Program-made: the position numbers and the translations under genes | Source of the DNA: Shigella phage SH-1 | Sequence record: PQ642266 | Strand: one strand, 5' to 3' | DNA length: 64,000 nucleotides | Shown: positions 1 to 64,000 of the stretch, one piece after another | Layout of the letters: each line of letters opens with the position of its first letter | How positions within the stretch are numbered: the stretch's first letter is position 1 | The notes under the pieces: model-generated | Told to the model about the DNA's origin: nothing | Databases searched by the model: none | What the model saw: the letters and a program-made list of their open reading frames with translations, nothing else

Positions 1-918
1 TCAAAATTCATTAATGCTATTAGTTAATTTAGAAAGACCCGCTTTTACAAAATATGAATAAATTTTGCCACGCGGTGGTAATTTATATGAATTATAGTAA
101 TTCACAATGTTTGAAGCAATATTATCAGGAATATAATCAAAATCAATTAGAACTAAATTTTCTTTATATCGATTATATTCAGATTCGGTGAGAAGCACCT
201 TAGCTTGCTCACGGTCATTAGCAATAGCTTCAACAATAGAGGTTTTCATTGAAGGAGTTCGTTCGCCTTCAACTCTGGTAAACCAAAAGTCAGATCGTAC
301 TTTAACTGAAGCAACGTTATCCTTTTTATCGCCCTTAAGAATTTTAGTCATACAGTCAATTTCAGCAGAACCGCTTTTAATTTTAACCCATTTCTTGTGC
401 ATCGGTGACCATTGCTTAACATTTGGGTATTTGTGAAGTTGAGTAAAGTCACCATCCGACGAAATGATTAAAATTTTATGTCCTTCTAAAGAGAACTTTT
501 TAACAAGAACAGCAATATGGTCATCTGCTTCATACTTATCAATATCCATAACAATGTATGGCATATAAGCTTTCAATTCATCTATAACTTTATGACTGGA
601 TTCAAAATAACCTTCCCAATCCCAAGTAGATTCTTCTCGTGCTTTTCCACGGTTTTTCTTATAATAATAAGCGAAATCACGACGCCAGTATCCAGATTTC
701 GCGTTATCGATACACAGTACAATTTTAGTGTATCCAAGAGTTTTTGCTTTTTTGACATTAAACTTAATTGAGTTCAATATCAAATGACGAACCATTGATA
801 AATTAATTTTTTCTTTATCTGGGAAGTTTACCAGAGCAGTTGAAAGCGCAATTTGACTAAAGTCAATTAAGCAGATTCCTTCTTTGTAATCTTCATCCAG
901 CATCATTTCTAAATCCAT
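1..918 (-). CDS. rnh: RNase H (5'-3' exonuclease / flap endonuclease)
   Basis: Track ORF 1..933; translation matches T4 RNase H from MDLEMMLDEDYKEGICLIDF; ATG at 918 preceded by GAGG; stop at 1-3 so gene is complete. Confidence 0.9.
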   Translation of the reverse strand: MDLEMMLDEDYKEGICLIDFSQIALSTALVNFPDKEKINLSMVRHLILNSIKFNVKKAKTLGYTKIVLCIDNAKSGYWRRDFAYYYKKNRGKAREESTWDWEGYFESSHKVIDELKAYMPYIVMDIDKYEADDHIAVLVKKFSLEGHKILIISSDGDFTQLHKYPNVKQWSPMHKKWVKIKSGSAEIDCMTKILKGDKKDNVASVKVRSDFWFTRVEGERTPSMKTSIVEAIANDREQAKVLLTESEYNRYKENLVLIDFDYIPDNIASNIVNYYNSYKLPPRGKIYSYFVKAGLSKLTNSINEF

Positions 919-980
919 ATGAACCTCGTTCAATTAGTGAGATTTCTATTATATACCATCCAAATCTTAAAGTAAACAAG

Positions 981-988
981 TATAAATA
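981..988 (+). promoter_or_regulatory. T4-type late promoter (TATAAATA) for gene 34
   Basis: Exact TATAAATA about 35 nt upstream of gene 34 ATG. Confidence 0.7.
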
Positions 989-1022
989 CTTATTATTGAA
1001 AACACAATAGGAGCCCGGGAGA

Positions 1023-4000
1023 ATGGCCGAGATTAAAAGAAAGTTCAGAGCAGAAGACGGTCTGGACGCAGGTGGCGATAAAATAATCAACGTAGCTTTA
1101 GCTGATCGTACCGTAGGAACTGACGGTGTTAACGTTGATTACCTAATTCAAGAAAACACAGTTCAACAATACGATCCAACTCGTGGATATTTAAAAGATT
1201 TTGTAATCATTTATGATAACCGCTTTTGGGCTGCTATAAATGATATTCCAAAACCGGCAGGAACTTTTAATAGTGGACGCTGGAGAGCATTACGTACCGA
1301 TGCTAACTGGATTACAGTCTCATCTGGTTCATATCAATTAAAATCTGGTGAAGCTATTTCAGTTAACACCGCAGCTGGTAATGATATTACATTTACTTTG
1401 CCATCTACCCCAATTGATGGTGATACTATCGTTCTCCAAGATATTGGAGGAAAACCTGGAGTTAATCAAGTTTTAATTGTAGCTCCAGTGCAAAGTATTG
1501 TAAACTTCAGAGGCGAGCAAGTACGTTCAGTACTAATGACTCATCCAAAGTCGCAGTTAGTTTTAATTTTTAGTAATCGTCTGTGGCAAATGTATGTAGC
1601 TGATTATAGTAGAGAAGCTGTAGTTGTAACACCAGCGAATACTTATCAAGCGCAATCCAACGATTTTATCGTACGTAGATTTACTTCTGCTGCACCGATA
1701 AATATTAAACTTCCGAGATTTGCTAATCACGGCGATATTATTAATTTCGTCGATTTGGATAAATTAAATCCACTTTATCATACAATTGTTACTACATACG
1801 ATGAAACTACTTCAATACAAGAAGATGGAACTCATTCTATTGAAGGCCGTACATCGATTGACGGTTTCTTGATGTATGATGATAATGAAAAATTGTGGAG
1901 ATTGTTTGACGGGGATAATAAAGCACGTTTACGTATTATAACAACTAATTCAAATATTCGTCCAAATGAAGAAGTTATGGTATTTGGTGCGAATAACGGA
2001 ACAGCTCAGACAATTGAGCTTAAGCTTCCAACTAATATTTCTGTTGGTGATACTGTTAAAATTTCCATGAATTACATGAGAAAAGGGCAAACAGTTAAAA
2101 TCAAAGCTGCTGGTGAAGATAAAATTGCTTCTTCAGTTCAATTGCTGCAATTCCCAAAACGTTCAGAATATCCACCTGAAGCTGAATGGGTAACTGTTCA
2201 AGAATTAGTTTTTAACGGTGAAACTAATTATGTTCCAGTTTTAGAGCTTGCTTATATAGAAGATTCTGATGGAAAATATTGGGTTGTACAGCAAAACGTT
2301 CCAACCGTAGAAAGAGTTGATTCTTTAAATGATTCTACTAGAGCAAGATTAGGCGTAATTGCTTTAGCTACACAAGCTCAAGCTAACGTCGATTTAGAAA
2401 ATTCTCCACAAAAAGAATTAGCAATTACTCCAGAAACATTAGCTAATCGTACTGCTACAGAAACTCGCAGAGGTATCGCAAGAATAGCAACCACTGCCCA
2501 AGTGAATCAGAACACCACATTCTCTTTTGCTGATGATATTATCATCACTCCTAAAAAGCTAAATGAAAGAACTGCTACAGAAACTCGCAGAGGTGTTGCT
2601 GAAATTGCTACGCAACAGGAAACTAATGCAGGTACTGATGATACTACAATCATCACTCCTAAAAAGCTTCAAGCTCGTCAAGGTTCTGAATCATTATCTG
2701 GTATCGTAACTTTTGTATCTACCGCAGGAGCTACTCCAGCTTCTAGTCGTGAATTAAATGGTACAAACGTTTATAATAAAAACACTAATAATTTAGTTGT
2801 TTCGCCTAAAGCTCTGGATCAGTATAAAGCTACTCCAACACAGCAAGGTGCAGTAATTTTAGCAGTTGAAAGTGAAGTAATTGCTGGACAAAGCCAAGAA
2901 GGATGGGCAAATGCGGTTGTAACACCAGAAACGTTACATAAAAAGACATCAACTGATGGAAGAATTGGTTTAATTGAAATTGCTACGCAAAGTGAAGTTA
3001 ATACAGGAACTGATTATACTCGTGCAGTCACTCCTAAAACTTTAAATGACCGTATAGCAACTGAAAGTTTAAGTGGTATAGCTGAAATTGCTACACAAGT
3101 TGAATTCGACGCAGGCGTCGACGATACTCGTATCTCTACACCATTAAAAATTAAAACCAGATTTAATAGTACTGATCGTACTTCTGTTGTTGCTCTATCT
3201 GGATTAGTTGAATCAGGAACTCTCTGGGACCATTATACCCTTAATATTCTTGAAGCAAATGAGACACAGCGTGGTACACTTCGTGTAGCTACACAAGTTG
3301 AAGCTGCTGCAGGAACATTAGATAATGTTTTAATAACTCCTAAAAAGCTTTTAGGTACTAAATCTACTGAAGCACAGGAAGGTGTTATTAAAGTTGCAAC
3401 TCAGTCTGAAACTGTGACTGGAACGTCAGCAAATACTGCTGTATCTCCAAAAAATTTAAAATGGATTGTGCAGAGTGAACCTACTTGGGCAGCTACTACT
3501 GCGATAAGAGGCTTTGTTAAAACTTCATCTGGTTCAATTACATTCGTTGGTAATGATACAGTTGGTTCAACACAGTCGTTAGAATTATACGAGAAAAATA
3601 GCTATGCAGTATCACCATATGAATTAAACCGTGTACTCGCTAACTATTTGCCATTAAAAGCAAAAGCTGCTGACGCAAATTTATTAGATGGCCTAGATTC
3701 ATCTCAGTTCATTCGTAGGGACATTGCACAGACGGTTAATGGTTCACTAACCTTAACCCAACAAACGAATCTGAGTGCCCCTCTTGTATCATCTAGTACT
3801 GCTACGTTTGGCGGATCAGTTTCGGCAAACAGCACATTAACTATTTCTAATACTGGAACAGCAACTCGTCTGATTTTTGAGAAAGGACCTCAAACTGGAA
3901 CTAACCCAGCGCAGACGATGACTATCAGAGTTTGGGGAAATCAGTTTGGTGGCGGTTCAGATACAACACGTTCTACTGTATTTGAAGTTGGTGATGAAAC

Positions 4001-4892
4001 GTCTAATCACTTTTATTCTCAACGCAATAAAGCTGGGAATATAACGTTTAGTATCAATGGTACTGTAATGCCAATAAATGTCAATGCTTCGGGTTCTTTG
4101 AACGCGGGCGGCGTTGCAACATTTGGTAGTTCAGTTACTGCTAATGGTGAATTCATCAGCAAGTCTGCAAATGCTTTCAGAGCAATAAATGGCGACTATG
4201 GATTCTTTATTCGTAATGATGCTGCTAACACCTATTTTATGCTTACTGCATCGGGTGATCAGACTGGCGGATTTAATGGATTACGTCCTTTAGCTATTAA
4301 TAATGCATCTGGTCAAGTAACGATTGGTGAAAGCTTAATCATTGCCAAAGGTGCTACTATAAATTCAGGTGGTTTAACTGTTAACTCGAGAATTCGTTCT
4401 CAGGGTACTAAAACCGCTGATTTATACACCCGTGCACCGACATCTGATACTGTAGGATTCTGGTCAATCGATATTAATGATTCAGCTACTTATAACCAGT
4501 TCCCAGGTTATTTTAAAATGGTTGAAAAAACTAATGAAGTGACTGGACTTCCATACTTAGAACGTGGCGAAGAAGTTAAATCTCCTGGTACATTGACTCA
4601 GTTTGGTAACACACTTGATTCGCTTTACCAAGATTGGATTACTTATCCAACGACTCCAGAAGCACGTACCACTCGCTGGACCCGTACATGGCAGAAAACC
4701 AAAAACTCTTGGTCGAGTTTTGTTCAGGTATTTGATGGAGGTAACCCTCCTCAGCCGTCTGATATCGGTGCTTTGCCATCTGATAATGCTACAATGGGGA
4801 ATCTTACTATTCGTGATTTCTTACGAATTGGTAATGTTCGCATTATTCCTGACCCAGTGAATAAATCTGTTAAATTTGAATGGATTGAATAA
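1023..4892 (+). CDS. 34: long tail fibre proximal subunit gp34
   Basis: 1289 aa ORF, near-identical along its length to T4 gp34 (MAEIKR.FRAEDGLDAGGDKIINVALADRTVGTDGVNVDYLIQ...); GGAG upstream of ATG. Confidence 0.95.
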   Translation: MAEIKRKFRAEDGLDAGGDKIINVALADRTVGTDGVNVDYLIQENTVQQYDPTRGYLKDFVIIYDNRFWAAINDIPKPAGTFNSGRWRALRTDANWITVSSGSYQLKSGEAISVNTAAGNDITFTLPSTPIDGDTIVLQDIGGKPGVNQVLIVAPVQSIVNFRGEQVRSVLMTHPKSQLVLIFSNRLWQMYVADYSREAVVVTPANTYQAQSNDFIVRRFTSAAPINIKLPRFANHGDIINFVDLDKLNPLYHTIVTTYDETTSIQEDGTHSIEGRTSIDGFLMYDDNEKLWRLFDGDNKARLRIITTNSNIRPNEEVMVFGANNGTAQTIELKLPTNISVGDTVKISMNYMRKGQTVKIKAAGEDKIASSVQLLQFPKRSEYPPEAEWVTVQELVFNGETNYVPVLELAYIEDSDGKYWVVQQNVPTVERVDSLNDSTRARLGVIALATQAQANVDLENSPQKELAITPETLANRTATETRRGIARIATTAQVNQNTTFSFADDIIITPKKLNERTATETRRGVAEIATQQETNAGTDDTTIITPKKLQARQGSESLSGIVTFVSTAGATPASSRELNGTNVYNKNTNNLVVSPKALDQYKATPTQQGAVILAVESEVIAGQSQEGWANAVVTPETLHKKTSTDGRIGLIEIATQSEVNTGTDYTRAVTPKTLNDRIATESLSGIAEIATQVEFDAGVDDTRISTPLKIKTRFNSTDRTSVVALSGLVESGTLWDHYTLNILEANETQRGTLRVATQVEAAAGTLDNVLITPKKLLGTKSTEAQEGVIKVATQSETVTGTSANTAVSPKNLKWIVQSEPTWAATTAIRGFVKTSSGSITFVGNDTVGSTQSLELYEKNSYAVSPYELNRVLANYLPLKAKAADANLLDGLDSSQFIRRDIAQTVNGSLTLTQQTNLSAPLVSSSTATFGGSVSANSTLTISNTGTATRLIFEKGPQTGTNPAQTMTIRVWGNQFGGGSDTTRSTVFEVGDETSNHFYSQRNKAGNITFSINGTVMPINVNASGSLNAGGVATFGSSVTANGEFISKSANAFRAINGDYGFFIRNDAANTYFMLTASGDQTGGFNGLRPLAINNASGQVTIGESLIIAKGATINSGGLTVNSRIRSQGTKTADLYTRAPTSDTVGFWSIDINDSATYNQFPGYFKMVEKTNEVTGLPYLERGEEVKSPGTLTQFGNTLDSLYQDWITYPTTPEARTTRWTRTWQKTKNSWSSFVQVFDGGNPPQPSDIGALPSDNATMGNLTIRDFLRIGNVRIIPDPVNKSVKFEWIE

Positions 4893-4900
4893 GAGGTATT

Positions 4901-6016
4901 ATGGAAAAATTTATGGCAGAGTTTGGACAAGGATATGTCCAAACGCCATTTTTATCGGAAAGTAATTCAGTAAGATATAAAATAAGTATAGCGGGTTCTT
5001 GCCCGCTTTCTACCGCAGGACCATACGTTAAATTTCAAGATAATCCTGTTGGAAGTCAAACATTTAGCGCAGGACTTCATTTAAGAGTTTTTGACCCTTC
5101 CACCGGAGCATTAGTTGATAGTAAGTCATATGCTTTTTCTACTTCAAATGATACTACATCAGCTGCTTTTGTTAGTTTCATGAATTCTTTGGCGAATAAT
5201 AGACTTGTTGCTATATTAACTAACGGAAAGGTTAATTTTCCTCCTGAAGTAGTATCTTGGCTAAGAACCGCAGGAACGTCTGCTTTTCCATCTGATTCTG
5301 TATTGTCAAGATTTGACGTATCATATGCTGCTTTTTACACTTCTTCTAAAAGAGCTATTGCATTAGAGCATGTTAAATTAAGTAATAGAAAAAGCACAGA
5401 TGATTATCAAACTATTTTAGATGTTGTATTTGACAGTTTAGAAGACGTTGGAGCTACCGGATTTCCAAGAAGAACGTATGAAAGCGTTGATCAATTTATG
5501 TCGGCAGTTGGCGGAACTAATAATGAAATTGCGCGATTGCCAACTTCAGCTGCCATAAGTAAATTATCTGACTATAATTTAATTCCTGGTGATGTTCTTT
5601 ATCTTAAAGCTCAGTTATATGCTGATGCCGATTTACTTGCGCTTGGAACTACAAATATATCTATCCGTTTTTATAATGCATCGAATGGATATATTTCCTC
5701 GACACAAGCTGAGTTTACTGGGCAAGCTGGGTCTTGGGAATTAAAAGAAGATTATGTAGTTGTTCCAGAAAATGCAGTAGGATTTACGATATATGCACAA
5801 AGAACAGCACAAGCTGGTCAAGGTGGCATGAGAAATTTAAGCTTTTCTGAAGTGTCAAGAAATGGAGGTATTTCGAAACCTGCTGAATTTGGCGTCAACG
5901 GTATTCGAGTTAATTATATCTGTGAATCTGCTTCACCTCCTGATATAATGGTACTTCCTACACAAGCATCGTCTAAAACTGGTAAAGTGTTTGGGCAAGA
6001 ATTTAGAGAAGTTTAA
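4901..6016 (+). CDS. 35: long tail fibre hinge connector gp35
   Basis: 371 aa; matches T4 gp35 (MEKFMAEFGQGYVQTPFLSESNSVRYKISIAGSCPLSTAG...). Confidence 0.9.
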   Translation: MEKFMAEFGQGYVQTPFLSESNSVRYKISIAGSCPLSTAGPYVKFQDNPVGSQTFSAGLHLRVFDPSTGALVDSKSYAFSTSNDTTSAAFVSFMNSLANNRLVAILTNGKVNFPPEVVSWLRTAGTSAFPSDSVLSRFDVSYAAFYTSSKRAIALEHVKLSNRKSTDDYQTILDVVFDSLEDVGATGFPRRTYESVDQFMSAVGGTNNEIARLPTSAAISKLSDYNLIPGDVLYLKAQLYADADLLALGTTNISIRFYNASNGYISSTQAEFTGQAGSWELKEDYVVVPENAVGFTIYAQRTAQAGQGGMRNLSFSEVSRNGGISKPAEFGVNGIRVNYICESASPPDIMVLPTQASSKTGKVFGQEFREV

Positions 6017-6021
6017 ACTGA

Positions 6022-6049
6022 GGGAGCCTTCGGGTTCCCTTTTTCTTTA
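6022..6049 (+). terminator. intrinsic terminator after gene 35
   Basis: GGGAGCC-TTCG-GGTTCCC hairpin followed by TTTTTCTTT. Confidence 0.6.
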
Positions 6050-6055
6050 TAAATA
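6048..6055 (+). promoter_or_regulatory. T4-type late promoter (TATAAATA) for gene 36
   Basis: Exact TATAAATA about 24 nt upstream of gene 36 ATG, immediately after the terminator. Confidence 0.7.
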
Positions 6056-6078
6056 CTATTAAAATAAAGGGGCATACA

Positions 6079-6744
6079 ATGGCTGATTTAAAAGTAGGTT
6101 CAACAACTGGAGGCTCTGTCATTTGGCATCAAGGAAATTTTCCATTGAATCCAGCCGGTGACGATGTACTCTATAAATCATTTAAAATATATTCAGAATA
6201 CAATAAACCACAAGCTGCAGATAACGATTTCGTTTCTAAAGCTAATGGTGGTACTTATGCATCAAAGGTAACATTTAACGGTGGTGTTCAAGTCCCATAT
6301 GCTGTAAACAATACAAACCCATGCGGTATTTATCCAGGTAATGGCGATGCAGCTACTTTTGCTACAGCAAATATTGATATTGTTTCATGGTATGGTATTG
6401 GTTTTAAATCATCACAAGGTTCAGCAGCCCGAACTGTTGTAATTAATACGCGTAATGGTGATATTAATACAAAAGGTGTTGTGTCGGCAGCTGGTCAAGT
6501 AAGAAGTGATGCGACTGCTCCTATAGCAGCGAATGACCTTACTAGAAAAGACTATGTTGATGGAGCAATAAATACTGTTACGGCAAATGCGAACTCTAGA
6601 GTGTTACGATCTGGTGATACTATGATTGGAAACTTAACCGCACCAAACTTTTTCTCACAGAATCCTGCATCTCAACCTTCACACGTTCCACGATTTGACC
6701 AAATCGTAATTAAGGATTCTGTTCAAGATTTCGGCTATTATTAA
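6079..6744 (+). CDS. 36: long tail fibre distal connector gp36
   Basis: 221 aa, same length and position as T4 gp36. Confidence 0.9.
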   Translation: MADLKVGSTTGGSVIWHQGNFPLNPAGDDVLYKSFKIYSEYNKPQAADNDFVSKANGGTYASKVTFNGGVQVPYAVNNTNPCGIYPGNGDAATFATANIDIVSWYGIGFKSSQGSAARTVVINTRNGDINTKGVVSAAGQVRSDATAPIAANDLTRKDYVDGAINTVTANANSRVLRSGDTMIGNLTAPNFFSQNPASQPSHVPRFDQIVIKDSVQDFGYY

Positions 6745-6752
6745 GAGGACTT

Positions 6753-9700
6753 ATGGCTACTTTAAAACAAATACAATTTAAAAGAAGCAAAACCGCAGGT
6801 GCACGTCCTGCTGCTTCAGTATTAGCCGAAGGCGAATTGGCTATAAACTTAAAAGATAGAACAATTTTTACTAAAGATGATTCAGGAAATATCATTGATT
6901 TAAGCATTTCCGCTGGCGGTAATATCAGTGGAAATATCACTCAAACTGGAGATTATTTACAGAACGGTACATATAATCTCAATGGAAATCAGTTTGTTTA
7001 TGCAGGAAAATATATTGAATTTTTACCTAAAACAGCTGGTAATGGTGCATGGGCAAATCAACACCTAAATAAAGCTCCTATCTTTACAGATTTGAGCTCA
7101 ACTACTTCCGTTTCAGAATATCATCCGCTGATTAAACAACGCTATAAAGATGGAACTTTTTCTGTTGGTACGTTAGTAAACGAAGGAAGTTTTAAAATTC
7201 ATTATATCAACGAATCGGGAACTTCAAAATACTGGACATTTCGTAGAGATGGCGGATTTGTTGTTGATACAGGAAGTTTGACAGTAACAGATGGAAATAT
7301 TTCTGCTTCTGGTAATATTAATTCGGCTACTGGGGTAGTTTCTGCTCCGCAAATCAATACAAAGACTATAGTATTTGACACAAAAGCATTTGGACAATAC
7401 GATTCACAATCATTAGTTCAATATGTTTACCCTGGAACTGGTGAAACAAACGGAATCAATTACCTTCGCAAATTCCGTGCAAAATCTGGTGGTACAATTT
7501 ATCATGAATTAGCTTCTGCACAAACCGGAAAAAGTGATGAACTTTCTTGGTGGACTGGTAATACAGCGGTTAATAAACAAATGGGCCTTCGCAATGATGG
7601 TTCTTTAGTATTACGACGTTCACTTGCAATTGGTACAATTACAACAGATGAAAACATCAATAACTACGGCTCCACTGGAGCAATGGGTGAATGCTATATA
7701 GTAATTGGAGACGCCGCAACAGGTGTATCATATAAAAGATCTGGTGTATACGATTTAGTTGCTAACGGTCTTTCTATAGCATCTATTACTCCTGACAGTT
7801 TCCGTAGTACTCGTAAAGCGTTATTTGGGCGTTCAGAAGACCAAGGCGGAACGTGGATTATGCCTGGAACGAATGCTGCATTTTTATCAGTTCAAACACA
7901 GGCTGATGAAAACGCTGCTGGAGACGGCCAGACACATATTGGCTATAACTCAGGCGGAAAAATGAACCACTATTTCCGTGGTAAAGGCAAAACTAATATT
8001 AATACTCAAGAAGGCATGGAAGTTAACCCGGGTATTCTTAAAATAGTAACCGGTGCAAATAATGTAATGTTTTATGCTGATGGCGGTATTACATCCACTA
8101 AGCAGCTTTCAATATATAATGGTGTATATTTAGCAGCTAATAATTCTACTGCTGGGCTAACATTCGCTCCAACTACTACAATTGATGGCACTAAGCAAAT
8201 TTTGTGGGAAGGCGGTACTCGTGCTGGACAGAATAAAAGCTATGTAACTGTTAAAGCGTGGGGTAATTCATTTAACGCATCTGGCGATCGTAATCGTGAA
8301 ACGGTTTTTGAAGTAGCTGACGGACAAGGTTATTATTTTTATGCGCAGCGTGTAGCTCCTGCATCAGGTTCAACAACTGGAGTAATTCAATTTAGAATTG
8401 CTGGAGCATTATTAACCGGTGGGGGTATTACATCATCAGGTTCTATTGTTACTGAGTCAAGTTTAGTTGCAAATAATGGATTGTCTGTAAATGGACAAGC
8501 TAAATTTGGTGGAACAGCAGATGCATTAAGAATTTGGAATGCTGAATACGGTGCTATTTTCCGCCGTTCGGAAACTAACTTTTATATTATTCCAACTTTA
8601 CAAAATGCCGGAGAATCGGGCGGTATAAGTAATTTACGCCCATTTACCATCAATCTCGCAAATGGTAGTGTTATGATGGGCAATCATACACAAGCCGGAA
8701 AAAATTTGCTTACTATTGATAACGTATCAAAATTCGTTCAAACCGATGTTAGACTTCGAGTTAATATGGATTCTGACGCTATTGTGGTAAATGCTTCATC
8801 TCAAGCTGCATCTAACTTTATTCAAGGACGTAAGGCTGATGTTACAAAATGGTATTTAGGTATTGGCGATGGTGGAAACGTCGTTCGTATGCATAATTAC
8901 ACCTACTCTCACGGTATTGCATTAAACTCTGATACTGTCGATATTACTAAGCCTCTTAAAATTAATGATATTCGAATTGGTACAGATGGTAACATCACAG
9001 GTGGTACTGGTAATTTTGCTAACTTAAATACAACGTTAAATCGTAAAACCAACGTGGGCGGTTGGGCTGGTAGTTCTGTTGACGGATGGTATAAATTTGC
9101 TACGGTAACAATTCCTCAGGGTACTGGTACAGTGACTTTTAAGATTTCCGGCGGCGCTGGTTTTAATTTTAAAAGCTATAGCCAAGCTTCTGTTGCAGAA
9201 ATAGTTCTTCGCACGGGTAATAATAATCCTAAAGGCATAAACGCTGTACTGTGGAATAGGTCAGACCTGAGTTTTAATCAGATAGCTACTATGAATACAT
9301 CTGGCGATACTTATGATGTATACGTGTTCTGTGCCGGTTATACAAATGCGTTAGTGGTTGAATATTCCTGTAGTGAAAACTCTTCGGTAACCGTAGTCGG
9401 TCTTAACGGAGGCATTCAGCCAGTTGTTGACACATTGCCTGAGGGACATGTTGTAGGTAAAACAGTTCGTCTGTTAAATAATATTGGCGGAACTTTTGCA
9501 GCTGGAGAATCTAACATTGTTACTCGCGGTGAATACGTTACTGATAATCAAAAAGGCATGCGTATTAAATCTAACGGTAATAATATAGGTTCTAATGCAG
9601 CTTTAATTAGAAATGATGGCGGAAGTTTTTATATTTTAGCTACAGATAAAAATACGGAAGAAAAACCCGATGCAGCTAATGGTGATTGGAATGGCTTAAG

Positions 9701-10631
9701 ACCTTTCTCTATTAATATGACTGATGGCCGCGTTGGTATGAATCACGGGTTGAATATTACTGGCGGTGGATTAAACGTTACTGGTGGTAATACTAACTTA
9801 GGTAATATCTCGTCTCGTTTGGTTTCATACGCTCGCGCGCCATCTGGATGGGGAGATACCTCAGATACCATGAAATCTAAAATCACCTTTATGGCAGACC
9901 ACGGTGATTTATCTAATTCAGGTAGTTATTATCCTATTGTCGGTGCATGGAGTAATTATGGCTCAGCAGGTTATCGTCAGACCTTTGAGTTCGGATGGGT
10001 TGGCTCTGGCAGAAGAGCGGGTTGGCGTGATGGTATTATTCGTATACGCGGCGACAATGCTAACGGCCAGCAAGCAAGATGGCGCTTTACAATGGACGGT
10101 ACTCTAGACTGCCCTGGTAAAGTACTGCTACCACAAACAGGTGCCTTTGGTGTCAATACATCAAATGGTCTCGGTGGAAATAGTATAACATTTGGTGATA
10201 ACGATACTGGTATTAAGCAAAATGGTGATGGATTATTAGACATATATGCGAACAGCGTACAAGTATTCCGTTTCCAAAACGGTGATTTGTACTCATACAA
10301 AAATATAAACGCTCCAAACGTTTATATTCGTTCTGATATTCGTTTAAAATCCAACTTTAAACCTATCGAAAATGCACTTGATAAAGTTGAAAAACTTAAC
10401 GGTGTCATTTATGATAAAGCTGAATACATCGGTGGAGAGGCAATTGAAACTGAAGCGGGTATTGTGGCTCAAACGCTGCAAGACGTTTTACCAGAAGCTG
10501 TCCGTGAAACAGAAGACAGCAAGGGTAATAAAATACTCACTGTTTCTTCTCAAGCCCAGATTGCTCTTCTAGTTGAAGCTGTGAAAACACTTTCTTCTCG
10601 TGTAAAAGAACTTGAATCTAAACTTATGTAA
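6753..10631 (+). CDS. 37: long tail fibre distal subunit gp37 with C-terminal chaperone-like domain
   Basis: 1292 aa; position after gene 36; longer than T4 gp37 (about 1026 aa); C-terminal about 110 aa helical segment (..LDKVEKLNGVIYDKAEYIGGE...VKTLSSRVKELESKLM) resembles intramolecular chaperone domains. Confidence 0.9.
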   Translation: MATLKQIQFKRSKTAGARPAASVLAEGELAINLKDRTIFTKDDSGNIIDLSISAGGNISGNITQTGDYLQNGTYNLNGNQFVYAGKYIEFLPKTAGNGAWANQHLNKAPIFTDLSSTTSVSEYHPLIKQRYKDGTFSVGTLVNEGSFKIHYINESGTSKYWTFRRDGGFVVDTGSLTVTDGNISASGNINSATGVVSAPQINTKTIVFDTKAFGQYDSQSLVQYVYPGTGETNGINYLRKFRAKSGGTIYHELASAQTGKSDELSWWTGNTAVNKQMGLRNDGSLVLRRSLAIGTITTDENINNYGSTGAMGECYIVIGDAATGVSYKRSGVYDLVANGLSIASITPDSFRSTRKALFGRSEDQGGTWIMPGTNAAFLSVQTQADENAAGDGQTHIGYNSGGKMNHYFRGKGKTNINTQEGMEVNPGILKIVTGANNVMFYADGGITSTKQLSIYNGVYLAANNSTAGLTFAPTTTIDGTKQILWEGGTRAGQNKSYVTVKAWGNSFNASGDRNRETVFEVADGQGYYFYAQRVAPASGSTTGVIQFRIAGALLTGGGITSSGSIVTESSLVANNGLSVNGQAKFGGTADALRIWNAEYGAIFRRSETNFYIIPTLQNAGESGGISNLRPFTINLANGSVMMGNHTQAGKNLLTIDNVSKFVQTDVRLRVNMDSDAIVVNASSQAASNFIQGRKADVTKWYLGIGDGGNVVRMHNYTYSHGIALNSDTVDITKPLKINDIRIGTDGNITGGTGNFANLNTTLNRKTNVGGWAGSSVDGWYKFATVTIPQGTGTVTFKISGGAGFNFKSYSQASVAEIVLRTGNNNPKGINAVLWNRSDLSFNQIATMNTSGDTYDVYVFCAGYTNALVVEYSCSENSSVTVVGLNGGIQPVVDTLPEGHVVGKTVRLLNNIGGTFAAGESNIVTRGEYVTDNQKGMRIKSNGNNIGSNAALIRNDGGSFYILATDKNTEEKPDAANGDWNGLRPFSINMTDGRVGMNHGLNITGGGLNVTGGNTNLGNISSRLVSYARAPSGWGDTSDTMKSKITFMADHGDLSNSGSYYPIVGAWSNYGSAGYRQTFEFGWVGSGRRAGWRDGIIRIRGDNANGQQARWRFTMDGTLDCPGKVLLPQTGAFGVNTSNGLGGNSITFGDNDTGIKQNGDGLLDIYANSVQVFRFQNGDLYSYKNINAPNVYIRSDIRLKSNFKPIENALDKVEKLNGVIYDKAEYIGGEAIETEAGIVAQTLQDVLPEAVRETEDSKGNKILTVSSQAQIALLVEAVKTLSSRVKELESKLM

Positions 10632-10632
10632 A

Positions 10633-10660
10633 AGAGGGCTTCGGCCCTCTAAGGATTTTT
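10633..10660 (+). terminator. stem-loop / weak terminator after gene 37
   Basis: AGAGGGC-TTCG-GCCCTCT hairpin then TTTTT a few nt downstream. Confidence 0.45.
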
Positions 10661-10661
10661 A

Positions 10662-11450
10662 ATGGCAATTGTAGGTGTTCCTGGCTGGATTGGTGAATCT
10701 GCCGTGAATGAAACTGGACAACGTTGGATGGATGCTGCGATGAGAGCAGTTCGTGTTTCAGTTCCTGGTTGGATGAGCTCAATGGCCGGACAATCTAAAG
10801 AAGTATATTACAGCATTGGTGCTAGCAATTCTTATAATAAAGACACACTAATAAATTATCTCAAATCTCAAGGTAGTACTCCTGTTGTTGTTACTATTAC
10901 TGGTAACTTAGTTTCTTCATCTGCCGGGCAACCTTGCTTAGATTTTCCTAGTTCATTAACTAATGCTTATGTAACGCTTATTATAAATGGCGGTGTAACA
11001 GTATATGGTCGCGGAGGACGCGGCGCGCAAGCGGGAAACCAGGCGGGTGAAGCTGGTGGTACTGCAATTAACAATGGTATAGGTACTCGTCTACGAATCA
11101 CTAACAATGGAGCAATCGCTGGCGGCGGCGGCGGTGGCGGCGGTTGGTCAGTAGACTATAACTTCACATTAGCAGGCGTTGCTGGCGGCGGTGGTGGTCG
11201 TCCGTTCGGTACTGGTGGTCGTGGTGGTCGTGGTAATGGCGGTAATGCATCGTTAACCGCCGCAGGTGGTAAAGTAACTGTTGATGGTAATAACATGAGT
11301 GGTGCAGGTGGTAACGTTGGCGCTGCTGGCGGCGCTGCTGTTCGTACATCAAACTATAACGCCAGCGGTGCGGGTGCAGCAGGTAAAGCTGTTACTGGTA
11401 ATGCTCCAACTTGGACTAAAGTTGGTACAATATATGGTTCAAGAGTATAA
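10662..11450 (+). CDS. 38: tail fibre adhesin gp38 (T2-type, glycine-rich motifs)
   Basis: 262 aa; poly-Gly tracts (GGGGGGGG, GGGGRPFGTGGRGGRGNGG) separating variable segments, typical of T2-like gp38 adhesins and unlike the shorter T4 gp38 chaperone. Confidence 0.85.
   Translation: MAIVGVPGWIGESAVNETGQRWMDAAMRAVRVSVPGWMSSMAGQSKEVYYSIGASNSYNKDTLINYLKSQGSTPVVVTITGNLVSSSAGQPCLDFPSSLTNAYVTLIINGGVTVYGRGGRGAQAGNQAGEAGGTAINNGIGTRLRITNNGAIAGGGGGGGGWSVDYNFTLAGVAGGGGGRPFGTGGRGGRGNGGNASLTAAGGKVTVDGNNMSGAGGNVGAAGGAAVRTSNYNASGAGAAGKAVTGNAPTWTKVGTIYGSRV
11121..11144 (+). repeat. (GGC/GGT)n trinucleotide tract encoding poly-Gly inside gene 38
   Basis: ggcggcggcggcggtggcggcggt read directly. Confidence 0.8.
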
Positions 11451-11481
11451 TTTTGAATAAATATCCTTAAAAGGAGGGTCT

Positions 11482-12138
11482 ATGGCAGCACCTAGAATAT
11501 CATTTTCGCCCTCTGATATTCTGTTGGGTGTTCTAGATCGCTTGTTCAAAGATAACGCTACCGGGAAAGTTCTTGCTTCCCGGGTAGCTGTCGTAATTCT
11601 TTTGTTTATAATGGCGATTGTTTGGTATAGGGGAGATAGTTTCTTTGAGTACTATAAGCAATCAAAGTATGAAACATACAGTGAAATTATTGAAAAGGAA
11701 AGAAATGCACGCTTTGAATCTGTCGCCCTGGAACAACTCCAGATAGTTCATATATCATCTGAGGCAGACTTTAGTGCGGTGTATTCTTTCCGCCCTAAAA
11801 ACTTAAACTATTTTGTTGATATTATAGCATATGAAGGAAAATTACCTTCAACAATAAGTGAAAAATCACTTGGAGGATATCCTGTTGATAAAACTATGGA
11901 TGAATATGCAGTTCATTTAAATGGACGTCATTATTATTCCAACTCAAAATTTGCTTTTTTACCAACTAAAAAGCCTACTCCCGAAATAAATTACATGTAC
12001 AGTTGTCCATATTTCAATTTGGATAATATCTATGCTGGAACAATAACCATGTACTGGTATAGAAATGATCATATAAGTAATGACCGCCTTGAATCAATAT
12101 GTTCTCAGGCGGCCAGAATATTAGGAAGGGCTAAATAA
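11482..12138 (+). CDS. t: holin / lysis timing protein
   Basis: 218 aa; matches T4 holin T (MAAPRISFSPSDILLGVLDRLFKDNATGKVLASRVAVVILLF...); AAGGAGG upstream. Confidence 0.9.
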   Translation: MAAPRISFSPSDILLGVLDRLFKDNATGKVLASRVAVVILLFIMAIVWYRGDSFFEYYKQSKYETYSEIIEKERNARFESVALEQLQIVHISSEADFSAVYSFRPKNLNYFVDIIAYEGKLPSTISEKSLGGYPVDKTMDEYAVHLNGRHYYSNSKFAFLPTKKPTPEINYMYSCPYFNLDNIYAGTITMYWYRNDHISNDRLESICSQAARILGRAK

Positions 12139-12411
12139 TTATTTGTTTGTATACATCTCTAGATATCGATATACACCCTCAAAACCCTCGTTGAATTCGT
12201 CGATGAGGGTTTTCTTATCTTCTTGAGTTAATTCAGAAACAATTTTACGGAATGAATTCTGATTTAACTTTCTACCTTCATGCGTTACTCCAATCTCATT
12301 CAGAAATGCAATAAAATTAACACGATTCTCAACAATATCTTCTCTGGAAAATTTAATCAAAATAGACGCAACAGTAATAATTTCACGAACTGTATCAATA
12401 TTTTTATTCAT
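12139..12411 (-). CDS. asiA: anti-sigma70 factor AsiA
   Basis: 90 aa; MNKNIDTVREIITVASILIKFSREDIVENRVNFIAFLNEIGVTHEGRKL... matches T4 AsiA. Confidence 0.9.
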   Translation of the reverse strand: MNKNIDTVREIITVASILIKFSREDIVENRVNFIAFLNEIGVTHEGRKLNQNSFRKIVSELTQEDKKTLIDEFNEGFEGVYRYLEMYTNK

Positions 12412-12423
12412 TAACTATACCAC

Positions 12424-12576
12424 TCAATTAGTTGACTTTACTATAATATCATCAGACGCTTGATTTGTAAACTGGTCTGTGGTATTTTCTTCAAAAATTT
12501 TTTCTACGAATTCCTTGAACGACTTACGTTCCTGAGCTACATTATGCTCGATTACCATTTCAAGATTATGACTCAT
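12424..12576 (-). CDS. hypothetical small protein (50 aa)
   Basis: ATG overlaps arn stop (ATGA); the asiA early promoter lies inside its coding sequence. Confidence 0.4.
   Translation of the reverse strand: MSHNLEMVIEHNVAQERKSFKEFVEKIFEENTTDQFTNQASDDIIVKSTN
12441..12472 (-). promoter_or_regulatory. sigma70-type early promoter (asiA)
   Basis: Minus strand GTTTACA, about 17 bp spacer, TATTAT/TATAGT. Confidence 0.5.
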
Positions 12577-12851
12577 TCGAAATAATCTTCAATTTCGTAA
12601 TCATGGACATAAATCATTATAGTTTTTAATACATCATCAATACTTTTTCCTGGAGCTGGAATTACGTAAAAATATCCTGCTTTTGAGAGGTCTTTATAAG
12701 TTCCAACCAAGAAATCATTATTCTCGAGATGTAGTTCTTCAACTAATTCATTGACAATTGAGTGGTATAAATTTGGTAGAAACTTATATAGCTTTTCTAG
12801 AATATCAATTTTGATTGTGTATTGAACCACAGACTGAGAATCAATAATCAT
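12573..12851 (-). CDS. arn: anti-restriction nuclease Arn (McrBC inhibitor)
   Basis: 92 aa acidic protein between asiA and motA as in T4. Confidence 0.75.
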   Translation of the reverse strand: MIIDSQSVVQYTIKIDILEKLYKFLPNLYHSIVNELVEELHLENNDFLVGTYKDLSKAGYFYVIPAPGKSIDDVLKTIMIYVHDYEIEDYFE

Positions 12852-12934
12852 AGACCTTCCCCTTATGTTTCTGTTTGCGATTAGATTCTTTAAACGCTTT
12901 CTTCTTATCCTTATGGACAGAAGCTTTATTAAAA

Positions 12935-13153
12935 TTATGTTTTGCGACTAAATTGTTCATAGTGCTGAATTACCTCTCTTAAACATTTGCATGTGAATGA
13001 AAACTTTTTAGCTACACCACATTCAAATATATGTTCTCTTAAATCACGTGTGTCAGTATATCCCATCTCAACGATAAAATGCCGTATTAGATTTTTATCT
13101 TTATCATTGAGAGAATTAAAATAATCGGATTTTGAATTAATTTCCCTGGCCAA
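12935..13153 (-). CDS. hypothetical protein (72 aa)
   Basis: Track ORF; first codon is TTG so true start uncertain. Confidence 0.4.
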   Translation of the reverse strand: MAREINSKSDYFNSLNDKDKNLIRHFIVEMGYTDTRDLREHIFECGVAKKFSFTCKCLREVIQHYEQFSRKT

Positions 13154-13433
13154 ATTGAATCACCTTCAGTTGACGTTTTAGTTCTTTTATCATTTCTTCG
13201 TTCATCGCAATATAAAGATCGCGTAAAGCAGGCTTTAGCATTCCATTTATTGGGGAACTAAATGGACATACATAATCTTTTCCTACGAGCTTTTTAGTGA
13301 ATTCCATATTACAGAACTGAAATGCCGGTTCATTGGCATAAATTCCCCATTTGGTTGACATCATTTTATTGGCATATTCCAATGCCTGGATTTGATTCAT
13401 AATTCCATCAATTTGAAACTTTTTAATATTCAT
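13137..13433 (-). CDS. hypothetical protein (98 aa)
   Basis: Track ORF tightly packed with neighbours. Confidence 0.5.
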   Translation of the reverse strand: MNIKKFQIDGIMNQIQALEYANKMMSTKWGIYANEPAFQFCNMEFTKKLVGKDYVCPFSSPINGMLKPALRDLYIAMNEEMIKELKRQLKVIQFGQGN

Positions 13434-13894
13434 TAGTAAAGGTCCTCAGAGTAAAGTTCTTTTTCACTACCACCGCGTTCAATACGTACTTGTCCGGCGT
13501 AAGTTGCAATAATCATTGCTTCTTCACGTGTCCAATAATTACTATATTGGTCAATAAACCCTTGGTCATCATCACAAACTTGTTGAGTAACTAATTGAGG
13601 TTTAACTACATCTAAAACTTCTGCCATATCTTTAGAATAATGACGAGCACCCGGAATAACAAGAGTTCGTCCATCTTTTAATTTAAAACGGTTGGCTGCG
13701 CAAACAATTCGTCGTTGATACTTTTGATTTTCGTCCCAATATGCAGACTGCCAACAGATTTCAGGAACTTCTTTCAGAATATCTTCTTCTGTGCATTTAT
13801 AACCATGCGCTTTAAATTTTTCAACAAGACTTTCTGGAGTTTCACGGGATAAAGGAACATTCAGCATTTTTAAACGATTAATAAACGGGTTCAT
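13433..13894 (-). CDS. hypothetical protein (153 aa)
   Basis: Track ORF; stop overlaps next start; no recognised motif. Confidence 0.55.
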
Positions 13895-14220
13895 TTAAAC
13901 CATCCTTTAATACGTTGCCACAAAGTTTTCTGTTGAGCTTTGTTAACACCAATTGAGCGAATAACTGGTTGAGATTCCTGGAATTCTTTATAATCAGCAA
14001 GGTAAATTTCGTAAGCCGATTGAACAAAGGTACTAATCGCTGCCATGAAGTTCTTGCGAATTCCCATAGAGGCTTCAGAACCACCACGGATGATTAAATA
14101 TTTACCAGTCTTAATCTTTACGATAGTTCCAAGATAAGCTCCATGGTACCAGATGTCCCACCCCTCTTGAGTGGGTTCTGCACAACGACGAAGTTCATTA
14201 ACAATTTCTAACTTGTTCAT
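13891..14220 (-). CDS. hypothetical protein (109 aa)
   Basis: Track ORF; 4-nt overlap with downstream gene. Confidence 0.55.
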
Positions 14221-14230
14221 TATTTATTCC

Positions 14231-14866
14231 TCACAGTTCAGATGCTACGGTGATTACTGCTTCAATGTTTTCTGCTGAGCGTTTAATGTCAAGATACACA
14301 TTACCGTTTTTAGCGATTTTACATGACATTCCAATATCAGTAAATTTCTGAATATGATGTTCCATCATTTTGTATCCAAAAATTCGCATATTTCCATTGT
14401 TGTTAATTTCAAAATTACGAATTCCGTGAGTGCGTTTTTCTAAAATAGCGAGATAGTTACTACGATAAGTTTCAACCTTTTTAAGAACAAATCCATTTTC
14501 ATCTAAAAGTTTTAACATGAAGTCTTTATCTTCTTCCATATCGGAAGTAATCTCACGAGCTTTACGAGTTGCTCGTTTTTTCAGTAGTTCCGGAGCATTT
14601 TCCTGTGCGTATAAAGTTGCTGCATTTGAAATAATATCCTGAGCTTCACCAGTAATGATTAATCCATCACCAGATTTCTCCACCAGGCCTTTTTTAATCA
14701 ATACCCCAATATTACTATTAACTACTGCATTACCTAAATCTGGATGCACCTCACGAACTTCTGCAGCTGTAATGAAATCTTTCTTAGCAATGGTAATTAA
14801 AATTGCAGCAGTTTTTTCATTCAGAACATCGTTAGAAGCTTTGATGATGTAAGTTACTTTAGACAT
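14231..14866 (-). CDS. motA: middle transcription activator MotA
   Basis: 211 aa; MSKVTYIIKASNDVLNEKTAAILITIAKKDF... matches T4 MotA. Confidence 0.9.
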   Translation of the reverse strand: MSKVTYIIKASNDVLNEKTAAILITIAKKDFITAAEVREVHPDLGNAVVNSNIGVLIKKGLVEKSGDGLIITGEAQDIISNAATLYAQENAPELLKKRATRKAREITSDMEEDKDFMLKLLDENGFVLKKVETYRSNYLAILEKRTHGIRNFEINNNGNMRIFGYKMMEHHIQKFTDIGMSCKIAKNGNVYLDIKRSAENIEAVITVASEL

Positions 14867-14907
14867 TTTCTAATCTCCGTAATTCTGTATCAGTAGTTGA
14901 TAGTTGT

Positions 14908-14938
14908 ATAGTACCACAGTATGCTTTGGTTGTAAACC
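14908..14938 (-). promoter_or_regulatory. sigma70-type early promoter (motA)
   Basis: Minus strand GGTTTACA, 17 bp, tgTGgTACTAT extended -10, A/T-rich UP region. Confidence 0.65.
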
Positions 14939-14953
14939 GTTTTGTGAAAAAAT

Positions 14954-14985
14954 TTTTGAAATAAAAAAAGGAGAGCCGAGGCTCT
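14954..14985 (-). terminator. intrinsic terminator downstream of gene 52
   Basis: Minus strand GGAGAGCC-TCGG-CTCTCC hairpin followed by TTTTTTTA. Confidence 0.7.
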
Positions 14986-14993
14986 CCCTAAAA

Positions 14994-15143
14994 TTACTGC
15001 ATGACTGTGATAACTGTCATGATAACACGTTGAATTCCGAACGCAAGAAGACCTCCTGCTACAGCTGGAACAACACCTAAACCCGCCAGTAAAATGCTAC
15101 CAGATACTAATGCAGCGCTTGTAATACCTATGAATGGACTCAT
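14994..15143 (-). CDS. small hydrophobic membrane protein (49 aa)
   Basis: MSPFIGITSAALVSGSILLAGLGVVPAVAGGLLAFGIQRVIMTVITVMQ; ATG overlaps gene 52 stop (ATGA). Confidence 0.45.
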   Translation of the reverse strand: MSPFIGITSAALVSGSILLAGLGVVPAVAGGLLAFGIQRVIMTVITVMQ

Positions 15144-16468
15144 TTGATTTCCTCTAAATCTTTGGTGTATTCTGTAACTACATCAGTAGTTTTCCAATAT
15201 TCGTTTTCTTCTTTTTTGGCTTTAGCTTCTTCAGCAAGTTTCTTTGCTTCGTCGGAAGTCATATGAAAAATGTTCATTCCAACTAGTTTATCAACATAAG
15301 AAGAATACATATCAATTTTAGAAAGTTCTTCGGTCAGTTCTTTACGAGTTTTACCTTGTACAACAATTTCACCTGAAATTACTTTCTTAATGAAATGTGC
15401 CTTGGCAAAGGCTAAACGAAATGCTGATTCAGTTTCTTTGATTTTGTTATCAATTCGTTTTTGGACATAAGTTTTACGAACTTCAACGAAGTCTTTGATT
15501 AAATCAACTACGTTATCGTAAACTTGCAGTTTTCCTTTCTCATTAATGACGGTAATATTCTGAGAACGACGCTCAATCAACCCGAAGTCTTTCATAATTT
15601 TTGCATGACGTTCTTCTTCATTATCGCTCAAAGAGTATTCTTTTCGGAATTTAACTTTGAATCCAAAACCATGCTCACCACAAGCATCATCCCATGTAAT
15701 GAAGCCTTTATCTTCAAGCGGGTCTAAGATTTTACTCACATAAGTTTCACGATCATACTTATACGGAATCTCAGTGATATTCATTTGAGTTCGTGAAGTA
15801 AACTTGTACGTTCCACGAATTTCATATTGACCGTCAATTTCAACGACTTCACCGCGAAATTCTGGGAATTCTACCTTCGGTTTAGTTACTTTCTTTCCTT
15901 GAAGAGCTTGCAATACAGCTTTCTTGACAGAAGAAACACTATGAGGAAGAATGTAAGTTGCATAACCAGTTGCAATACCGGAAACACCATTAAGAAGAAC
16001 GGTAGGAATAATAGGCAAATAGAAAGCAGGCGGAATGTGTTCTTTATCTTGATGTACCGGAGCATATTCAGTATCTTTATATACGTTATAGAAATTTTTA
16101 CTTACACGAGCAAAAATATAACGACTTGCCGCTGCTTTTTGAACAGTACGAGAACCAAAGTTTCCTTGACCATCTAACAAAGGAAAGTTATTATTCCAAG
16201 TATTAGCCATCAAAGCCCCCGCGTCTTGCGCAGAGTTTTCACCATGATGATATCCAAGGTCTGCTACACCACCTGCAATAGAAGCAAGTTTGTGAAACTT
16301 ATCTTTATTTCCTCGCGCCAAATCAAGAGCTCGAGCAATAACAAATCGTTGGACTGGCTTAAATCCATCAATCATATTTGGAATAGCACGATTTTCAACC
16401 GTGTACATAGCATAAGCCAGTGCTTCATTATCAATGATACTTTTTAAATCGCGATTATTCAGTTGCAT
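15140..16468 (-). CDS. 52: DNA topoisomerase II medium subunit gp52
   Basis: 442 aa; matches T4 gp52 (MQLNNRDLKSIIDNEALAYAMYTVENRAIPNMIDGFKPVQRF...). Confidence 0.9.
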   Translation of the reverse strand: MQLNNRDLKSIIDNEALAYAMYTVENRAIPNMIDGFKPVQRFVIARALDLARGNKDKFHKLASIAGGVADLGYHHGENSAQDAGALMANTWNNNFPLLDGQGNFGSRTVQKAAASRYIFARVSKNFYNVYKDTEYAPVHQDKEHIPPAFYLPIIPTVLLNGVSGIATGYATYILPHSVSSVKKAVLQALQGKKVTKPKVEFPEFRGEVVEIDGQYEIRGTYKFTSRTQMNITEIPYKYDRETYVSKILDPLEDKGFITWDDACGEHGFGFKVKFRKEYSLSDNEEERHAKIMKDFGLIERRSQNITVINEKGKLQVYDNVVDLIKDFVEVRKTYVQKRIDNKIKETESAFRLAFAKAHFIKKVISGEIVVQGKTRKELTEELSKIDMYSSYVDKLVGMNIFHMTSDEAKKLAEEAKAKKEENEYWKTTDVVTEYTKDLEEIK

Positions 16469-16605
16469 AAATTTACCATACTAGTGAATGTAGTGCCATA
16501 ATAACATCAGAAATGAAAAGCACGACTTGAATTAATCCGAACATTACTCCATAATATAACGCTACCAATAAAGTAGCAAGGGCTAATGAATAGCCCAAGA
16601 TTTTC

Positions 16606-16764
16606 TTAATCATTGGTAGATAACAACACAAATGTTAAATATGCACACATACCCTGGGCTAAAGCTTGTGAAAACACACTGCTAACATCGATACAGATAG
16701 TTAAAACACATGCTACTATCCAACAAATAAATGAAATAACTCCTAATAGTTTTGCAATATTCAT
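16606..16764 (-). CDS. ac: small membrane protein, Ac-like
   Basis: 52 aa hydrophobic ORF (MNIAKLLGVISFICWIVACVLTICIDV...) between 52 and stp, where T4 ac lies. Confidence 0.5.
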   Translation of the reverse strand: MNIAKLLGVISFICWIVACVLTICIDVSSVFSQALAQGMCAYLTFVLLSTND

Positions 16765-16771
16765 ATTTTCC

Positions 16772-16852
16772 TCACTGGCGTCCGAAGACGCCTTTAGTTT
16801 TAAGATTGTTACGATAAAACTGCATTACATGTTCGTTATGGAAATTACTCAT
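16772..16852 (-). CDS. stp: Stp peptide (host anticodon nuclease modulator)
   Basis: 26 aa [26 protein letters not shown], matching T4 Stp as I recall it; ATG overlaps ndd stop. Confidence 0.75.
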
Positions 16853-17310
16853 TAGTATGCCTGCAAAACAAATTTAAAGTTATCAGCCAACATGCGGTTC
16901 ATTTCTTCAAGTGTTTGATACTCAGAATGATGATTACGAGTAAACGCCAAAGCTAACTGACCTTTTCCGAATCCCGTCGTCAGAGGTTTCATCTTAGAAG
17001 CAGGTAAATAAAATACCGTGTATGTAACATTGTTATTTGCAATAGTACGCGCAAGCTGAGACCGACGTTGACGAATATGACTTAGAACTGCGCTGAATCC
17101 TTGCTTAGAACGTTGATTACCTACATAAAATCGTGCAGACACACATGGATTACTAAATAGACGACCATCTAATTTACTTACTAAAAAGTAAAATCCAGGT
17201 TTAGATAAAATATCTTTATGTGGAACTCCCAAAAACCATTCACCGTTCTTGATTGTACCAATAACGGTAGCGCCTGCATTGTTCAGATCAGTAACAGTCA
17301 TATATTTCAT
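16852..17310 (-). CDS. ndd: nucleoid disruption protein Ndd
   Basis: Matches T4 Ndd from [28 protein letters not shown]...; ATG at 17310 (track ORF extends upstream). Confidence 0.85.
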
Positions 17311-17370
17311 ATTAATTTCCTCTAAATTATTTTCTACTCCAAGGCCGCATGAATACACACGGCCATTAAA

Positions 17371-17586
17371 TTAATCGTCGCAGTCGACGCTTAATTCCCA
17401 GAACTCTTCTACAGTATAAGTTTCAGTATCATTTTCAATACAGAAACGTTCATTACTGTTATTTGCTAAAGTAGCGTTAACTGTCATTTTCTCGCTAGTG
17501 CTCTTAAGAGGTGAAATACGAATTAACTGATCACCACTATCTAAGCAAAAAATTTCACCAACTTTTACATCTTTAAAGATTTTCAT
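17371..17586 (-). CDS. hypothetical protein (71 aa)
   Basis: Track ORF with ATG start. Confidence 0.5.
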   Translation of the reverse strand: MKIFKDVKVGEIFCLDSGDQLIRISPLKSTSEKMTVNATLANNSNERFCIENDTETYTVEEFWELSVDCDD

Positions 17587-17701
17587 AATTCACCTCAAGG
17601 AGTATAAAATCCAAATGCAGTTGTTGACCATCCCATCCAATATGGGAAATTTGCACCAATGTAAAACATAAGAATATAAAACCAAATGCTTAGTAAATTC
17701 A

Positions 17702-17899
17702 TTATTTTACACCATTCCAAATTGTTTCAACCACAGATTTTAAGCCATTTTGGTGAATATCCATTCCGACAACTGCCATCAAATAGATTCCAACTACAAC
17801 TGAACCTAAGGCAAAAATCAGCATGAAAATGAATAAAGCTGGAAAAATATTATCGAAAAACCATTCAATAAATGTAAAAGCACTGCGTTTACGCTTCAT
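17702..17899 (-). CDS. small membrane protein (65 aa)
   Basis: Hydrophobic; ATG at 17899 preceded by GAGGA; track start at 17920 is TTG. Confidence 0.45.
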   Translation of the reverse strand: MKRKRSAFTFIEWFFDNIFPALFIFMLIFALGSVVVGIYLMAVVGMDIHQNGLKSVVETIWNGVK

Positions 17900-17906
17900 A
17901 TTTTCC

Positions 17907-18020
17907 TCACATAAATCCAAAGTAAGCGTTTAATACATCAATCATTAAAACGATTGGGAATATACTCAAAACTACTAGTATTATAACTACATTCCATATA
18001 GCTTTAACAATCTTTTTCAT
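17907..18020 (-). CDS. small membrane protein (37 aa)
   Basis: MKKIVKAIWNVVIILVVLSIFPIVLMIDVLNAYFGFM; GGAGGAG upstream of ATG at 18020; early promoter just upstream. Confidence 0.4.
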   Translation of the reverse strand: MKKIVKAIWNVVIILVVLSIFPIVLMIDVLNAYFGFM

Positions 18021-18045
18021 TTTCTGCTCCTCCGTAGTTGATAGG

Positions 18046-18078
18046 GTAATAATACCACAGAGGAACAGTCTTGTAAAC
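18046..18078 (-). promoter_or_regulatory. sigma70-type early promoter
   Basis: Minus strand GTTTACA, 18 bp, TGgTATTAT. Confidence 0.55.
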
Positions 18079-18262
18079 AACTTTTTAAAAATATTCGTAA
18101 TAAATGTGAATACCAATCACTACTGCCGAAACTTGCGCAACCCACCACGCACAAGCAATAAGTACAGAATTAAAAATTTTCATAATAACCTCATCACAAA
18201 AGTAAATGTTAAACAAATCAATGGAATACTAATTAACCAAACAAAACACCACCATAATGAAC

Positions 18263-18526
18263 TCATAGTTCAATCTCAGCGATTTTCATTTCATTACTAT
18301 TAATAGCCGCTTTAAGACTATCTGAAAGAATTACATTCCAGTGGTCATTCATATGACCATTAACTAAGCGTGTAATTTCTTCAGGAGTTGAAAAATAAGG
18401 CGTATCAGACTCCCAGTGCGATAGTCCCAAGCGAGTATAAATCATACCTTCATCATCGCTAGAATATTCAACTGACACAAACTCATCAGTTATTTTATGT
18501 TTAGCGTAATAAAATTTAAATTTCAT
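18263..18526 (-). CDS. hypothetical protein (87 aa)
   Basis: Track ORF trimmed to first ATG. Confidence 0.5.
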   Translation of the reverse strand: MKFKFYYAKHKITDEFVSVEYSSDDEGMIYTRLGLSHWESDTPYFSTPEEITRLVNGHMNDHWNVILSDSLKAAINSNEMKIAEIEL

Positions 18527-18531
18527 TTTAC

Positions 18532-18738
18532 TCAATAATCCGCTAAAAGATCGACGATTGCATCACGAAGACACTTATTCGCAATACGTTTAAGAGCAAT
18601 TTCAGTTTCTGGAGCATTTTGAATAATCATTGAATTCAATTCAGCCTCAGCAAACTGAAGTTCTTTAACTAATTCAGCTTTATATTTTCCTTGCCCTTTC
18701 TTAGCTTTTGCTCGTTTTAATTCAGCTGTAGTAAACAT
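18532..18738 (-). CDS. hypothetical protein (68 aa)
   Basis: ATG at 18738 preceded by GGAGAATAAA; track ORF upstream part is translated promoter. Confidence 0.5.
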   Translation of the reverse strand: MFTTAELKRAKAKKGQGKYKAELVKELQFAEAELNSMIIQNAPETEIALKRIANKCLRDAIVDLLADY

Positions 18739-18772
18739 TTTATTCTCCAAATCCGTATCAGTTGATAGTTGT

Positions 18773-18803
18773 ATAGTACCACAGTCCTTGTGGTATGTAA
18801 ACC
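18773..18803 (-). promoter_or_regulatory. sigma70-type early promoter
   Basis: Minus strand GGTTTACA, 18 bp, TGgTACTAT; leader near-identical to promoters at 14908 and 44741. Confidence 0.6.
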
Positions 18804-18818
18804 GTTTTGTGAAAATTT

Positions 18819-19376
18819 TTAAATGGAAAGATACCATCCGTTGTAGTTGCTTTTTCTTACAACCTTACGAAGGTCTTCTCTATCACCGATGAACTTCGGA
18901 GTGTACTGGATGACACCTGGATGAATTTCTTTAGTGTTGAATATAATTATACAGTCAGCGACCTGATGATTCAGAATGGGCCCTAGATTTATTCCAGAAC
19001 CGTATGGATACTCTCCACTGCATCCAGTTGTTACCGAAATCCAACGTGAGTCAGTTTGATGTGTTTTGACTTCTACACGAAGCCCACAGTATTTTGGATG
19101 CGCCAGTACATCCCACGCATATGTATACGGGTCATTAACATCCTCTTGGCCTTTGTTAACATACCCGCTCAGCCAATCTGCTACAAAAAATTCTGCGTAC
19201 ACCGCAATACGGCATCTTTCGATAACTTCTGCTTTATCCTGATTAGGATTTTGTTTTAAAGAGTATCTTGCTGTATCAGCAATTTTGACCTTCATTTCAC
19301 TAGTCAAATCATTGTTCGATAGGGTAAATGTCGGAATCTGAAATAGTCTCTGTAAACCAGGATTCGTTTTCTGCAT
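18819..19376 (-). CDS. denB: endonuclease IV DenB
   Basis: 185 aa ORF immediately downstream of rIIB, size and position of T4 denB. Confidence 0.75.
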   Translation of the reverse strand: MQKTNPGLQRLFQIPTFTLSNNDLTSEMKVKIADTARYSLKQNPNQDKAEVIERCRIAVYAEFFVADWLSGYVNKGQEDVNDPYTYAWDVLAHPKYCGLRVEVKTHQTDSRWISVTTGCSGEYPYGSGINLGPILNHQVADCIIIFNTKEIHPGVIQYTPKFIGDREDLRKVVRKSNYNGWYLSI

Positions 19377-19436
19377 TAAACTTTCCTTTCACGTCGGAAT
19401 TACTGATATTCATATAATAAATCATAACTTCCCTTA

Positions 19437-19462
19437 AAACAAAAGGGCCGAAGCCCTTTTGT
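19437..19462. terminator. symmetric GC hairpin (GGGCCGAAGCCC core) flanked by T/A runs
   Basis: caaaagggccgaagcccttttg; folds on either strand. Confidence 0.5.
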
Positions 19463-19463
19463 T

Positions 19464-19658
19464 TTATTTGAATTGTGCAATTCTTTTCTCTAAACAATCT
19501 GCATAAGATTTCATTGAGATAAACTGCGAAAGCAACAGTTCTTGCTCAACTGCATTAACCGTTGAAAACTTTTCACTTTCTAAAAATTTACTCAATGCAT
19601 TAATTTTGAGCATTAATTGATCGTATTCTTCTTTTACTCGTGCTTGATAACCTAACAT
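19464..19658 (-). CDS. hypothetical protein (64 aa)
   Basis: ATG at 19658 with GAGGA upstream. Confidence 0.5.
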   Translation of the reverse strand: MLGYQARVKEEYDQLMLKINALSKFLESEKFSTVNAVEQELLLSQFISMKSYADCLEKRIAQFK

Positions 19659-19686
19659 AATTTTCCTCAGTAAGGGGCCGAAGCCC

Positions 19687-20625
19687 TTATTTAAATTGTT
19701 CAGTAACGTCTTCAACTACTTCGTATTGGCAGGTACGCATTTTAGCATCGTTGTAATCAATCGGAATTGATACTACATCGCGAGGATGTACTTTAACTTT
19801 TACAACTCGACTGGTTGAACTACCAAAGTGACGAATATAAGATTTAGAACACACGTGCAGACCATGAGAACAAGTTTGTGTATCATCGTCATTCACACGA
19901 GTACGTGGCATTTTAACTACTTTACCAGGACTGTTATCAAAGGTATTTGAGTGACAGTCAAAGTAATTGCTGCGAACTACTTTCCAAGCATAGAAATAGC
20001 CATCTTCTGTAATTTCAATATCGTTTGCTACCAAGAAATCAAAGAGTCGAGATACCGCTTTTTGGCTCGGGTTTTCCAACAGATTTTCCAAGAACGGAAA
20101 ATAAAATTCAAAGTTTTCGCCTTTTTCCATCGAATCGAGAATACGATCAACTAAACCAGATCGCAATTCAATATTTTGATAGAACAAGCTTCCACCTTCA
20201 ATTCGAACATCACCGGAAATATATTTTTCAACAGCGCGACGAACATTAATTTTTTGTGCAGCTTCTTCCAATTTATCTGCAACAAGCAGATTAAGAATTT
20301 CTTGGAAGTTTGAATGAGTATTAGGAGTTGCGTTATAAGTTACACCATCAACAGTAATTGAAATGAATTTTTTAGATGCATTCCAAATAATGTCAGATTT
20401 AACAACTGTAGCAATAGCTACATCGCTATTAACTTTAACTGTAATATCACCGCTAATGGTAACTTTGGAGCGTTCAGCTTCTTCAGCATTTTTCAAAACA
20501 CGACGGATTGTGTCAACCGATACACCTTGCCAATCAGCCAATTCCTGTTGGGTGTAATTACCACTTGAATACAGTTTGACAATTTCAGCTTGTTCGTTTT
20601 TGGTCAGGCATTTAATATTGTACAT
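19687..20625 (-). CDS. rIIB: rIIB membrane-associated protein
   Basis: 312 aa; MYNIKCLTKNEQAEIVKLYSSGNYTQQELADWQGVSVDTIRRVL... matches T4 rIIB. Confidence 0.9.
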   Translation of the reverse strand: MYNIKCLTKNEQAEIVKLYSSGNYTQQELADWQGVSVDTIRRVLKNAEEAERSKVTISGDITVKVNSDVAIATVVKSDIIWNASKKFISITVDGVTYNATPNTHSNFQEILNLLVADKLEEAAQKINVRRAVEKYISGDVRIEGGSLFYQNIELRSGLVDRILDSMEKGENFEFYFPFLENLLENPSQKAVSRLFDFLVANDIEITEDGYFYAWKVVRSNYFDCHSNTFDNSPGKVVKMPRTRVNDDDTQTCSHGLHVCSKSYIRHFGSSTSRVVKVKVHPRDVVSIPIDYNDAKMRTCQYEVVEDVTEQFK

Positions 20626-20636
20626 AATTTTCCTTA

Positions 20637-22814
20637 TTAGGCCGCAAGGGCCTTCATAGTTTTAGCGATTTGGGAAACTTCATCATCACTTAAAGAGTTG
20701 CGATAACCGATGAAGTCGGAAACAATACGGAATTTCTTGGTAAACTCAGCAACCATTTTATCACTGTTTTTTGAAGCATTACGTGATAATTCATCAAAAA
20801 GATTAGTTACTGTCCAGATGTCATGACCGATGGTACCTTTTCCACCGTTGAAATATATACCCTGCAATGAACTAACCATATTACCAAGGCGGGTGTATTC
20901 TTCGGAAACTTCATCTACACTGAAGTACTTCATCATAAAATCTAACTCAGGATACTTGATAATTTTATCAATATATCGTTTAGCTGAACTTGAATAACCT
21001 ACATACTTATCATAATCTACATCATCAAAAGCATCTACATATAAATCACGCAAAGTTTCAAAAATACATTGGCACTGACCAAGTTCTTTTACCTTTTTCT
21101 GCAAAAGCGGACGAATAACATAAAATTCATTAATGCCAATAAGATTAGCCATACGAGTCAAAATACTTGTAGATGGATTACAAAGCGATGTAGTACCATC
21201 CATAGAGAAAATATCAGAACGATGCATATATGCTACATAACCAGTAATTTCATCTGCTTCTGACGTAAGTGTAAATAGTTCCTCTTTTTCCCAACGCCCG
21301 TCTTTAATTTCAAACTTAAATGCAGTGGCAGCTTTAGGACGAGGAGCTGTACTTTTTACTGCCTTTGGAATATAACTTTTAACTAAAGCTTCAATTTCTG
21401 ACAAATAATGAATGTTAACTTCATCACTTTCAAACATTGCCATAATATCAGGAAGCAAATCAATCTGTGATTCTACTTCCGGATTAATAAACAAAAGGCG
21501 TTCATTGTGATGAATATTTAAGGTGTTATTAAATTCATTATCATCTAACGCACGTGCTAATCCACGGACAATATTAACACGATTTTTAGTATTATCAATA
21601 ACAATATTAATTTTTGTCGTATTAATACCAAACAGACGATAGCTTGATGCAACGGCTGAAGTTTCATGACTTTGCTTAATGCGTTTCAGTCGAGGGTCAA
21701 GATTTACTTCATACACAACCCCTGCATTGCATAACTTACTGTCAGGTTCAAACATGCTCTGCATCTTTTTATATGACAGATTTTTAGTCGTAAATTTGAC
21801 TGAATTGCTAATCATATAATCTCGAGCAGAATACCCCATCTTCATCAATTCACGGTATGTATGACGAGGAGATGTAGATTCTTTAAATCGTTTTACATCT
21901 TCATTAAATGCCTTTTCACTGAGCTCTTTAACACGCTCAATAATATTTTTACGAGTACGATCATCCAGCGAAAGAGCCTCACGCGATGGAGCAATATCAA
22001 GTGAACCCATTGGAAACTTAATATAATTCACTTCATTGCGGATGCTTAACCAGTTACGCTCTCTAATAACACCGTCAATAGGATAAACAATACCGCCATA
22101 GATAGCATACAATCCACCACGATCTGGCCAGTATCTTTCTGGATTTACGCCGTAGCAGTCATCAAAATCCGGAAAATAATCAATTTCGCGGTCAAGACCA
22201 TTAATGATAGCCAAATCTTTGAACGGTCGCATGATATAAGAAACTTCATAAGCAAAGTTTCTAAAATCTTTTTCTTCAACTGGAACTACGATTTCAATAC
22301 CAGTTTTATCATTTGGACCCATTTCTTTTACGAATGTAGGTTTAATTTGCGGACCATCACCATCCATATAAGCTACATAACCGCGAATTTCACCTTTATG
22401 GTACGAAGTAATACTAAACGTATCAGTATAACTAAACGGAGATTTAGAACCTAAACCAAATCCGCCAATGAAATCGTTAGATTCAGCCTTAGATGAACTG
22501 AAGTATGAATTATACAACCCAGGAGAATTATCATCACCCTGAATATCAAAATCGCTCATACCCGGACCAAAATCTCGACAAACAAATCGCGGGTCTAATC
22601 GTCCTGGAACTTGAATGATAAATTTTTCAGGATTTCCATTGAGAGCATGGGCATCAATCATGTTGGTAATCAATTCACGAACAACTGCGCGAATCTTGTT
22701 TGTATACAAATCCGATGATAAGATTTTAAATACTTTAGGAGATGCTGTGATGCTAAATGCTTTTGATTTAGAACCATTGCCAAGAATAGTTTCTTTTTCA
22801 GTGGTGATAATCAT
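20637..22814 (-). CDS. rIIA: rIIA membrane-associated protein
   Basis: 725 aa; same length as T4 rIIA, directly upstream of rIIB. Confidence 0.9.
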
Positions 22815-22824
22815 AATTTCCTCA

Positions 22825-23028
22825 TTAATTCATATTACGCTTAATAACTTCAGCAACTTCTAGTAATTCATCTTTGGTTGCGGCGTCGGATTGAATTTTA
22901 TCTCTGATATTCTTAAAGCGGTTTTTAAACTCTTCGGCTTCTCCCATATCGAAAAAGCGCTGAATGATTCTATATTCTCGATGAACTGCTTTATCAAAAA
23001 GTTCTAAATTTACTTTATATGATTTCAT
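22825..23028 (-). CDS. hypothetical protein (67 aa), rIIA.1 position
   Basis: Track ORF with ATG start between gene 39 and rIIA. Confidence 0.55.
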
Positions 23029-23053
23029 TTCAATATCCTCATTTGCCCAATTA

Positions 23054-23083
23054 ATTATACCACATCCTTGTAGTAAAGTAAAC
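23054..23083 (-). promoter_or_regulatory. sigma70-type early promoter
   Basis: Minus strand GTTTAC, 18 bp, TGgTATAAT. Confidence 0.6.
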
Positions 23084-24900
23084 TACTGACTCATCCATTC
23101 TTTACGAAGGTCAGCATTATCTCCCATGAGCATTTCAAAAAGCTCTTTCCAGTTCTCAGGAAGTTTAACAACATCATATACTGGATTTTGAATCATCTCA
23201 CGATATTCAGATTTTTCCAAAGAGCCAAGTCCTTTAATATAACGGATGCTATGTTTAGGTAGAGCATCTTTGGCACTCTCATATTCAGCGACTGTATAAA
23301 ACCATTCTTGTTTTTTACCGACCTGAGCGATGATTACAGGAGTTTTGACAAAGCGAATTCTTCCTTGTTCAAACAGTTCTGGCCAATTACTAAAAAATCC
23401 GAGCAGAGAAGGATAAATGCTTCCTAGACCATCATGGTCAGCATCGGTCATAATAGCAATATTATGATAATTTAAGTTTTCAGCCTTTTCACCAAGAACT
23501 AATCCAGTGATTGCGCAAATATCAAACAGTTCTTTATTTTTAAGCATATCAGCATATGACATACCCCAACTGTTGAGAACTTTACCACGTAATGGATAAC
23601 CACCATGAAGTTCTTTATCACGAACATCAATAAGATATCCGATAGCGGAATCACCCTCAGTCAAGAAAAGAGTAGTGTCAGCATCTTTACCACAAAGATT
23701 CGCTTTAATATGTTTATGAACCTTAGCTTTAGAAGCCTTTTTAGCTGCTTTAGTTTCTGCTGCTTTTTCTGCCGCCAATTTACGAGCCAAAGCAGCTTCA
23801 ATAATTGGCATTAAAATTGCTTCATTATTTAAAATAGCACGTGAAATCTTTTTAGCATCAAGTTGAATATGACTACGGATTTCACCAAATGGAGAAGTCA
23901 AACGCTCTTTAGTTTGAGAATCAAATCGCATGTTTTTCATATCACGAACAAACATAACGATAGTCAAACATTCTTTAACACGTGCTTTAGTTACATCAAT
24001 TTTGAATTTACGTTTGATTTGCGGAATAAGGTCTTCACAAATATCATCCATAACGCAGTCAATGTGATGACCACCATTCTTAGTATGAATGTTATTGACG
24101 TATGTTAATTGACGAAAACCATCCGGTGAACGACCAACCGCAATAGAACAATTTTCTTGTTCTTGAACGATAGCATGTTCATCATATTGGCGTGCATATT
24201 TCTTAAAATTACCCTGAACCTTTTTACCATTAAAGGTAAATTGAATATCAGGATAAACTACTGCAAGTGTTTGAAGACGATCTAGTGTAATGTCAAGATA
24301 AACCTGAGATAGCTCATTAGTTTCAAATGACATAAAATCAGGAATGAAAGTAACACGTGTTCCTTTCCATTTTCCAGGAATAGTTTCCCATGATTTATTT
24401 TCCATGCCATTTGAACAACGAACTACAATATTATTTTGACCATCGCCAGTTTCACCGACAAACATCACAGAAAAAATGTTAGTTAAACTAGAACCAACAC
24501 CGTTCATACCACCGGTGACGCGTTCTTTATCATCACCAAAGTTACCACCTGCTTTTGGAATAGTCCAGGCAGCAACAGGTCCAGGAATTTCTTCACCAGT
24601 AGGTGTTTTAACCATCGCTTGTGGAATACCACGACCGTTATCTTCAACTGTTACTTGATTGTTTTTAATAGTAACATTAATTTTATTCGCGAATTTAAAC
24701 TTAGTACGAATACCTTCATCTACTGAGTTATCGATAATTTCATCAATAAGCTTAACAAGACCAGGTACATACTGAACACTTTCCCATTTACCAAACAGAA
24801 AGCGCTCATGCATTTCATTAGCAGAAGAACCAATGTACATGCCGCTACGCTTTTTGATATGTTCAATATCGCTCAGAATTTTAATTTCATTCTTAATCAT
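23083..24900 (-). CDS. 39: DNA topoisomerase II large subunit (uninterrupted gene 39, includes the part T4 encodes as gene 60)
   Basis: 605 aa continuous ORF starting MIKNEIKILSDIEHIKKRSGMYIGSS (GHKL ATPase N-terminus); no stop or bypass element. Confidence 0.9.
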   Translation of the reverse strand: MIKNEIKILSDIEHIKKRSGMYIGSSANEMHERFLFGKWESVQYVPGLVKLIDEIIDNSVDEGIRTKFKFANKINVTIKNNQVTVEDNGRGIPQAMVKTPTGEEIPGPVAAWTIPKAGGNFGDDKERVTGGMNGVGSSLTNIFSVMFVGETGDGQNNIVVRCSNGMENKSWETIPGKWKGTRVTFIPDFMSFETNELSQVYLDITLDRLQTLAVVYPDIQFTFNGKKVQGNFKKYARQYDEHAIVQEQENCSIAVGRSPDGFRQLTYVNNIHTKNGGHHIDCVMDDICEDLIPQIKRKFKIDVTKARVKECLTIVMFVRDMKNMRFDSQTKERLTSPFGEIRSHIQLDAKKISRAILNNEAILMPIIEAALARKLAAEKAAETKAAKKASKAKVHKHIKANLCGKDADTTLFLTEGDSAIGYLIDVRDKELHGGYPLRGKVLNSWGMSYADMLKNKELFDICAITGLVLGEKAENLNYHNIAIMTDADHDGLGSIYPSLLGFFSNWPELFEQGRIRFVKTPVIIAQVGKKQEWFYTVAEYESAKDALPKHSIRYIKGLGSLEKSEYREMIQNPVYDVVKLPENWKELFEMLMGDNADLRKEWMSQ

Positions 24901-24969
24901 CACTTATCCTCGTTTGGTTTCGGGAATATTATACTCCGGTAATCATAAAGCTAAAGGCCCGAAGGCCTT

Positions 24970-25230
24970 TTATTTAAAACGAATAGTCGAATCCTTGAAG
25001 AATAGACCAGAACATACGGTTCCTTCTACTTTCTGCCCGGTAGGTCCAATAGCACGAAATCCAGTATGTTGGAAATCATTTTCAGAGCAACCGAACCAAT
25101 TATATCCAGTGATTTCAATATTAGTAAAACCACTTGATGACAAAACTTTGGTTGCATTATCAGCATCAGTACATCCTACTAAAGATACTGCTAATACTAA
25201 TGCCGCAATAGAACGATTAACATATTTCAT
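24970..25230 (-). CDS. putative lipoprotein (86 aa)
   Basis: MKYVNRSIAALVLAVSLVGC signal peptide with LVGC lipobox. Confidence 0.55.
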   Translation of the reverse strand: MKYVNRSIAALVLAVSLVGCTDADNATKVLSSSGFTNIEITGYNWFGCSENDFQHTGFRAIGPTGQKVEGTVCSGLFFKDSTIRFK

Positions 25231-25234
25231 AATT

Positions 25235-25606
25235 TCACTCAAATTTAATGGCTTGAAGGAGACTAATAATTCTCAAGCGACTTCTTTCATCTTTAACTGT
25301 AAAAGAAAGAGGGTCGCCAGATTTCATAGTGATAGTACATTCAAAATCAAAATCTTCAGGAACTTCTTCGAAGAAGTCAAATTCTTCATCATAAATTAGA
25401 ACATTACTCTGAAAACTGTGAAGAATTTTTCCATCATTTCCAGATGCTGTACTAATCATTGTAACATTATGGCCTTTCATATCTTCAACGATAAATTCGC
25501 TTGTAGATATTACGGCATTAATAGAACCATTCCTATAAATAGAAGAAAGCAGATATTTCTTTTCTTCACCTTCGCGAACACGATATTTCTTACCGATTTT
25601 AAACAT
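25235..25606 (-). CDS. hypothetical protein (123 aa)
   Basis: Track ORF with ATG start. Confidence 0.55.
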   Translation of the reverse strand: MFKIGKKYRVREGEEKKYLLSSIYRNGSINAVISTSEFIVEDMKGHNVTMISTASGNDGKILHSFQSNVLIYDEEFDFFEEVPEDFDFECTITMKSGDPLSFTVKDERSRLRIISLLQAIKFE

Positions 25607-25608
25607 AA

Positions 25609-25785
25609 TTATCCTTTAAGTAAGTCGTAAAATCCACCATTCACATGCTTAGGAGCAGAAGGCTGACGAGTAGACAGACGATGACATTTAGGGCAAACAT
25701 CATTTTCTCGTTCAGAAATCTTTTTAATTTTTTCATATTCATGCCCACAATATTCGGATTGGCATTTATAATCATACATTGGCAT
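25609..25785 (-). CDS. zinc-ribbon protein (58 aa, CxxC...CxxC)
   Basis: MPMYDYKCQSEYCGHEYEKIKKISERENDVCPKCHRL...; below track size cut-off. Confidence 0.5.
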   Translation of the reverse strand: MPMYDYKCQSEYCGHEYEKIKKISERENDVCPKCHRLSTRQPSAPKHVNGGFYDLLKG

Positions 25786-25787
25786 AA

Positions 25788-26207
25788 TTATTCCTTAAAG
25801 TGTGCTTTCAACATCTGATACAAGGACCATGCCTGTTCATTATTTTCAATAGTAACTTTCATTACCGGGAATTCTGTGAAATCTTCTATTTGTTCTTGCT
25901 CTTCCTGCTCTTGTTCTTCAGCAGCCTGATATGGATTTTCCACTTCATCAAAGAACCCAGCTTCGTTAGTAGAGAGCCAGATAAAGTTTTCGTCAAGGAT
26001 ATCAGCGCCGGCACAACGTTTGAGTACACCTGTGGATGTCACAATTTTAGTAGGACGCCCAAGATAATCAGCATCTAAAATTTTAAAAGGTTCCATACCT
26101 AAACGTCGTGCATAGATTCCGTTATCAGTATGGTCTTTAATAAAATTTTCTTGAGCTTGTTTATTTTTAAATTGATACCATTTATTAACTTCAAATCTAA
26201 TAGCCAT
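25788..26207 (-). CDS. hypothetical acidic protein (139 aa)
   Basis: Track ORF; [10 protein letters not shown] acidic stretch. Confidence 0.55.
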
Positions 26208-26422
26208 TAATAAATTTCCTTCCAGTAAGTTGTACCGTCTTCAGTGATTTCACGGAATACACCGTAAATCGGTTGTTTATCACCGACTTTCTCATACACA
26301 TAAACAGAAGTCAAGTGAGTAAACTTAATGGTGTGTTCCTTTTGAACCACTACCAAATCTGGATCGAATAATACATCTTCAAATTCGTCATTAGTGCAGT
26401 TCTGAACAATTTTACGTTTCAT
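26207..26422 (-). CDS. hypothetical protein (71 aa)
   Basis: Track ORF with ATG start. Confidence 0.5.
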
Positions 26423-26435
26423 TATAATTTCCTCA

Positions 26436-26705
26436 TTAATTGAACAGTGGAGCGATGCGTTTCAGAAGAGTAGCAGCACCTTTGGCAAATTTTACATCAT
26501 GAAAAACAGTTTCTTCTTCCGTTACAACACGAGCTTTAATGTTTTCACAATCCCAATTTTTGCGAACAATCTTCAAAAGCTGCAGTAAATCTTTACATTC
26601 TGCAATATCGATAACACATCCACGAGAATCTTCCATTATCGCACGATAACCATAAGCCGTACCATAATCGTTGAAAGATTGTTCGATGATAATTAAGTTT
26701 TCCAT
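26436..26705 (-). CDS. hypothetical protein (89 aa)
   Basis: ATG at 26705 with GGAGAATAAA upstream. Confidence 0.5.
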   Translation of the reverse strand: MENLIIIEQSFNDYGTAYGYRAIMEDSRGCVIDIAECKDLLQLLKIVRKNWDCENIKARVVTEEETVFHDVKFAKGAATLLKRIAPLFN

Positions 26706-26730
26706 TTTATTCTCCAAGTTGTTTTCTGTA

Positions 26731-26771
26731 TCAGTAGTTGATATTGATATAGTACCATAATCAACTACTGA
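26731..26771 (-). promoter_or_regulatory. early promoter with extended -10 embedded in an 11-bp inverted repeat
   Basis: tcagtagttga ... tcaactactga arms flank TGgTACTAT; -35 weak. Confidence 0.45.
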
Positions 26772-26802
26772 TGTATATAGTTTTATGAAAAAATTTTAAA
26801 CT

Positions 26803-27300
26803 TTATGCACAGCGAGCTTTGCTATAGTGTTTAATCCAACTTTCAGGAATGACTTTGTATGTTCCTAAAAATACCGCGTTGTACAGCTTAACGCCATCTT
26901 CTACCCATTGATCAGTAATGTATGCACACATAGCACGAGTACGATGTTTTTGAACAACCCCTTCCTCATCTTCAGTAAATTCGAATTCATAAGGAGCAAC
27001 GAACTTAATAGCCTGACCGAGTTTCCACTTAAAGTCTACACCTACGTGCGAAGTATCAATTGTTTCAATTCCTTTAGCAGGAACAGCTTTCAAAAACGCA
27101 GACTCAAGAAATTTCGCACGAACATAGCCAAACTGAGGTTTAGACTTTCCATCTTTAGGAATGATACGCACTTTTACTTCAGAATCTTCATCTTTAACGC
27201 CGTGTTTAAGCTGAATGCTTACAATTTCAACCAATTTTCCTGCTGCTTTAGAACGGGATTTATCAGATACACGAGCAATTTCACCAATATTAATAATCAT
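26803..27300 (-). CDS. hypothetical protein (165 aa)
   Basis: Track ORF with ATG start; two early promoters upstream. Confidence 0.6.
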   Translation of the reverse strand: MIINIGEIARVSDKSRSKAAGKLVEIVSIQLKHGVKDEDSEVKVRIIPKDGKSKPQFGYVRAKFLESAFLKAVPAKGIETIDTSHVGVDFKWKLGQAIKFVAPYEFEFTEDEEGVVQKHRTRAMCAYITDQWVEDGVKLYNAVFLGTYKVIPESWIKHYSKARCA

Positions 27301-27344
27301 AGTTATCTCTCACTTGTTAAAAAGATTTTATACTCCACAGGACC

Positions 27345-27374
27345 ATTATACTCTGGTCCCAAGAGTTTGTAAAC
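27345..27374 (-). promoter_or_regulatory. sigma70-type early promoter
   Basis: Minus strand GTTTACA, 17 bp, TATAAT; -10 flanked by ggacc/ggtcc short inverted repeat. Confidence 0.6.
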
Positions 27375-27446
27375 TTAATTTAATTCACTAAACGATGATT
27401 CAACACGGTAAATTTTCATTTTATTATCCTCAGTAGCTATGGTGTT

Positions 27447-27477
27447 ATAATACCACAACTAACCGAGGAAGTAAACA
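27447..27477 (-). promoter_or_regulatory. sigma70-type early promoter
   Basis: Minus strand GTTTAC, 18 bp, TGgTATTAT. Confidence 0.55.
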
Positions 27478-27482
27478 ACTTT

Positions 27483-28166
27483 TTATCGTTTTGTTGGAAG
27501 AGACAGAGGATCGCATTCTTCCTCTGACGGAGCATCTTCAAGACCCATAGCATATCGCAAAGCATACTTCATCATCAGGATGTCTTTCGCACAGTCATGA
27601 ATAGAATCATGTGCAACGAATCCATCTAAAGTTCCCTTTGGAAGAGGACACGTGGTCATATCACGAACAAGGAGAAGTGCTTCAATTCTGGTACGAATAT
27701 CACGCTGATTCCAGAATTTACATGGTTCTAACTTAAATGTGTCAAGTTCATTCTCAGATACGCCATTAAGACGTTGAATATCGCGAATGAGATCGACTAA
27801 AATTGGAAAATCAAACGACATTCCACGGCACCAGCCTTGAGATTTCCAAGGATCGATGTTATGTGCATTGATGTAATCATTAAATTTTACAATACCATCG
27901 ATAGTGCTTACATCTTCATCTGATGGTGCAATATTTTTTCGAGCTTCAGGAGACTGATTTTTCCACCATTCGATAGTGCTTTTAGTAAAAAGACGATGTC
28001 CTTTTTGGCTTTTTAAATCAAATTTGATTTTAATGCCGCGTGAAACTAATTCATCGAACGTTTCAACTACTTCTGGATTAGGGTCAAAGGCAATAACAGC
28101 CAAATCAATAACAGCTGCTTTTTCACCACTTCCCATTGTTTCAAAATCTATAATAAAATCAAACAT
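27483..28166 (-). CDS. dexA: exonuclease A DexA
   Basis: 227 aa, MFDFIIDFETMGSGEKAAVIDLAVIAF..., DEDD-type exonuclease N-terminus; T4 dexA position. Confidence 0.85.
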   Translation of the reverse strand: MFDFIIDFETMGSGEKAAVIDLAVIAFDPNPEVVETFDELVSRGIKIKFDLKSQKGHRLFTKSTIEWWKNQSPEARKNIAPSDEDVSTIDGIVKFNDYINAHNIDPWKSQGWCRGMSFDFPILVDLIRDIQRLNGVSENELDTFKLEPCKFWNQRDIRTRIEALLLVRDMTTCPLPKGTLDGFVAHDSIHDCAKDILMMKYALRYAMGLEDAPSEEECDPLSLPTKR

Positions 28167-28408
28167 TAAATTTTCCTCGCTAAATCGCGAATTTGACCTA
28201 CAGTATAATCTTGGATATAAACTTTATTAATAGGCTCATCAATAAATTTTGCCATAGATTCAATATCTTTTTGTATCTCTTCAAGACTGTATACTATCTT
28301 TAAAGCTTTTTCGCGAATAGTAACATTATCAGGTCCTGAATTTTCTTGAATGACAGCTTTAACACTTGCCATAAGAGATTTAAACTGATGCAAACTTAAT
28401 TCAATCAT
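28166..28408 (-). CDS. hypothetical protein (80 aa)
   Basis: Track ORF trimmed to first ATG (track start is GTG). Confidence 0.45.
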   Translation of the reverse strand: MIELSLHQFKSLMASVKAVIQENSGPDNVTIREKALKIVYSLEEIQKDIESMAKFIDEPINKVYIQDYTVGQIRDLARKI

Positions 28409-28646
28409 TAATAACCGCCTTATAAAGATGGCTAATTTCACCTAAAACGTAATCACTGATTGTAACAGTTTTCACTTCACCACAAAAGAATTCTAACGCA
28501 ATCAAATCTCGTTCAATTTCTTCCAATTGAAGCATTAACTTGCCTGATTCAATTTTCACGTTTTTACGATTTTTACTATAAGCTATTTCATAAATTTCGC
28601 TTACTTTATCTTGAAGCAGATAAAACTGGTCTTTAGTTATTTCCAC
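28401..28646 (-). CDS. hypothetical protein (81 aa)
   Basis: Probable GTG start preceded by GAGGAAG. Confidence 0.45.
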   Translation of the reverse strand: MEITKDQFYLLQDKVSEIYEIAYSKNRKNVKIESGKLMLQLEEIERDLIALEFFCGEVKTVTISDYVLGEISHLYKAVIND

Positions 28647-28667
28647 GAATAGCTTCCTCAAATTTAA

Positions 28668-29987
28668 TCATACATAAAACACATCATAACGACCACGAGT
28701 GACACCAACATAAAGAAGCTGTTGAGCTAGTTCAGCGTCTGCATAATGAATACAAGGCGTATAGATAAAAGCACGATCTACAGACATGCCCTGAGCTTTA
28801 TGGAATGTTGACGCAGGAAGTGCTTTCACTTTACTAAATTGTGATTTAGCATCCCAAAAATCACTCCATGGAGCCTTTCCGCCTTTATTCCAATTTTTGT
28901 AAGTTTCTGCAGTTTTACCTAAAAATAAGTTAAACTTATACAGCTCTTCATCAGATGAAATTATTTTAATCTTTTCACGATAATATTCATCATCGCCGTA
29001 AGTTTCTACTGTTAAATCCCAATGACGAATTAGATATTCTCCAGAAACACCACGAGCTTTAACAAAAGTCGATGTATATTCTGCTTCTATAATACGAACT
29101 AATTGTCCGTTATTAAAAATAATTTCTGACACAGGCTTTCCATCAATTTTATATGTTTTAATTAACGGTTCCTGCATTACAATAATTTCACCAACGATAA
29201 AATCTTTATCGGTTTCAAAAATCTTTTTGCGAATAATGCTATTTAACTTATCAACAGATTTATTCGTAAATGCCATTACGCGATTTTCAAACAAATCATC
29301 TAGTGATTTAACGATTGAAAAATAATTTACCATAAAATCGCGTAAAGCGGTATCACCGGTAAATCCACGTACTCCATGCCCGTCAACAACTTTATCATAA
29401 ATCCACTTACCGTTGCGAACATCAGTAGCTACATCAATAATAGGAGCATTACTGCGTTTAACTTCGGTGAGTTCACACTGATAAAAATCTTTGTGCGTAA
29501 AGAATGGACTGATATAAGCAGTATTTTCTCCTGGGTCAACAGGTCTAATTTGCTTATTATCACCTATTCCAATTATAGTACACCATGGCGGGATGGTTGA
29601 AAGCAAAATTTTAAATAGCTTTCTATCATACATTGATACTTCGTCGCAGATTAATACTCTGCATTTAGCCAAATCCGGTACTTCTTTTTGCTCAAAAAGA
29701 ACGTTTTCTTCGTATGTTACTGGGTTAATTTTAAGAATACTGTGAATAGTACTCGCTTCTTTCCCTGACAGTTTTGAAAGAATCTTTTTAGCTGCATGAG
29801 TAGGAGCTGCTAAAATAATGCCAGTTTCGCCCGTAGATATTAAGGCTTCAATGATGAACTTAGTAAGAGTAGTCTTACCGGTACCAGCAGGTCCATTAAT
29901 AGTTACATGATGTTTCTTTTCTTTAATAGCCCTCATAACGATGTTAAAGGCATTTTTCTGGCCTTCGGTCAAATCATCAAATGTCAT
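28668..29987 (-). CDS. dda: Dda DNA helicase (SF1B)
   Basis: 439 aa; Walker A GPAGTGKT; matches T4 Dda N-terminus. Confidence 0.9.
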   Translation of the reverse strand: MTFDDLTEGQKNAFNIVMRAIKEKKHHVTINGPAGTGKTTLTKFIIEALISTGETGIILAAPTHAAKKILSKLSGKEASTIHSILKINPVTYEENVLFEQKEVPDLAKCRVLICDEVSMYDRKLFKILLSTIPPWCTIIGIGDNKQIRPVDPGENTAYISPFFTHKDFYQCELTEVKRSNAPIIDVATDVRNGKWIYDKVVDGHGVRGFTGDTALRDFMVNYFSIVKSLDDLFENRVMAFTNKSVDKLNSIIRKKIFETDKDFIVGEIIVMQEPLIKTYKIDGKPVSEIIFNNGQLVRIIEAEYTSTFVKARGVSGEYLIRHWDLTVETYGDDEYYREKIKIISSDEELYKFNLFLGKTAETYKNWNKGGKAPWSDFWDAKSQFSKVKALPASTFHKAQGMSVDRAFIYTPCIHYADAELAQQLLYVGVTRGRYDVFYV

Positions 29988-30295
29988 CGTAAATTCCCTG
30001 CAATTGGTATACTAACAATACGCCCAGTATCTAAAATTCGCCGATATAATCTTTGCGTGTCTACATCAGGCTTAACATGTTTAACTTCTATTTTATTAAA
30101 CCAAAACTTGCGTGGAGTCTCAACTAATCTCGGAATTCCCATACCTAAAGCTAGTTGATACTGCTCTTTAAGAGTTGTAAATACTTTATCAGCAATCTCC
30201 CTTTCAAAAAATATAGCAGGACGATGTTCATCAAGAGGAACAGGCACCGCAAATCCATCTTTATCTCTATACACTATCGCATATACATAAAACAT
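29984..30295 (-). CDS. hypothetical protein (103 aa), dda.1 position
   Basis: Track ORF overlapping dda start by 4 nt. Confidence 0.55.
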   Translation of the reverse strand: MFYVYAIVYRDKDGFAVPVPLDEHRPAIFFEREIADKVFTTLKEQYQLALGMGIPRLVETPRKFWFNKIEVKHVKPDVDTQRLYRRILDTGRIVSIPIAGNLR

Positions 30296-30296
30296 A

Positions 30297-31043
30297 TTAT
30301 CCTCGGATAAGTTTAAAAATTGAACAATTTAGCGGGTATCCTCTTTTCAGTTTAAGTTTATCAATAAAAGACAAGTTTTGATACCGCTCTACACCTTGAA
30401 TAATTTTATCACACATATCATATTGCATTTCTGCTTCTGACAACTTTTTCACAGTTTTCCAATCCGAGCCTTTAAGAAGAACGTTCAATTTAACAACTTC
30501 AGCGCCTTCTGCTATATGAGAACCATCAATACGAGCTTTAAGTGCTATAATCGTTAGCTTAACGTCAGAAGTTTGTTTTGATTTAGAAAGCTGAGAAATG
30601 TGCTCAATTCGATTTTCACGTTTTTTCTGTATAGCTTTAATTTGATTATAAGTCTTTTTGATTTTAGCCCATTTCTTTTCATCTAAATTTAGTTTATGAA
30701 CTTTTTTCGCAGATGAACGACCAATTCGCAAAGCAAATAAATCACGCTTTTCAATCAACTCTTCTAAAGTATAATCAGAACGAAATGTATTATACTTTTT
30801 CTTTACTGCAATAACATTCCCTTTAATATATCCAACGTTATTATCAAAACGTTCTAATGATAATTTCTCTCCTTCAATACGATTATCAAAAGGTTCTCCC
30901 GAGTAAGCGCAAACTTTCTGATCTAAAATGTTCTTAATGTAATTGAAGTCTAAGTTAAAATCTTTAGAACGTCTTTTAGCGGATGCCTGAGTGTGCTCTA
31001 GACGACGTGTAATTTTACGAATTTGATTTTTAGACAGTTTCAT
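30297..31043 (-). CDS. srd: Srd-like protein (248 aa)
   Basis: Basic 248 aa protein between modA and dda.1; size and position of T4 srd; identity not verified. Confidence 0.5.
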   Translation of the reverse strand: MKLSKNQIRKITRRLEHTQASAKRRSKDFNLDFNYIKNILDQKVCAYSGEPFDNRIEGEKLSLERFDNNVGYIKGNVIAVKKKYNTFRSDYTLEELIEKRDLFALRIGRSSAKKVHKLNLDEKKWAKIKKTYNQIKAIQKKRENRIEHISQLSKSKQTSDVKLTIIALKARIDGSHIAEGAEVVKLNVLLKGSDWKTVKKLSEAEMQYDMCDKIIQGVERYQNLSFIDKLKLKRGYPLNCSIFKLIRG

Positions 31044-31072
31044 ATTTTTCTCACGGATGGTTAACTACTTAT

Positions 31073-31102
31073 ACTATAACATTTTTACTTCAGCTTGTAA
31101 AC
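31073..31102 (-). promoter_or_regulatory. sigma70-type early promoter
   Basis: Minus strand GTTTACA, 17 bp, TATAGT. Confidence 0.55.
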
Positions 31103-31158
31103 AACTTTATGAAAAATGCTTTAAAACTTTCATGGTATAATGAATCTAAGTCCTTCCA

Positions 31159-31761
31159 TTATAGATTAAATCCTTCAAAGTCAAGAGTATAGATAGTGTA
31201 TGTTGAATGCTTTTTATACTCATATCTATCCGCAATTCTAAATACACTTCCAGCTGGTATCATTACTTCTTGTTCATCTGAAACTAATTCCATATTACGA
31301 TAGCGATGGCTATCCGGAAACTTAAAACTTGGACTATATTCTTTACAGCGTAGAGCTTTTATAGCATACTCCTGGAAATTAAATACCATAGGAGCTTTGA
31401 ATTCAAAAATAACTTGTGTGTTGTATTCTAATCCAGAAGCAAAATGCAGAGCTATATTTTTATCATATGAAGCTGATACTACTTTATCGAATGTAATAAT
31501 ATCAATTCCTTGATTTAACACCTGTTTAGTCTCAACTGGAACACCTCTCCAAAGAGGTTTATCGTTTGGTTCCAAACGAGATTTGATTATTTCATTTAAC
31601 CAAGAATGATCGTCTGGCTTATTAGTAATACAATGAATTAAAAGTTCAATTTCAGATAAATTAAATCCTTCAGAAAGTAATTCTTCACGAATAGAAGCAC
31701 GCACCGATGCATCCATTGATTTGATTTTAAAATCTTTTAATTGCATTGCTGAATATTTCAT
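31159..31761 (-). CDS. modA: ADP-ribosyltransferase ModA
   Basis: 200 aa; R (LWRG), S-x-S (SAS) and E (EQEVMIP) ART motifs. Confidence 0.8.
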   Translation of the reverse strand: MKYSAMQLKDFKIKSMDASVRASIREELLSEGFNLSEIELLIHCITNKPDDHSWLNEIIKSRLEPNDKPLWRGVPVETKQVLNQGIDIITFDKVVSASYDKNIALHFASGLEYNTQVIFEFKAPMVFNFQEYAIKALRCKEYSPSFKFPDSHRYRNMELVSDEQEVMIPAGSVFRIADRYEYKKHSTYTIYTLDFEGFNL

Positions 31762-32381
31762 TCAACTACCTCAATATCATACACTTTAAATGTTCCAAAC
31801 GAATCGTGTAATTTTTCTTTTGAAATAGAAGTTATTTTATACTTTCCAATTGGAATCATCCATTCTTGTTCACGCACAATCATCATTAAGTTATCAGTAC
31901 GTTCTGAATCTAATCCATCAGTATCTTCATATGTATACTTAAACTCAGTATTAGGAGAAGAAAGTATAATATCGCTGATATGGTCAGAGTAATTAAAAGC
32001 TTTATCAGTTTTTAAGCGAAGTACTATTTCAGTGAAATATTCAGCATAGGAAAAAGAACACGCTGTATGCAAACTAGTAGTAAATGAATCTACTCTGTTC
32101 GTTGAAAACACTTCTCCAACTTGTAAATCTTTAATGAGTTCTTTTGTCGATTTTGATATACCACGATATAACTGATAAGGTGATTCAGTTAAATGCTTTT
32201 TAATGATTTTATTCAACTGCCGATGAAGAGCTTCATTCTTTTTGGCTTCCATACATTGCCAAAGAATTGACTGTTCAAAGTCAGTAAATTTTTCACAGAC
32301 CTTTTTATACATATCATATTGAAAATCGACACTTTCAGCTTTTATAGATAACTGTTCAACATCTGCGAGATTAATAATCAT
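31758..32381 (-). CDS. modB: ADP-ribosyltransferase ModB
   Basis: 207 aa from ATG at 32381 (GGAGG upstream); R (YRG), STS-like and E (EQEWMIP) motifs. Confidence 0.75.
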   Translation of the reverse strand: MIINLADVEQLSIKAESVDFQYDMYKKVCEKFTDFEQSILWQCMEAKKNEALHRQLNKIIKKHLTESPYQLYRGISKSTKELIKDLQVGEVFSTNRVDSFTTSLHTACSFSYAEYFTEIVLRLKTDKAFNYSDHISDIILSSPNTEFKYTYEDTDGLDSERTDNLMMIVREQEWMIPIGKYKITSISKEKLHDSFGTFKVYDIEVVE

Positions 32382-32407
32382 GATAGCCTCCATATACTTC
32401 AGAAGCT

Positions 32408-32437
32408 ATCATATCATTGTTAGGAAGGAAAGTAAAC
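32408..32437 (-). promoter_or_regulatory. sigma70-type early promoter
   Basis: Minus strand GTTTAC, 18 bp, TATGAT. Confidence 0.5.
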
Positions 32438-32448
32438 AACTTTTTGAA

Positions 32449-32631
32449 TTATTTTGCCCAGGGAGCCCAGGGCGGAGGGTCAAGATGGTATGAAGCTAGT
32501 TCTTCTAGAAGAGCATCTGGGGCTTCAATTCCATAATTCTGTAATACTATACGGTACTCTTTCTTATAATCACTAGAATCATTCTGGATATTCGTAGAAT
32601 GATTATCTTCTAACATCTCAAATAAATCCAT
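32449..32631 (-). CDS. hypothetical protein (60 aa)
   Basis: Track ORF with ATG start. Confidence 0.4.
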   Translation of the reverse strand: MDLFEMLEDNHSTNIQNDSSDYKKEYRIVLQNYGIEAPDALLEELASYHLDPPPWAPWAK

Positions 32632-32639
32632 ATTAATTC

Positions 32640-33110
32640 CTAGCGATAAAAACCAAAATAACGATTAGCTTCAATAATTTTTCTTTCTTCTTCGGACATT
32701 CTCCAGCGCAGTCCAACATCAAAATGAGCCCAGACCATCTTAACAAATGCATTTATATCTTTAATATCTTCAATAATGAATGTTTTACTTTTAGAAGGTT
32801 GACTCGCTAATTTAACTTTATCATCTTCAAACAGGTCAAAAAGACCATATTCATGAGCTCTTTTATAGCCTTTAATAGTTAAAGCTTCAGAAGAAGAAAA
32901 TGGTGAATCAGTATTCTGCAAAATATCTTCAGTATGCTTTATAATTAGAATAACATTTTCTGGATATTTTCTTTCTTTTATATCTTTAATTAAAATATCC
33001 GGATTTTCTGCTAAAGGAATAATTAATGAGCACTTTTTGTCAAGTGTATTTACCGATTTACCTTCTTTAGACATAAATTCTATTGAATAATGTTTTGCTA
33101 CTTCAATCAT
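32640..33110 (-). CDS. hypothetical protein (156 aa)
   Basis: Track ORF; could correspond to T4 mrh by position, not verified. Confidence 0.5.
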
Positions 33111-33263
33111 GTGATTTCCTCTTGCCTACTAATGGGCCGTCAGGAATTTTGTTTTCCTGGATATATTTCTCATTTTCTTCCATCATTTTACTGCCAATTT
33201 TAAGAAGCAAATCCAATGCTTCATTTGCTTTAGCCTTGGCCTCTTCTAGCGTCATATCTCTGT

Positions 33264-33467
33264 TCACGATTTATCCCCATAGATGTCTCTCATCAATTTA
33301 AGCGCTGAGCGTTCTAATTTCTTTTCTTTCTCAACGCTAATCATTGATTTCATCCATTCTTCTGATTCGTTCTGCATTTCTTTATTTGCTTGTTCAACCC
33401 AACCATCATCAATGTACATTGAGTTTGGTCTATTGAACCATTCAAACATTTTCTTCAGAACTTTCAT
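33264..33467 (-). CDS. hypothetical protein (67 aa)
   Basis: Track ORF. Confidence 0.4.
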
Positions 33468-33939
33468 TTGTTTTACCTAAAACAACAGTAGGAGCATCAT
33501 CAAATTCATGAATTTTTAGCAAATTTGGATGTAAACTATTCCACACAGAAGAAATAAAGTATGATAAAGCATCTTCGTCCACAATTATAAATTTATTTCC
33601 TTTATCTATTTTCCAACTATATACTGAATCGTACGAATAAAAAGATAAAGGTTCATCATTATATTTTTCTGTGTTAACATTAATGTATTCTGATTTAGTA
33701 AATGCTTCAATTGCTCTAAACGGAATATTTGGTACAGTTTCAATAATACCAATCTTTTTAAGTTTTATTTCAGCATCTTCTGGAACTGGCATTGAAACAA
33801 AATTTTCTACGAGATACATTGGGTCACAATAACCCTTATCAATCATTACTGCTACTGTAATTGGAATATCTTTAGCAAACGCCATGCTATCACTGCTAAT
33901 ATACATTTCAAACAAAATCGCTTCCATAATTTTCCTCAA
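33442..33939 (-). CDS. hypothetical protein (165 aa)
   Basis: Track ORF. Confidence 0.5.
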
Positions 33940-34268
33940 TCACAAGATGTAGATGAACAACTAGAATCACAAGAACTTCCACACGAATCGCCCGTCCATA
34001 CATGAACAGGAACATTAGTGTCATATGAATCAGAACTAGACTGCGTATTAGATGATGTAGTAGGTGTTGACCAGCGCCAAGGATTTTTATAATATTCTTG
34101 GGCTTCTTCATAAGTCATAGTAACTGCTTCTACTGTTCCATCTCCCATATAAACATATTCAACTACAGTTAAAGGAAGGTAGTCATTTGAAATAGGAACT
34201 ACACCTTCTCCGGGAGTTGTAGAGAAAAAATCCGTAAAGAAACTTTTAAACCAATTAAAGATAAACAT
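33936..34268 (-). CDS. hypothetical protein with Cys/Ser-rich C-terminal tail (110 aa)
   Basis: C-terminus [18 protein letters not shown]. Confidence 0.5.
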
Positions 34269-34474
34269 TACAAAAAGCCTCTCTTGAATTCAACTTGCTT
34301 CTCGCCATAATCATATCGAATCTCTGCATTAAATTCGACAGAACCATCTGCGTACATCATAAATGAATGCACAACAACTTCTGTAGACCATGGCTGCAGT
34401 TCATATTTCTTCATTACATGCCGTGAAATGATAATATCTAAATCTTCATTTGGTTTAATCCAACGATTTAACAT
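34268..34474 (-). CDS. hypothetical protein (68 aa)
   Basis: Track ORF. Confidence 0.45.
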   Translation of the reverse strand: MLNRWIKPNEDLDIIISRHVMKKYELQPWSTEVVVHSFMMYADGSVEFNAEIRYDYGEKQVEFKRGFL

Positions 34475-34538
34475 AGTGCTCTCCTCTATAAGATAATTCT
34501 ATTATACCATACTCATTTTGGAAAGTAAACCAGTAAAA

Positions 34539-34566
34539 TGAAAAAAGGACTCCCGGAGGAGTCCTT
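34539..34566 (-). terminator. intrinsic terminator downstream of soc
   Basis: Minus strand AAGGACTCC-TCCG-GGAGTCCTT hairpin followed by TTTTTT. Confidence 0.7.
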
Positions 34567-34570
34567 GAAT

Positions 34571-34816
34571 TTATTCACCAGTTACTTTCCACAAATCTTC
34601 GTTTGCAGTAATCCATTCAGTACGTTGATTTTCTTCATATACTGTAGAATATGCTGCTTTTTCTGAAGGGAATGTCTGGTAATGAGAGCCAGAAATTTTG
34701 TGAACGTCAGAATAAAGAGGGAAAGCTACAGAAATTTCCTTTCCTTCAATTTTCTTATTTCCATCTAATTTTTGCTCAAATGTTTTGATATTAACATAAC
34801 CGCGAGTACTAGCCAT
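34571..34816 (-). CDS. soc: small outer capsid protein Soc
   Basis: 81 aa; MASTRGYVNIKTFEQKLDGNKKIEGKEISVAFPLYSDVHKISG... matches T4 Soc. Confidence 0.9.
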   Translation of the reverse strand: MASTRGYVNIKTFEQKLDGNKKIEGKEISVAFPLYSDVHKISGSHYQTFPSEKAAYSTVYEENQRTEWITANEDLWKVTGE

Positions 34817-34832
34817 GTAATTCTCCTTTTAT

Positions 34833-35042
34833 TTAAATTACATGACTATTTATAATAAATTCTTGCGGAACGCTAAAATATCCAATTTTAGTTAATATAA
34901 CAACATCACCGTTAATAACTACCGGAGAATAATCGGCTGGAGCATTAAACTTCCAATGAGCTCTAATATTATATCCATCAGAACCAAATGCTCGACTAGC
35001 CGGTCTCCCGGCTTTTTGCCATGCATAAAAATCAAATTTCAT
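34833..35042 (-). CDS. hypothetical protein (69 aa)
   Basis: Track ORF with ATG start. Confidence 0.45.
   Translation of the reverse strand: MKFDFYAWQKAGRPASRAFGSDGYNIRAHWKFNAPADYSPVVINGDVVILTKIGYFSVPQEFIINSHVI
34847..34854 (-). promoter_or_regulatory. T4-type late promoter (TATAAATA) for soc
   Basis: Minus strand TATAAATA about 30 nt upstream of soc ATG. Confidence 0.65.
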
Positions 35043-35239
35043 TTTGAATGCTCTATAATTAATTTTAAGGCTTCTTCATGCACCTTACCTAATTGTATAT
35101 GTCCAGTTTTAATTGTGTAAGCTTTGTGGAGCTGATTAGATAAGAGCTCACATACGAGCTCCTTGTCATAATTTTTAAATAGCTGGTCAATACGTTTCTT
35201 GTGGGCTTTCTTAAGCTGGCGTTTATTTAAACGAGCCAT
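35039..35239 (-). CDS. hypothetical basic protein (66 aa)
   Basis: Track ORF with ATG start. Confidence 0.45.
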   Translation of the reverse strand: MARLNKRQLKKAHKKRIDQLFKNYDKELVCELLSNQLHKAYTIKTGHIQLGKVHEEALKLIIEHSK

Positions 35240-35757
35240 TAATAACCTCGGTCTTGACGAGCGAAGTTTTCAGCATTTTTCAGATAATAAAGTTTAAAGA
35301 TTTCTTCAGCCGTAAGACCAAGACCTTGGAACATGTTCAGAACGAAATGAAGAATATCAATCATTTCGAATTTAATTTCCAACTGGTCTTGTGGAGACAA
35401 ATCAGTAATTAGAGTTTCACGGCGTTCACCATGCTGTGACTTCCAAGGCTTCCATACAGCAGATGCATCTTTTTCACCATTGCTCATACCGCCAAGAGAT
35501 GTCAGAAGTTCACGGAATTCATCATCAATGTAATCTTTCTGATTACGCAGCCAATCAACAACTTCGCCTGCAGTAGCCAAATCATCAGGATGACGGTTAT
35601 ATTCAGGTTTATCTTTAGCTAAACGAACCTGCAAAGATTTCTGCATATCAAGCATAACTTGCAGTGGGTCTTTTTCGTCACCGAGAATATCCCAGTATTC
35701 ATTTTGAGCTTTATCAGCGCCTTCGATCAGTTGCGAACATTCATTAAAGTAAGCCAT
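35239..35757 (-). CDS. 56: dCTPase / dCTP pyrophosphatase gp56
   Basis: 172 aa from MAYFNECSQLIEGADKAQNEYWDILGDEKDPLQVMLDMQ...; matches T4 gp56; track ORF extends upstream. Confidence 0.85.
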   Translation of the reverse strand: MAYFNECSQLIEGADKAQNEYWDILGDEKDPLQVMLDMQKSLQVRLAKDKPEYNRHPDDLATAGEVVDWLRNQKDYIDDEFRELLTSLGGMSNGEKDASAVWKPWKSQHGERRETLITDLSPQDQLEIKFEMIDILHFVLNMFQGLGLTAEEIFKLYYLKNAENFARQDRGY

Positions 35758-35791
35758 TATTTTTCCTTTCAATTCATGGGTTAGTAGATTA

Positions 35792-35817
35792 ATTATACAA
35801 TAAATATATAAAGCAAT
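35792..35817 (-). promoter_or_regulatory. MotA-dependent middle promoter for gene 56
   Basis: Minus strand TTGCTTTA (MotA box) then 11-12 bp then TATAAT. Confidence 0.5.
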
Positions 35818-35828
35818 AAGGAGGACAT

Positions 35829-36029
35829 ATGGTACAAAAATTAATGGCACTTGTTAATGCCATAAAAGGTAATAAAAAACGTATAGCTTTTACTATTTCT
35901 GCTATGGTAGGAATTTTACTTTGGAATTTTGTTTTATCACCAATTGCTATTGCTCATGGTGTTAATATTCCAGTAATTACTCTTGATACATTCGTAGATT
36001 TAGCATTTGCTTTAGTTGGGTTAATTTAA
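35829..36029 (+). CDS. hypothetical small membrane protein (66 aa), opposite strand to flanking early genes
   Basis: AAGGAGG 4 nt upstream of ATG; two hydrophobic segments; fills the gap between gene 56 promoter and gene 61 stop. Confidence 0.35.
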   Translation: MVQKLMALVNAIKGNKKRIAFTISAMVGILLWNFVLSPIAIAHGVNIPVITLDTFVDLAFALVGLI

Positions 36030-37054
36030 ATCTTAGCATATTTAGATAGCCGCATTTTAGCCATCAACCCCTGGGCAATATTATTTTTCATATATTCCAT
36101 AATTTGTTCAGGGGTTGCACCTTCCTTTCTAATCATATCATTAACATCTTTTGATTTCCAGGGAGATTTGTCCCAAAACATAACCCTTTCTCCTGCATCA
36201 ACTAATTTAGTCATTCGTTTAATAGTGTCAGGATGACGAGGTTCATTATCTAAAACCCACACACGTCTATCTTTAAATGGAACAATTTCTAGGTCTAATT
36301 GACCACCTGTAATAGCTATACCATTTTCAATAAAAAGTGAATCTATAGGTCCTTCTAGAACATATACATCACCATCTTTAACTCGTTCAACGCCATAGAT
36401 TTTTGTTGCTTCAGGATAAGCTTTGATGGTGATATATTTTTGAGGAGCATCTTTCTTTAATGCACGTCCTTGAAAAGACTCAGCTTTTCCATTAGCATTA
36501 TAAATTGGAATAACAAGACGAGGCTCAGGTATTTCCTTTTTGTATGTTCCTGGTGCTATACTATTAACTAATTTAGGCCATTCGGTTGTAAACCAAAGAT
36601 ATTTCCATTTATCCTTTGGAATACAACGAGCTTTTACATATTTTATAATTGGATGGTCTTCCGCCAGTTTATCTAATCTAATGCATGACGGAAGAGATTT
36701 AATTATTTTCTTCTCAGGTTGTTTAGGAAGTTCTTTAGGTTTTTCTACTGGACGACTTTTACCTTTTTCTTTTCTTATTTCAAAGATATACTCACGATAT
36801 AAATCAGGTTCAAACTCCTTTAAATATATTCCGATTGGTGCATGATAGTTGCAGTTATAACAATGAATATTTCCTTCATTATTATCGCCGTAATACCATC
36901 CACGGGCTTTATTTTTGTCGGTTTTTGAATCTCCACAAACAGGGCATCTAAACCGTAATTTAAAAGTTGAACTATTATTTACTTGTGTGAATTTAGGTAA
37001 ATGAGCTAATGCACGATATGCAAACTCATTATCAATCCAAGGTATTGATGGCAT
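36026..37054 (-). CDS. 61: DNA primase gp61
   Basis: 342 aa; zinc ribbon CPVCGDSK...CYNCNYH; matches T4 gp61. Confidence 0.9.
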   Translation of the reverse strand: MPSIPWIDNEFAYRALAHLPKFTQVNNSSTFKLRFRCPVCGDSKTDKNKARGWYYGDNNEGNIHCYNCNYHAPIGIYLKEFEPDLYREYIFEIRKEKGKSRPVEKPKELPKQPEKKIIKSLPSCIRLDKLAEDHPIIKYVKARCIPKDKWKYLWFTTEWPKLVNSIAPGTYKKEIPEPRLVIPIYNANGKAESFQGRALKKDAPQKYITIKAYPEATKIYGVERVKDGDVYVLEGPIDSLFIENGIAITGGQLDLEIVPFKDRRVWVLDNEPRHPDTIKRMTKLVDAGERVMFWDKSPWKSKDVNDMIRKEGATPEQIMEYMKNNIAQGLMAKMRLSKYAKI

Positions 37055-37056
37055 TT

Positions 37057-37221
37057 TTACTCTTCTTTTTCTTTAGATTCCTCTTTTTTCTTTTTAGGAA
37101 TCTGTTCAGGACCTTTATTTACTACAGCGCCTGACGTTGTTCCAGTAGAGATATTTTCAGGATTACCACCTGAATCTCCAGCTACCATATCTTCTTTAAT
37201 AAATTCTTTATATGTTTTCAT
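37057..37221 (-). CDS. hypothetical small protein (54 aa), 61.1 position
   Basis: MKTYKEFIKEDMVAGDSGGNPENISTGTTSGAVVNKGPEQIPKKKKEESKEKEE. Confidence 0.4.
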   Translation of the reverse strand: MKTYKEFIKEDMVAGDSGGNPENISTGTTSGAVVNKGPEQIPKKKKEESKEKEE

Positions 37222-37222
37222 A

Positions 37223-37579
37223 TTAACCTCTATTCATAAAAGCATTAAAAATTTGGTCATCAATCGATGGAATAGCAACCTTTTCGGCATCATTTAGCAA
37301 ATCATTAATTTCATCAGATAGCATAACGCATGTACCTTTATTTCCTGTAATTGTTACTGCGCAATTACGAACGTTTTCTTTATCAAATTTTAGGTTAATA
37401 TTTTCGTAGTGAAAATCCTTTAATGCCGAATATATCTTTAAAATGAAATTGTCTTTTACTACAATAAACCCAACTTCACTATTAAAACGTGGTTCATGGA
37501 AACTGTAATAAACCTTTTCATCTATAAAATCGTATGAAATTTTTTCCATTTTTAAATATGAAAATTCAGAACTATACAT
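37223..37579 (-). CDS. hypothetical protein (118 aa)
   Basis: Track ORF with ATG start. Confidence 0.5.
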   Translation of the reverse strand: MYSSEFSYLKMEKISYDFIDEKVYYSFHEPRFNSEVGFIVVKDNFILKIYSALKDFHYENINLKFDKENVRNCAVTITGNKGTCVMLSDEINDLLNDAEKVAIPSIDDQIFNAFMNRG

Positions 37580-37591
37580 ACTAACCTCTAA

Positions 37592-37885
37592 TTACTCACC
37601 TACCACTTCAGCGATGATATTTTTATTATTGAAGTTTTTATCACAATACAGAACGTAATTATACTGCATTACACCACCAGACTTAAGCTGTTTTTGCACT
37701 TCAGCTTTCATTTCAGGACGATCACGCTCAACGATATTCATAATATCCGCTTCAATTTGAGTTTCAACTTCAGTCTGATCTGCAGTCATAGACCATTCAC
37801 ACAAGTCTTTATCATAACCTGCCATAGCAGGCTGAGCAGCGCAAGAAGATAAAGCAAAAATTGCAGCAAAGATAAATTTTTTCAT
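37592..37885 (-). CDS. sp: periplasmic protein, Spackle-like
   Basis: 97 aa with signal peptide MKKFIFAAIFALSSCAAQPAMA; size and position of T4 sp. Confidence 0.6.
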   Translation of the reverse strand: MKKFIFAAIFALSSCAAQPAMAGYDKDLCEWSMTADQTEVETQIEADIMNIVERDRPEMKAEVQKQLKSGGVMQYNYVLYCDKNFNNKNIIAEVVGE

Positions 37886-37988
37886 GATAATCTCCTCAGT
37901 AGTTTATGTTTATAGTATCTCAATTTTCAACAAAAGTAAACACTAGTAGAAGCAAACAGACAAATTGCAATAATTGGTGATTTCAGTT

Positions 37989-38183
37989 TCATTCTTCTCC
38001 TCCTTCATGTTGATGAACATATTCTTTTTCAAGTCTAGAGCACAAGTTTTCATATTCAACTAATAAAAATGAATCAAGTGCGTTATTTCTATGCTGACAC
38101 CGTTCTTGTAAAGAATCCATCTCTGAGCGTTGTTCTTGTGTTAATAATTGATAACCTGATACTTTAGACATTTTGTTCTCCAT
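37989..38183 (-). CDS. hypothetical protein (64 aa)
   Basis: Track ORF. Confidence 0.45.
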   Translation of the reverse strand: MENKMSKVSGYQLLTQEQRSEMDSLQERCQHRNNALDSFLLVEYENLCSRLEKEYVHQHEGGEE

Positions 38184-38235
38184 TTACTCGTTTGTTTTGA
38201 TAGGTCTATAATAACATGTTTAAAACAAAAGTAAA

Positions 38236-38490
38236 CTATTTTATTTCCTCAAGTTCGTTAATCAATAAAAGTTCTCTGACGCTAAAAACAAAGAAAAATG
38301 TGTTCCCATCAACAAGAGCATGACCGCTAATAGAACACCCTCTGCGGAATTTAGAAACTTCACAATCTAGAACTGTAAAGGGTTTTAATCCTATGACTTT
38401 AGCTGTGCGTCTATTCAGTTCACAACCACTCGCGAATTTTTCCAAATCTTCTTCTGATTTAAACTGATATTCTCTATTAACTAGCATCAT
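38236..38490 (-). CDS. hypothetical protein (84 aa)
   Basis: Track ORF. Confidence 0.5.
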   Translation of the reverse strand: MMLVNREYQFKSEEDLEKFASGCELNRRTAKVIGLKPFTVLDCEVSKFRRGCSISGHALVDGNTFFFVFSVRELLLINELEEIK

Positions 38491-38508
38491 TTTCTTTTCT
38501 CCGCGATT

Positions 38509-38549
38509 AGCTGATAGAATTACTATAACACAACTCTATCAGCTTGTAA
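38509..38549 (-). promoter_or_regulatory. early promoter whose -10 lies between 9-bp inverted repeats
   Basis: Minus strand GTTTACA, 16 bp, TATAGT; arms gctgataga / tctatcagc. Confidence 0.5.
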
Positions 38550-38553
38550 ACTA

Positions 38554-38853
38554 CTATTTTAAAACTTCTGTATAATCACATGTTACAAACTGTTTCTCTA
38601 ACTTGACGATTTTACGAAAGTATCTTTTGCATTGGCGAATCTGCCGCTTTGTAGGGCGCACAGCAAATTTAATAAATTCCACTCGACCAAATGGAGGACT
38701 TTCTTCTGCTGGAATATCTAACACCAATTCCCACGTATCTGCAACAAGTGCTTTGAATTGAGTATTTTTCCTGACATTATACGGAGTAGGTTTAAATAAA
38801 ACAATATGCATATTATCCTCGGCAATCCACTTCACATACTTTCTTGTCATCAA
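38554..38853 (-). CDS. hypothetical protein (99 aa)
   Basis: Track ORF. Confidence 0.5.
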   Translation of the reverse strand: MMTRKYVKWIAEDNMHIVLFKPTPYNVRKNTQFKALVADTWELVLDIPAEESPPFGRVEFIKFAVRPTKRQIRQCKRYFRKIVKLEKQFVTCDYTEVLK

Positions 38854-38995
38854 TGAAAGCTTTAACTAATGCTTTATTAACTTCAGCATATTGAGTAGTA
38901 GCCCATTGAACGTCATCTTTCATCATTGTGATTTCTTTAGTAAACATGCTTTCATTCTTAAACCACCCCATAAAAACTACCTTTACCAATTCCAT
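38813..38995 (-). CDS. dmd: Dmd-like antitoxin (inhibitor of host RnlA/LsoA)
   Basis: 60 aa ORF immediately downstream of gene 41, size and position of T4 dmd. Confidence 0.6.
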   Translation of the reverse strand: MELVKVVFMGWFKNESMFTKEITMMKDDVQWATTQYAEVNKALVKAFIDDKKVCEVDCRG

Positions 38996-39013
38996 AAAAA
39001 TCTCCTCATTTAA

Positions 39014-39055
39014 CCGACAAGACTACTATACCATAGTCTTGTCGGCTTGTAAACT
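39014..39055 (-). promoter_or_regulatory. early promoter with -10 inside the loop of a 12-bp perfect inverted repeat
   Basis: Minus strand GTTTACA then ccgacaagacta-TGgTATAG-tagtcttgtcgg. Confidence 0.55.
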
Positions 39056-40481
39056 AAAATTTTAATTCATTTGCCAAAGCATCTAACTGAGCTCGAGCGG
39101 ATTCGTTTCTTTGATAGCGATTCTGTTCAGCCTGAATCTGCTGTGAACCTGCTACTTCGTTCACTTCAGTTGGAGTAGAATCTTGTTCAATTTCTACCCA
39201 TTTCTGATTTCCTTTTTGAACACCCATCAAAAACTTATTCCATTTATTCTTATCACCGTATCGTGATTTGATTTGCTTAATGAGTTGTTGTTCAGCAGCT
39301 GCTAACTCCTCGGTTTCAATGACCGCAAGCATAAAATCGGCTGTTGCTGGAAGACCGGCAGATTCTGCAATATCGCTCATGTTAACATCAGAAGAATCCC
39401 AAGCTTGCTTACCAACCTGTGCTGCAGTCCAAAGAACAGTTTCGGTTTCAACAGCCAGAGCACGTAATTCCTCTGCGATAGCTTTAACAGTTGTGTAACT
39501 ATTTTCTGAGTAAACCCTGATGCGGCAAGATTTACAAATACCCAGATAGTCAACAATAATGATTGTTGGAACAAAATTCTTCTTGAGCTTTAATTCATTT
39601 AAAAGCGACCGAAATGTATTAGCGTCTGCTCCACCAGTAGGATACTGTTTAACGATTAAACGTCCAAGAGTAGATTTCTCACGCCATTTTTCCATTTTTC
39701 CTTTATATTCAGCGTAAGAAATATGCCCATCATCAATGTCATCAAGAGAAACGTCAAGCATATTAGCATCAATACGTTTAGCACAGACTTCTTCTGCCAT
39801 TTCCATTGAAATGTAAAGAACATTATGACCGAGCTGTAAATAATCTGCTGCCAATGAACACAGACCTAATGACTTACCAACGTTAACACCAGCCATTAAA
39901 ACGTTCAGTGTTCCAGTCTCAGCTCCGCCTTTAGTAATTTTATTTAGAATTTTGAGTTTAAATGGAACCTTACGAGCTTTATTCATATAAGATAGCCAAC
40001 GTGCTTCGTAGTCATCCATCCAATCATGACCAACGTAACTATCAAATGAAATTGATAATGCTTGGCGCATGATGTCAGGAATAGCACCTACATCCGGCAT
40101 TTTCTTATTGCGTTTTTCCGGAGGAAGCTCAGCATTGGTTTGAATTTCAATTATTTTAGATGTGGCGTTAAACATCGCCCTTTGCTGAACATATTTTTCT
40201 GTTTCTTTTACTAACCAGCTGTGGTCTTCCGGAGAATCGGCCAGTTTTGAAATAAGTGTTTTTACACCAGAATATTCTGTTTCAGTAAATGAACTATTTT
40301 CTAACGCAACATTTAACGCATTAATAGATGGAACGCTATGATACTCGTTAACATGAGATTTAATTAATTTGAATGTATTTTTAGCTGGACCACTTTCAAA
40401 ATATTCTGAATCCATATATGGCCAAACTTTTGAAAAATAAGCTTGATCAAATATGAGATGAGAAAGAATAATTTCTACCAC
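39054..40481 (-). CDS. 41: replicative DNA helicase gp41
   Basis: 475 aa DnaB-family helicase with Walker A GVNVGKS; apparent GTG start. Confidence 0.9.
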   Translation of the reverse strand: MVEIILSHLIFDQAYFSKVWPYMDSEYFESGPAKNTFKLIKSHVNEYHSVPSINALNVALENSSFTETEYSGVKTLISKLADSPEDHSWLVKETEKYVQQRAMFNATSKIIEIQTNAELPPEKRNKKMPDVGAIPDIMRQALSISFDSYVGHDWMDDYEARWLSYMNKARKVPFKLKILNKITKGGAETGTLNVLMAGVNVGKSLGLCSLAADYLQLGHNVLYISMEMAEEVCAKRIDANMLDVSLDDIDDGHISYAEYKGKMEKWREKSTLGRLIVKQYPTGGADANTFRSLLNELKLKKNFVPTIIIVDYLGICKSCRIRVYSENSYTTVKAIAEELRALAVETETVLWTAAQVGKQAWDSSDVNMSDIAESAGLPATADFMLAVIETEELAAAEQQLIKQIKSRYGDKNKWNKFLMGVQKGNQKWVEIEQDSTPTEVNEVAGSQQIQAEQNRYQRNESARAQLDALANELKF

Positions 40482-40490
40482 ACTTACTCC

Positions 40491-40853
40491 TTAAAAGAAT
40501 TTAAATTTTTTCTTTGACCTTTTATTAAATGCATCTTGTAGTTGCATTGTAATACATTTTTCTACATGAGGAGCTAACTCAGCTTTTCTTTCTTGGTCAA
40601 GAACAGCAAAGTCCATTACGACTTTTCCATCAACCCAATCTAATTTTGTCACATACACAATGTGTGTAGAACCGTCTTCTAGTTTAATGACAATCTCCTG
40701 GATAACATTTTCCATAGCAGATTTAATTATCTTAAGAGATTCATTAAAAAGACGTTCTTTTCTTTCTTCTTCCCCCTCCGAAGAGGGGGATTCATCGATA
40801 ATTTCTAGATCTAAATCTAAATCATCTTTATTCATTAAATTCTTCCATATCAC
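40491..40853 (-). CDS. 40: gp40-like protein (120 aa)
   Basis: Between uvsX and 41 as T4 gene 40; start uncertain. Confidence 0.5.
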   Translation of the reverse strand: MIWKNLMNKDDLDLDLEIIDESPSSEGEEERKERLFNESLKIIKSAMENVIQEIVIKLEDGSTHIVYVTKLDWVDGKVVMDFAVLDQERKAELAPHVEKCITMQLQDAFNKRSKKKFKFF

Positions 40854-42009
40854 TTAACTGATCTAGGTCAGTTTCTAAATCAGCTGCTGATTTACTTTTA
40901 CTTTCTGGAGATTTAAATTTTTCAACCTTTGAGTTAATCAATTCATCAACTTCAGCTTCAACAATTTCATTACTATCAATAGCACCTAACTGATAAGCGC
41001 GTTTAATAGCATCTCGGAATGGTTGATGCTTAAATAAAGGACCCCAGAATGTAGTGCAATTGGTATCTTTTGCACGCCAAGATTTTTCTTCGCGAATCAT
41101 CTCGCCGGTTTCTTCATCAAGAAATTCACGAGCATACCAACCATTTTTAGGTTTTACTACAAATCCTAATTCAAGAGCCATATCTAACAATCCGGAATAA
41201 GGATCGATGCCACCGTCAAATTTAACATCAATAAAGAATTTACTTTTTTCTTTAACGGTACGAGATTTTTCTACATTTAGAACAAATTGATACCCCTGAA
41301 GATCAGAACCATCTTTAATCTGGCGCTTACCGATAATGAATACAGTATCAGCCGAATACATTACGCCTGTACCACCTGTCATCACGGTTTTACTAAACAT
41401 TTCAATTGTTTCAATTGTATGGTTAACCGCAACGCACGGAATGTTTTTAATACTAAAATAAGGAGTAACAATACGGAATAATGACTTCAGTGATTTAGCA
41501 CGAGTCATATCTGCCACGGATTTTTCATTCAAGGCATCTTCCGTTTCTTTCTTAGAAGCCATATTACCGATTGAGTCGATGAATACAATAACTTTTTCAC
41601 CACGCTCAATAGCTTCAAGCTGATTCACCATATCAATTTTCAGCTGTTCAACTGACTGAATTGGCGTATGAATTACTCGTTCCGGGTCAACTCCCATGGA
41701 TCGCAAATAAGCTGGAGTAATACCAAATTCGCTATCATAGAATAAACAAACCGCATCAGGATATTTGTTCAAATACGCCGCAACCATAGTCAAAGACATA
41801 TTTGATTTAAAGTGTTTAGAAGGACCTGCAAAAATAGTTAAACCAGACTGCATACCACCATCAATCGCGCCGGAAATAGCGATATTGAGCATTGGAATTT
41901 TTGTACGGATTACATCCTTTTCATTAAAGAATTTAGATGTAGTCAGTTCAGCAGTCATTTTAGAAGTGGAAGCTTTAATCAAACGGGATTTTAAATCTGC
42001 AATAGACAT
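40828..42009 (-). CDS. uvsX: RecA-like recombinase UvsX
   Basis: 393 aa; matches T4 UvsX (..DLKSRLIKASTSK.TAELT.SKFFNEKDV.RTKIPM.NIA.SG...). Confidence 0.9.
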   Translation of the reverse strand: MSIADLKSRLIKASTSKMTAELTTSKFFNEKDVIRTKIPMLNIAISGAIDGGMQSGLTIFAGPSKHFKSNMSLTMVAAYLNKYPDAVCLFYDSEFGITPAYLRSMGVDPERVIHTPIQSVEQLKIDMVNQLEAIERGEKVIVFIDSIGNMASKKETEDALNEKSVADMTRAKSLKSLFRIVTPYFSIKNIPCVAVNHTIETIEMFSKTVMTGGTGVMYSADTVFIIGKRQIKDGSDLQGYQFVLNVEKSRTVKEKSKFFIDVKFDGGIDPYSGLLDMALELGFVVKPKNGWYAREFLDEETGEMIREEKSWRAKDTNCTTFWGPLFKHQPFRDAIKRAYQLGAIDSNEIVEAEVDELINSKVEKFKSPESKSKSAADLETDLDQLSDMEEFNE

Positions 42010-42062
42010 TCATTTTTTCCATAGGCATCATTATATTTTCCTCACTGGTTAAAGATAGAGTA

Positions 42063-42089
42063 ATTATAACACAATAAATTTAGGCATTA
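42063..42089 (-). promoter_or_regulatory. possible MotA-type middle promoter for uvsX
   Basis: Minus strand aaTGCCTAAa (one mismatch to MotA box) then about 13 bp then TATAAT. Confidence 0.3.
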
Positions 42090-42929
42090 ATCAACTGCTA
42101 TTGGATGAATAGCATTAAACTTATGAAACACTTCTGATTTTTCTTTGCGCGAAACACACATGCGAAGAACCTTTAATGGCTCGTCTTCTTCACCCAACGA
42201 TTTTCGTTTTTCAATATTAGAAGTTTTCCAACGAGCTTGCTCTGGAAACTCTTTATTGATTTGCTCAAGAGCTCTATTATGTTTTGAATTACTACGAATT
42301 GAACTACATCCGCCTGGAGCTTGTGCTTTTCCAGACACAACCAGATATTTGAACAAAGCCAAATGCGGATAACCTTGGTTAATTAAATTGAGAAATGCAT
42401 ACATATCTTCGCATAAATCAATTTTTCCATACCCAATTTGTTCTGTAGTAAGTTTCCCGAGGTCATACCAAGTATTCGTGAATCCATATGAATTTTCACG
42501 ATAATTACCCCAAGATGAAGTAATTTTAAAAATAGGTAGACGAGCATGACCATGATAATACCCGCAATCCATGGCATCTTCAACGTATTGAATCAATTCA
42601 TAGAACTGTTCACGAGTTAACTGATTAATTTTATCTACGCAGCGACGATCATCTTTCTTTCGCATTGAACTCATACGAATAGTAGTATCATCATCAATCA
42701 TCCAAATTCGTTGACCTGCATACATATCAGTAATTGCTTTACGAGTTCCAGCAATTCCATTAACATCATCAGGAATAGTTATAATTTTAGCCCTAGACCC
42801 GTAAGCGTCATAATAAGCTTTTTCTTCATGTTCACGTACTACAATATGAGGTTCATAATCAGTCGGAAACATATCAAGGGCAGAAACTGCCCCTACGCGT
42901 TGATAGCTTGGAATTACGAATTGAATCAT
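42087..42929 (-). CDS. GT-A fold glycosyltransferase (DxD motif) at the T4 beta-gt locus
   Basis: 280 aa from ATG at 42929 (overlaps gene 42 stop); N-terminal FVIPSYQR and IWMIDDD DxD motif; not the T4 beta-gt sequence. Confidence 0.6.
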   Translation of the reverse strand: MIQFVIPSYQRVGAVSALDMFPTDYEPHIVVREHEEKAYYDAYGSRAKIITIPDDVNGIAGTRKAITDMYAGQRIWMIDDDTTIRMSSMRKKDDRRCVDKINQLTREQFYELIQYVEDAMDCGYYHGHARLPIFKITSSWGNYRENSYGFTNTWYDLGKLTTEQIGYGKIDLCEDMYAFLNLINQGYPHLALFKYLVVSGKAQAPGGCSSIRSNSKHNRALEQINKEFPEQARWKTSNIEKRKSLGEEDEPLKVLRMCVSRKEKSEVFHKFNAIHPIAVD

Positions 42930-43666
42930 TTCCACTCACCGTTATAATCTTTTTTCGCAATATGGGTTTCGCCAGTTTTCCACCAATGGTCAACCAAATA
43001 AAAATGACGGGAATACACATGAAGGCTCCCGACATTCCATATAATGGAACCTGCTTTATACTGACGAGTTGAATCACCTGCATTCAAATCAGATACTAAT
43101 TTATCTAGTACGTATTTTTGCCATGCATAATCATTACGGAATCCGAAGACCACGTCATTTGAACGCATGTTAACCACTGCATTAATTTTCTTATCACGAA
43201 TCAGGTACTGTACTGTATTAGTACACATGAAATCTGACATGCCATCTTTATTGTAGTCAAATTGCATGGATGGACGAGTATAAATCATGATACCACGTCG
43301 AGAATCAGGATTTTGACCAAGTTCAGCTAAACACATGTCATACTGGGCATAGTTATCTTCTGACCAGATGGCCCAACCATAATTCGAGTTAATTTCGCCT
43401 TTAGAAGATGCTACCTGCTGCCAAATCTTTGGTGTTTCACCTGGAATATCTTTAACAAACAGACTTTGAGACTTATACCATTCAAGTTCACGCTGAATGT
43501 ATTCATCATTAAGAGCGCCAAAAATAAAAGGTTCATCTGCTACAAATGATGCACCAATAATTTCAATAGTTTTAACCCCGGTTTTATCAATTACGAAATC
43601 TTTTTCCTTTAATGCAAGACCCAAATCAAGACGGATTTCTTCAACTGTCATATAATCGTTAATCAT
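42926..43666 (-). CDS. 42: dCMP hydroxymethylase gp42
   Basis: 246 aa; near-identical to T4 gp42 (..TVEEIRL.LGLALKEKDFV.DKTGVKTIEIIGASFVADEP...). Confidence 0.9.
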   Translation of the reverse strand: MINDYMTVEEIRLDLGLALKEKDFVIDKTGVKTIEIIGASFVADEPFIFGALNDEYIQRELEWYKSQSLFVKDIPGETPKIWQQVASSKGEINSNYGWAIWSEDNYAQYDMCLAELGQNPDSRRGIMIYTRPSMQFDYNKDGMSDFMCTNTVQYLIRDKKINAVVNMRSNDVVFGFRNDYAWQKYVLDKLVSDLNAGDSTRQYKAGSIIWNVGSLHVYSRHFYLVDHWWKTGETHIAKKDYNGEWK

Positions 43667-43819
43667 TTAAACCTCAATTGATGCATTCATATTTAATTTG
43701 TAACAGTAATAAACTCCAACCTATAATAAGTGGCGGAATCATAAGAGGAACTGTTACGCTATAATATATACTTATTATAATCATCAAGATTAAAAGCAAT
43801 ACTGCTAAAATTTTGCTTT

Positions 43820-44071
43820 TCATTCCTTCTCTCTGATGATAATTACTTGATTTTGCTGTACAGATTTTTTAGTTTCACCCGCAATTGACCAAATAAATGT
43901 AATAAACCAACCAATGATTGACCAGTTAAACAGTAAAGATGTGAAAAAGATTCCTACTGTCGATTTTGACCCACGCATCAAGGCGATGAACCATGGAAGC
44001 ATGTATATAATAATAGCCAACACGCCTGAAACTAAAACCATAAAAATTGAACCTGCTACTAAAGTTTCCAT
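43820..44071 (-). CDS. imm: superinfection immunity protein Imm
   Basis: 83 aa two-TM protein between 42 and 43. Confidence 0.7.
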   Translation of the reverse strand: METLVAGSIFMVLVSGVLAIIIYMLPWFIALMRGSKSTVGIFFTSLLFNWSIIGWFITFIWSIAGETKKSVQQNQVIIIREKE

Positions 44072-44078
44072 ATTTTCC

Positions 44079-44459
44079 TCACTTAGTCAAATTTTTTACA
44101 CATGAATTATAAGAATTCACTACATACTCCATCGGAGCATTTTTACCAGTACGCCATTGGTAATTATTAGCCCAATTAGCCCAAAGCTCAGCGCAGTAGT
44201 TTTCAATTTTTTCTTCGCGTGTAATTACATCTGAATTACGATATGCTTGAGCAGATTCATCTGGACGAATAGCTTCGTCAAAATTCGCTTGCATTTGTTC
44301 TACTGTCTGTTTTGGAGCCTCTTTATAGCACTTGACGTTAGGATTATAAAATTTGCTTGAACAGTTTACAATTTTTCCTACATCAGACTGATTTACTACC
44401 GGTCCTTGAGCTACACAGCCAGTAAGACCCAATGCAATAACCAAAATAGCGATTTTCAT
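44079..44459 (-). CDS. putative lipoprotein (126 aa), imm.1 position
   Basis: MKIAILVIALGLTGC signal peptide with LTGC lipobox. Confidence 0.55.
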   Translation of the reverse strand: MKIAILVIALGLTGCVAQGPVVNQSDVGKIVNCSSKFYNPNVKCYKEAPKQTVEQMQANFDEAIRPDESAQAYRNSDVITREEKIENYCAELWANWANNYQWRTGKNAPMEYVVNSYNSCVKNLTK

Positions 44460-44469
44460 AATAATTTCC

Positions 44470-44706
44470 TCAAATACAAGTAGTAATTACTCCAGTAGTG
44501 CTTACACAGGTATTACCTAATTGAACACCCAGCGTTCCATTAGTATTCATATGAAGATTATCATCAATTTTTGTTGATACTTTACCATTCATGTGAATAA
44601 TAGTATTAGATTCAATCACATTCTGAGTGTCATTTTCAATATCAATAAATGGAACAGTTGCTAATGCAACTAAACACACTGCTAAACAACCATAAACAAT
44701 TTTCAT
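44470..44706 (-). CDS. small secreted protein (78 aa)
   Basis: MKIVYGCLAVCLVALATVPF signal-like N-terminus; ATG at 44706 with GGAGAATAAA. Confidence 0.45.
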   Translation of the reverse strand: MKIVYGCLAVCLVALATVPFIDIENDTQNVIESNTIIHMNGKVSTKIDDNLHMNTNGTLGVQLGNTCVSTTGVITTCI

Positions 44707-44740
44707 TTTATTCTCCAAATCCGTATCAGTTGATAGTTGT

Positions 44741-44770
44741 ATAGTACCATGGAAGAACGGGAATGTAAAC
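44741..44770 (-). promoter_or_regulatory. sigma70-type early promoter
   Basis: Minus strand GTTTACA, 18 bp, TGgTACTAT; shares leader sequence with promoters at 14908 and 18773. Confidence 0.6.
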
Positions 44771-44852
44771 AGTTTTGTGAAAAAATTTTTAATGAATTTA
44801 CAGGACCTAGAATCATCTATTTTTCCTAAGTATAGATTTATATTACTTGTAT

Positions 44853-44875
44853 GAAAAAGGGACCCGGAGGTCCCT
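44853..44875 (-). terminator. intrinsic terminator downstream of gene 43
   Basis: Minus strand AGGGACC-TCCG-GGTCCCT hairpin then TTTTT. Confidence 0.65.
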
Positions 44876-44887
44876 AGATTTATTCTA

Positions 44888-47584
44888 TCAGCCAAACAGG
44901 AAGTCTAACGAAGCTTTTTCTTCATAGTCCATACCCGCCGATTCACACATACCCGCAAGCGGTTTAACAAACGATTTTTGGAACAAAGTTGAGTAGTCAA
45001 TCCAAGATAGTACGTCAGAACGAATTTCTTTTGGAAGTTCCGTACCCGATGGCCAAGCAATACACTTGTCACCAAATGGATTTCCCTCACGTAACGGAAG
45101 AACCATTACCTTATTTCCATCCAAAATTGGAGCTACACCTAAACCGCTAACAGCTCGACGATAAGTTAGCACCCCACGAATATGGAACGGACATTTAAAT
45201 CCTGGCCAACCTTTATCATCATATTTCGCTATATCGTTCGCAGTTTTTACTTCAGCAATAACTTTATAATCAAGTTGACGATATTCTTTCTCAAAGTTCT
45301 TGTAGTATTCTTGGACAGACTCTTCGCCTTCCTGAAGAATACGACGAATACTTTCTTCGAGAGCTTCTTGTACTGCTTTTGGTGTTGAACTCTGCTGAGT
45401 TTCCATACCCATGATTTTTAGATGTGGTTCAGCAAATCGCTTATCTTCCATATCATAAACGTTCAGAGCATAACGTTTTTTCGCTTTCCAAAATCCACCA
45501 ACACCCTTTGAACCAAGTGGAGGACAAGAAATAGCTTCACGGTCCATATGCATCAGATGCTCGCGGTTATTCATATAATCACATAACTCACGATATGCAA
45601 CATCAATCATAGGTTCCATCTTTTTCTTACCAAACTGATTCATGAATTCAACTAAATCATTTTGTTCTTTAAAGCGGTCAAGACCTACTTTTTCAATTAC
45701 TTTATCTACACAAACATATACCGAATCAGTATCACCCGCGGCGATGAAATCTTCACCATCAGTTCCACATACTTTATTCAGATATTCATTAATTTTACGA
45801 GCAATCCACTGAATACCAACTTGACCAAAAATTGTGATAGCAGTAGCATTTCGCAAATCATAGTAACGGAAATGAATATTACCAAGAGCACCATAAAGAC
45901 TGTTAATAAGAATTTTACGGTTCAGCTGATTTGTGTTAGCAAGTGTAGCTGCTTTTTCACATTCTTCGATCAGACTATTGAGAACAGATTCAGTGTAATT
46001 CGATAATTCGTTTAAGAAATCATCACTGAACTTAACATATCGTTCAACTTCCGGTTTAGTTGAGCAAGACCCCGCGCCTTTCATAATAATCTTTTTAATA
46101 GCTTCGGCATTCATTTCTTCAGCGAACATTTTCTTTTTCCAATCTTTACGCTGGAAAAATACTTTAGCGATTTCCTTTGGAATGATACCTTCTTGGTGCT
46201 TATCATACATCCATCCATTCGGAGAGCAAGAATATTCATCACTTGGCTTAGGAGCTGTTCCTGCGATATATTCATGAATTGGATGAACTTTAAACTGCCC
46301 ACGAATAGTCTCAGGACTAATGTTAACCTGACGAATAATGCTAGGATACAGAGATGTCAAGTCAAAACTCATAATGTATCGACGAGCAATCGGTTTAGGT
46401 TCAAATACAAATGCACCTGGAAAACTCTGTTTAACGTGCGAACCTTGTTGAGGAATAACCTTATGTTCACCTTTCAATGAGTTAAAAATAATAGCATCCC
46501 AAGTTTTAATAGGACTCATTACACCAGAAAAAGGCATTTTAGCGTAATAAGACATACTTAAAACTAGATCGATAAACCCACGAATTTTATCAATTGCTTG
46601 AACTGATTCTACGTCAATGATGTTATAACTAATGTATCGTTGATGATTAGTCTCACGAAGTTTATTAATAGGACCATCGTACGGCAATTTACCTTTTTTG
46701 GTTTCGTGCTGAGCAACTGATTCCAAAGAGAATGATGGCAAATTAGTAAATGCGAATTTCTTGTACAAATCTAAATAATCAAGAATAGACACGCCATCAA
46801 TAGAATAAATTTCTTTGCTACCGTACATATTTTGAATTAGTTTAGATTTTACTCGACCGATTGGGGAGAAGCGTTTCATACTGCGTTCGCCCAGAACCAT
46901 TTTAACGCGATTCATGATATACGGAACGTCAAATCCCTCAATATTCCAACCGGTAAAAATAGCAGGTCGTTTCTGTTCCCAGAGATTAATATATTCCATG
47001 AGCATATCACGCTCATTATCGAATGGCATATAAATTACTCGGTCAAGAATTTCTTGAGGAACTTCATCACCACCTTCACAGTCAAGCTTAGCAGCTAACT
47101 TTGCATCCCATTTTGATACTGAACCGTACATTGAATTCAACAAATCAAAGACGTAAAAACGGTCGTCAATTGAATCATAATGAGTGATAGCATCAATTTC
47201 ATATTCTGCTTTCATTGGGTCAGGAAATTTATCGCCAGTAACCTCAATGTCACAGTTAGCTACACGAACAAATTTTCGGTCATAAACAATTTCTGAACCA
47301 TATGTATCACTGATATAAGCGAGTTTAAAATCGTTCATACCGAGAGCTTCGAGACCGATGTCTTCCATTCGTTTCATCCAGTCTCGTGCATCTTTCATTG
47401 ATGGAAATTTTTGAGGAGCGCAATTTTTACCGTAAATGTCTTTGTACTTTGACTCTTCCTTACAATGCCTAAACATAGTCGGAAGATATTCTACTTCACG
47501 AGTACGTTCCTTTCCGTTTTCATCAATATAACGCTCAACAATGTTATTTCCGACTGTTTCGATAGAGATATAAAATTCTTTCAT
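44888..47584 (-). CDS. 43: DNA polymerase gp43 (family B)
   Basis: 898 aa, same length as T4 gp43; exonuclease and polymerase motifs. Confidence 0.95.
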   Translation of the reverse strand: MKEFYISIETVGNNIVERYIDENGKERTREVEYLPTMFRHCKEESKYKDIYGKNCAPQKFPSMKDARDWMKRMEDIGLEALGMNDFKLAYISDTYGSEIVYDRKFVRVANCDIEVTGDKFPDPMKAEYEIDAITHYDSIDDRFYVFDLLNSMYGSVSKWDAKLAAKLDCEGGDEVPQEILDRVIYMPFDNERDMLMEYINLWEQKRPAIFTGWNIEGFDVPYIMNRVKMVLGERSMKRFSPIGRVKSKLIQNMYGSKEIYSIDGVSILDYLDLYKKFAFTNLPSFSLESVAQHETKKGKLPYDGPINKLRETNHQRYISYNIIDVESVQAIDKIRGFIDLVLSMSYYAKMPFSGVMSPIKTWDAIIFNSLKGEHKVIPQQGSHVKQSFPGAFVFEPKPIARRYIMSFDLTSLYPSIIRQVNISPETIRGQFKVHPIHEYIAGTAPKPSDEYSCSPNGWMYDKHQEGIIPKEIAKVFFQRKDWKKKMFAEEMNAEAIKKIIMKGAGSCSTKPEVERYVKFSDDFLNELSNYTESVLNSLIEECEKAATLANTNQLNRKILINSLYGALGNIHFRYYDLRNATAITIFGQVGIQWIARKINEYLNKVCGTDGEDFIAAGDTDSVYVCVDKVIEKVGLDRFKEQNDLVEFMNQFGKKKMEPMIDVAYRELCDYMNNREHLMHMDREAISCPPLGSKGVGGFWKAKKRYALNVYDMEDKRFAEPHLKIMGMETQQSSTPKAVQEALEESIRRILQEGEESVQEYYKNFEKEYRQLDYKVIAEVKTANDIAKYDDKGWPGFKCPFHIRGVLTYRRAVSGLGVAPILDGNKVMVLPLREGNPFGDKCIAWPSGTELPKEIRSDVLSWIDYSTLFQKSFVKPLAGMCESAGMDYEEKASLDFLFG

Positions 47585-47644
47585 AGATATTCCTTAGTTT
47601 ATAGCCCGAGTTATTAGGCTCTTGATATATTATACTCCAAATAA

Positions 47645-47658
47645 GGGGCCGAAGCCCC
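47645..47658 (-). other. GGGGCCGAAGCCCC RNA stem-loop between regA and 43
   Basis: Member of the GGGCCGAAGCCC hairpin family. Confidence 0.5.
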
Positions 47659-47662
47659 TTGC

Positions 47663-48031
47663 TTAATTACCAATCGTATATTTAGGAACGAGTTTCCATT
47701 CATGTTTTTGTTTAAAAGAAATAACGCGGAAGTTATTAGTTAAATCTTTCATAAAAGTTCTTTGACCAGGAACGATTTCAATCAGTCCCCAATCTTCTAA
47801 CAGCCATGCAATTGAATCACGACGAACTTCATCTTCTTCTGTCATTTCAACTTGACGACCATCCATACGAAGCATTTCTTTAAAATGAACGATATAGTAT
47901 AGTCCTTTTTTCTGAAGAATGTGGCAGGACTGATATAGAACTTTATCTTTATTATTAGCAATTCCCATGCGAGTCAAAGTTTCTTTTACTTTCAGAAAAT
48001 CTTCAGGTTTTTTAAGAGTAATTTCAATCAT
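47663..48031 (-). CDS. regA: translational repressor RegA
   Basis: 122 aa, size and position of T4 regA. Confidence 0.85.
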   Translation of the reverse strand: MIEITLKKPEDFLKVKETLTRMGIANNKDKVLYQSCHILQKKGLYYIVHFKEMLRMDGRQVEMTEEDEVRRDSIAWLLEDWGLIEIVPGQRTFMKDLTNNFRVISFKQKHEWKLVPKYTIGN

Positions 48032-48032
48032 T

Positions 48033-48596
48033 TTACCATTCCAATGCTAGTTTTTTGAGTTGTTTCTGTTCTTTTACATTCTTAGTCACTTCTTTTAAAA
48101 AATCATCCGTGACTAAACCTTTTAGTTCTTTTAATACTAAAGGAAGTTTTCCATTTTTAGTAAGAATTGATTTATAGTTAATTGCATCATTTGTATTAAC
48201 TTGATACCGCTTAGCAAGTAACTTAATAATCAATACTTCGGTAGAATCTTCAACCAGTTTTGCCCATTTACCATATCTTTTACCCCGAGGAACAGCAGCC
48301 ATTAGATAATTAAAATGGGCTTCATCGCTTAAACCAGATCCAATTAAATTCATAACATATACAGCTGGCATGCATTCAGGAAATTGTGATAATGCATTCT
48401 CAACCATGTATTTTGAATAATCTTTTTGAGCAATAGAGCATTTAGTTTTATTATTAATAGCTCCAATTATTTCAAAAAACTCATTTTCAGCTTTTTCTTT
48501 AAAAGAATCAGCAGCAGATTGGACAGCTGTCCAATCTTTTGAATACCAAGCAACTTGATGCTCGTTTAATTGAATATCATCTTCAAATAAGCTCAT
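48033..48596 (-). CDS. 62: clamp loader small subunit gp62
   Basis: 187 aa between regA and gene 44. Confidence 0.85.
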
Positions 48597-48597
48597 A

Positions 48598-49557
48598 TCA
48601 CTTCCACTGCATTTCGCATGCCAATTGAATGAAAAGATATGCTAAATGCAATTCCGTATTAGCCGCAATTCCGTGATACTGGTTATTTTCACCAACAATT
48701 TCATACATACGAATAATACTTTGTGGAGTTACGCGTGTATAGATTTCTTCGGCAAGTTTACCTACGAACCACGAATAATCAGCTGCATATTTTGGTGCTA
48801 AAGCTCTGAGCTGTTTAACATCTTTATTTTTGAGAGACTCAAGAACATCATCAATAGCACCACGATCGTTAGTAACCAGTGATAAAATACCAGCATCCAA
48901 AACACCTTTAGATGAATAACTATCGAGCTCACCAATAGTTTTACGAAAATCAGGAAAATTCTTTTTAACCAAAGCTGCTACAACTTTCATATCAGCTATA
49001 GCAATTCCTTCATGCTTACAGATTTCAGTCAATCGACGAATCATCTGCTTCATCATTTCAATTTTATCTTCATCGGTCGGTTGACCGAACGTAATAACTC
49101 GGCAGCGTGACTGAAGCGGTTTAATAATACCATCAATATTGTTAGCAGTAATAATAATACTGCAGTTTGAACTATAAGCTTCCATAAAGGAACGAAGATG
49201 TCGCTGAGACTCTGCTAGCCCTGAGCGGTCAAATTCATCAATAACAATTACTTTTTGACGACCATCAAATGAAGCTGCACTAGCAAAATTAGTCAAAGGA
49301 CCACGAACGAAATCAATTTTACAATCTGACCCATTCACAAACATCATATCAGCATTTACATCATGACACAATGCTTTCGCTACGGTTGTTTTACCTGTTC
49401 CTGGAGAAGGAGAATGAAGAATAATATGTGGAATCTTACCTTTACTTGTAATAGATTTAAAGGTTTCTTTATCAAAGGCGGGAAGAATACATTCATCGAT
49501 AGTAGATGGACGATATTTCTGTTCAAGAATGTGTTCTTTTTCATTTACAGTAATCAT
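48598..49557 (-). CDS. 44: clamp loader ATPase gp44
   Basis: 319 aa from [22 protein letters not shown]; Walker [11 protein letters not shown]; track ORF begins at upstream TTG. Confidence 0.9.
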
Positions 49558-49608
49558 AATTTCCTCATTCAAGTTTTAGTGTAAATTATAAAGGGCCGAA
49601 GCCCTCTA

Positions 49609-50295
49609 TTAAAAATCGTGGGTAGAATCAGCTTCAAGAGCTACTACATAATTCGCATGTTCACCTTCAAATTTAGCAGCGCCTTGTTTACCTTTTGCCC
49701 AGAGCAGAAGTTTATAATTTCCTGGTTGCATTTTCATATTTGCCATATTGATAATGAAATTAAATGTATTTTCACCATCATAATCACCAAGAGTCAAAGA
49801 ATATTTAACACGGGTCAAAGCAGAATCTTCTACTTTATTAAAACCGTTAATTACGATTTTACCTTCTTTTACTGTGATAGCAATTGTATCAATCTGCAGA
49901 CCACGAGATACACGCAACAGCTGTTGAAGGTCTTCAGCTTTAATTTCAGTAACAACAGATGCTACCGGGAATGGAATTGGTTTATTAGGAGCAACTACTG
50001 TACTCGGATCGGCTGCTGGCCAAAAAATTGTTGAACGGGCATCAGCAATTTTAATATTACCATCTTCTGACTGAGAAATTTCTGCATCGTCATTAACTAG
50101 AGACAGAATACCGAGAAAACCGTTCAAATCGTAAATTGCTACATCAAAATCAATAGTGTCAGAAATATTTGCTTCCGCATAAGTTGTACCATTAACTGCG
50201 CGAGTCATAATAAATTGACCGGATTTAAGCATAATACCGGAGTTAATAGTAGCGAAATTTTTAAGCAGAGCAGTAGTATCTTTAGACAGTTTCAT
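49609..50295 (-). CDS. 45: sliding clamp gp45
   Basis: 228 aa; matches T4 gp45 (MKLSKDTTALLKNFATINSGIMLKSGQFIMTRAVNGTTYAEANIS...). Confidence 0.9.
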   Translation of the reverse strand: MKLSKDTTALLKNFATINSGIMLKSGQFIMTRAVNGTTYAEANISDTIDFDVAIYDLNGFLGILSLVNDDAEISQSEDGNIKIADARSTIFWPAADPSTVVAPNKPIPFPVASVVTEIKAEDLQQLLRVSRGLQIDTIAITVKEGKIVINGFNKVEDSALTRVKYSLTLGDYDGENTFNFIINMANMKMQPGNYKLLLWAKGKQGAAKFEGEHANYVVALEADSTHDF

Positions 50296-50314
50296 GTAAT
50301 TTCCTTCAATTCAA

Positions 50315-50340
50315 ATGAGATTTAATTTTATAACTAATTT
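50315..50340 (-). promoter_or_regulatory. MotA-dependent middle promoter for gene 45
   Basis: Minus strand TTGCTTTA then about 11 bp then TATAAAAT. Confidence 0.5.
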
Positions 50341-50350
50341 AATAAAGCAA

Positions 50351-50740
50351 TTAACGATTAAAATCAGCAGCAATTGTTTCCGCAACAATTTGAGCAGCAA
50401 CAATTAGACGTTCATCTGCATTACCGCAATAACCATCTTCAAGGCGTTCACCGCATGAAGTCATAATAAATTTAGCACCAGCATTTAGAGATTCTGCCGT
50501 ATGTTTGCGCATCAGTTCAATCCATTTATCACTAACTTCACGATCGATAGCTTCATAATACGCATGACGAGCAGGTGCAGATTTAATTTTGTTCTGAATA
50601 ACTTCCATCGCGTTATCAGAAAGAGACAAAACCCATGCTCGACGAATTTTATTTTGGTTTTGTGGATTTGATTCAGAACGCACGTGTTTTGGCTGAATAT
50701 CTTTTACATCAACAGTATAATTCACGGTAATTTTAGTCAT
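50351..50740 (-). CDS. rpbA: RNA polymerase binding protein RpbA
   Basis: 129 aa, size and position of T4 rpbA. Confidence 0.7.
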
Positions 50741-50749
50741 AATACACCT

Positions 50750-50938
50750 TTAGTCATAATAATCAGTAACAGTCCAAGCTTCATTTCTGTTGGACATTAT
50801 TTTCGTATATTCTGATTTAAATGCATTCTTAAGCATAGATTCAGTAACTATATGCTCTTCATTAGAAAAATTATTTCTCAGAATATATCGTTTTATTTCA
50901 GGAATAGTTAATAGATGCTGTCCAGTTGAATATTCCAT
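50750..50938 (-). CDS. hypothetical protein (62 aa), 45.2 position
   Basis: Track ORF. Confidence 0.5.
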   Translation of the reverse strand: MEYSTGQHLLTIPEIKRYILRNNFSNEEHIVTESMLKNAFKSEYTKIMSNRNEAWTVTDYYD

Positions 50939-50993
50939 GTTTTTCCTCCATAGAGATTATACTCTAATAAATTAAAGCATAATCTCTTATAAA

Positions 50994-52676
50994 TTAAACC
51001 ATTACAGTAAATCGACCAACTTTCTTCATTTGAAGATGCTGACCATATGCTTGTGGGTCATGGTCTCTATGTGAAATAACAAAAACATTAGTATTTTTTA
51101 AACTATCTAAAATAGTTGAAATAGCTTTTACACCTTCAACATCGGTTGCTGAATCAAAAACTTCATCAAGAATTAGTGTGTTTATTTTAACACCTGAAAC
51201 TTTTTCAGCAATATCACGCCAAGTAAATAAAAGAGCAATATCAATTCGTGCTTTTTCACCTTGACTAAATGAAGCATAACTAAAATCTTCACGACCACGA
51301 GATTTAATTGTCTCATTAAATTCTTCATCTAATGTAAACACATAATCCGCTTCCATTATTTTAAGATAATGGTTAATCTGCTTATTAAATAATGGAATGT
51401 ACTTTTTAATAATAGCACCCTTAATACCAGAATCTTTGAGCATGTCAGTCAAAATTCCTCTGTGGTATTTTTCCATTACTAAATTAGTTTTTGTCTTAAC
51501 AATTTTATCAAGTTCTTCTTGAAGCAGTGCTATTTCATCAGCATGGTCAATAAACTCAGATGATGCTTTTTCTATAGCCGCTTTAACTTTTTTAGCTTTA
51601 TCTACCGTCGTGATTAGAGATTGCTTTTTATTGCGAATATCATTCGCCAACGTCTGCTGGGTTTTAATATTATCTCGGTATTCATCAACAAGAACTTTTA
51701 AATTATCACGATGTGTTGAAAGCTGTTCAAATGAATGCGTACACTCAGAAACTTTATCTTTAATTTTAGAAACAACTTTATCACCGGAACTTAATTGTGA
51801 CAAACAAGTTGGACATAATCCACCTTCGTGATACATATTAATGACTTTATTATATGAGTCAATTTTTGATTTAATTAAAAATGCTTCTTGACCGATTTTA
51901 TTAAATGCATCAGTCGGGTCTTCATCCAAAACAATATTAACTAATCTTTCATTAGCTTCTTCTATTTCCGATTTTAACGTTCTAGCTTCTTTCGCCAAAT
52001 CATCATACATATTCTGCAGACGAGTAAGGTTATCACCAGTTAATTTTTTCTGGCGTTCAACGTTATCATTATATATTTTAATTTGTTGGATAATACTATC
52101 TTTTTTAACATCAAGCACTTGGTTTTGTGAATTTAATTCACGTATTAGTGCTTTATTAAGCTTATCCATTTCAGCTAATGTTCCTACCTCAAGCAGGTCT
52201 TCCACAAGCTTTCTTCGCGCAGGGGTCGACAAACCCATGAAAGGGGTATACCCTGCTGTACCAAGGACAACAATCTGCTTGAAACTGGCATATGACATTC
52301 CGATAAGCTGTTCAAATTCTGCTTGGAAATCTTTACTGCTGGCAGATTCATTAAGACGTGTACCGTTAACGGTGATTTCAAAAACATTCGGTTTTTGTCC
52401 TCTTTTGATATAGTACTTTTTCTCGTCATATTCCATCCACAGTTCAACTAAAAGTTCTTTCTTATTTGTACTGTTTATTAATTGGCCTTTCTTTACATCA
52501 CGGAATGGCTTGCCAAAAAGCCCAAATGTGATGGCTTCTAACATAGTAGACTTACCACCACCATTTCGTCCAGTAATAAGAGTTTTTTGAACCTTATCTA
52601 ATTGAATGTCAATAGGATTTCCACCTACTGACATTATATTTTGATACCTAACTCGGTTTAGTTTAAAATTCTTCAC
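50994..52676 (-). CDS. 46: recombination endonuclease subunit gp46 (Rad50-like)
   Basis: 560 aa; Walker A GRNGGGKST, long coiled coil with CPTC hook, signature SQGE, Walker B ILDEV; apparent GTG start. Confidence 0.9.
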   Translation of the reverse strand: MKNFKLNRVRYQNIMSVGGNPIDIQLDKVQKTLITGRNGGGKSTMLEAITFGLFGKPFRDVKKGQLINSTNKKELLVELWMEYDEKKYYIKRGQKPNVFEITVNGTRLNESASSKDFQAEFEQLIGMSYASFKQIVVLGTAGYTPFMGLSTPARRKLVEDLLEVGTLAEMDKLNKALIRELNSQNQVLDVKKDSIIQQIKIYNDNVERQKKLTGDNLTRLQNMYDDLAKEARTLKSEIEEANERLVNIVLDEDPTDAFNKIGQEAFLIKSKIDSYNKVINMYHEGGLCPTCLSQLSSGDKVVSKIKDKVSECTHSFEQLSTHRDNLKVLVDEYRDNIKTQQTLANDIRNKKQSLITTVDKAKKVKAAIEKASSEFIDHADEIALLQEELDKIVKTKTNLVMEKYHRGILTDMLKDSGIKGAIIKKYIPLFNKQINHYLKIMEADYVFTLDEEFNETIKSRGREDFSYASFSQGEKARIDIALLFTWRDIAEKVSGVKINTLILDEVFDSATDVEGVKAISTILDSLKNTNVFVISHRDHDPQAYGQHLQMKKVGRFTVMV

Positions 52677-52936
52677 AAAAGATTCCTTTTAATGTATCTT
52701 TTAGACCATTCTATCATATCATCATAATCTAAAAAGTATTCATCAAATTCAGCCATGCAAACAACACCTTGTGCTGCTTTTGATGTGATATAAATTATTC
52801 CAACATATCTAGAATCTTCTTCGGTGTAATCAATATTTGCTATGAATTCATCGTTAATGTCAAATGTCGAAAACTTCACAGTATGCATCCTTAATACAAG
52901 ATACAGCCATATCTTGTAATGATTTAGGTGTGTCAT
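52673..52936 (-). CDS. hypothetical protein (87 aa)
   Basis: Track ORF; start uncertain. Confidence 0.4.
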   Translation of the reverse strand: MTHLNHYKIWLYLVLRMHTVKFSTFDINDEFIANIDYTEEDSRYVGIIYITSKAAQGVVCMAEFDEYFLDYDDMIEWSKRYIKRNLL

Positions 52937-53123
52937 TATCTAAAATGTTGAAGTTAAAAGATACAGCCCAGTCAGTGCAGACCGTGACCTTTTTAATACA
53001 ATTATCTTCAACCTCTAACGGTTCAAACCAATATTCAATAATTTCTTTATGCCCAATATCATCTTTTACTTCACATTCAAAATGCTGACTCATCATAACA
53101 TTTTTAAATTCATCAAAAGTCAT
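52860..53123 (-). CDS. hypothetical protein (87 aa)
   Basis: Track ORF with ATG start; 4-nt overlap with gene 47. Confidence 0.45.
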   Translation of the reverse strand: MTFDEFKNVMMSQHFECEVKDDIGHKEIIEYWFEPLEVEDNCIKKVTVCTDWAVSFNFNILDNDTPKSLQDMAVSCIKDAYCEVFDI

Positions 53124-54139
53124 TGTGTTGCCTCTACATATAACTGATTTGCATATTGAATAAGTGCTTCGCGATCAGAATCAGTGATGTCTGGAATTGC
53201 ATTAATGTATTCTTCCATCAACGTCTGAAGAGATTGAACTTCAACTTCTTCACTATCATCTGACTCGACAGAGTTATCAATCTTTGACACAACTCGTAAT
53301 GAATGCACAACTTTTTCTAGTTCAGATTCGAACTTCGTTAGATTTTTGTCTACTTCAGTTACTATAACACGTACTGATAGATTTGTAAAATCTTTATAGT
53401 CAATTTTTCCCTTAAATGGATATTGAATTCGACGATGCCAGGTAGTGTTGTTTGGAATAAATTCCATTCGTTCTGTTTCTGTATCAAACATCCAGAACCC
53501 GCGAGGGTCATTCTCGTCACCTGCAGTTAGTGTCCATGGTGTCCCAATATATCTGACGTTAGCAGCCTCAGAGATAGTATGGAAGTGACCAGACCACACC
53601 TCTTTATAAGTCTTAAGGAAATCAGGTTCAAGACCGTGAGATTTCATTCCTTTATAAAAATAAAATCCATTCAGCTCCCAGTGACCGACACAAAAAGAAG
53701 CAGATGAAGTTTTGATGTGTTCAAGAATTTCACCAGTATTTTCTTCGCACATCCAAGGAATTAAATCAATCAAACATCCGTCAAAATCTACTGTAGTAGG
53801 CTTATCATATACTTTAACATTAGGATATTTAGCCAAAAGCTCAGTAGAAGCATTTGGATGCATTACATTTTTATAGTGGAGATCGTGATTTCCTACAATA
53901 GTATGTAATGTGATTCCAGCGGCATCAAGCATTTGAACTATTTCACGGGCAAACTCCATAGTTTTATGCGTGATCGCTTTTCGTACATCAAAAATATCAC
54001 CGTATTGAATCCATACAGTAATTCCATTTTTCTTAGAATATTCTATCGCTTGCTTAATTCCATCAATTTGAATACCGCGAATCCATTCATCATCAGCTTT
54101 AACGCCTAAATGCCAATCACCCAAGTTTAGTATTTTCAT
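53120..54139 (-). CDS. 47: recombination endonuclease subunit gp47 (Mre11-like)
   Basis: 339 aa; phosphoesterase motifs (NLGDWH, GDIFD, GNHD). Confidence 0.9.
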   Translation of the reverse strand: MKILNLGDWHLGVKADDEWIRGIQIDGIKQAIEYSKKNGITVWIQYGDIFDVRKAITHKTMEFAREIVQMLDAAGITLHTIVGNHDLHYKNVMHPNASTELLAKYPNVKVYDKPTTVDFDGCLIDLIPWMCEENTGEILEHIKTSSASFCVGHWELNGFYFYKGMKSHGLEPDFLKTYKEVWSGHFHTISEAANVRYIGTPWTLTAGDENDPRGFWMFDTETERMEFIPNNTTWHRRIQYPFKGKIDYKDFTNLSVRVIVTEVDKNLTKFESELEKVVHSLRVVSKIDNSVESDDSEEVEVQSLQTLMEEYINAIPDITDSDREALIQYANQLYVEATQ

Positions 54140-54740
54140 GGTGTCTTTTCCATCCTAATTTAGCTGCTTTTGAAACTAGTTCTTTAATTTTTCCTTTTGT
54201 CCATTCAGGACCAGGAGGTTCATGACATAACATTTGCTTAACTCCGTTATTATACCATTTTTTACCTTTATTATGTGATGAAGCTTTAAATTTATTTGAC
54301 CTTCCTTTTACATAACCTTCTGGAATATACGGTAAAAAGGCAGATTTTCCTGTTAATGGGTCATGTGAATGTATGTTTCCTTTACAATTATGAGAACCAT
54401 ATAATGGATGATTTTGTCCTTTAATATCTCTTCCAAATGAACCTTTTGGAGCAGCATATGACATATTAAAGAATAATGGATTTTTAACCGCATCATGCAA
54501 ACGTTGATAATATAGCTCGCATTTAATAGCTTCTTCGCGTGTATCAAATTCATCTAAAATGCATGAATCAAATAAATGTGGGTTATTTGAAAGTTCTTCA
54601 TTATAAATTTTCTTATACTTTTTAGATAAAACTGATCCATGATATCCGGCTAAATGCCTGTCTAAAGATGTAGATCCAATATAAAAAGGAGGAAGTTTAT
54701 CTCCACTATATATTGTTAAATAAGTTATATATTTTTTCAT
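54117..54740 (-). CDS. GIY-YIG homing endonuclease (Seg-like)
   Basis: 207 aa; GIY-YIG catalytic motifs: ITYLTIY, FYIGST, R in LDRHLAG, E in REEAIKCE, N in FFNMS; GQNHPLYGSH; overlaps gene 47 start by 23 nt. Confidence 0.7.
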   Translation of the reverse strand: MKKYITYLTIYSGDKLPPFYIGSTSLDRHLAGYHGSVLSKKYKKIYNEELSNNPHLFDSCILDEFDTREEAIKCELYYQRLHDAVKNPLFFNMSYAAPKGSFGRDIKGQNHPLYGSHNCKGNIHSHDPLTGKSAFLPYIPEGYVKGRSNKFKASSHNKGKKWYNNGVKQMLCHEPPGPEWTKGKIKELVSKAAKLGWKRHHENTKLG

Positions 54741-54916
54741 ATATCAAGAACCGTCATTGAAATGCAAAATAAAATTATTGAAATAAATCCATCTGGAGTA
54801 CTAAAGAACCCAATCCAACATGCTCTAGTGAATAGATAAAATGCAAGAAAAAGTATCACATATCCAAGAAATATCATTATATCAAACTCCGTATAAAGCT
54901 AAAGGGCCGAAGCCCT

Positions 54917-56119
54917 TTATTTTGTAATAATGTCAAACTGTTCTTTAAAGCAGAAGCTTGAATCTTGATGCTGATACAAAAATTCATAAGCTTTTTCACG
55001 TTCACGGTCATAAAGAGCTCGGTCAGATGACAGTTCTTTAATACGTTCAAATGTTGATTCCATGTCATTTTCATCAAACCAAACGATGCCGCTATCATGA
55101 GAAATTAACGGAGTATTATCAACACGGAATTTTAAATTTTCGCCAGTAGATTTCCAAAATACTGGAATTGTTCCACATGCACCAAGCTCGAGATGAGTAT
55201 ATTCTAAAGAACGTTGTAGATATTTTTTATCTAATTTACTCAGCTGATAACCAAATCCGGATTTACTCATGCGTTCAAGCATTTCGCTATTTACATAACG
55301 GTCGAGAATTTGCGTCGGCAAATTAGGAGCAATTTTAATTTGGTCTACTTGATGAAGACGATAATACTCGTATGGAATTCCTTTTTCTTTAATAGGAATG
55401 AACGCTGGAGAACGTTCCAGACCTTCCATAATAGTGCTTAGTCCTGCAGGTTTAAGATGTTTTTCGTGAAAATCAAACATCTGATAAAAACCTTTCCATG
55501 TAGTAGTACGACCAATCCAACGGTTGATATTCATGTTAATTTCAGAAACATCTTTCCAGTAGGTTGATCGAACTTTCGCAATATCCATAGGAGGCTGAAA
55601 GTTATATACGATCGGTGCTTCTTCAATATCATCAAACAGAGAAACAGTTTCCGGATACCATTCTTTCATCAAAACTTTATTAAAGTCACCATTATCAGAA
55701 TGGCTAAAAATAACATCAGCTCGACGAACAGTTTCTTCTAATCCCAAATTTCGGCGCAAAGAAAGAGAAGAATGGTCATGCTGATAAACTACAACACGAA
55801 CCGAAGGTTTAATGTTATCAATAATTTTTTTATAGTTATTAATTGTGTCTTCTTCAACTGAAGTAGCAGGAACTGAATTGATAACTAGAATATCACAATC
55901 ATTTACCAGCTTAAGTGTTTTATCGTATTCTTTTGCCAATAAAACTGGAATTGAAAATGACTTATAATCATGCGCGCAATTACGAGTAAATGATTTATCT
56001 TTAGCATAAACCAAAGTTACTTCATGACCATTTTTAATAAACCAATCACGCTGCTCAAGAGAAAATTTAGTTACACCGCAACCTTCAAGACCTCGAGCCA
56101 TAAAAATACATACTTTCAT
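54917..56119 (-). CDS. a-gt: DNA alpha-glucosyltransferase
   Basis: 400 aa; matches T4 alpha-gt N-terminus (M.ICIFMARGLEGCGVTKFSLEQRDWFIKNGHEVTLVYAKDKSF). Confidence 0.9.
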   Translation of the reverse strand: MKVCIFMARGLEGCGVTKFSLEQRDWFIKNGHEVTLVYAKDKSFTRNCAHDYKSFSIPVLLAKEYDKTLKLVNDCDILVINSVPATSVEEDTINNYKKIIDNIKPSVRVVVYQHDHSSLSLRRNLGLEETVRRADVIFSHSDNGDFNKVLMKEWYPETVSLFDDIEEAPIVYNFQPPMDIAKVRSTYWKDVSEINMNINRWIGRTTTWKGFYQMFDFHEKHLKPAGLSTIMEGLERSPAFIPIKEKGIPYEYYRLHQVDQIKIAPNLPTQILDRYVNSEMLERMSKSGFGYQLSKLDKKYLQRSLEYTHLELGACGTIPVFWKSTGENLKFRVDNTPLISHDSGIVWFDENDMESTFERIKELSSDRALYDREREKAYEFLYQHQDSSFCFKEQFDIITK

Positions 56120-56362
56120 TTAATATCCTCATTGTTTTGGTTTATTTTACCAAAAATTTATAAAGCAATATAGGAGCCGAAGCTCCTATCCACATAATAC
56201 ACCATACAGAGGCTCATTAGAGCTTCTAAATTTTATGCGCTTATATGTTATAGTTCCTTCTGCTTTAGCTTTATCATGAGCCTCTTTAAAGCGTCTCATC
56301 ATTTCTACTTTAGAGGAACGAATTTTATTATAATCTATTTCACAAGTCTGGGCGTTCATCTT

Positions 56363-56569
56363 TCACAGTTGCCACCATTTTTTGACTTGATAAGAATCAA
56401 CCCACACTTTCATATTAGGGTCTGCTCTTACAATAGGAGGATTAACTTCTTTGATTGAACTATCATGGTATTCTTTTTCAGAAATTTTCACGCAAAGATG
56501 ACCATTCAAAGATTCAGTAAATCCTGCATTAATTTTAAGACGCTTGAATTTTACGTGTGTAAGCATCAA
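56363..56569 (-). CDS. hypothetical protein (68 aa)
   Basis: Track ORF. Confidence 0.4.
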   Translation of the reverse strand: MMLTHVKFKRLKINAGFTESLNGHLCVKISEKEYHDSSIKEVNPPIVRADPNMKVWVDSYQVKKWWQL

Positions 56570-56852
56570 TCATATCCTCAATCTGTGATCTAGTAGTCTT
56601 CCAAAGAATACTAATGAGTTCATCGTTATATGGCTGTTTTAGAATATCCCGACTTTTCTTGATAGCATATTCGTATTGAGCAAAATTATTGTTTTCAGCT
56701 GCAATTTGAGCGTGTTTATAAAGACGGTTCAGTTCGCGTTTATTTTTAGACAATAACTTATTTGCTTTTCTTTCTGCTTCAAGACGGTTCTTTTCTTCAA
56801 TAGAAGAAAAAAGCTTTTCCACTTCATCATTAATTTCGGGTTTATCAGTCAT
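56535..56852 (-). CDS. hypothetical coiled-coil protein (105 aa)
   Basis: Track ORF. Confidence 0.5.
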   Translation of the reverse strand: MTDKPEINDEVEKLFSSIEEKNRLEAERKANKLLSKNKRELNRLYKHAQIAAENNNFAQYEYAIKKSRDILKQPYNDELISILWKTTRSQIEDMIDAYTRKIQAS

Positions 56853-56853
56853 A

Positions 56854-57072
56854 TTATTTCTCTAATATAAAATAAAAATCATCATCTGTTAAATGATACC
56901 GATAGTTTAATTCTACACCATTAGATTTAAAAGCGGTATCATACGGATTTTCTGGATCAATATCAATGTCAAGAGCTAAAACTTCCCTGAGATACATTTT
57001 AAGTAAATAGGGAATAGCTTCAACTTCAGGTATTTCTTCCAAGAATCCGGAGAGGTTAATCGTTAGCCTCAT
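56854..57072 (-). CDS. hypothetical protein (72 aa)
   Basis: Track ORF. Confidence 0.45.
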
Positions 57073-57613
57073 ATAAAAAATCCAAACTAGGAGAATCGTC
57101 TACAACACTTTTCTTTTCAGCCCCTGGTGTTCTATAGGTTGATTCTTCGTAATGCGTCATTTTATCGTAGATGTCTTGAATAAAAGTTTCATCTACTAAC
57201 GCAACCATATCGTCGTCACGACTGTCATAGACATTGTGAACGAAGTAACTATATTTCTTTGCAACTTCCTTACGTTCTTTTTTAATACGTTGGACGAATG
57301 CATTAAAACAAGCTTGAGTTATATATGCATGCGGGTTTTTATATTTCGTTTCATCAAAATTATGAAGCCCCTTAATAGAAGCTTCTATACCATCTGCAAT
57401 CATTTCTTGTTTCCAGGATTGGGTGTATCCTGAAAAGTTGAAACGTTTAGATAAGCCTTCTGCGATAAGCATAATGGCTAATCCGATAGTATCATTCTGA
57501 CGAACTACTTTATTTGGGTCTTTATTATTTGCTAATTCTGTTTTCCAATCAATAATAGCTTGTAAAAGCTCTTTATTGTTTACGTAATTATATTTAGGCT
57601 TAGTTTCTGACAT
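57056..57613 (-). CDS. 55: late-transcription sigma factor gp55
   Basis: 185 aa from [44 protein letters not shown]; matches T4 gp55. Confidence 0.9.
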
Positions 57614-57691
57614 TTTCACCTCTTAGCTCAATTCATAGATCTATTATATCATAATATTTGAAGATCTATCTTAAAGCATAGAGGATATCAG

Positions 57692-57961
57692 TTATCTAAG
57701 TAAGCAGTATGCTTGGAACACTTTCTCCATCATCTTTTTAAATTCGTGAATATCTATATAATGACTAGTTAAATCAGCATGATATAAAAAGTCTAAAAAC
57801 TTTTCATGTGTGCTAGCATATTCACTTTCATTTAATTCAGAAACATGGCTTTCCCAATATCCAACACCAGTCTTATTTGGGAAAAATGAAATTTTCATGT
57901 ATTGGTCAACATAGAAAATTCCATAATTTTCAATAGTAATAGAAATATTAATAAATTTCAT
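57692..57961 (-). CDS. hypothetical protein (89 aa)
   Basis: Track ORF. Confidence 0.45.
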   Translation of the reverse strand: MKFINISITIENYGIFYVDQYMKISFFPNKTGVGYWESHVSELNESEYASTHEKFLDFLYHADLTSHYIDIHEFKKMMEKVFQAYCLLR

Positions 57962-58179
57962 GCATTCATCAACTTAGCCGCTTCGAGAGCTGCATCTAGT
58001 GAATCAAACTGGTCAACGTATTCAATCAATTCGCCATAATTAGCGTATAACCACCATTGGCTAAATTCATACTCAAGGATGAATCCATTTCCTTCAATTT
58101 GAGTTAAACCAATGCCATTTGTATTTACTTCATATCCGGCAAGACGTAAATCGTTAATAAGAGCTTCGTTCATATTCAT
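57958..58179 (-). CDS. hypothetical protein (73 aa)
   Basis: Track ORF. Confidence 0.45.
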   Translation of the reverse strand: MNMNEALINDLRLAGYEVNTNGIGLTQIEGNGFILEYEFSQWWLYANYGELIEYVDQFDSLDAALEAAKLMNA

Positions 58180-58502
58180 ACCTTAGCAATTTTCAGGTCA
58201 GCAAATTTTTTCTTGCGTTGATTTTTCATACGACGAATAGTTTTATCGGAAATTTCATGTTTTTGATAAGCTTTAGATTCTACACCAAAAGCTTTAACAT
58301 CAAATTCTGACAAGATATATTGAACCAACAATTCACGTATAGTATTGCGTCCAATCTTCTGATCATTCTGTTTCATCATCTGATGAAGCTCTTTTTCCCA
58401 TTTATCCAAAATTTGAGGATTTACAATATCGCCTTTTTCTAGCAAAGAAACTACTTTATCATATGCGTAAGAATTGATGGCGTTTTTAATTTGAATAGTC
58501 AT
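58176..58502 (-). CDS. hypothetical protein (108 aa)
   Basis: Track ORF. Confidence 0.5.
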   Translation of the reverse strand: MTIQIKNAINSYAYDKVVSLLEKGDIVNPQILDKWEKELHQMMKQNDQKIGRNTIRELLVQYILSEFDVKAFGVESKAYQKHEISDKTIRRMKNQRKKKFADLKIAKV

Positions 58503-58554
58503 ACATTATCCTCAATTGCGTTAAAATTTTATTATCCAAAAAGGGCCGAAGCCC

Positions 58555-58755
58555 TTAGCTAAACTGTTTGGCGCCCTTCCAGCCTTCGTACATCATTGCG
58601 GCTGATATTAATATTGCTCCTGCGCATTTTGAATATTTGTGATTCCAAAACCAGTTCAGAAAAACTTCGTCATCAATACCTTGGGCTATCATATTTTCAA
58701 AGAACTGACGACGAGCTTCGGCAATTCGTTGTGATAATTTAGATTCAGGATTCAT
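58555..58755 (-). CDS. hypothetical protein (66 aa)
   Basis: Track ORF. Confidence 0.4.
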   Translation of the reverse strand: MNPESKLSQRIAEARRQFFENMIAQGIDDEVFLNWFWNHKYSKCAGAILISAAMMYEGWKGAKQFS

Positions 58756-58971
58756 TTAAATTTTCCAGTTACCGTTTTCATCAATGAATTTAATCCAGTC
58801 ATTTACTGACCACTTGGTCGTATCGCCTTTTGGAGCAACATTTAAAGTGTATAATCCTTGTTTAAAAAGCATGCGTTTGATATTCATATTTTCCTCAGCT
58901 GTAACGATAGCACTCGTTTGATTTGCGCTTAGCAACTCGTTGAGAAGTATTGTAATCAAAATCATCGTCAA
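58756..58971 (-). CDS. hypothetical protein (71 aa)
   Basis: Track ORF. Confidence 0.4.
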   Translation of the reverse strand: MTMILITILLNELLSANQTSAIVTAEENMNIKRMLFKQGLYTLNVAPKGDTTKWSVNDWIKFIDENGNWKI

Positions 58972-59233
58972 TGTAAACTGATTTTTTCAACTTTCTTACT
59001 TCACTACGCAATTGACGGTTTAGCTCATCTTTAACTTCTGAATCAATGCCTTTCATTCTACGCCATTTATCAGAGCGAAAAATGTTTTCAACCATATCTT
59101 TATGACTTACACCATCAGGAGCTTTACGCTTTCCGAAATAGTCATAATCACGCACTTTTAAATCTTTACGACGATACGTTTTACCCATGGAGTTTAATTT
59201 CCTTAGCAACTGAACTAAATACAGCACGGTCAC
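58895..59233 (-). CDS. hypothetical basic protein (up to 112 aa)
   Basis: Track ORF; likely starts at internal MGKTYRRKDLKV. Confidence 0.4.
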   Translation of the reverse strand: MTVLYLVQLLRKLNSMGKTYRRKDLKVRDYDYFGKRKAPDGVSHKDMVENIFRSDKWRRMKGIDSEVKDELNRQLRSEVRKLKKSVYIDDDFDYNTSQRVAKRKSNECYRYS

Positions 59234-59388
59234 AAATCATGTGTTTGTTCCATTTAAGTACAGTATAATGAACATCTAGATCATCTACTGCTGTAACAAT
59301 AACAATATGTCCGTTAACACGATAATACTGATCCCTTTTAATCTCTTTATCAACCATATCAAATCCTCAAAGGCAATTCATATGTTAA

Positions 59389-59417
59389 TAATACCACAGT
59401 TTGAACTTGTTGTAAAC
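59389..59417 (-). promoter_or_regulatory. sigma70-type early promoter
   Basis: Minus strand GTTTACA, 17-18 bp, TGgTATTAT. Confidence 0.55.
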
Positions 59418-59489
59418 AACTTTGTGAAAATTATTTTAGGGAATGATAAGAAGGGAACGATAGCTTAGAATGGTAATATACAGAATGCG

Positions 59490-59512
59490 AGAAAGAAAGG
59501 CCCAGAGGGCCC
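59490..59512 (-). terminator. intrinsic terminator downstream of nrdH
   Basis: Minus strand GGGCCC-TCTG-GGCC hairpin then TTTCTTTC. Confidence 0.55.
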
Positions 59513-59515
59513 GTC

Positions 59516-59836
59516 TTAGTCTTCTATGATATCTCTATCATATCCAAGTGAAATGAGAGTTTCTTTGAAGTGTTTAATGTTCTTTTGTCTAGAATCATTG
59601 ATGAAAATGACTGGATAACGAATGTTAAGAGATGTGAAACCAGCGCGTTTAGCAAGAGATACAATCAGTGGACGATCATACTCAATCTTACCATTATTTG
59701 TAAGAACTTTATAGAAAATAAAAGGAGCATTGAGCTCCTTTAGAAGTTTTGTAACTGATTGACATCCAGGACAACGACCTACTTCATCTGGAATTCCATA
59801 GACTTCAATCTTATTCTTTAAGTTCGAGTTTTGTTC
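59516..59836 (-). CDS. nrdH: glutaredoxin-like protein NrdH
   Basis: KIEVYGIPDEVGRCPGCQSV with CPGC redox motif; no in-frame ATG nearby so probable GTG start; start coordinate uncertain. Confidence 0.5.
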   Translation of the reverse strand, partial: EQNSNLKNKIEVYGIPDEVGRCPGCQSVTKLLKELNAPFIFYKVLTNNGKIEYDRPLIVSLAKRAGFTSLNIRYPVIFINDSRQKNIKHFKETLISLGYDRDIIED

Positions 59837-60122
59837 CACGAGAAATAATTCCTTGATAAGCCCAGTATGGCGGGTTAACAGAATCATCGCCAGAATTTTC
59901 TTCAGGAAAATAAACCTGGATAACAAATCCAGATGCATCAAAGGTAAAATACACCGTAGGTAATTCACCTAACAATTCAGCACGGTTATTAATTTCTTCG
60001 AGTTCTCGTTCTCGTCCAGCCCAAAAACTAGGATTTAGACTACATTCATAGAAATAATAGTCATTACCGAACATATCAAAACCCTTCCAACTCTCTACCA
60101 CATACCGCTCAAAACTAATCAT
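59811..60122 (-). CDS. hypothetical protein (103 aa)
   Basis: Track ORF with ATG start. Confidence 0.45.
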   Translation of the reverse strand: MISFERYVVESWKGFDMFGNDYYFYECSLNPSFWAGRERELEEINNRAELLGELPTVYFTFDASGFVIQVYFPEENSGDDSVNPPYWAYQGIISRGTKLELKE

Positions 60123-60124
60123 AA

Positions 60125-60364
60125 TTAAGCCTTTTTATCAAGAACAGCATTCAGCTTGTTAGTAATTTTATCCAGACGCTCATTGAACTCACTAGAAGAT
60201 AGTCCTTTTTCTGGAGAAATCAAACTAATCACGAAAAATATAGCAATAAAAGGAATAAGGAAAATAGCTCCAACTGCCATAAACAAAAAGAATGTTACGG
60301 TTGTAAGAAAATCAGCTAAACCTTTACGAAATTTATACATATTTACCCTTAATTGATTAACCAA
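60125..60364 (-). CDS. small membrane protein (79 aa)
   Basis: Hydrophobic core TTVTFFLFMAVGAIFLIPFIAIFFVISLI. Confidence 0.45.
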   Translation of the reverse strand: MVNQLRVNMYKFRKGLADFLTTVTFFLFMAVGAIFLIPFIAIFFVISLISPEKGLSSSEFNERLDKITNKLNAVLDKKA

Positions 60365-60454
60365 GCATTGATAAGCACTAAACTGTATTGCGAATAAAAT
60401 TCTGGACCAAAATGAAAAATCATATCATTTATAGTGTCCATAATATAATTCAAT

Positions 60455-60925
60455 TTAATCATGTTTCCACACCCCATCGGTATTTGACCAAAGTCGCTGA
60501 TTATCTGAACCTCGCCACAGCTTTTTGGTCGGAAGATTTTTCTCATACTTCCCATCAATAATAACATCAACATATTTAAGCATTTCTAGTTGTTTAATAT
60601 CTTCAAACTTATATCCTGTCCACAACCAAATGCTTTTATTGGGATAAAGATTTTTTACCGTTTGAACAATGCAATGAACAGCATCTCGGTTATCAGGATA
60701 AAGAGGGTCTCCTCCAGTTATAGTTAATCCTTCTATATAATCATTATTCAAACATTTAATTAATTGTTCTAGTGTTTCACCAGTGAATGGAACGCCATTT
60801 CTAGCATTCCATGTTGATTTATTATAACACCCTTCACATTTATGCAAACAACCTGTAACGAAAAGAACGACCCTGCATCCAGGGCCATTCACAAAATCAC
60901 AGGGATAAAATCTATCGTAATTCAT
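60455..60925 (-). CDS. nrdG: anaerobic ribonucleotide reductase activating protein NrdG (radical SAM)
   Basis: 156 aa; cysteine cluster CLHKCEGCYN. Confidence 0.9.
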   Translation of the reverse strand: MNYDRFYPCDFVNGPGCRVVLFVTGCLHKCEGCYNKSTWNARNGVPFTGETLEQLIKCLNNDYIEGLTITGGDPLYPDNRDAVHCIVQTVKNLYPNKSIWLWTGYKFEDIKQLEMLKYVDVIIDGKYEKNLPTKKLWRGSDNQRLWSNTDGVWKHD

Positions 60926-62739
60926 TGGTGTTTAACCCTATGCATGATTTCTTTATTTTTGCCAAGATTAAATCCGCGTTCATTCGGATTTCCCAAATAA
61001 CCACAAGTTCTTCTTATTGTGTTCATCTTTTTAGGATCAGTTTCTCCACAAATAGAACAAACAAACCCGTTTTCAGTAGGAGTCATTTCATGGGTACTTC
61101 CACACGTAAAACATTTATCTACTGGCATATTAACACCAAAATAATCTAAATGTTGTGCAGCATAATCCCATACAGCCTCAAGACCTTTTAGGTTATTTTT
61201 CATATCAGGAAGTTCAACATAAGAAATGTGACCACCTGTCGCAATGAAATGATATGGGGCTTCTCGAGAAATCTTTTCAAACGGAGTAATATTTTCTTCT
61301 ACTGAAACGTGGAAACTATTAGTGTACCAACCTTTATCAGTAACATCCTTTACACTTCCATATTTCTCAGTATCAAGTTTACAGAAGCGATAGCACAGGT
61401 TTTCAGCAGGAGTAGAATACAAGCTAAAAGCAAAACCAGTTCTTTCAGTCCACTGCTTAAGACGAGCATTCATTTTAGTTAAAATTTCCTGTCCAATATC
61501 ACGACCGACAAGAATATTCAATTCGTGAATACCAATGTATCCTAAGGACACTGAACTTCTACCGTTTTTAAATAACTCAATTATATCGTCATCAGGTTTA
61601 AGACGAACCCCGAATGCACCTTCTTGGTAAAGAATAGGAGCAACAGTAGCTTTAACTCCTTTTAAGGAACTAATTCTACACATCAAAGCTTCAAAACACA
61701 AATCCATTCGTTCATTGAACAATTCGGCAAATTTCTGTTCATTGAATTGTGTTCCAATATAAGAATCTAACGCAATGCGAGGAAGATTCAGTGTTACAAC
61801 GCCAAGATTATTACGTCCATCAAGAATTTCATTACCAGTCGAATCTTTCCATACGCTCAAGAAACTACGGCAACCCATTGGAGAAACAGGAATAGATGAA
61901 CCGGTGATAGCTTTATTGTTCTTAGCTGAAATAATATCAGGATACATTCTTTTGCTTGCACACTCTAGAGCAAGCTGCTTAATATCATAGTTCGGATCGT
62001 CTTTATAAAGATTAACACCTTCTTCAACAAACATAACAAGTTTAGGGAAAATAGGAGTTATCCCATCACGACCAAGACCTTTAATACGATTTTTCAGAAT
62101 TGCTTTTTGAATCATTCGTTCAGGCCAGTCAGTTCCCGTACCAAATGTAATTGTTACAAAAGGCGTTTGTCCGTTTGAACTAAAGAGAGTATTTACTTCA
62201 TATTCATAAGCTTGGAATGCATCGTATACGTCTTTTTCTGTTTTAGATTGGGCATAATTCAACGCATCAGCGATTTGCCATTTTTCTGCATCCTCAATAT
62301 GTTTTGCATAGGTGCGTTTAACATAAGGAGAAAGGACTTTATCTACATTCGCAAAAGTCGTTCCACCATATTGATGGGAAGCAACCTGTGCAGTAATTTG
62401 TGCCATAATTGCAGTAGCAACACCGATTGATTTAGGAGTTTCAATCTGTGCATTACCGAGCTTAAATCCGTTCTCAAGCATTCCTTTTAAATCTACTAAA
62501 CAGCAATTAGTAAATGGAAGAGCAGGGGAATAATCAATATCATGGAAATGAATAATTCCGCTTTCATGCGCTTTCATAATAAAAGACGGGACCATATTTT
62601 TGGCAATGTGTTTAGACACAATACCAGCCATAAGGTCCCGTTGAGTTGGAAAAACACGAGAATCTTTATTAGCATTCTCGTTTAAAAGGTCTTTATTAGT
62701 TTTATGAATCAATCCTTCAATTTCTTTTTCAATTGTCAT
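60922..62739 (-). CDS. nrdD: anaerobic ribonucleoside-triphosphate reductase NrdD (no intron)
   Basis: 605 aa continuous ORF; C-terminal zinc ribbon CFTCGS...CSICG and glycyl-radical motif RTCGYLG. Confidence 0.9.
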   Translation of the reverse strand: MTIEKEIEGLIHKTNKDLLNENANKDSRVFPTQRDLMAGIVSKHIAKNMVPSFIMKAHESGIIHFHDIDYSPALPFTNCCLVDLKGMLENGFKLGNAQIETPKSIGVATAIMAQITAQVASHQYGGTTFANVDKVLSPYVKRTYAKHIEDAEKWQIADALNYAQSKTEKDVYDAFQAYEYEVNTLFSSNGQTPFVTITFGTGTDWPERMIQKAILKNRIKGLGRDGITPIFPKLVMFVEEGVNLYKDDPNYDIKQLALECASKRMYPDIISAKNNKAITGSSIPVSPMGCRSFLSVWKDSTGNEILDGRNNLGVVTLNLPRIALDSYIGTQFNEQKFAELFNERMDLCFEALMCRISSLKGVKATVAPILYQEGAFGVRLKPDDDIIELFKNGRSSVSLGYIGIHELNILVGRDIGQEILTKMNARLKQWTERTGFAFSLYSTPAENLCYRFCKLDTEKYGSVKDVTDKGWYTNSFHVSVEENITPFEKISREAPYHFIATGGHISYVELPDMKNNLKGLEAVWDYAAQHLDYFGVNMPVDKCFTCGSTHEMTPTENGFVCSICGETDPKKMNTIRRTCGYLGNPNERGFNLGKNKEIMHRVKHQ

Positions 62740-63209
62740 TTTAAACTCTTTCTAAGCTGCTTCTTAAATGAAGCTATTAATTGTGTTTTAGTGTCAGATT
62801 CATTATATTCAAATCCTCTTTGAAGCATCTCAGCCATCATTTCCTCTTTTCCTAAACGAGAAAATTCCTTTGATTTATCTCCAACGAAGTTAGGGTGAAT
62901 ATTATTTTGGGTGTAATCGGATTTTAAATAAGTAAGTAAATTTTCTAACCATTCAAGATAATCAACACCTTGTCCCTTTAAGCCAGAACGATTGAATTTA
63001 TGCTTCATTTGACCTTCTGCAGCATTACAGAGATTACATAGCAACCCACGTACCTTTCCTGCTTTTGGTCCATTTAATTCATGGTCATGGTCAAGGTGAT
63101 TAGCTTGAACATCAGGATTTAGTTCTCGTTGGCAAATTAAGCATTTACCGTTTTGTGCATCATAAAATTTTTGTTTTTCTTCTTTGTATAATTTGCCAGT
63201 CAATAACAT
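62736..63209 (-). CDS. 49: endonuclease VII (Holliday junction resolvase) gp49
   Basis: 157 aa; zinc-binding CLICQ...HLDHDHELNG...CNLCN; size and position of T4 gp49. Confidence 0.85.
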   Translation of the reverse strand: MLLTGKLYKEEKQKFYDAQNGKCLICQRELNPDVQANHLDHDHELNGPKAGKVRGLLCNLCNAAEGQMKHKFNRSGLKGQGVDYLEWLENLLTYLKSDYTQNNIHPNFVGDKSKEFSRLGKEEMMAEMLQRGFEYNESDTKTQLIASFKKQLRKSLK

Positions 63210-63258
63210 AATAAAACCCTTACCTTGAATAGATAAGGGTATTTATTATTTTCAAGTA

Positions 63259-63723
63259 TTAAAACGCTCGGTCAGAAAAAGAAATTTGAGTTTCAAGCCA
63301 TTCAATATATTCTGCCGCAGCTTGCATCAAATTTCCTTCGTAATCATCAATTTCTTTTTTCAACGCCGATTTAGATAATGCATATGAAATGCGTTCACCT
63401 TGAAAAGCGGCTTTAGGTTTATGAATAGCTTGATCAACTCGTTCTACAACTTCTTCAATTTCGCCATTTTCTACTGATTCAGTATTCCATAAGCACCAAT
63501 ACGTAATTGGCTTATCGTAGATGTTAATAATCTTTCCATCAGAAAGTTCAATTTCAATAATTCCAGTATCAGGTTCTATATCATCTTCGCATTCTTTTGC
63601 GAGTTCACGAACTTTAAAGACAGTACCTGCACTAAGTTCCGGCCAATAATTACACAGCCCTGTATCAGCACGATTAATTCTAAACCACTTATCTACTGTA
63701 ATCATGTCCCATCTCCATATCAA
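63259..63723 (-). CDS. hypothetical protein (about 148-154 aa)
   Basis: Track ORF starts at TTG; first ATG at MITVDKW; position adjacent to gene 49 as T4 pin, identity not verified. Confidence 0.45.
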   Translation of the reverse strand: MIWRWDMITVDKWFRINRADTGLCNYWPELSAGTVFKVRELAKECEDDIEPDTGIIEIELSDGKIINIYDKPITYWCLWNTESVENGEIEEVVERVDQAIHKPKAAFQGERISYALSKSALKKEIDDYEGNLMQAAAEYIEWLETQISFSDRAF

Positions 63724-64000
63724 TTAAGTCATTTATCGTTGGTTCATTATATACTGTTTCTTCATCAGTGTAAACCGGTTCTTCCGGCTCTGGCTCTACA
63801 GTTTCCCATCTAGCCGCCCACCAAGGTTTTATAGCGTAATCCATTCTCGTATTGTCTGAGTTACTACACGTTCACGGGGCTCGACTAGTTCAACAGTTGG
63901 AACTGCATAATACCAGTCAGAATGGTAAGAACCTGAGCGAGATTCATTTACGGAAACATGTACATTATGTTTTGGACTAAAATAAACACACTGTCGATAT

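Follow-up and report, generated by a model that had tools for sequence, protein, structure and literature searches.

The segment at positions 6753-11450 of the window (the whole 64-kb stretch of DNA analysed here) raises the question of which type of long tail fibre tip this phage carries and how that tip was put together. We found that the segment very probably codes for the distal half of the long tail fibre, together with its tip, in a Tequatrovirus very near Shigella phage SH-2 (PQ642267.1, genes SH2_74 and SH2_75). The window is 99.3% identical to SH-2 over 99.5% of its length, and the segment shows 99.6% nucleotide identity. Gene 37 has 6 nucleotide differences (99.85% identity), four gp37 residues differ (G957, G1034, R1087 and R1088 in the window; R, R, T and T in SH-2), the gp38 protein is 100% identical in amino acids, and the gene order is alike. 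Elsewhere the two phages differ in patches of genes 34 and 35, where identity is 92-97%, and in a 324-nt ORF at 59816-60139 that is present in the window and missing from SH-2. In the SH-2 record, every gene is annotated 'hypothetical protein'.

The results showed that genes 37 and 38 form an ordinary T2/S16-type fibre tip, which is already known. The sole unusual trait of the module is that the adhesin gene 38 is a natural recombinant, joined within a glycine-coding tract. A chance origin of these features is excluded, because they code for full-length homologues of well-characterised proteins. The ORF coordinates and lengths of genes 34-38 and t were found exactly as an earlier note on this DNA had given them, and are listed with the other features below.

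Table. Features of the long tail fibre region, in positions of the window.
Feature	Position	Strand	Product or size	Basis and remarks
Gene 34	1023-4892		1289 aa	ORF
Gene 35	4901-6016		371 aa	ORF
Late-promoter consensus (T4-type), TATAAATA	6048..6055	+		Exact match, 24 nt 5' of gene 36
Gene 36	6079..6744	+	Distal hinge connector, 221 aa; joins gp37 N-terminus	Pfam Phage_T4_gp36, 155.8 bits
Gene 37	6753..10631	+	Long tail fibre distal subunit, 1292-aa precursor	ORF
Conserved first 50 codons of gene 37	6753..6902	+	gp36-joining end	96.0% nt to T4, 99.3% to T2
Shaft block near-identical to Citrobacter phage CrRp10	6834..9742	+		Perfect-identity runs 6834-8122, 8124-8872, 8874-9742
Block identical to phage ime09	10110..11131	+	1,022 nt	Longest perfect-identity run with ime09
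Intramolecular chaperone	10332..10631	+	S1194-M1292, 99 aa	PF13884; predicted cleavage R1193/S1194
Hairpin AGAGGGC-UUCG-GCCCUCU, UUCG tetraloop	10633..10650	+		Terminator-like; between genes 37 and 38
Gene 38	10662..11450	+	T2/S16-type fibre-tip adhesin, 262 aa	Pfam GP38 and Gp38_N
gp38 N-terminal attachment domain	10662..10787	+	aa 1-42, W9/W22/W37	Pfam Gp38_N; docking by analogy with S16
HVS1, RGAQAGNQAGE	11019..11051	+	About aa 120-130	Protein alignment; ime09/CrRp10/Sf22 type
GRM2, AGGTAINNGIGTRLRITNNGAIAGGGGGGGG, glycine-rich	11052..11144	+	aa 131-161	Conserved in all 16 aligned gp38
(GGC/GGT)8 tract	11121..11144	+	G154-G161	Sequence and TRF; holds the window's crossover at 11132-11142
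HVS2, GRM3, HVS3, GRM4, HVS4	11145..11372	+	HVS2 aa 162-174, HVS3 aa 187-213, HVS4 aa 225-237	G8/Lutter/FJ1/IsaacDaniel type
GRM5 and conserved C-terminal strand of gp38	11373..11450	+	aa 238-262	T2 BLAST alignment restarts at 11373
Gene t (holin), right flank	11482..12138	+		Pfam Phage_holin_T, 390.8 bits

The module has a putative late promoter and a putative terminator, both named from consensus matches only. The promoter match 5' of gene 36 is likely the start of the 36-37-38 late transcript, judging from its position and from what is known of T4; this consensus occurs 4 times in the 64-kb window versus 9.6 expected by chance, and the site is not significant alone. The intergenic hairpin has a folding energy of -13.4 kcal/mol with an unexceptional z-score of -1.17, and T2 record X04442 labels it a potential terminator. 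Genes 37 and 38 are separated by a 30-nt spacer that T2, CrRp10, Lutter, ime09 and G8 have in identical form.

We compared the fibre genes with those of T4 and T2. gp34, gp35 and gp36 are 95.4, 97.8 and 92.3% identical in amino acids to T4 and 93.1, 97.0 and 79.6% to T2, and the DNA identity of their genes to T4 is 93.1, 94.3 and 91.7%; to call these proteins near-identical to T4, as had been done, is acceptable at the protein level and somewhat generous. In gp37, identity to T4 falls from 96% in residues 1-50 to 24% in residues 51-100. At the DNA level, T4 homology ends at about nt 6903 (codon 51 of gene 37) and restarts at about 11457, just 5' of gene t, with an alignment of 96.2% over 11457-15264. 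Weak shaft homology (71% nt) was seen over 7383-8615, and BLAST gave no alignment to T4 from 9029 to 11456, gene 38 included. T4 gp37 shares the first 50 residues and the shaft (about aa 200-650, 46-86% in 50-residue blocks), with no homology from about gp37 aa 650 on and none in gp38; identity to T4 gp37 is at most 28% over aa 750-1050, and aligned identity is 0% beyond about aa 1050.

The distal fibre genes of T4 occupy the same genome place, between g36 and t, but T4 gp37 (1026 aa), which lacks Peptidase_S74, is itself the receptor-binding protein, and T4 gp38 (183 aa), a lambda-Tfa-like chaperone, is not part of the virion (PMC3157838). A T4-type distal fibre, with a needle-tip gp37 and a Tfa-like gp38, was rejected for the window, because neither the gp37 C-terminus nor gene 38 aligns with T4 and Pfam gives an adhesin family. 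A full-length alignment of the gp37 C-terminus and gp38 to their T4 counterparts, which the earlier note had named as speaking against its reading, was not obtained, and the T2-type reading stands. T2 (LC348380.1), the prototype of this class, shares the architecture and gene order with the window and also has a gp38 of 262 aa. Its gp37 (1341 aa) is 76.7% identical overall and 92-100% identical in the C-terminal 300 aa, and the chaperone and the intergenic hairpin are conserved. In contrast, identity drops to 54.5% in the gp38 specificity domain, and the T2 DNA shows no homology over 11018-11372; the T2 receptor is FadL, which the receptor of this phage need not match.

The same locus had been framed as a T2 module in an otherwise T4-like backbone, and one reading along these lines is that, in a single recombination event with its left end in gene 37, a T4-backbone phage recently took up a T2-type g37-g38 cassette from outside. 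The end of T4 homology at about 6903 and its restart at about 11457 fit such an event, and gp34, gp35 and gp36 are slightly nearer T4 than T2. However, when 6900-11457 is set aside, the window matches T4 with 94.6% identity across 89% of its length and T2 with 95.2% across at least 92.5%, so T2 is at least as near, and the accessory loci are T2-like: gene 39 is unsplit, without the gene 60/mobA insertion, and the glucosyltransferase is the T2-type beta-glucosyl-HMC-alpha-glucosyltransferase. The nearest relatives, SH-2, CrRp10 and ime09, all have the T2-type fibre-tip organisation, which is the majority form, with 759 phage records carrying a gp38-adhesin match versus 210 with a T4-type gp38. 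T2-type predominance among T-even fibre tips has been reported (PMC3157838), and the published analysis puts the replacement event in T4 and not in the others, T4 having replaced the ancestral g37 C-terminus and g38 by lambda-like sequences (PMC3157838, PMC6851490). Moreover, the segment at 6753-11450 is composed of at least four blocks with different relationships and one junction inside gene 38; these several breakpoints with different nearest relatives do not form a single cassette. A one-step gain by a T4-like phage is therefore improbable, and the backbone framing was not upheld. A mosaic boundary within gene 37, which had also been suggested, was found at the left T4 boundary, about nt 6903, but it is one breakpoint among several. 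The T2-type arrangement is the common T-even form and probably the ancestral one, with T4 (needle-tipped gp37, chaperone-only gp38) as the exception. Where T4 is habitually taken as the reference, the common arrangement is mistaken for an insertion.

Within the T2/S16-type tip, gp37 matched phrog_1699 over its full length (1088 bits) and contains the Pfam domains Gp34_trimer, gp37_trimer and Peptidase_S74. The last, 'chaperone of endosialidase' (PF13884), lies at aa 1194-1251 (profile 1-58/58, 56.5 bits, cut-off 22), confirming the earlier description of gp37 as 1292 aa with a C-terminal chaperone-like segment. The gp37 C-terminus also aligned with that of S16 gp37 (PDB 6F45_A, E=7e-13), with the SDxRxK motif in register. 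S1194-D-I-R-L-K1199 aligns with 'SSDRRIK' of S16 gp37 and 'ADLRAK' of the MYRF ICA domain, and S1194 and K1199 are presumably the catalytic Ser/Lys dyad, as we take it from the endosialidase and MYRF literature. Cleavage has been reported at DLNVS^SDRRIKK in S16 and at DVYIR^SDGRLKI in the fPS phages (PMC7917993), and the matching position in the window reads PNVYIR^SDIRLKS. By analogy with these homologues, gp37 is predicted to cleave itself at R1193/S1194. The 1292-aa protein would trimerise to a beta-helical fibre with the aid of its own C-terminal intramolecular chaperone, which would then cut itself off between R1193 and S1194 via the S1194/K1199 dyad, and release of these 99 aa would expose a flat trimeric gp37 tip.

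gp38 matched Pfam GP38 (PF05268) at aa 47-262 (profile 1-218/218, 235.8 bits, cut-off 25), Gp38_N (PF21721) at aa 1-42 (64.6 bits) and phrog_2056 (323.8 bits), and aligned over its full length with S16 gp38 (PDB 6F45_D, E=6.5e-48). An AF2 model (pLDDT 91.6, pTM 0.87) was compared with the PDB by Foldseek and matched 6F45_D (E=6.5e-23, TM 0.80/0.85) and PP01 gp38 (9V85_C, rmsd 1.3 A, TM 0.94); no further fold beyond the 6F45_D / 9V85 type was found there at E<=0.001. The model points to a three-domain fold with a polyglycine-II (PGII) sandwich. The S16 gp37-gp38 tip complex (PDB 6F45) and PP01 gp38 (PDB 9V85) have this gp38 fold (attachment domain, beta-helix, polyglycine sandwich), and the Trp prongs, the gp37 chaperone and the SDxRxK cleavage motif are common to them and the window. 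Their gp38 sequences are 44-47% identical to the window's, with other HVS loops; both phages bind OmpC, and HVS2-4 of PP01 resemble those of the ime09 parent and not those of the window.

W9, W22 and W37 are present in gp38, with at least 90% conservation of W9 and W22 among 52 homologues. In S16, Trp residues of the attachment domain insert in the gp37 tip, and Trp prongs, PGII sandwich and distal HVS loops of gp38 have been described (PMC6851490). By comparison with these homologues, one gp38 copy would dock on the gp37 tip via its N-terminal domain (W9, W22, W37), its C-terminal half would form a PGII sandwich of glycine-rich motifs, including G154-G161 from the (GGN)8 tract, and the hypervariable loops between the motifs would make up a distal face that contacts the host receptor and determines host range. 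Several GenBank homologue records instead say 'distal long tail fiber assembly catalyst', and an annotation note describes T4 gp38 as such a chaperone; gp38 would then serve assembly only, and the receptor-binding site would lie in gp37. This is highly improbable, since no similarity of gp38 to its T4 counterpart was detected (BLAST aligned nothing across gene 38, and the Pfam family is another one). The protein is homologous over its full length to the adhesins of S16 and PP01, for which structures were solved on the fibre tip or with the receptor domain, and it is encoded beside a gp37 that has its own chaperone. The domain matches, the solved homologues and the fold thus bear out the T2-like organisation proposed earlier, in which gp37 with its chaperone is followed by a separate tip adhesin with specificity-setting variable loops.

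Glycine makes up 23% of gp38 and 32% of aa 121-262. The tract at 11121-11144 reads GGC GGC GGC GGC GGT GGC GGC GGT in frame and codes for G154-G161, and TRF detected it as a period-3 array of 7.7 copies. These data, together with the Pfam GP38 match, agree with the view of gp38 as a 262-aa glycine-rich adhesin encoded partly by a (GGC/GGT)n tract. In 16 labelled gp38 proteins and 52 database homologues, the C-terminal domain has invariant Gly columns beside variable blocks, with many invariant columns in GRM2 among the 52; the GRM/HVS boundaries given here are approximate and follow the scheme of PMC3157838. The equivalent run of S16, 151-GGGGGGGG-158, forms PGII helix 3 in its polyglycine sandwich (PMC6851490). 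The period-3 array and the sharply bounded hypervariable segments might suggest a slippage-prone contingency repeat, or diversification of gene 38 by special machinery, for instance a diversity-generating retroelement, in place of ordinary homologous recombination, but this is hardly credible: slippage would not break the frame, each repeat unit being one codon; among the 52 homologues G155-G157 and G159 do not vary, and G154, G158 and G160 show at least 90% conservation; all aligned gp38 proteins have a run of 7-8; the matching S16 run is structural; a search of the 64-kb window for a direct repeat of the gene-38 3' region (template repeat) found none; and the variation takes the form of exchanged blocks whose relatives can be identified, without a pattern of adenine-specific substitutions.

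We then examined these blocks. Over 6834-9742, CrRp10 has only 2 differences from the window in 2.9 kb, whereas ime09 is only about 50% identical over 6903-7800 (global alignment). The ime09-identical block takes in the gp37 tip, where gp38 would dock, together with the chaperone and the intergenic hairpin; within gene 38 it covers the attachment and beta-helix domains, HVS1 and most of GRM2. Between the window and ime09 there are 0 differences over 10662-11131 and 123 over 11143-11450; between the window and G8 there are 138 and 30, respectively, and identity to G8 is about 90% nt from 11143 on. The crossover from ime09-type to G8/Lutter-type lies at 11132-11142. By its sequence, gene 38 is a natural chimera in which an ime09-type HVS1 part is joined within the poly-Gly tract to G8/Lutter-type HVS2-4. 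The putative parental lineages, and the direction and history of the exchanges, are read from a handful of sequenced phages, and the HVS2-4 donor would be only about 90% nt identical to G8.

SH-2 gp38 likewise combines an ime09-type HVS1 with G8/Lutter-type HVS2-4. Its GRM2 differs from the window's by 11 synonymous changes clustered at 11066-11126, indicating that the SH-2 junction lies at about 11063-11066, ~70 nt upstream of the window's, and GRM2 holds the recombination junctions of both. The HVS2-4 set is paired with three different HVS1 types (in P0001/2/3/5, in P0004 and in the window). Two crossover points for one protein chimera could mean that the GRM2/poly-Gly block is a recurrent recombination hotspot and that the combination was made more than once. 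Exchanges of gp38 at conserved motifs have been described together with the GRM/HVS scheme (PMC3157838). The natural intradomain gp38 chimera of phage Mi (Trojet 2011) and the engineered CM8 x EV240 (bioRxiv 10.64898/2026.04.02.716166) are like the window in having HVS1 from one lineage and the other HVSs from another, with the junction in a conserved glycine-rich motif; their specificity tracks the distal HVSs, and their parental types differ from the window's. An engineered swap from HVS2 onward switched a T6-like phage fully from Tsx to OmpA (bioRxiv 10.64898/2026.04.02.716166).

For the HVS2-4 part (101 aa), identity reaches 96% with G8, 94% with FJ1, 93% with Lutter and 92% with IsaacDaniel, and only 7 records in the phage collection match it; its carriers had E. 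coli, Shigella boydii and Hafnia paralvei as isolation hosts. Over aa 121-262, the reference adhesins for Tsx and OmpA share 58-60% identity with gp38, that of T2 shares 54.5%, and those of OmpF type share 46%. At only 46-60% identity of the specificity domain to receptor-assigned adhesins, homology does not assign the receptor. Since the chimera carries G8/Lutter-type HVS2-4, its receptor specificity should follow the G8/Lutter group. FJ1 adsorption was periodate-sensitive and proteinase-K-insensitive (PMC10035155). Tentatively, and as a reading we consider unlikely on the whole, the gp38 allele of the window and SH-2, with its ime09/PP01-like HVS1 and G8/Lutter/FJ1-type HVS2-4, may bind a receptor beyond those mapped to date for adhesins of this family (Tsx, OmpA, OmpC, OmpF, FadL and OmpW), with GRM2 acting as a recombination hotspot; examples of such a receptor would be a structure of the LPS or O antigen, or an outer-membrane protein not on this list.

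As a discovery, this locus is minor: the tip is a textbook T2/S16-type one, and GenBank already contains a near-identical phage whose gp38 protein is the same. The practical use of the locus lies in annotation and host-range prediction, and it gives a function to SH-2 genes annotated without one. The G8/Lutter/FJ1/IsaacDaniel/SH-2 group of gp38 alleles, which is without an assigned receptor, marks a gap in current receptor-prediction panels. The window and SH-2 together form a clean natural case of adhesin shuffling at a conserved glycine-rich motif, in which the fibre-docking half of the module was passed on as one block and HVS2-4 alone were exchanged.

An ORF scan reproduced exactly the coordinates that the earlier note had read for genes 34 to t (see table). 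Pfam placed a Peptidase_S74 "chaperone of endosialidase" domain at aa 1194-1251 of gp37 and assigned gp38 to the GP38 adhesin family and to its N-terminal domain family, all far above curated cut-offs, and the PHROGs assignments agreed for both proteins. These results bear out the T2-type organisation that the note had proposed, in which gp37 carries a C-terminal chaperone and gp38 is an adhesin. The (GGC/GGT)n tract that it had noticed in gene 38 at 11121-11144 was also found; it reads GGC GGC GGC GGC GGT GGC GGC GGT, is in frame and codes for G154-G161.

Coordinates of the tail fibre region genes and of the intergenic repeat copies in the window
Feature	Position	Product	Source
gene 34	1023-4892	1289 aa	ORF scan
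gene 35	4901-6016		ORF scan
gene 36	6079-6744		ORF scan
gene 37	6753-10631	1292 aa	ORF scan
gene 38	10662-11450	262 aa	ORF scan
gene t	11482-12138		ORF scan
intergenic repeat copies	14883-14956, 18038-18092, 18748-18821, 26724-26797, 27436-27490, 38511-38565, 44716-44789, 59363-59436		

Gene 36 is preceded, 24 nt upstream, by a TATAAATA late-promoter consensus at 6048-6055. Genes 37 and 38 are separated by a 30-nt spacer that holds a UUCG-tetraloop hairpin and is identical in T2, CrRp10, Lutter, ime09 and G8. Because their statistics were unremarkable, the TATAAATA sites and the intergenic hairpin are kept as consensus-level matches only, with putative promoter and terminator roles. A second UUCG-tetraloop, terminator-like hairpin at 6020-6041 directly follows gene 35, just before the TATAAATA match; phages G8 and Lutter carry a terminator annotation at the matching site.

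The fibre module is already known and is almost identical to that of a deposited phage. Its 4.7-kb region was 99.6% identical to Shigella phage SH-2 (PQ642267.1, Tequatrovirus); Citrobacter phage CrRp10 and Shigella phage ESh26 matched 95% of the region at 98.5-98.6% identity, and the full 64-kb window matched SH-2 at 99.3% identity across 99.5% of its length. SH-2 encodes the same gp38 (100% identity) and a gp37 with four residue differences. Neither of the two window proteins was found as an exact sequence in a collection of 15 billion proteins, in which the best 90%-cluster representative of gp38 was 85% identical. The gp38 allele, which is chimeric, is therefore rare in public data, though SH-2 carries it.

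A sliding comparison of the fibre region with seven phages showed that the nearest relative changes block by block. The stretch 6834-9742 was nearly identical to CrRp10 (2 differences); ime09 was ~50% identical over 6903-7800, and over 7801-9600 ime09 and Lutter were also 98-99% identical. At 9601-10050 only SH-2 was close, the other phages in this comparison reaching at most 94%. A 1,022-nt run at 10110-11131 was perfectly identical to ime09. This block spans the gp37 tip, the chaperone, the spacer, the attachment and beta-helix domains of gp38, its first hypervariable segment (HVS1) and most of the glycine-rich motif GRM2 (aa 131-161), and terminates within the (GGN)8 poly-Gly tract. The next block, 11143-11450, was 90% identical to G8, 87% to Lutter and 60% to ime09 and CrRp10. 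At the protein level, gp38 was 100% identical to that of ime09 over aa 1-120 and only 68% over aa 121-262, versus 83% and 87% for G8.

HVS2-4 alone (101 aa) matched only seven records in the phage collection, with identities of 100% for SH-2, 96% for G8, 94% for FJ1, 93% for Lutter and 92% for IsaacDaniel. Proteins of the large collection (P0001-P0005) combine this HVS2-4 set with at least three different HVS1 types upstream of it, and also with an RB49-like C-terminus. Such combinations are the modular shuffling at glycine-rich motifs that Tetart and Krisch and Trojet et al. described (PMC3157838). Diversification of the poly-Gly tract or the hypervariable segments by a slippage or contingency repeat, or by a DGR-type mechanism, was not supported, as homologues keep both the length and the sequence of the Gly run and no DGR template repeat occurs anywhere in the 64-kb window.

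Gene 38 encodes the same protein as that of SH-2; the 11 nucleotide differences between the two genes are synonymous without exception and confined to 11066-11126. Over this interval SH-2 has G8/Lutter-type bases and the window ime09-type bases. The switch from ime09-type to G8-type sequence therefore falls at ~11063-11066 in SH-2 and, in the window, at 11132-11142, within the GRM2 coding block in both phages. Either two separate crossovers gave rise to these junctions, or a single one did, with a short conversion tract after it. Gene 37 has six nucleotide differences from SH-2, of which five are non-synonymous (9621, 9852, 10012-10015), giving G957, G1034, R1087 and R1088 in the window versus R, R, T and T. 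Each of these four possible host-range or adaptation mutations gains or loses an arginine in the distal shaft.

In the proximal fibre genes, identity to SH-2 dips to 92-97% at 1200-1800 (gene 34) and 5250-5700 (gene 35), with flanks at 100%, marking small recombination patches. Identity to both T4 and T2 is locally low (62-88%) in gene 34 at 3600-4350 and in gene 36 at 6150-6600. Gene 34 also holds three copies of a 68-nt direct repeat at 2424-3094 (65-72% identical), which reflect a motif repeated within the encoded proximal fibre protein.

The C-terminus of gp37 aligned with the S16 gp37 fragment of PDB 6F45 (E=7e-13) and also with the MYRF ICA domain, and in the alignment S1194-D-I-R-L-K1199 superposed on SDRRIK of S16. 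Published cleavage sites are DLNVS^SDRRIKK in S16 and DVYIR^SDGRLKI in fPS phages (PMC7917993), and gp37 has PNVYIR^SDIRLKS at the equivalent position. From this match, cleavage is predicted between R1193 and S1194, which would release the 99-aa C-terminal chaperone.

gp38 aligned over its full length with S16 gp38 (6F45_D, E=6.5e-48). An AlphaFold2 model with 52 homologues as input reached a pLDDT of 91.6 and a pTM of 0.87, with confidence lowest in the blocks containing HVS1 and HVS2. Its only significant Foldseek matches were 6F45_D (TM 0.80/0.85) and 9V85, the receptor-binding domain of PP01 gp38 (rmsd 1.3 Å, TM 0.94). Both family and fold argue against gp38 acting as a chaperone only, and this reading was excluded. 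In S16, three tryptophans of gp38 plug into the gp37 tip (PMC6851490); they are present here as W9, W22 and W37, through which gp38 would by homology dock on the tip. G154-G161 is the counterpart of S16 151-GGGGGGGG-158, PGII helix 3 of the polyglycine sandwich (PMC6851490). Receptor binding has been placed at the distal hypervariable loops of gp38 (PMC6851490, PMC12032242, PMC12892980), and the homologous loops of the window protein would likewise bind the host receptor.

DNA homology to T4 extended from the window start to ~6902, 150 nt into gene 37, was weak (71%) over 7383-8615, essentially absent from there to 11456, and back at 96% from 11457. In gp37, identity to T4 was 96% over aa 1-50, 14-26% over aa 51-200 and 46-86% in 50-residue blocks of the shaft (~aa 200-650); beyond ~aa 650 there was no meaningful alignment to T4 gp37. 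The left boundary against T4 therefore falls inside gene 37, as the earlier note had expected. Full-length alignment of the gp37 C-terminus and gp38 to T4 was looked for and no such homology was found, which excludes a T4-type fibre tip.

The same note's picture of an otherwise T4-like backbone did not hold. Outside 6900-11457, the window was 94.6% identical to T4 over 89% of its length and 95.2% identical to T2 over at least 92.5%, an underestimate for T2 since the record used lacked its last 2.4 kb. Low T2 coverage at 18106-20625 was rejected as a real gap, being an artefact of that truncation; the T4 gap at 62355-64000 is likewise probably an artefact, as the T4 stretch compared ended at T4 46000. 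Gene 39 is unsplit and collinear with T2 (22000-25300), and the T4 gene 60/60.1/mobA insertion, including the translational-bypass gene 60, is absent from the window. A T2-type beta-glucosyl-HMC-alpha-glucosyltransferase gene at 41998-42943 is 95.7% identical to T2 (LC348380, 22205-23150) and has no counterpart in T4, which suggests that DNA is glucosylated in the T2/T6 style and not by a beta-gt as in T4.

In the phage collection, a gp38-adhesin homologue was present in 759 records and a T4-type gp38 in 210, a set that includes many laboratory variants of T4. Published work describes the adhesin form as the predominant one (Trojet et al., PMC3157838; Dunne and Leiman, PMC6851490), and T4 swapped its ancestral g37 C-terminus and g38 for lambda-related sequences (Trojet et al., PMC3157838). 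Given this replacement, that predominance and the T2-like backbone content, the foreign module therefore belongs to T4, not to the window, and describing a T4 backbone with a T2 insert inverts the known evolution.

Elsewhere, a 324-nt segment at 59816-60139 is absent from SH-2, T4 and T2. Its minus-strand ORF (59811-60122), between nrdH-like and 55.8-like genes, encodes a 103-aa protein matching phrog_2749 (E=1e-48), a match that assigns no function; the segment occurs in ~419 other Tequatrovirus records, which makes this accessory ORF a common one. On the early-gene side of the genome, a 55-74-nt intergenic repeat is present in eight copies with 60-78% identity; most likely these are early promoter regions of the T4 type in minus-strand orientation.

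We compared aa 121-262, the specificity domain of gp38, with adhesins of experimentally determined receptor from a 255-phage screen (bioRxiv 10.64898/2026.04.02.716166) and BASEL (PMC8594841): T2 (FadL); T6, JK38 and Bas39 (Tsx); Bas45 and RB49 (OmpA); Bas38 and Bas47 (OmpF); PP01 and S16 (OmpC). Identity was 59-60% to the OmpA types, 58% to JK38 and Bas39, 47% to T6, 54.5% to T2 and 46% to the OmpF types. As the domain is just 46-60% identical to any reference adhesin, homology justifies no receptor assignment, and this approach was rejected. In the literature on receptors of G8, Lutter, FJ1, IsaacDaniel, SH-2, ime09 and CrRp10, all absent from the supplement tables of the 255-phage screen, we found only a crude FJ1 assay, which is weak because short tail fibres also require LPS and OMP barrels withstand proteinase K. 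In that assay, adsorption fell by 48% after periodate treatment and was unaffected by proteinase K, from which its authors infer an LPS receptor (PMC10035155). In its HVS2-4 loops, PP01 (OmpC) is like the ime09 parent and unlike the window. An engineered exchange from HVS2 onward fully switched a T6-like phage from Tsx to OmpA (bioRxiv 10.64898/2026.04.02.716166). Since such an exchange suffices, the specificity of the window gp38 should, by analogy, follow the G8/Lutter group. Mildly new are this HVS2-4 group without an assigned receptor, the alternative junction in SH-2 and the intragenic gp38 chimera joined in the poly-Gly tract.

Follow-up and report, generated by a model that had tools for sequence, protein, structure and literature searches.

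Inverted repeats enclosing early promoters of Shigella phage SH-1 belong to the PeSL class and are under selection for pairing

Introduction

Promoter-early stem-loops (PeSLs) of T4-like phages have been described in RB49 and phi1 (Arbiol et al., 2010, PMC2839356) and later also in PST/T4 and nt-1/KVP40 (Comeau et al., 2014, PMC4122927). Both papers present the cassettes as a promoter combined with a terminator or attenuator of upstream transcription (PMC2839356; PMC4122927). The stem-loop most often lies between the -35 and -10 elements or overlaps the -10 (PMC2839356), and the promoter is of the sigma70 type; its two hexamers are separated by about 17 bp, and in T4/PST the consensus reads TTTACW-N17-TAYWAT. 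In the sole termination experiment on the class, which used a G/C-rich stem-loop of RB49 and not one of a T-even phage, the PeSL stem-loop cut downstream lacZ like rrnB T1 and was scored as a strong terminator (PMC2839356). Recombination between PeSLs and the formation of mini-circles were shown for RB49/phi1 (PMC2839356). According to the summary given there of Repoila et al. (1994), T4 early promoters at the hyperplastic IP loci carry weaker, AT-rich stem-loops of variable size (PMC2839356). The stem-loops of T-even PeSLs are likewise described as AT-rich. At the T4 genes e (lysozyme), soc, 49 and I-TevI, a hairpin with a nested promoter hides the ribosome-binding site in upstream-initiated RNA.

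Here we analyse a 64,000-nt stretch of Shigella phage SH-1 (PQ642266), referred to as the window. It derives from a Tequatrovirus and is 99.4% identical to Shigella phage SH-2.

Results

Anatomy of the promoter-nested hairpins

Four minus-strand early promoters of the window (S1-S4) each have the -10 element enclosed by an inverted repeat (Table 1). A preliminary description had listed these four sites, and all are present at the positions it gave. Their maximal perfect arms measure 13, 10 and 12 bp at S1, S2 and S3 and 6 bp at S4, where the repeat as a whole is 6-7 bp. The upstream arm occupies the -35/-10 spacer at each site, and the downstream arm begins with the final T of the -10 in S2-S4 and 11 nt past this element in S1. 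The arms thereby sit where a promoter may vary, namely in the spacer and at about -7 to +5 or in the leader, while the constrained -10 lies in the loop. The S1 loop contains five further inner pairs, the S3 loop holds the TGG extension plus the first five bases of the -10, and at S4 an outer 5-bp helix (ACUCU/GGAGU) follows the inner stem.

Table 1. Promoter-nested hairpins and a related repeat in the window; z values and energies refer to RNA folding
Feature	Position	Strand	Arms, stem and loop	Promoter elements	Downstream gene	Fold
S1 hairpin	26730..26772	-	26730-26742 / 26760-26772, 13 bp perfect, loop 17 nt	TATACA-N17-TACTAT with TG extension; extended -10 TGgTACTAT enclosed, hexamer 26749-26754	ORF 26436-26705, e.8-like, 89 aa, between motB and cef	-20.2 kcal/mol, z -5.6
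S1 weak -35	26772..26777	-		TATACA	ORF 26436-26705	
S4 hairpin	27340..27361	-	GGGACCA / TGGTCCU, 6 Watson-Crick pairs + 1 G.U; perfect arms GGACCA/TGGTCC at 27341-27346 / 27355-27360; 8-nt loop gagTATAA	TTTACA-N17-TATAAT; -35 27368-27373, -10 27345-27350	motB	z sense -4.0, antisense -2.6
S2 hairpin	38509..38544	-	38509-38518 / 38535-38544, 10 bp perfect, loop 16; as RNA 14 bp incl. two G.U pairs, 8-nt loop ugUUAUAG	GTTTACA-N17-TATAGT; -35 38545-38550, -10 38522-38527	ORF 38236-38490, goF/ComC-alpha-like, 84 aa	sense -18.0, antisense -12.6 kcal/mol; z -4.1
S3 hairpin	39012..39047	-	39014-39025 / 39034-39045, 12 bp perfect, loop 8; as RNA 15 bp	GTTTACA-N17-TATAGT; -35 39048-39053, -10 39025-39030	dmd	-23.9 kcal/mol, z -8.1
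Promoter-embedded hairpin (promoter 18077)	18024..18068	-	15-bp stem with G.U; SD GGAGGAG within 3' arm	-35 18072-18077		z sense -6.7, antisense -1.2
Promoter-embedded hairpin (promoter 27475)	27427..27469	-	~17 bp; SD GAGGA within 3' arm	-35 27470-27475		z sense -6.4, antisense -3.5
Hairpin at modB start (promoter 32436)	32379..32413	-	5' arm begins in -10; SD + AUG covered by 3' arm	-10 TATGAT	modB	
A/U-only inverted repeat	38195..38233	-	UUUGUUUU/AAAACAAA, 8 bp	around -10	ORF 37989-38183	z 0.17

The modules are intergenic. They begin at the stop codon of the upstream gene, which abuts the promoter -35 (at S3 this is the stop codon of gene 41), and end with the Shine-Dalgarno sequence (SD) and start codon of the downstream gene. 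With an early promoter, a stable stem-loop overlapping the -10, and an SD plus start codon at the 3' end, all four hairpins belong to the published PeSL class (Arbiol 2010; Comeau 2014). A further feature of the class is exemplified by the sequences ttaaaattttaGTTTAC (S3), ttttaaaatagtaGTTTAC (S2) and tttaaaattttttcataaaac (S1). The association of PeSLs with variable small ORFs and indel junctions is also found, in the cassettes of S2 with ORF84, of ORF64 and of S1 with ORF89, whereas S3 and S4 precede conserved genes. In record OL960580, S1 carries a WebGeSTer terminator annotation.

The arms had been regarded as unrelated in sequence. This does not apply to S2 and S3, which share the sequence GTTTACAAGC(T/C)GA and are homologues aligned in register that differ by compensatory changes, nor to the 3' arm of S1, which is the conserved early-leader motif ATCAACTACTGAT and recurs at other early genes as the leader motif ATCAACTACTGA.

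The repeats exceed chance. Perfect stems of at least 12 bp number 3 in the window against 0.15 expected from 60 first-order Markov simulations, and those of at least 13 bp number 2 against 0 expected. Perfect stems of at least 10 bp surround the -10 at 3 of 29 promoter-like sites and at 0.18% of random positions. As RNA, S1-S4 fold with minimum free energies between -16.7 and -23.9 kcal/mol (z -4.0 to -8.1). Hairpins are found at 7 of the 16 early promoters in the window (sense z <= -3.1), the remaining nine having z above -1.6, and four hairpins are significant on the sense strand only. Besides S1-S4, promoters 18077, 27475 and 32436 have equivalent hairpins that contain G.U pairs. The A/U-only repeat in front of ORF 37989-38183 yields no stable hairpin upon RNA folding.

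Pairing is maintained among relatives

The promoter-enclosing repeats are genuine and under selection for pairing. In an alignment of the dmd/goF-like family, 96.8% of cells were paired and 7 of 14 pairs had changed on both sides; none of 500 shuffles matched this, and slid registers paired at 23-62%. All stem substitutions among eight S3 haplotypes result in Watson-Crick or G.U pairs and include a full series from G-C via G.U to A-U. The perfect dmd repeat of the window is atypical. In the common allele two stem positions are mismatched as DNA, and in most relatives the repeat is imperfect as DNA (10/12 Watson-Crick) and nevertheless fully paired as sense RNA. The motB orthologues show two compensatory pairs relative to Gaprivervirus and a G.U intermediate. 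The covariation across related phages that the preliminary description had proposed as a check is found both in the dmd/goF-like family and at motB, and its view that structure rather than sequence is conserved is borne out by compensatory changes and G.U intermediates in orthologues and homologous modules.

The pattern is strand-specific. At nine polymorphic stem pairs G.U occurs on the mRNA strand, and A.C occurs at none; sense RNA is more stable than antisense RNA at all four sites. Since every mismatch that the stems tolerate is a G.U in the mRNA sense, the element works as RNA. Pairing is kept by selection on that strand, and the substitutions point to RNA, not DNA. The G.U excess could partly stem from strand-biased mutation. 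The terms covariation and compensatory are absent from the main text of PMC2839356, and no strand or G.U analysis was found in the accessible text of the two PeSL papers (PMC2839356; PMC4122927).

Distribution, cassettes and loop inversion

In at least three genera a minority of the early promoters carry nested hairpins, with arms that differ. One Mosigvirus has a set of its own, in which perfect repeats of 12-14 bp with different arms surround different -10 elements; at its promoters 13258, 19292 and 26164 the 3' arm includes the SD or AUG. The modB-start hairpin is conserved in Mosigvirus, and a module of the S2/S3 type adjoins ipI in a Mosigvirus. S1 is kept in T4 and is at least 99% identical in 376 records. 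Its Mosigvirus homologues have a GTTTACA -35 and a non-complementary spacer and lack the hairpin entirely, which indicates that the hairpin is dispensable at this module. Compared with them, the spacer that forms the S1 5' arm has been replaced as a block by the exact complement of the leader and not by serial point changes.

The S1 cassette with its ORF is found at another locus in Mosigviruses, and in T4 the ORF89 that follows S1 carries an internal deletion. T4 lacks the cassettes of S2 with ORF84 and of ORF64, the junctions falling at the -35. Cassette borders share 12-13 nt of the 5' parts of the promoters, as would be compatible with recombination between PeSLs. The conserved UP-element/-35 part may also act as a recombination junction for swapping promoter-ORF cassettes. 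In about 10 of 536 records the loop of the motB hairpin, gagtataa, is exchanged for its exact reverse complement between intact arms.

Discussion

The T-even-type PeSLs of the window may be strong early promoters overprinted on an RNA hairpin that acts on the upstream transcript and insulates transcription units, a reading to which we assign a probability of roughly 55%. Judged by the geometry, transcription from the nested promoter would start inside or beyond the 3' arm, so that the hairpin would form only in read-through RNA from the upstream gene. This agrees with the earlier proposal that folding is confined to such RNA, the 5' arm being contained only in transcripts that start upstream. 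There, the hairpin would sit a few nucleotides past the stop codon of the upstream gene. It may attenuate or terminate read-through; alternatively, as a 3' stem-loop it may block 3'-to-5' exonucleases once the RNA has ended or been cut downstream. Either route would insulate adjacent transcription units; most likely, we infer, the hairpins attenuate upstream transcripts or cap their 3' ends. At sister promoters whose SD falls in the 3' arm, the hairpin would in addition keep the downstream gene from being translated on read-through RNA. Canonical terminators within 150 nt upstream were found at 0 of 7 promoters with hairpins versus 4 of 9 without, a comparison of small numbers (about p 0.09). 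Intrinsic termination by S1-S4 themselves is doubtful, since no U-rich tract follows the stems (tails UUAAAUGA, AAUCGCGG, ACAGAAAA and GUGGAGUA) and a terminator scan called none of the four, as had been anticipated from the missing U-run. The whole window gave no Rfam match at gathering score, and a literature search for T4 3'-end or processing data found none. The processing or stability role put forward in the preliminary description is a conjecture at this stage.

The hairpin might instead discriminate transcripts by their origin through translation or RegB: read-through RNA, with its leader or SD masked, would be untranslated and protected from RegB, while the promoter's own RNA, which is without the 5' arm, would be open. 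According to a review, RNA structure shields GGAG from RegB and also represses translation of I-TevI on RNA that starts upstream (PMC3014915). Every site has its promoter within the hairpin, and the SD or AUG is part of the 3' arm at promoters 18077, 27475 and 32436 of the window and at the three Mosigvirus promoters named above. At promoter 32436 the SD is predicted to be unpaired with a probability of 0.05 when the RNA reads through and of 0.55 when it starts at the promoter itself; shuffling the upstream sequence gives 0.44+-0.08. At S1-S4, however, the SD is located 2-33 nt away from the stem. At S2-S4 its predicted accessibility does not depend on the origin of the transcript (read-through versus own RNA, 0.80 versus 0.88 at S2 and 0.44 versus 0.41 at S3), and at S1 it falls within the shuffle range. 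A comparison of leaders also revealed no enrichment of RegB-consensus sites at hairpin over hairpin-less promoters. We consider this explanation unlikely.

Somewhat less probable still is an origin at the DNA level, with the repeats arising by intrastrand template switching and persisting as cruciform or hairpin-prone recombination hot spots that drive the shuffling of cassettes and have no RNA function. Quasipalindrome correction is well documented in T4, several repeats are perfect over 10-14 bp, the S1 5' arm is a block replacement, and the inversion of the motB loop is an event at the DNA level that the repeat mediates. Cassette junctions fall at hairpin promoters, and recombination between PeSLs has precedent in RB49/phi1. 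Against this stand the dmd repeat, imperfect as DNA in most relatives while fully paired as sense RNA, and the nine polymorphic pairs that are G.U and never A.C, a bias that a strand-symmetric DNA structure would not favour. Moreover, four hairpins of the window are stable on the sense strand only, and the junctions observed for recombination are in the -35/UP region and thus precede the hairpin.

Processing by RNase III or another double-strand-specific enzyme, which separates cistrons in phage T7 early mRNA, could in principle act on the intercistronic sense-RNA stems of 14-18 bp and divide the cistrons of read-through early RNA. We regard this as very improbable: RNase III substrates typically measure about 20 bp, which is more than these stems offer, neither an Rfam family nor a known T4 RNase III site gave a match, and a review of T4 RNA decay does not list this enzyme as a major activity on early mRNA. 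An operator-like palindrome, at which a dimeric protein or a supercoil-driven cruciform sequesters the -10 and turns the promoter off, would suit the symmetry about the -10 and the unresolved mechanism of early-promoter shut-off (PMC3014915), but is scarcely credible given that hairpins occur at only about 40% of the early promoters, that arms differing between sites cannot all be read by one protein, that the G.U pattern favours RNA, and that the dmd stem of the common allele has two mismatches as DNA.

A broader and rather doubtful reading is a general T-even device that sorts transcripts by their start point, the hairpin setting the fate of the RNA, combined with heritable flipping of the -10. 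The hairpin would then be present in delayed-early read-through RNA and absent from the immediate-early, own-promoter RNA of the same gene; it would cap the upstream message after cleavage by RegB or RNase E, or mask an SD or RegB site, and flipping of the -10 as at motB would constitute a small on/off polymorphism of the promoter.

The modules described here have the make-up of published PeSLs, in which AT-rich DNA upstream is combined with an early promoter of the sigma70 type, a stem-loop, and the SD and start codon. The polyG/polyC stems of RB49 differ from the AT-rich, site-specific arms of S1-S4, and, going by a figure legend of the 2014 paper, the PST/T4 stem-loops lie just upstream of the promoter (PMC4122927), whereas here the loop is formed by the -10, whose register is fixed at S2-S4. 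Unlike the IP-locus elements, S1-S4 are located in the motB-cef and 41-dmd-sp regions. They resemble e, soc, 49 and I-TevI in that the promoter lies inside the hairpin and its own transcript is without the 5' arm (assuming a start ~7 nt after the -10), but those genes have a late or middle nested promoter with the SD or AUG in the 3' arm, while S1-S4 are early with the SD outside the stem; promoters 18077, 27475 and 32436 follow the logic of the T4 genes. With intrinsic terminators and 3' stem-loop or REP-type stabilisers the hairpins share a stable stem-loop just past a stop codon, and their distribution upstream of early promoters is complementary to that of canonical terminators; in contrast to intrinsic terminators, they lack a U-tract and overlap a functional promoter. 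Small hairpin-loop inversions between short inverted repeats are known from chloroplast non-coding DNA. The reversed motB loop between intact arms is of the same kind, with the difference that the flipped segment is the -10 element of a promoter.

Inverted repeats enclose the -10 elements of four early promoters

The four promoter-enclosing inverted repeats (S1-S4) lie among the minus-strand genes that extend from about 12 kb of the window onward, in a 14-kb region with 99.4% identity to Shigella phage SH-2 and 94-98% identity to hundreds of Tequatroviruses. They were assigned to genes by comparison with the annotated T4 record (see table). All four repeats claimed in the preliminary description are present, and at maximal extension they comprise perfect stems of 13, 12 and 10 bp and one 6-bp pair. 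On the coding strand each encloses the -10 element of a T4-type early promoter, with the upstream arm occupying the -35/-10 spacer. For S2, S3 and S4 the downstream arm begins with the final T of the -10, and for S1 within the leader; at S3 the coding-strand layout is GTTTACAAG-CCGACAAGACTA-tggTATAG-TAGTCTTGTCGG-ttaaatGAGGAG...ATG. The fixed register common to S2, S3 and S4 is added by the present analysis. By this geometry the arms have no other place to go, since only the spacer and the positions from -7 to +5 or the leader are free of constraint, the intergenic region being promoter throughout. No U-run follows any of the S1-S4 hairpins and a standard terminator scan called none of them, in agreement with the earlier statement that they are not intrinsic terminators. 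An internal contrast to these U-less hairpins is provided by two canonical G+C-rich terminators of the window, one with a 14-bp perfect stem and a cgaa loop, the other, after soc, with a terminator-like score on both strands.

Positions of hairpins, terminators and associated reading frames in the window
Feature	Position	Strand	Context
S1	26730-26772	minus	upstream of 89-aa ORF between motB and cef; e.8-like per another record
S2	38509-38544	minus	upstream of 84-aa ORF after gene 61.4; goF/ComC-alpha-like in other records
S3	39014-39045	minus	between gene 41 and dmd
S4	27341-27360	minus	upstream of motB
Hairpin of promoter 18077	18024-18068
Hairpin of promoter 27475	27427-27469
Hairpin of promoter 32436	32379-32413		modB
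ORF84	38236-38490		goF/ComC-alpha-like; cassette absent from T4
ORF64	37989-38183		cassette absent from T4
Terminator	19435-19466		14-bp perfect stem
Terminator	34545-34566		after soc

Perfect stems of at least 12 bp occur three times in the window against 0.15 expected from Markov simulations, the third being the classic terminator with the cgaa loop and not a promoter hairpin. Around the hexamer, a perfect stem of at least 10 bp was found at 3 of 29 promoter-like sites compared with 0.18% of random positions, and the RNA-fold z-scores of S1-S4 range from -4.0 to -8.1. We conclude that the promoter-enclosing repeats are real and statistically sound; a chance occurrence is unlikely. An 8-bp A/U repeat at 38195-38233 formed no stable hairpin (z 0.17) and was left out of the count. 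No Rfam family matched anywhere in the window.

Substitutions preserve pairing in the mRNA sense

Orthologues were collected from GenBank phages, IMG/VR and metagenomes; of 86 matches from scanning the latter two for dmd-promoter variants, only about 15 were true loci and most were due to chance. S3, the dmd promoter hairpin, matches the window exactly over 71 bp in only 2 of 510 records. Its commonest allele, CTGACAAGACTA/TAGTCTTGTTGG, is imperfect as a DNA repeat and fully paired as sense RNA by means of two G.U pairs. Among eight S3 haplotypes, all stem substitutions yield Watson-Crick or G.U pairs, one pair displays the complete series from G-C through G.U to A-U, and the loop, which holds the -10, is invariant. 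BLAST with S2 detected homologous promoter-hairpin modules at unrelated Mosigvirus loci, one adjoining ipI and another near frd, with the arms TGATAGGACTA/TAGTCCTATCA and GATAGGGCTA/TAGCCCTATC. An in-register alignment of these modules with S2 and S3 had 96.8% of its cells paired, and both partners had changed in 7 of 14 pairs. None of 500 shuffles reached this pairing, and slid registers paired at 23-62%. Two pairs of the motB hairpin (S4) show compensatory differences between Tequatrovirus and Gaprivervirus, and phage UPEC01 carries a G.U intermediate; for four sequences the result is not significant. Compensatory and G.U changes keep the pairing in relatives, and the earlier proposal that structure is the conserved feature is borne out by this comparison.

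G.U states of the sense strand were found at nine stem pairs, including an A-to-G variant that is the only one in S1, and mirror-image A.C states at none, a count from a small sample in which events were not phylogenetically counted and to which a strand-biased mutation spectrum could contribute. Four hairpins of the window are stable in the sense orientation only. Comparison of sense and antisense MFE was discarded as proof of RNA, and we relied on substitution patterns because shuffled sequences share part of the same bias. Taken together, the G.U/A.C asymmetry and the sense-only hairpins point to selection on RNA of mRNA sense. This comparative evidence that the hairpins are selected as sense-strand RNA is an addition of the present analysis.

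The same is true of a flipped-loop polymorphism at motB. In about 10 of 536 records (phages G4507, KIT03, fPS-2, KMB42, NiC89 and MLF4; NC_054919, 6681-6750) the loop gagtataa is replaced by its exact reverse complement, ttatactc, between intact arms. With the flip, the -10 TATAAT reads on the opposite strand, and the coding strand retains a shifted TATACT. The motB hairpin is followed after 2-3 nt by a GGAG (27328-27338, minus strand, GGAGTATAAAA) in an A-rich 3' context like that of strong RegB sites; this GGAG is kept in Gapriverviruses (L114, L115) though it is not the motB Shine-Dalgarno (SD) sequence.

Relationships between the arms and origin of S1

The arms had been described as unrelated in sequence, which does not hold for all of them. 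The element GTTTACAAGC(T/C)GA is common to S2, S3, the T4 dmd promoter and a promoter at 31101, and on the basis of sequence S2 and S3 are homologous hairpins. As its 3' arm S1 has ATCAACTACTGA, a leader motif that is conserved at early genes. The -10 and leader of S1 recur at window position 14936 and in Mosigviruses (L106-L108) with a better -35 and non-complementary spacers, whereas S1 of Tequatroviruses (26730-26777) has a degraded -35 and a spacer that over its entire length is the perfect complement of the leader. From the occurrence of the same -10 and leader with other spacers we infer that S1 arose as a block event, by swapping the spacer for the complement of the leader, plausibly through template switching.

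The ipI module of a Mosigvirus (LR027386, L111, at about 14.9 kb) has an S2/S3-type hairpin and a leader, ctatcaaaacaaatgagtaaatggag, homologous to that of the ORF64 promoter of the window (38186-38242), where the spacer forms weak pairs with another part of the leader. These homologous modules thus have different pairing solutions.

Hairpins at further early promoters and in other genera

Folding of 16 curated early promoters of the window, each from promoter to start codon, gave a bimodal result. Seven had sense z-scores of at most -3.1 (S1-S4 and the promoters at 18077, 27475 and 32436) and the other nine had z > -1.6; 12% of random segments had z < -2. The three additional hairpins contain G.U pairs, are sense-specific and carry the SD or AUG inside the 3' arm. 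For 32436, folding predicts an SD that is masked in read-through RNA only, and one Mosigvirus (L120) has a conserved version of this modB hairpin at the gene start 19292. Masking of the ribosome-binding site, by which translation would depend on transcript origin, fits these promoters, and their hairpins would stop translation in read-through RNA only. However, folding predicted equal SD accessibility in read-through and own transcripts at S2-S4. Masking was rejected as a general function and retained for 18077, 27475 and 32436.

A 50-kb early region of one Mosigvirus has its own perfect repeats of 12, 13 and 14 bp, with different arms, around other -10 elements, and one Gaprivervirus shows a further case. 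From these sets and that of the window we conclude that across T-even genera the promoter-in-hairpin architecture is a recurrent feature of some early promoters, though a minority of them.

A putative role in the upstream transcript

Judged from the geometry, transcripts of the nested promoter would start inside or past the 3' arm, so the hairpin would form only in RNA coming from upstream, where it would lie a few nucleotides past the stop codon of the preceding gene. There it may act on the upstream transcript, by attenuating read-through or as a 3' stem-loop barrier. Such a role has indirect support from the RB49 assay of Arbiol et al. (2010; PMC2839356), where one stem-loop lowered lacZ expression to the same degree as rrnB T1, from the complementary distribution of canonical terminators, which precede none of the seven hairpin promoters and four of the nine hairpin-less ones, and from a terminator predicted at S1 in one GenBank record. 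It is weakened by the lack of a U-tract and by Mosigvirus S1 homologues without a hairpin, for which the structure is dispensable. A search for T4 datasets of transcription start sites or 3' ends gave nothing usable. The structural inference of the preliminary description was right, and its suggestion of a processing or stability element is plausible.

A purely DNA-level origin and role of the repeats draws support from their perfect arms, from the origin of S1 as a block and from the clean inversion of the motB loop, but is contradicted by the G.U pattern. That pattern and the sense-only stability also argue against selection on a cruciform or a protein-binding palindrome; operators are unlikely and were given low weight along with cruciforms, as the arms differ by site and the stem of the common dmd allele, taken as DNA, contains mismatches. 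It is likewise unlikely that the hairpins are RNase III sites. Coupling to RegB gained no specific support and was set aside, the strong-site consensus GGAGRAYARAA following hairpin and hairpin-less promoters alike.

As compact, apparently selected RNA structures exactly at transcription-unit boundaries of the textbook T4 early system, the hairpins bear on the insulation of read-through (delayed-early) RNA from immediate-early units and on selective stabilisation or destruction of early messages. They illustrate overprinting, in which an RNA hairpin takes up the sole positions that a promoter leaves free. Those of dmd, motB and the e.8-like ORF are mutable targets for distinguishing transcription attenuation, upstream mRNA capping and translation gating.

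Relation to promoter-early stem-loops

Promoter-early stem-loops (PeSLs), as defined in RB49 and phi1, combine an AT-rich region with a sigma70-like early promoter, a stem-loop, an SD and the start codon. They fall into five subclasses by stem-loop position, and PeSL-PeSL recombination yields mini-circles (Arbiol et al., 2010; PMC2839356). At the level of sequence, S1-S4 have all the features of this published class, and the finding is therefore modest as a discovery.

The cassette behaviour of the S1 and S2 modules also fits the class. Two promoter+ORF cassettes absent from T4 lie between 61.4 and sp (37886-38553; T4 L001, 16053-16112), with junctions at the -35 or first spacer bases: GTTTAC, and TTTACTTTTGTT, which is common to the ORF64 and sp promoters. 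Behind an intact S1 promoter and hairpin, T4 (L001, 2484-2653) retains an unannotated remnant of the 89-aa e.8-like ORF (window 26436-26705) that has an internal deletion, and in Mosigviruses the S1 module and its ORF have a different neighbourhood. The promoter hairpins mark junctions where T4-like phages exchange small accessory genes.

In Mosigvirus and Gaprivervirus regions that follow gene 41 on its downstream side (L008, L010, L011), U-tailed terminators stand directly upstream of early-promoter -35s, and at some promoters the -35 is inside the terminator loop (aaaaGGGGTGTACACCCCttttt), which is another PeSL geometry. PeSLs of PST and T4 have been catalogued by Comeau et al. (2014; PMC4122927). 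The legend of that catalogue puts its stem-loops immediately before the promoter, whereas in S1-S4 the -10 is in the loop.

Follow-up and report, generated by a model that had tools for sequence, protein, structure and literature searches.

Between uvsX and gene 42, phage T4 carries segA and a 351-aa beta-glucosyltransferase (b-gt), and we asked which enzyme occupies the same position in Shigella phage SH-1 and what sugar pattern it would give the phage DNA. The window analyzed here is a 64,000-nt stretch of sequence record PQ642266. A 24-kb stretch of it has 99.2% identity to Shigella phage SH-2 and ∼97% to PP01 and ime09, by which its source is identified as an ordinary Tequatrovirus. The gene of interest, at 42087..42929 on the minus strand, encodes 280 aa followed by a TAA stop. 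On its upstream side lies gene 42 (42926..43666, minus strand), the dCMP hydroxymethylase that makes the hm-dCMP precursor, an ORF assigned by its thymidylate-synthase family domain (PF00303, E = 4e-16) and by the gp42 label in syntenic records. Its downstream neighbor and synteny marker is uvsX (40828..42009, minus strand), an ORF named after the annotation of a 99.6%-identical stretch in Escherichia phage vB_EcoM_SA21RB, and a 77-nt spacer (42010..42086) separates the two. In T4, segA adjoins b-gt and lies between it and uvsX, whereas the window lacks segA: a T4 segA query against the 64 kb matched nothing. The initial annotation had described a 280-aa protein with the segments FVIPSYQR and IWMIDDD between uvsX and gene 42, and each of these elements is present in the sequence, the two segments at residues 4 to 11 and 75 to 81.

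In a program-made ORF list, the longest reading frame of this gene spans 42087..42935 (minus strand), with a GTG start and 282 aa; an ATG at 42929..42927, two codons inside the GTG, gives 280 aa. The ATG at 42929 is a better start than the GTG at 42935, because a Shine-Dalgarno-like hexamer, GGTGAG (42935..42940, minus strand; read from the sequence), lies within the end of gene 42 only 5 nt before the ATG and because the orthologues in SA21RB and in three T2 records are annotated at 843 nt, equal to the length in the window counted from the ATG. The hexamer is kept in T2 and T6. As the initial annotation had observed, the ATG overlaps the stop of gene 42: it shares two bases with the TGA at 42928..42926 to form ATGA, an arrangement that suggests cotranscription and translational coupling with gene 42. 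For promoters at this locus we rely on the near-identical SA21RB record, whose annotation places a sigma-70-like promoter in the spacer before uvsX and a middle promoter of the T4 type ahead of gene 42; our own promoter scan of 41800..43900 returned 10 sites against 10.0 expected, no excess. Within codons 12 to 18 of the gene there is also a GC-rich hairpin, TAGGGGCAG-TTT-CTGCCCTTG (42895..42875, minus strand), followed by a T-rich stretch and identical in T2 and T6. We do not take it for a terminator, as the terminator scan gave 1 site against 0.9 expected from shuffled sequences, which is chance level.

Does the gene nevertheless descend from T4 beta-gt? The initial annotation had placed a GT-A (DxD) glycosyltransferase, and with it probably a sugar pattern unlike that of T4, where T4 encodes beta-gt, and had made this proposal depend on there being no strong homology to the T4 enzyme. 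BLASTP of the window protein against T4 beta-gt detected no similarity (best E = 3.3), and tblastn with a T4 b-gt query found no homologue anywhere in the 64-kb window. We therefore rule out T4 beta-gt homology on the basis of both searches. Nor does the protein match PF09198, the Pfam family of T4 b-gt; a Pfam scan at E values up to 1 gives only TAGT (TET-associated glycosyltransferase) and one subthreshold match.

The protein instead aligns over its full 280 aa with the beta-glucosyl-HMC-alpha-glucosyltransferase (ba-gt, also ggt or TAGT) of phages T2 and T6, with amino acid identities in direct alignments of 98% for three independent T2 records and 97% for T6, and it is 99% identical to the copy labelled ba-gt in SA21RB. 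PHROG 842, itself named beta-glucosyl-HMC-alpha-glucosyltransferase, matches residues 1 to 275 with E = 2e-88. Pfam PF20691 (TAGT) scores 38.8 bits, above its gathering cutoff of 27.5 bits, and aligns residues 3 to 207 with profile positions 2 to 205 of 205; the same domain is carried by most of the 11 cluster-representative homologues returned by a deep protein search. The genomic context agrees, with the position between gene 42 and uvsX being the same in the window, T2, and T6. The length of 280 aa, the ATGA overlap, and a partner alpha-gt are likewise as in T2 and T6, and no beta-gt homologue accompanies them within the window. We therefore regard the gene, as far as sequence and synteny can tell, as almost certainly the orthologue of T2/T6 ba-gt. 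The initial annotation had suggested a second sugar like that of T2 and T6 and is borne out by this full-length identity, though it had not recognized that this is the very enzyme of those phages, in its normal and common position. Earlier work has already described the gene and where it lies, the GT-A fold, and the product of the enzyme; ba-gt of SH-1 is thus a known enzyme and not a new one.

The gene is also widespread. A tblastn search of GenBank phages found 689 records with a ba-gt homologue, 472 of them at ≥95% amino acid identity, and this breadth, like the PHROG 842 match, marks a conserved gene and not a chance ORF. About 200 further homologues, at 60 to 80% identity, come from Klebsiella, Enterobacter, Citrobacter, and Salmonella phages. 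At the nucleotide level, a search with the 2.2 kb surrounding the gene hit 752 phage records in GenBank, most of them Tevenvirinae (Escherichia, Shigella, Klebsiella, and Yersinia phages), with Shigella phage SH-2 (99.7%) and the Tequatrovirus SA21RB (99.6%) as best matches. TAGT has been described as syntenic with T4 beta-GT (PMC13390438), and in a survey of 753 glycosyltransferase-bearing phages the vast majority pair an alpha-GT or beta-GT with TAGT; the arrangement in the window is therefore the usual one, from which T4 departs. GenBank labels for the gene are inconsistent. Some matching records carry beta-glucosyl-HMC-alpha-glucosyl-transferase, and others have hypothetical protein, glucosyl transferase, beta-glucosyltransferase (SH7), or the gene name b-gt (PP01 and T2 record LC348380). 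Many records still call ba-gt a hypothetical protein or a beta-glucosyltransferase. The identification is of practical use in annotation and phage therapy; there is little in it as discovery. Labels of neighboring genes can be affected too: in T2 record AP018813 they are grossly wrong, with major capsid protein at the position of the gp41 helicase and baseplate hub subunit at that of gp40.

The acceptor for such an enzyme would be supplied by the a-gt gene at 54917..56119 (minus strand), a 400-aa DNA alpha-glucosyltransferase that makes alpha-glucosyl-hmC and shares 91% identity with T4 a-gt across 400 aa (PF11440, E = 3e-235), in keeping with the mention of an alpha-gt in the initial annotation. 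In T2 and T6, alpha-gt glucosylates hmC first and ba-gt then adds a beta-1,6-linked glucose to give gentiobiosyl-hmC (PMC6024577; PMC11078745; bioRxiv 10.64898/2026.02.25.707755). By analogy, gp42 of the window phage would make hydroxymethyl-dCMP, which, once phosphorylated, would replace C when it is built into DNA; alpha-gt would then add glucose in alpha linkage to most hmC residues, and ba-gt would take a second glucose from host UDP-glucose and attach it beta-1,6 to the first, yielding gentiobiosyl-hmC. The enzyme would thus be inverting, because the donor is alpha-linked and the product beta-linked. T4 b-gt and ba-gt share the UDP-glucose donor, the beta linkage, and phage DNA as the target (PMC6024577, PMC13216743), as well as the slot downstream of gene 42. 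They differ in length (351 versus 280 aa), in acceptor (hmC for b-gt, the glucose of alpha-glucosyl-hmC for ba-gt), and in fold, T4 b-gt being GT-B (PDB 1JG7; PMC13216743) and the window enzyme predicted to be GT-A.

Because the gene sits in the beta-gt slot, it could also be read as a primary glucosyltransferase, a nonhomologous replacement of T4 beta-gt that puts a single glucose straight onto hmC. Some phages indeed carry solitary TAGT homologues with neither alpha- nor beta-GT (PMC13216743), and some members of the family may act on bare hmC. For the window enzyme we consider this highly improbable in view of its 97 to 98% identity to the T2/T6 enzyme, whose deletion from T6 removes the second sugar only and leaves DNA with alpha-glucosyl-hmC alone, intact (PMC11078745). 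Natural phages with the same gene pair argue against it as well: in ten Tequatroviruses with alpha-GT and TAGT, high-performance liquid chromatography/mass spectrometry (HPLC/MS) detected hmC together with its alpha-glucosyl and alpha-gentiobiosyl forms and did not detect beta-glucosyl-hmC (PMC13390438). Under the favored assignment as ba-gt, the alpha-gt/ba-gt pair predicts DNA of the same kind in the window phage, with hmC, alpha-glucosyl-hmC, and gentiobiosyl-hmC and without beta-glucosyl-hmC.

We examined the fold and active site in a predicted structure (mean pLDDT, 72; pTM, 0.73), in which the N-terminal half reaches 83 to 95 and two loops fall below 50, and in an alignment of the window protein with eight homologues drawn from a large protein collection and ranging from 77% down to 33% identity; at nine sequences this alignment is shallow, which limits confidence in the model. 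The model consists of alternating strands and helices, as in a nucleotide-binding domain, and the DDD of D79 to D81 directly follows the strand at residues 74 to 77 (strand 4). The canonical position of the DxD motif in GT-A enzymes is after strand 4. With a single Rossmann-like domain, the acidic motif in this place, and no sign of the two-domain GT-B arrangement in the predicted structure, which matches those of GT-A enzymes, ba-gt of the window is, according to the model, a GT-A-fold glycosyltransferase. An AlphaFold3 model of T6 TAGT is likewise GT-A, sister to GT2 (PMC13216743). A PDB sequence search for a ba-gt relative gave chance matches only (E ≥ 0.9), so that no structure of the family is detectable by sequence. 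Membership in GT2 itself was rejected, with no match to Glycos_transf_2 (PF00535) at E values up to 1, and the relation is at the level of fold only. Cellular GT-A enzymes of the GT2/GT27 type (TarP, 6H1J; BcsA; GalNAc-T1) have 8 to 10% sequence identity to ba-gt and differ from it in acceptor, which for ba-gt is a sugar on duplex DNA.

None of the 41 invariant columns of the family alignment is altered in the window protein, among them P7, S8, Y9, R11, D79 to D81, D175, G206-G207, and R212. Drawing on general knowledge of GT-A enzymes, we assign D79 to D81, a DxD-type motif, the presumptive role of holding a divalent metal and the UDP pyrophosphate; dependence on a divalent metal is suggested because these residues are invariant down to 33% identity. 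From the same general knowledge, the invariant D175, part of an ED pair (residues 174-175), is inferred to be a candidate catalytic base. Only 5 to 8 substitutions separate the protein from those of T2 and T6, and none of them falls at an invariant column. Four distinguish the window protein from those of both phages (K92, I101, K226, and V267 in place of R, V, R, and A) and are conservative, implying no functional difference. These counts bear on whether the enzyme might transfer another sugar, such as arabinose or a hexosamine, or use an acceptor other than that of the T2/T6 enzyme. Donor specificity of GT-A enzymes can shift with few substitutions, and arabinose is used by related T4-like Mosigvirus phages (PMC6024577, PMC13390438), but the arabinosylating phages belong to another genus and start from another precursor, 5-hydroxy-dC (PMC13390438), and with so few changes from T2 and T6, all outside the invariant columns, a different sugar or acceptor is scarcely credible here. 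We found nothing that contradicts the ba-gt assignment.

How much of the DNA would carry the second glucose is a separate matter. Gentiobiosyl-hmC makes up ∼5% of hmC in T2 and ∼72% in T6, with ∼25% of hmC bare (PMC6024577; PMC11078745; bioRxiv 10.64898/2026.02.25.707755), and in the Durham phages the fraction is ∼40% or ∼67% with near-identical enzymes (PMC13390438). The fraction differs widely among carriers of near-identical enzymes, and the extent of di-glucosylation in the window phage cannot be read from sequence. The gene might be present and yet inactive or weak, leaving DNA like that of T2, mostly alpha-monoglucosyl-hmC with few di-glucosyl residues. T2 itself makes this conceivable, since its gene is 98% identical and its gentiobiosyl-hmC nevertheless so scarce (PMC6024577), and two public T6 records with apparent lesions in ba-gt suggest that phages tolerate its loss in the laboratory. 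We consider a weak or inactive enzyme unlikely, because the window copy is intact, with every invariant column retained, including the full DDD and R11, which is changed only in T2. Moreover, gentiobiosyl-hmC amounts to about two-thirds in 7 of the 10 natural Tequatroviruses analyzed (PMC13390438).

Residue 11 deserves separate mention. It is encoded at 42897..42899 and is Arg in the window, in T6, and in all other homologues examined down to 33% identity, while all three T2 records aligned have His. R11 belongs to the PSYQR segment that follows strand 1; in GT-A enzymes this part of the protein makes contact with the nucleotide. The exact 31-residue N terminus bearing H11 occurs in 8 of the 681 phage records that contain the segment, namely, seven T2 records and SV76, a T2-sized near-twin; this count of exact matches excludes any H11 record with another change nearby. 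We used GenBank phages for the comparison because a scan of IMG/VR by codon context yielded too few contigs (0 of the T2 type with H11, 3 of the common type with R11). It is possible, and we offer it tentatively from the sequence comparison, that small differences in ba-gt set the amount of second glucose and that H11 could explain the contrast between ∼5% gentiobiosyl-hmC in T2 and ∼72% in T6, an observation that is 60 years old. In the literature examined we found no mention of the His/Arg difference at this residue. If this reading of H11 is true, the window phage, which has R11 and the complete DDD, is predicted to be T6-like and heavily di-glucosylated.

Two of the T6 records depart from the family in other ways. 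In MH550421, codon 10 of ba-gt is changed from CAG to a TAG amber (4951..4953 of the extracted locus), and the gene is annotated as 261 aa from Met20. In AP018814, one Asp of the invariant DDD is missing (IWMIDDTT), giving 279 aa (2135..2974 of the extracted locus). Either lesion could have arisen by mutation in a laboratory stock or be an error of sequencing.

The sugar pattern also bears on the encounter with host defenses. The initial annotation had supposed that a pattern different from that of T4 would alter susceptibility to modification-dependent systems, and published work on gentiobiosyl DNA agrees: wild-type T6 DNA resists the Brig1 glycosylase in vitro and T6 DNA from a ba-gt deletion is more sensitive (PMC11078745), while gentiobiosyl DNA is still cleaved by GmrSD-type enzymes (PMC13216743, PMC13390438). 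Similarly, DNA from a T6 ba-gt deletion loses glucose to the deglucosylating enzyme BapA and wild-type T6 DNA does not (bioRxiv 10.64898/2026.02.25.707755). Given the predicted sugar pattern, DNA of the window phage would therefore be expected to resist Brig1, to escape deglucosylation by BapA, and to be cleaved by GmrSD/BrxU-type enzymes (PMC11078745; bioRxiv 10.64898/2026.02.25.707755; PMC13216743; PMC13390438).

Two further ORFs near these genes differ from the T4 arrangement. Between imm.1 and gene 43, the ORF at 44470..44895 (minus strand) has no match other than PHROGs of unknown function (phrog_4189, E = 2e-26, with the C-terminal 78 residues aligned), at a spot where T4 annotates no gene; an internal ATG is probably its true start, because SA21RB annotates a gene of 348 bases there. 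Between gene 47 and alpha-gt, a 207-aa ORF (54117..54740, minus strand) shares 23 bases with the end of gene 47 and matches PHROG 10820, HNH endonuclease (E = 2e-93), with a GIY-YIG Pfam domain below threshold. At this spot T4 has nothing beyond the 46-aa gene 47.1, and its mobB flanks a-gt on the opposite side; the ORF in the window probably represents the insertion of a mobile homing endonuclease.

Follow-up and report, generated by a model that had tools for sequence, protein, structure and literature searches.

The window, that is, the whole 64,000-nucleotide stretch of Shigella phage SH-1 DNA (PQ642266) that was analysed, is collinear with T4 from rnh via rIIB/rIIA to gene 49.1; hence, the source phage is a Tequatrovirus. 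The locus under study contains the following features, all on the minus strand and listed in the direction of transcription (positions are those of the window).

54917-56119, minus strand: a-gt (alpha-glucosyltransferase), the upstream gene of the transcription unit (Pfam AGT, E 3e-235)
54900-54919, minus strand: G+C-rich hairpin (GGGCTTCGGCCC) just past the a-gt stop and upstream of 47.1, found in the terminator-like scan and identical in T4
54737-54877, minus strand: gene 47.1, a predicted membrane protein of 46 aa (phrog_6693, E 1.5e-31)
54117-54740, minus strand: Seg-like GIY-YIG endonuclease ORF, 207 aa
54140-54740, minus strand: 601-bp segment absent from T4, T2, and T6 (pairwise T4 alignment and 17-genome junction comparison)
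54117-54139, minus strand: overlap of the ORF 3' end with codons 1-8 of gene 47, 23 nt (alignment with T4 and 17-genome junctions)
53120-54139, minus strand: gene 47, SbcD/Mre11-like nuclease subunit of 339 aa, the proposed target (Pfam Metallophos and T4 annotation)

The ORF reads from ATG to TGA; 47.1 and 47 flank it, each on the strand of the ORF. A first-pass annotation had described a 207-aa ORF at 54117-54740 that overlaps the gene 47 start by 23 nt, and both points are borne out by the ORF listing and the alignments. The same annotation had placed the ORF between gene 47 and a-gt. The gene 47 side of this placement holds; direct contact with a-gt does not, since 47.1 intervenes and a-gt lies one gene further. 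The TGA of 47.1 overlaps the ATG of the ORF in the tetranucleotide ATGA (54737-54740). The gene stands free amid phage genes and outside any intron or intein, as is characteristic of the Seg type. An identical 207-aa protein has been deposited in GenBank as a hypothetical protein (UIU28003.1), and the strongest homolog matches reach E 7e-137; the ORF is therefore a genuine, intact gene and not a chance ORF. The closest records over the junction are those of Shigella phage SH-2 and Escherichia phage vB_EcoM_SA20RB, each 99.1% identical.

Relative to T4, T2, and T6, the ORF is a precise 601-bp insertion. In these three phages 47.1 directly abuts 47, the T2 and T6 junctions being empty in the same way as that of T4. 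In gene sense, the T4 junction reads ...CTTGATAT|ATGAAAATTTTAAATTTAGGTGATTGG, and the window junction reads ...CTTGATAT[ATGAAAAAATAT ... AAAAGACACC]ATGAAAATACTAAACTTGGGTGATTGG, where the brackets enclose the extra segment. ATGAAAA occurs at each end of the 601-bp segment (54734-54740 and 54133-54139). The ORF occupies the translation start context that belongs to gene 47 in T4, and the gene 47 start is now located within the last eight codons of the ORF. Gene 47 differs from its T4 counterpart by four silent changes, at nt 9, 10, 15, and 18 (54131, 54130, 54125, and 54122, respectively). The first-pass annotation had suggested that T4 has no endonuclease gene at this junction; the alignment confirms this, and the gene is also absent from T2 and T6. 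It had further reasoned that its reading would fall if T4 and other T-even genomes carried an identical gene at the same place. T4, T2, and T6 do not, yet 68 other Tequatrovirus records do.

The promoter scan detected no excess of sigma-70-like promoters, no late promoter (TATAAATA), and no MotA box inside the insert; the ORF is therefore a promoterless cassette. A good MotA-type middle promoter is located upstream of a-gt, near 56170, and a MotA-like box is located at 54952. The RNA around the two start codons (ORF and gene 47) folds no more stably than shuffled sequence, so no structure-based translational control is evident. Translation of the ORF is probably coupled to that of 47.1 via the ATGA overlap, by analogy with T4 segC, segF, segG, and several mob genes, for which promoterless cassettes and overlap coupling have been described (PMC2988022).

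The encoded protein can be divided into three regions.

54456-54740, minus strand: GIY-YIG catalytic domain, residues 1-95 (Y7, Y20-I21-G22, E75, and N92)
54381-54455, minus strand: flexible linker, residues 96-120, including GQNHPLYGSH (pLDDT below 50 at residues 99-107 and 113-117)
54153-54380, minus strand: putative DNA-binding region, residues 121-196 (secondary structure of the model; aligns with the C-terminal module of T4 SegE)

The motifs and residues that had been noticed by eye are present, namely ITY (residues 5-7), FYIGST (residues 19-24), R28, E75, and N92. ITY and YIG (residues 20-22) lie at the N terminus, as do the two short motifs of GIY-YIG nucleases, which are spaced about 10-12 residues apart. 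A family alignment of 31 full-length homologs (36-77% identity) was used for hhalign and AlphaFold2, and Y7, Y20, I21, G22, E75, and N92 are invariant in it. The Pfam GIY-YIG model PF01541 scored 19.9 bits, below its gathering score of 22.6. The NCBIfam scan of the 207-aa protein gave no match, and a PDB sequence-profile search with the homolog family returned nothing relevant, only a spurious nucleoprotein match (E 0.98). Since these family scans were indecisive, fold-level and profile-profile methods were needed. PF01541 matches 14 of the 31 homologs at E ≤0.01 (best, 2e-4), and its sub-threshold score is a sensitivity limit of the Pfam model, not evidence against the fold. Against a profile of I-TevI and T4 SegA-E, the 31-homolog alignment matched over residues 1-100 with a probability of 97.2% (E 3e-11, hhalign). 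A profile search for the GIY-YIG domain, as the first-pass annotation had proposed, thus falls short with Pfam and succeeds at the profile-profile level; its proposed comparison with the T4 Seg proteins also gave positive results, with SegE and SegG individually matched (see below).

In the hhalign alignment, the GIY and YIG tyrosines correspond to Y6 and Y17 of I-TevI, N92 is aligned with the structural Asn, N90, and E75 lies one column off the metal-binding E75 of I-TevI. R28 is the candidate counterpart of I-TevI R27. Most of the 31 homologs have K or R in this column, which is not invariant, and the I-TevI segment with R27 is left as an unaligned insertion. The variable Arg column need not count against activity, because SegE, an active enzyme, has Asp at the aligned column. 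The AlphaFold2 model has a pLDDT mostly above 90 over residues 1-90, with the order beta-beta-alpha-alpha-beta-alpha, and the three-stranded sheet with flanking helices of the GIY-YIG superfamily is present. A disordered linker (approximately residues 96-120) is followed by residues 121-196, which comprise two beta-hairpins, the motif KWYNNG...PGPEWTKGK, and a helix, and which presumably bind DNA. GQNHPLYGSH (residues 107-116) had been counted as part of the catalytic signature. This assignment is not upheld, as the segment sits in the low-confidence linker beyond the nuclease domain; its sequence is reminiscent of the initial half of a NUMOD3 repeat, and more distant homologs have full NUMOD3 repeats at the linker position.

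In RefSeq records and in PHROG 10820 the protein is labelled an HNH endonuclease, an identity to which we assign a negligible probability. The database labels are the one point in its favour; PHROGs gave a strong match to phrog_10820 ("HNH endonuclease") and a weaker one to phrog_314 ("homing endonuclease"). Against it, no HNH family was found in Pfam at E up to 0.1 or in NCBIfam, and the structural neighbours retrieved by Foldseek from the PDB are all GIY-YIG nucleases, with no beta-beta-alpha-Me fold among them. Against viral models, Foldseek gave 89 matches at E ≤1e-3, whose names are almost all GIY-YIG, Seg-like, NUMOD, or intron endonuclease. Cluster mates in UniRef and GenBank are named "putative homing endonuclease", "GIY-YIG domain-containing protein", or "HNH endonuclease", and it is UniRef that names one cluster member a GIY-YIG domain-containing protein. 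The HNH identity is refuted by the fold and profile results. As no search shows an HNH family or fold, the RefSeq label is an annotation error; the widespread "HNH endonuclease" annotation is wrong and should be replaced with GIY-YIG (Seg-like) homing endonuclease.

T4 SegE is among the closest known systems. SegE is a free-standing GIY-YIG homing endonuclease directly upstream of its target uvsW (PMC2988022, Table 1). Residues 19-191 of the ORF align with SegE residues 16-199 (hhalign 97.1%, E 6e-11). The two proteins have in common a GYxGS motif and a C-terminal W(Y/V)NNG...PxG(W/F)xKGR module, which reads FWVNNG...PDGFIKGR in SegE and KWYNNG...PGPEWTKGK in the ORF. Both are approximately 205 aa long and free-standing, and each is encoded directly ahead of a recombination gene, in that gene's orientation. 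They differ in that BLASTP identity is about 28% (196 aa), the SegE site is inh/uvsW whereas that of the ORF (the presumed target) is 47.1/47, and the ORF runs 23 nt into the gene downstream; the activity of the ORF product, unlike that of SegE, is presumed. SegG, which is encoded between genes 32 and 59 and cleaves T2 gene 32, has the nearest T4 catalytic domain by BLASTP (28% over 109 aa; hhalign 95.8%, catalytic domain). In both proteins the YIG motif takes an unusual form, K(L/T)PP(F/Y)YIGS, and an NP.(F/Y)FN.(S/V)YA segment is also shared; both genes are promoterless cassettes. The two proteins are not related in their C-terminal halves, and they have different loci and target genes. BLASTP of the T4 proteome revealed no relative closer than SegG and SegE. 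I-TevI of T4 td is encoded within a group I intron, unlike the free-standing ORF; its identity to the ORF is 16-19%, and no zinc finger or helix-turn-helix was detected in the ORF by the Pfam scan.

The catalytic variant is also found in phage endonucleases that combine GIY-YIG with NUMOD3 (over 1,100 clusters at the 50% identity level), which are 45-73% identical to the ORF over residues 1-100 but have NUMOD3 arrays in place of its short SegE-like C-terminal region. A search with residues 1-100 retrieved 1,282 cluster representatives at E ≤1e-3, most of them fused to NUMOD3 arrays. Matches covering about 54% of the full-length query share the N-terminal nuclease domain and differ C-terminally. 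The full-length architecture with a SegE-like C-terminus was found in only about 28 proteins.

In the GenBank phage collection, the 68 records with the ORF at the junction (≥95% identity) stand against about 450 records with an empty junction, of which 358 are exact T4-type and 86 near-exact; about 13% of the sequenced close relatives thus carry the gene. This presence/absence polymorphism at an otherwise collinear site with exact junctions is typical of Seg-type genes. Seventeen Tequatrovirus junctions (six with the ORF and 11 without) were aligned. There are no indels within the 1.4-1.5 kb flank on either side, and the polymorphism past gene 47 nt 45 and more than 38 nt upstream is mosaic and unlinked to the ORF; hence, the ORF is present on many different backgrounds. 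Of the flanking sites, just the four silent ones in gene 47 covary with the ORF. They were considered as proof of target-site immunity, and this was rejected: the sites are located inside the ORF's own 3' end, so their linkage with the ORF is expected and is no evidence of a target or of immunity.

ORF-type bases at the four sites are also found in about nine ORF-less records with a clean empty junction (SHFML-26, UGKSEcP1 and P2, PBM-1, EPIMAM01, Ec_YwIITB1, and two BCP phages among them), and the variant therefore circulates without the ORF. RB14 is intermediate at the four sites. Such alleles could have arisen by exact loss of the ORF via the ATGAAAA repeat; alternatively, the allele could be ancestral or resistant. 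At three of the four variant positions, a genome from a different genus (L026) has the same base in its gene 47 start, which suggests that a short imported donor tract arrived with the gene.

Two lineages of copies can be compared within Tequatrovirus. Between the window, SH-2, and P922 copies and the Lutter and fPS-90 copies there are 17-20 synonymous and 6-8 non-synonymous changes, giving a dN/dS of 0.08-0.12 over the whole ORF at a dS of approximately 0.15. The 207-aa protein is therefore under purifying selection. All five fully sequenced Tequatrovirus copies examined contain an intact ORF. KNP1 and KNP5 were considered as decayed copies with an internal deletion and were rejected, because the gap is a run of N in the records. 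JS09, a Mosigvirus, was considered as the holder of a competing insert. It has no endonuclease gene at the site and lacks a-gt and 47.1; JS09 and EP02SG match only the right half of the junction query.

Homologs occur directly upstream of gene 47 in five genera: Tequatrovirus, Jiaodavirus (KPV15, where the homolog is annotated as three fragments), Roskildevirus (FBB1), Mosigvirus (AV109), and Dhakavirus (IME08, where it is unannotated). The IMG/VR genomes L027 and L030 also have homologs there. In the non-Tequatrovirus genera the homologs are 60-70% identical and overlap or abut the gene 47 ATG, and the neighbours further upstream vary among genera (a-gt, a-gt.2, or other small ORFs). Across genera, gene 47 retains the 5' end that encodes MKILNLGDWHLG. 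The (H/N)EN residues conserved at the C terminus of the family are gene 47 ATGAAAAT read in the other frame. When AV109 (with the ORF) was compared with JS09 (without), gene 47 differed at 119 of the first 330 nt versus 18 of the remaining 690 nt. The same stepped pattern was found for L030 versus L026 and L027, and L027 versus ORF-less relatives has a milder 5' excess of gene 47 differences. Because the differences of AV109/JS09 and L030 concentrate at the 5' end, the element, as read from these alignments, brought a foreign stretch of the gene 47 5' end along with it, approximately 330 nt long in the Mosigvirus pair. A foreign 5' tract of this kind is the pattern that break-initiated gene conversion produces. 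Nuclease genes have been reported at boundaries of genetic exchange in phages (PMC10448857), and the AV109-type tracts agree with this.

We consider it likely that the ORF encodes an active or recently active Seg-type enzyme that cuts ORF-less relatives at or near the gene 47 start and is copied in by repair, dragging neighbouring markers with it. The protein would combine the N-terminal GIY-YIG nuclease, the flexible linker, and the SegE-like C-terminal DNA-binding region, and would be expressed at a low level, probably from the early-middle transcripts of a-gt/47.1/47/46. During co-infection with an ORF-less phage of the T4, T2, or T6 type, it would cut both strands of the ORF-less DNA at the 47.1|47 junction or close to it, the conserved gene 47 5' end being the likeliest place. 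Recombinational repair by the phage machinery, with the ORF-bearing genome as template, would transfer the ORF and a variable neighbouring stretch to the recipient ("intronless homing"). The observed footing of this reading consists of the fold, the exactness of the insertion, the sporadic distribution, the selection, the tracts of foreign gene 47 sequence, and the position in five genera; from them we infer cleavage activity, the target site, host-genome immunity, and biased inheritance. The first-pass annotation was right to call a GIY-YIG homing endonuclease gene, and its suggestion that marker inheritance around genes 46/47 may be biased in mixed infections draws indirect support from the sporadic occurrence, the constant place before gene 47 in five genera, and the foreign tract of approximately 330 nt in gene 47 of AV109.

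Much of the same evidence must be weighed for two other explanations. The nuclease may have been domesticated, that is, kept for a benefit to the phage and no longer spreading by homing. The benefits envisaged are competitor exclusion, defence against parasites (as with the HEG-derived Odn in ICP1), and regulation of 47/46 by binding to DNA, in the manner of I-TevI autorepression. Strong purifying selection and the stable place before gene 47 across genera would fit such a role, as would the conserved (H/N)EN encoded by the overlap and the location of gene 47's own translation start inside the ORF, and HEG domestication has precedents (PMC10448857). Nevertheless, we regard domestication as improbable, given that only about 13% of close relatives have the gene, that its mosaic flanks follow the pattern of a mobile optional element, and that in other genera it is found beside foreign stretches of gene 47.

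A relic that has lost cleavage, and persists only because its deletion would harm gene 47 expression, is to our mind very improbable: a dN/dS of about 0.1 over the whole ORF between lineages with a dS of approximately 0.15, catalytic Tyr, Tyr, Glu, and Asn that are invariant down to 36% identity, and intact ORFs in all five copies do not suit a decaying gene. What favours a relic is that the Arg position is not invariant and cleavage is presumed, that the KPV15 homolog is annotated as three fragments, and that the clean empty sites with ORF-type silent changes are compatible with loss events.

Beyond the homing reading that we prefer, a more specific version can be proposed, although we hold it as doubtful when its parts are taken jointly. 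The ORF may belong to a distinct, gene-47-specific Seg lineage that has stayed with the gene 47 start in five or more Tevenvirinae genera. The site it recognises may span the codons of the metallophosphoesterase motif (GDWHLG) of the Mre11-like gp47. Homing may repeatedly swap the 5' part of gene 47, up to approximately 330 nt, for foreign alleles, and the silent changes in codons 3-6, also present in the ORF-less "scar" alleles, may be cleavage-resistant variants, so that the gene would pass through a cycle of gain, immunity, and loss.

Literature searches found no description of the 47.1/47 ORF, and Table 1 of a review of T4 mobile elements has no endonuclease gene at 47.1/47 (PMC2988022). 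A review of T4-family genomes stresses the unequal spread of seg-like genes among close relatives (PMC2993671). The ORF is an uncharacterised Seg-type gene of a well-known class and will not surprise a specialist. What is added here is the strict tie to gene 47 across genera, the co-transferred gene 47 tracts, and the ORF-less alleles with ORF-type codons. If the enzyme is active, the junction becomes one further site on the map of T-even intronless homing, and mixed infections would be expected to show localised marker exclusion near a-gt and the recombination genes 46/47, with relevance to phage crosses, cocktail stability, and engineering. Tied strictly to the start of gene 47 in five genera and accompanied by foreign gene 47 tracts, the family provides a clean natural system for studies of co-conversion, and the system also suits study of the gain-loss cycle in free-standing endonuclease genes. 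If the gene-47-specific lineage is real, a homing endonuclease would be shaping the evolution of the very nuclease that is thought to resect its breaks.

Predicted endonuclease genes are far fewer in Shigella phage SH-1 than in T4 over the stretch compared. The HNH gene mobB, which in T4 is sited between the alpha-glucosyltransferase gene (a-gt) and a-gt.2, is absent; T4 37817-38679 has no counterpart in the window (gap at 56110-56135), and a-gt is directly followed by a-gt.2 (56186-56359). The middle promoter of a-gt and the hairpin after this gene are both conserved with T4.

56140-56175, upstream of a-gt, MotA-type middle promoter of textbook form (ATTGCTTTA, 12 nt, TAAAAT)
54900-54919, directly past the a-gt stop, GGGCTTCGGCCC hairpin

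Three further T4 mobile elements were without a match in the window when it was mapped against T4 using blastn, at the following window positions.

23418-23483, 3' end of gene 60/60.1/mobA segment
60905-60925, mobC
62201-62204, nrdD intron with I-TevII

In the same map, segF was missing (34854-35276 / 35276-35797), its place being taken by approximately 420 bp that hold a pair of short ORFs, of 69 and 66 aa. The target of SegF is gene 56. Gene 56, which adjoins the segF replacement, was only 77% identical to T4, against approximately 95% for the DNA around it. The T4 segment carrying the dam methyltransferase gene (T4 16825-17725) was also unmatched in the window by blastn (35797-35818); dam appears to be missing from the phage at this position.

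Two other segments differed from T4. Approximately 600 bp between sp and 61.4 (37942-38546) was not present in T4 in the blastn map. The segment does not represent an endonuclease gene; it contains a pair of short ORFs, of 64 and 84 aa, for which the Pfam search gave no match. At 41997-42944, T4 segA and b-gt were replaced by a 282-aa ORF.

42087-42935, minus strand, 282-aa ORF with a hit to TAGT (glycosyltransferase family in Pfam; E 1.3e-9)

The presence of a TAGT-family ORF instead of segA and b-gt implies a glucosylation gene set unlike that of T4.

Homologs of the GIY-YIG ORF directly upstream of gene 47 were compared in other phages. In KPV15, the homolog (2274-2984 of record L043) is annotated as three ORFs and the gene 47 annotation begins at an internal Met, which reflects either decay or sequencing error. 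The IME08 homolog (2473-3035 of record L046) is not annotated, and gp47 of this phage is annotated with an N-terminal extension reaching into the homolog. The Mosigviruses AV109 (L045), which carries the homolog, and JS09 (L048), which does not, diverge by 36% over nt 1-330 of gene 47 versus 2.6% over the rest; the step is sharp and adjoins the endonuclease homolog. AV109 lacks a-gt.3 and a-gt.2 and has approximately 315 nt and the homolog in their place.

SHFML-26, Lutter, T2, and T6 carry another gene, distinct from the GIY-YIG ORF and missing from the window, between 46.1 and 46. Its length is 855 or 615 nt; the SHFML-26, Lutter, and T2 records label the product a homing endonuclease, and the T6 record a hypothetical protein.

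L034 (SHFML-26) 3993-4847, gene between 46.1 and 46
L039 (Lutter) 1-777, the same gene
L042 (T2) 3993-4607, the same gene
L047 (T6) 496-1350, the same gene

Genes of this kind have thus settled in the 46/47 cluster more than once.
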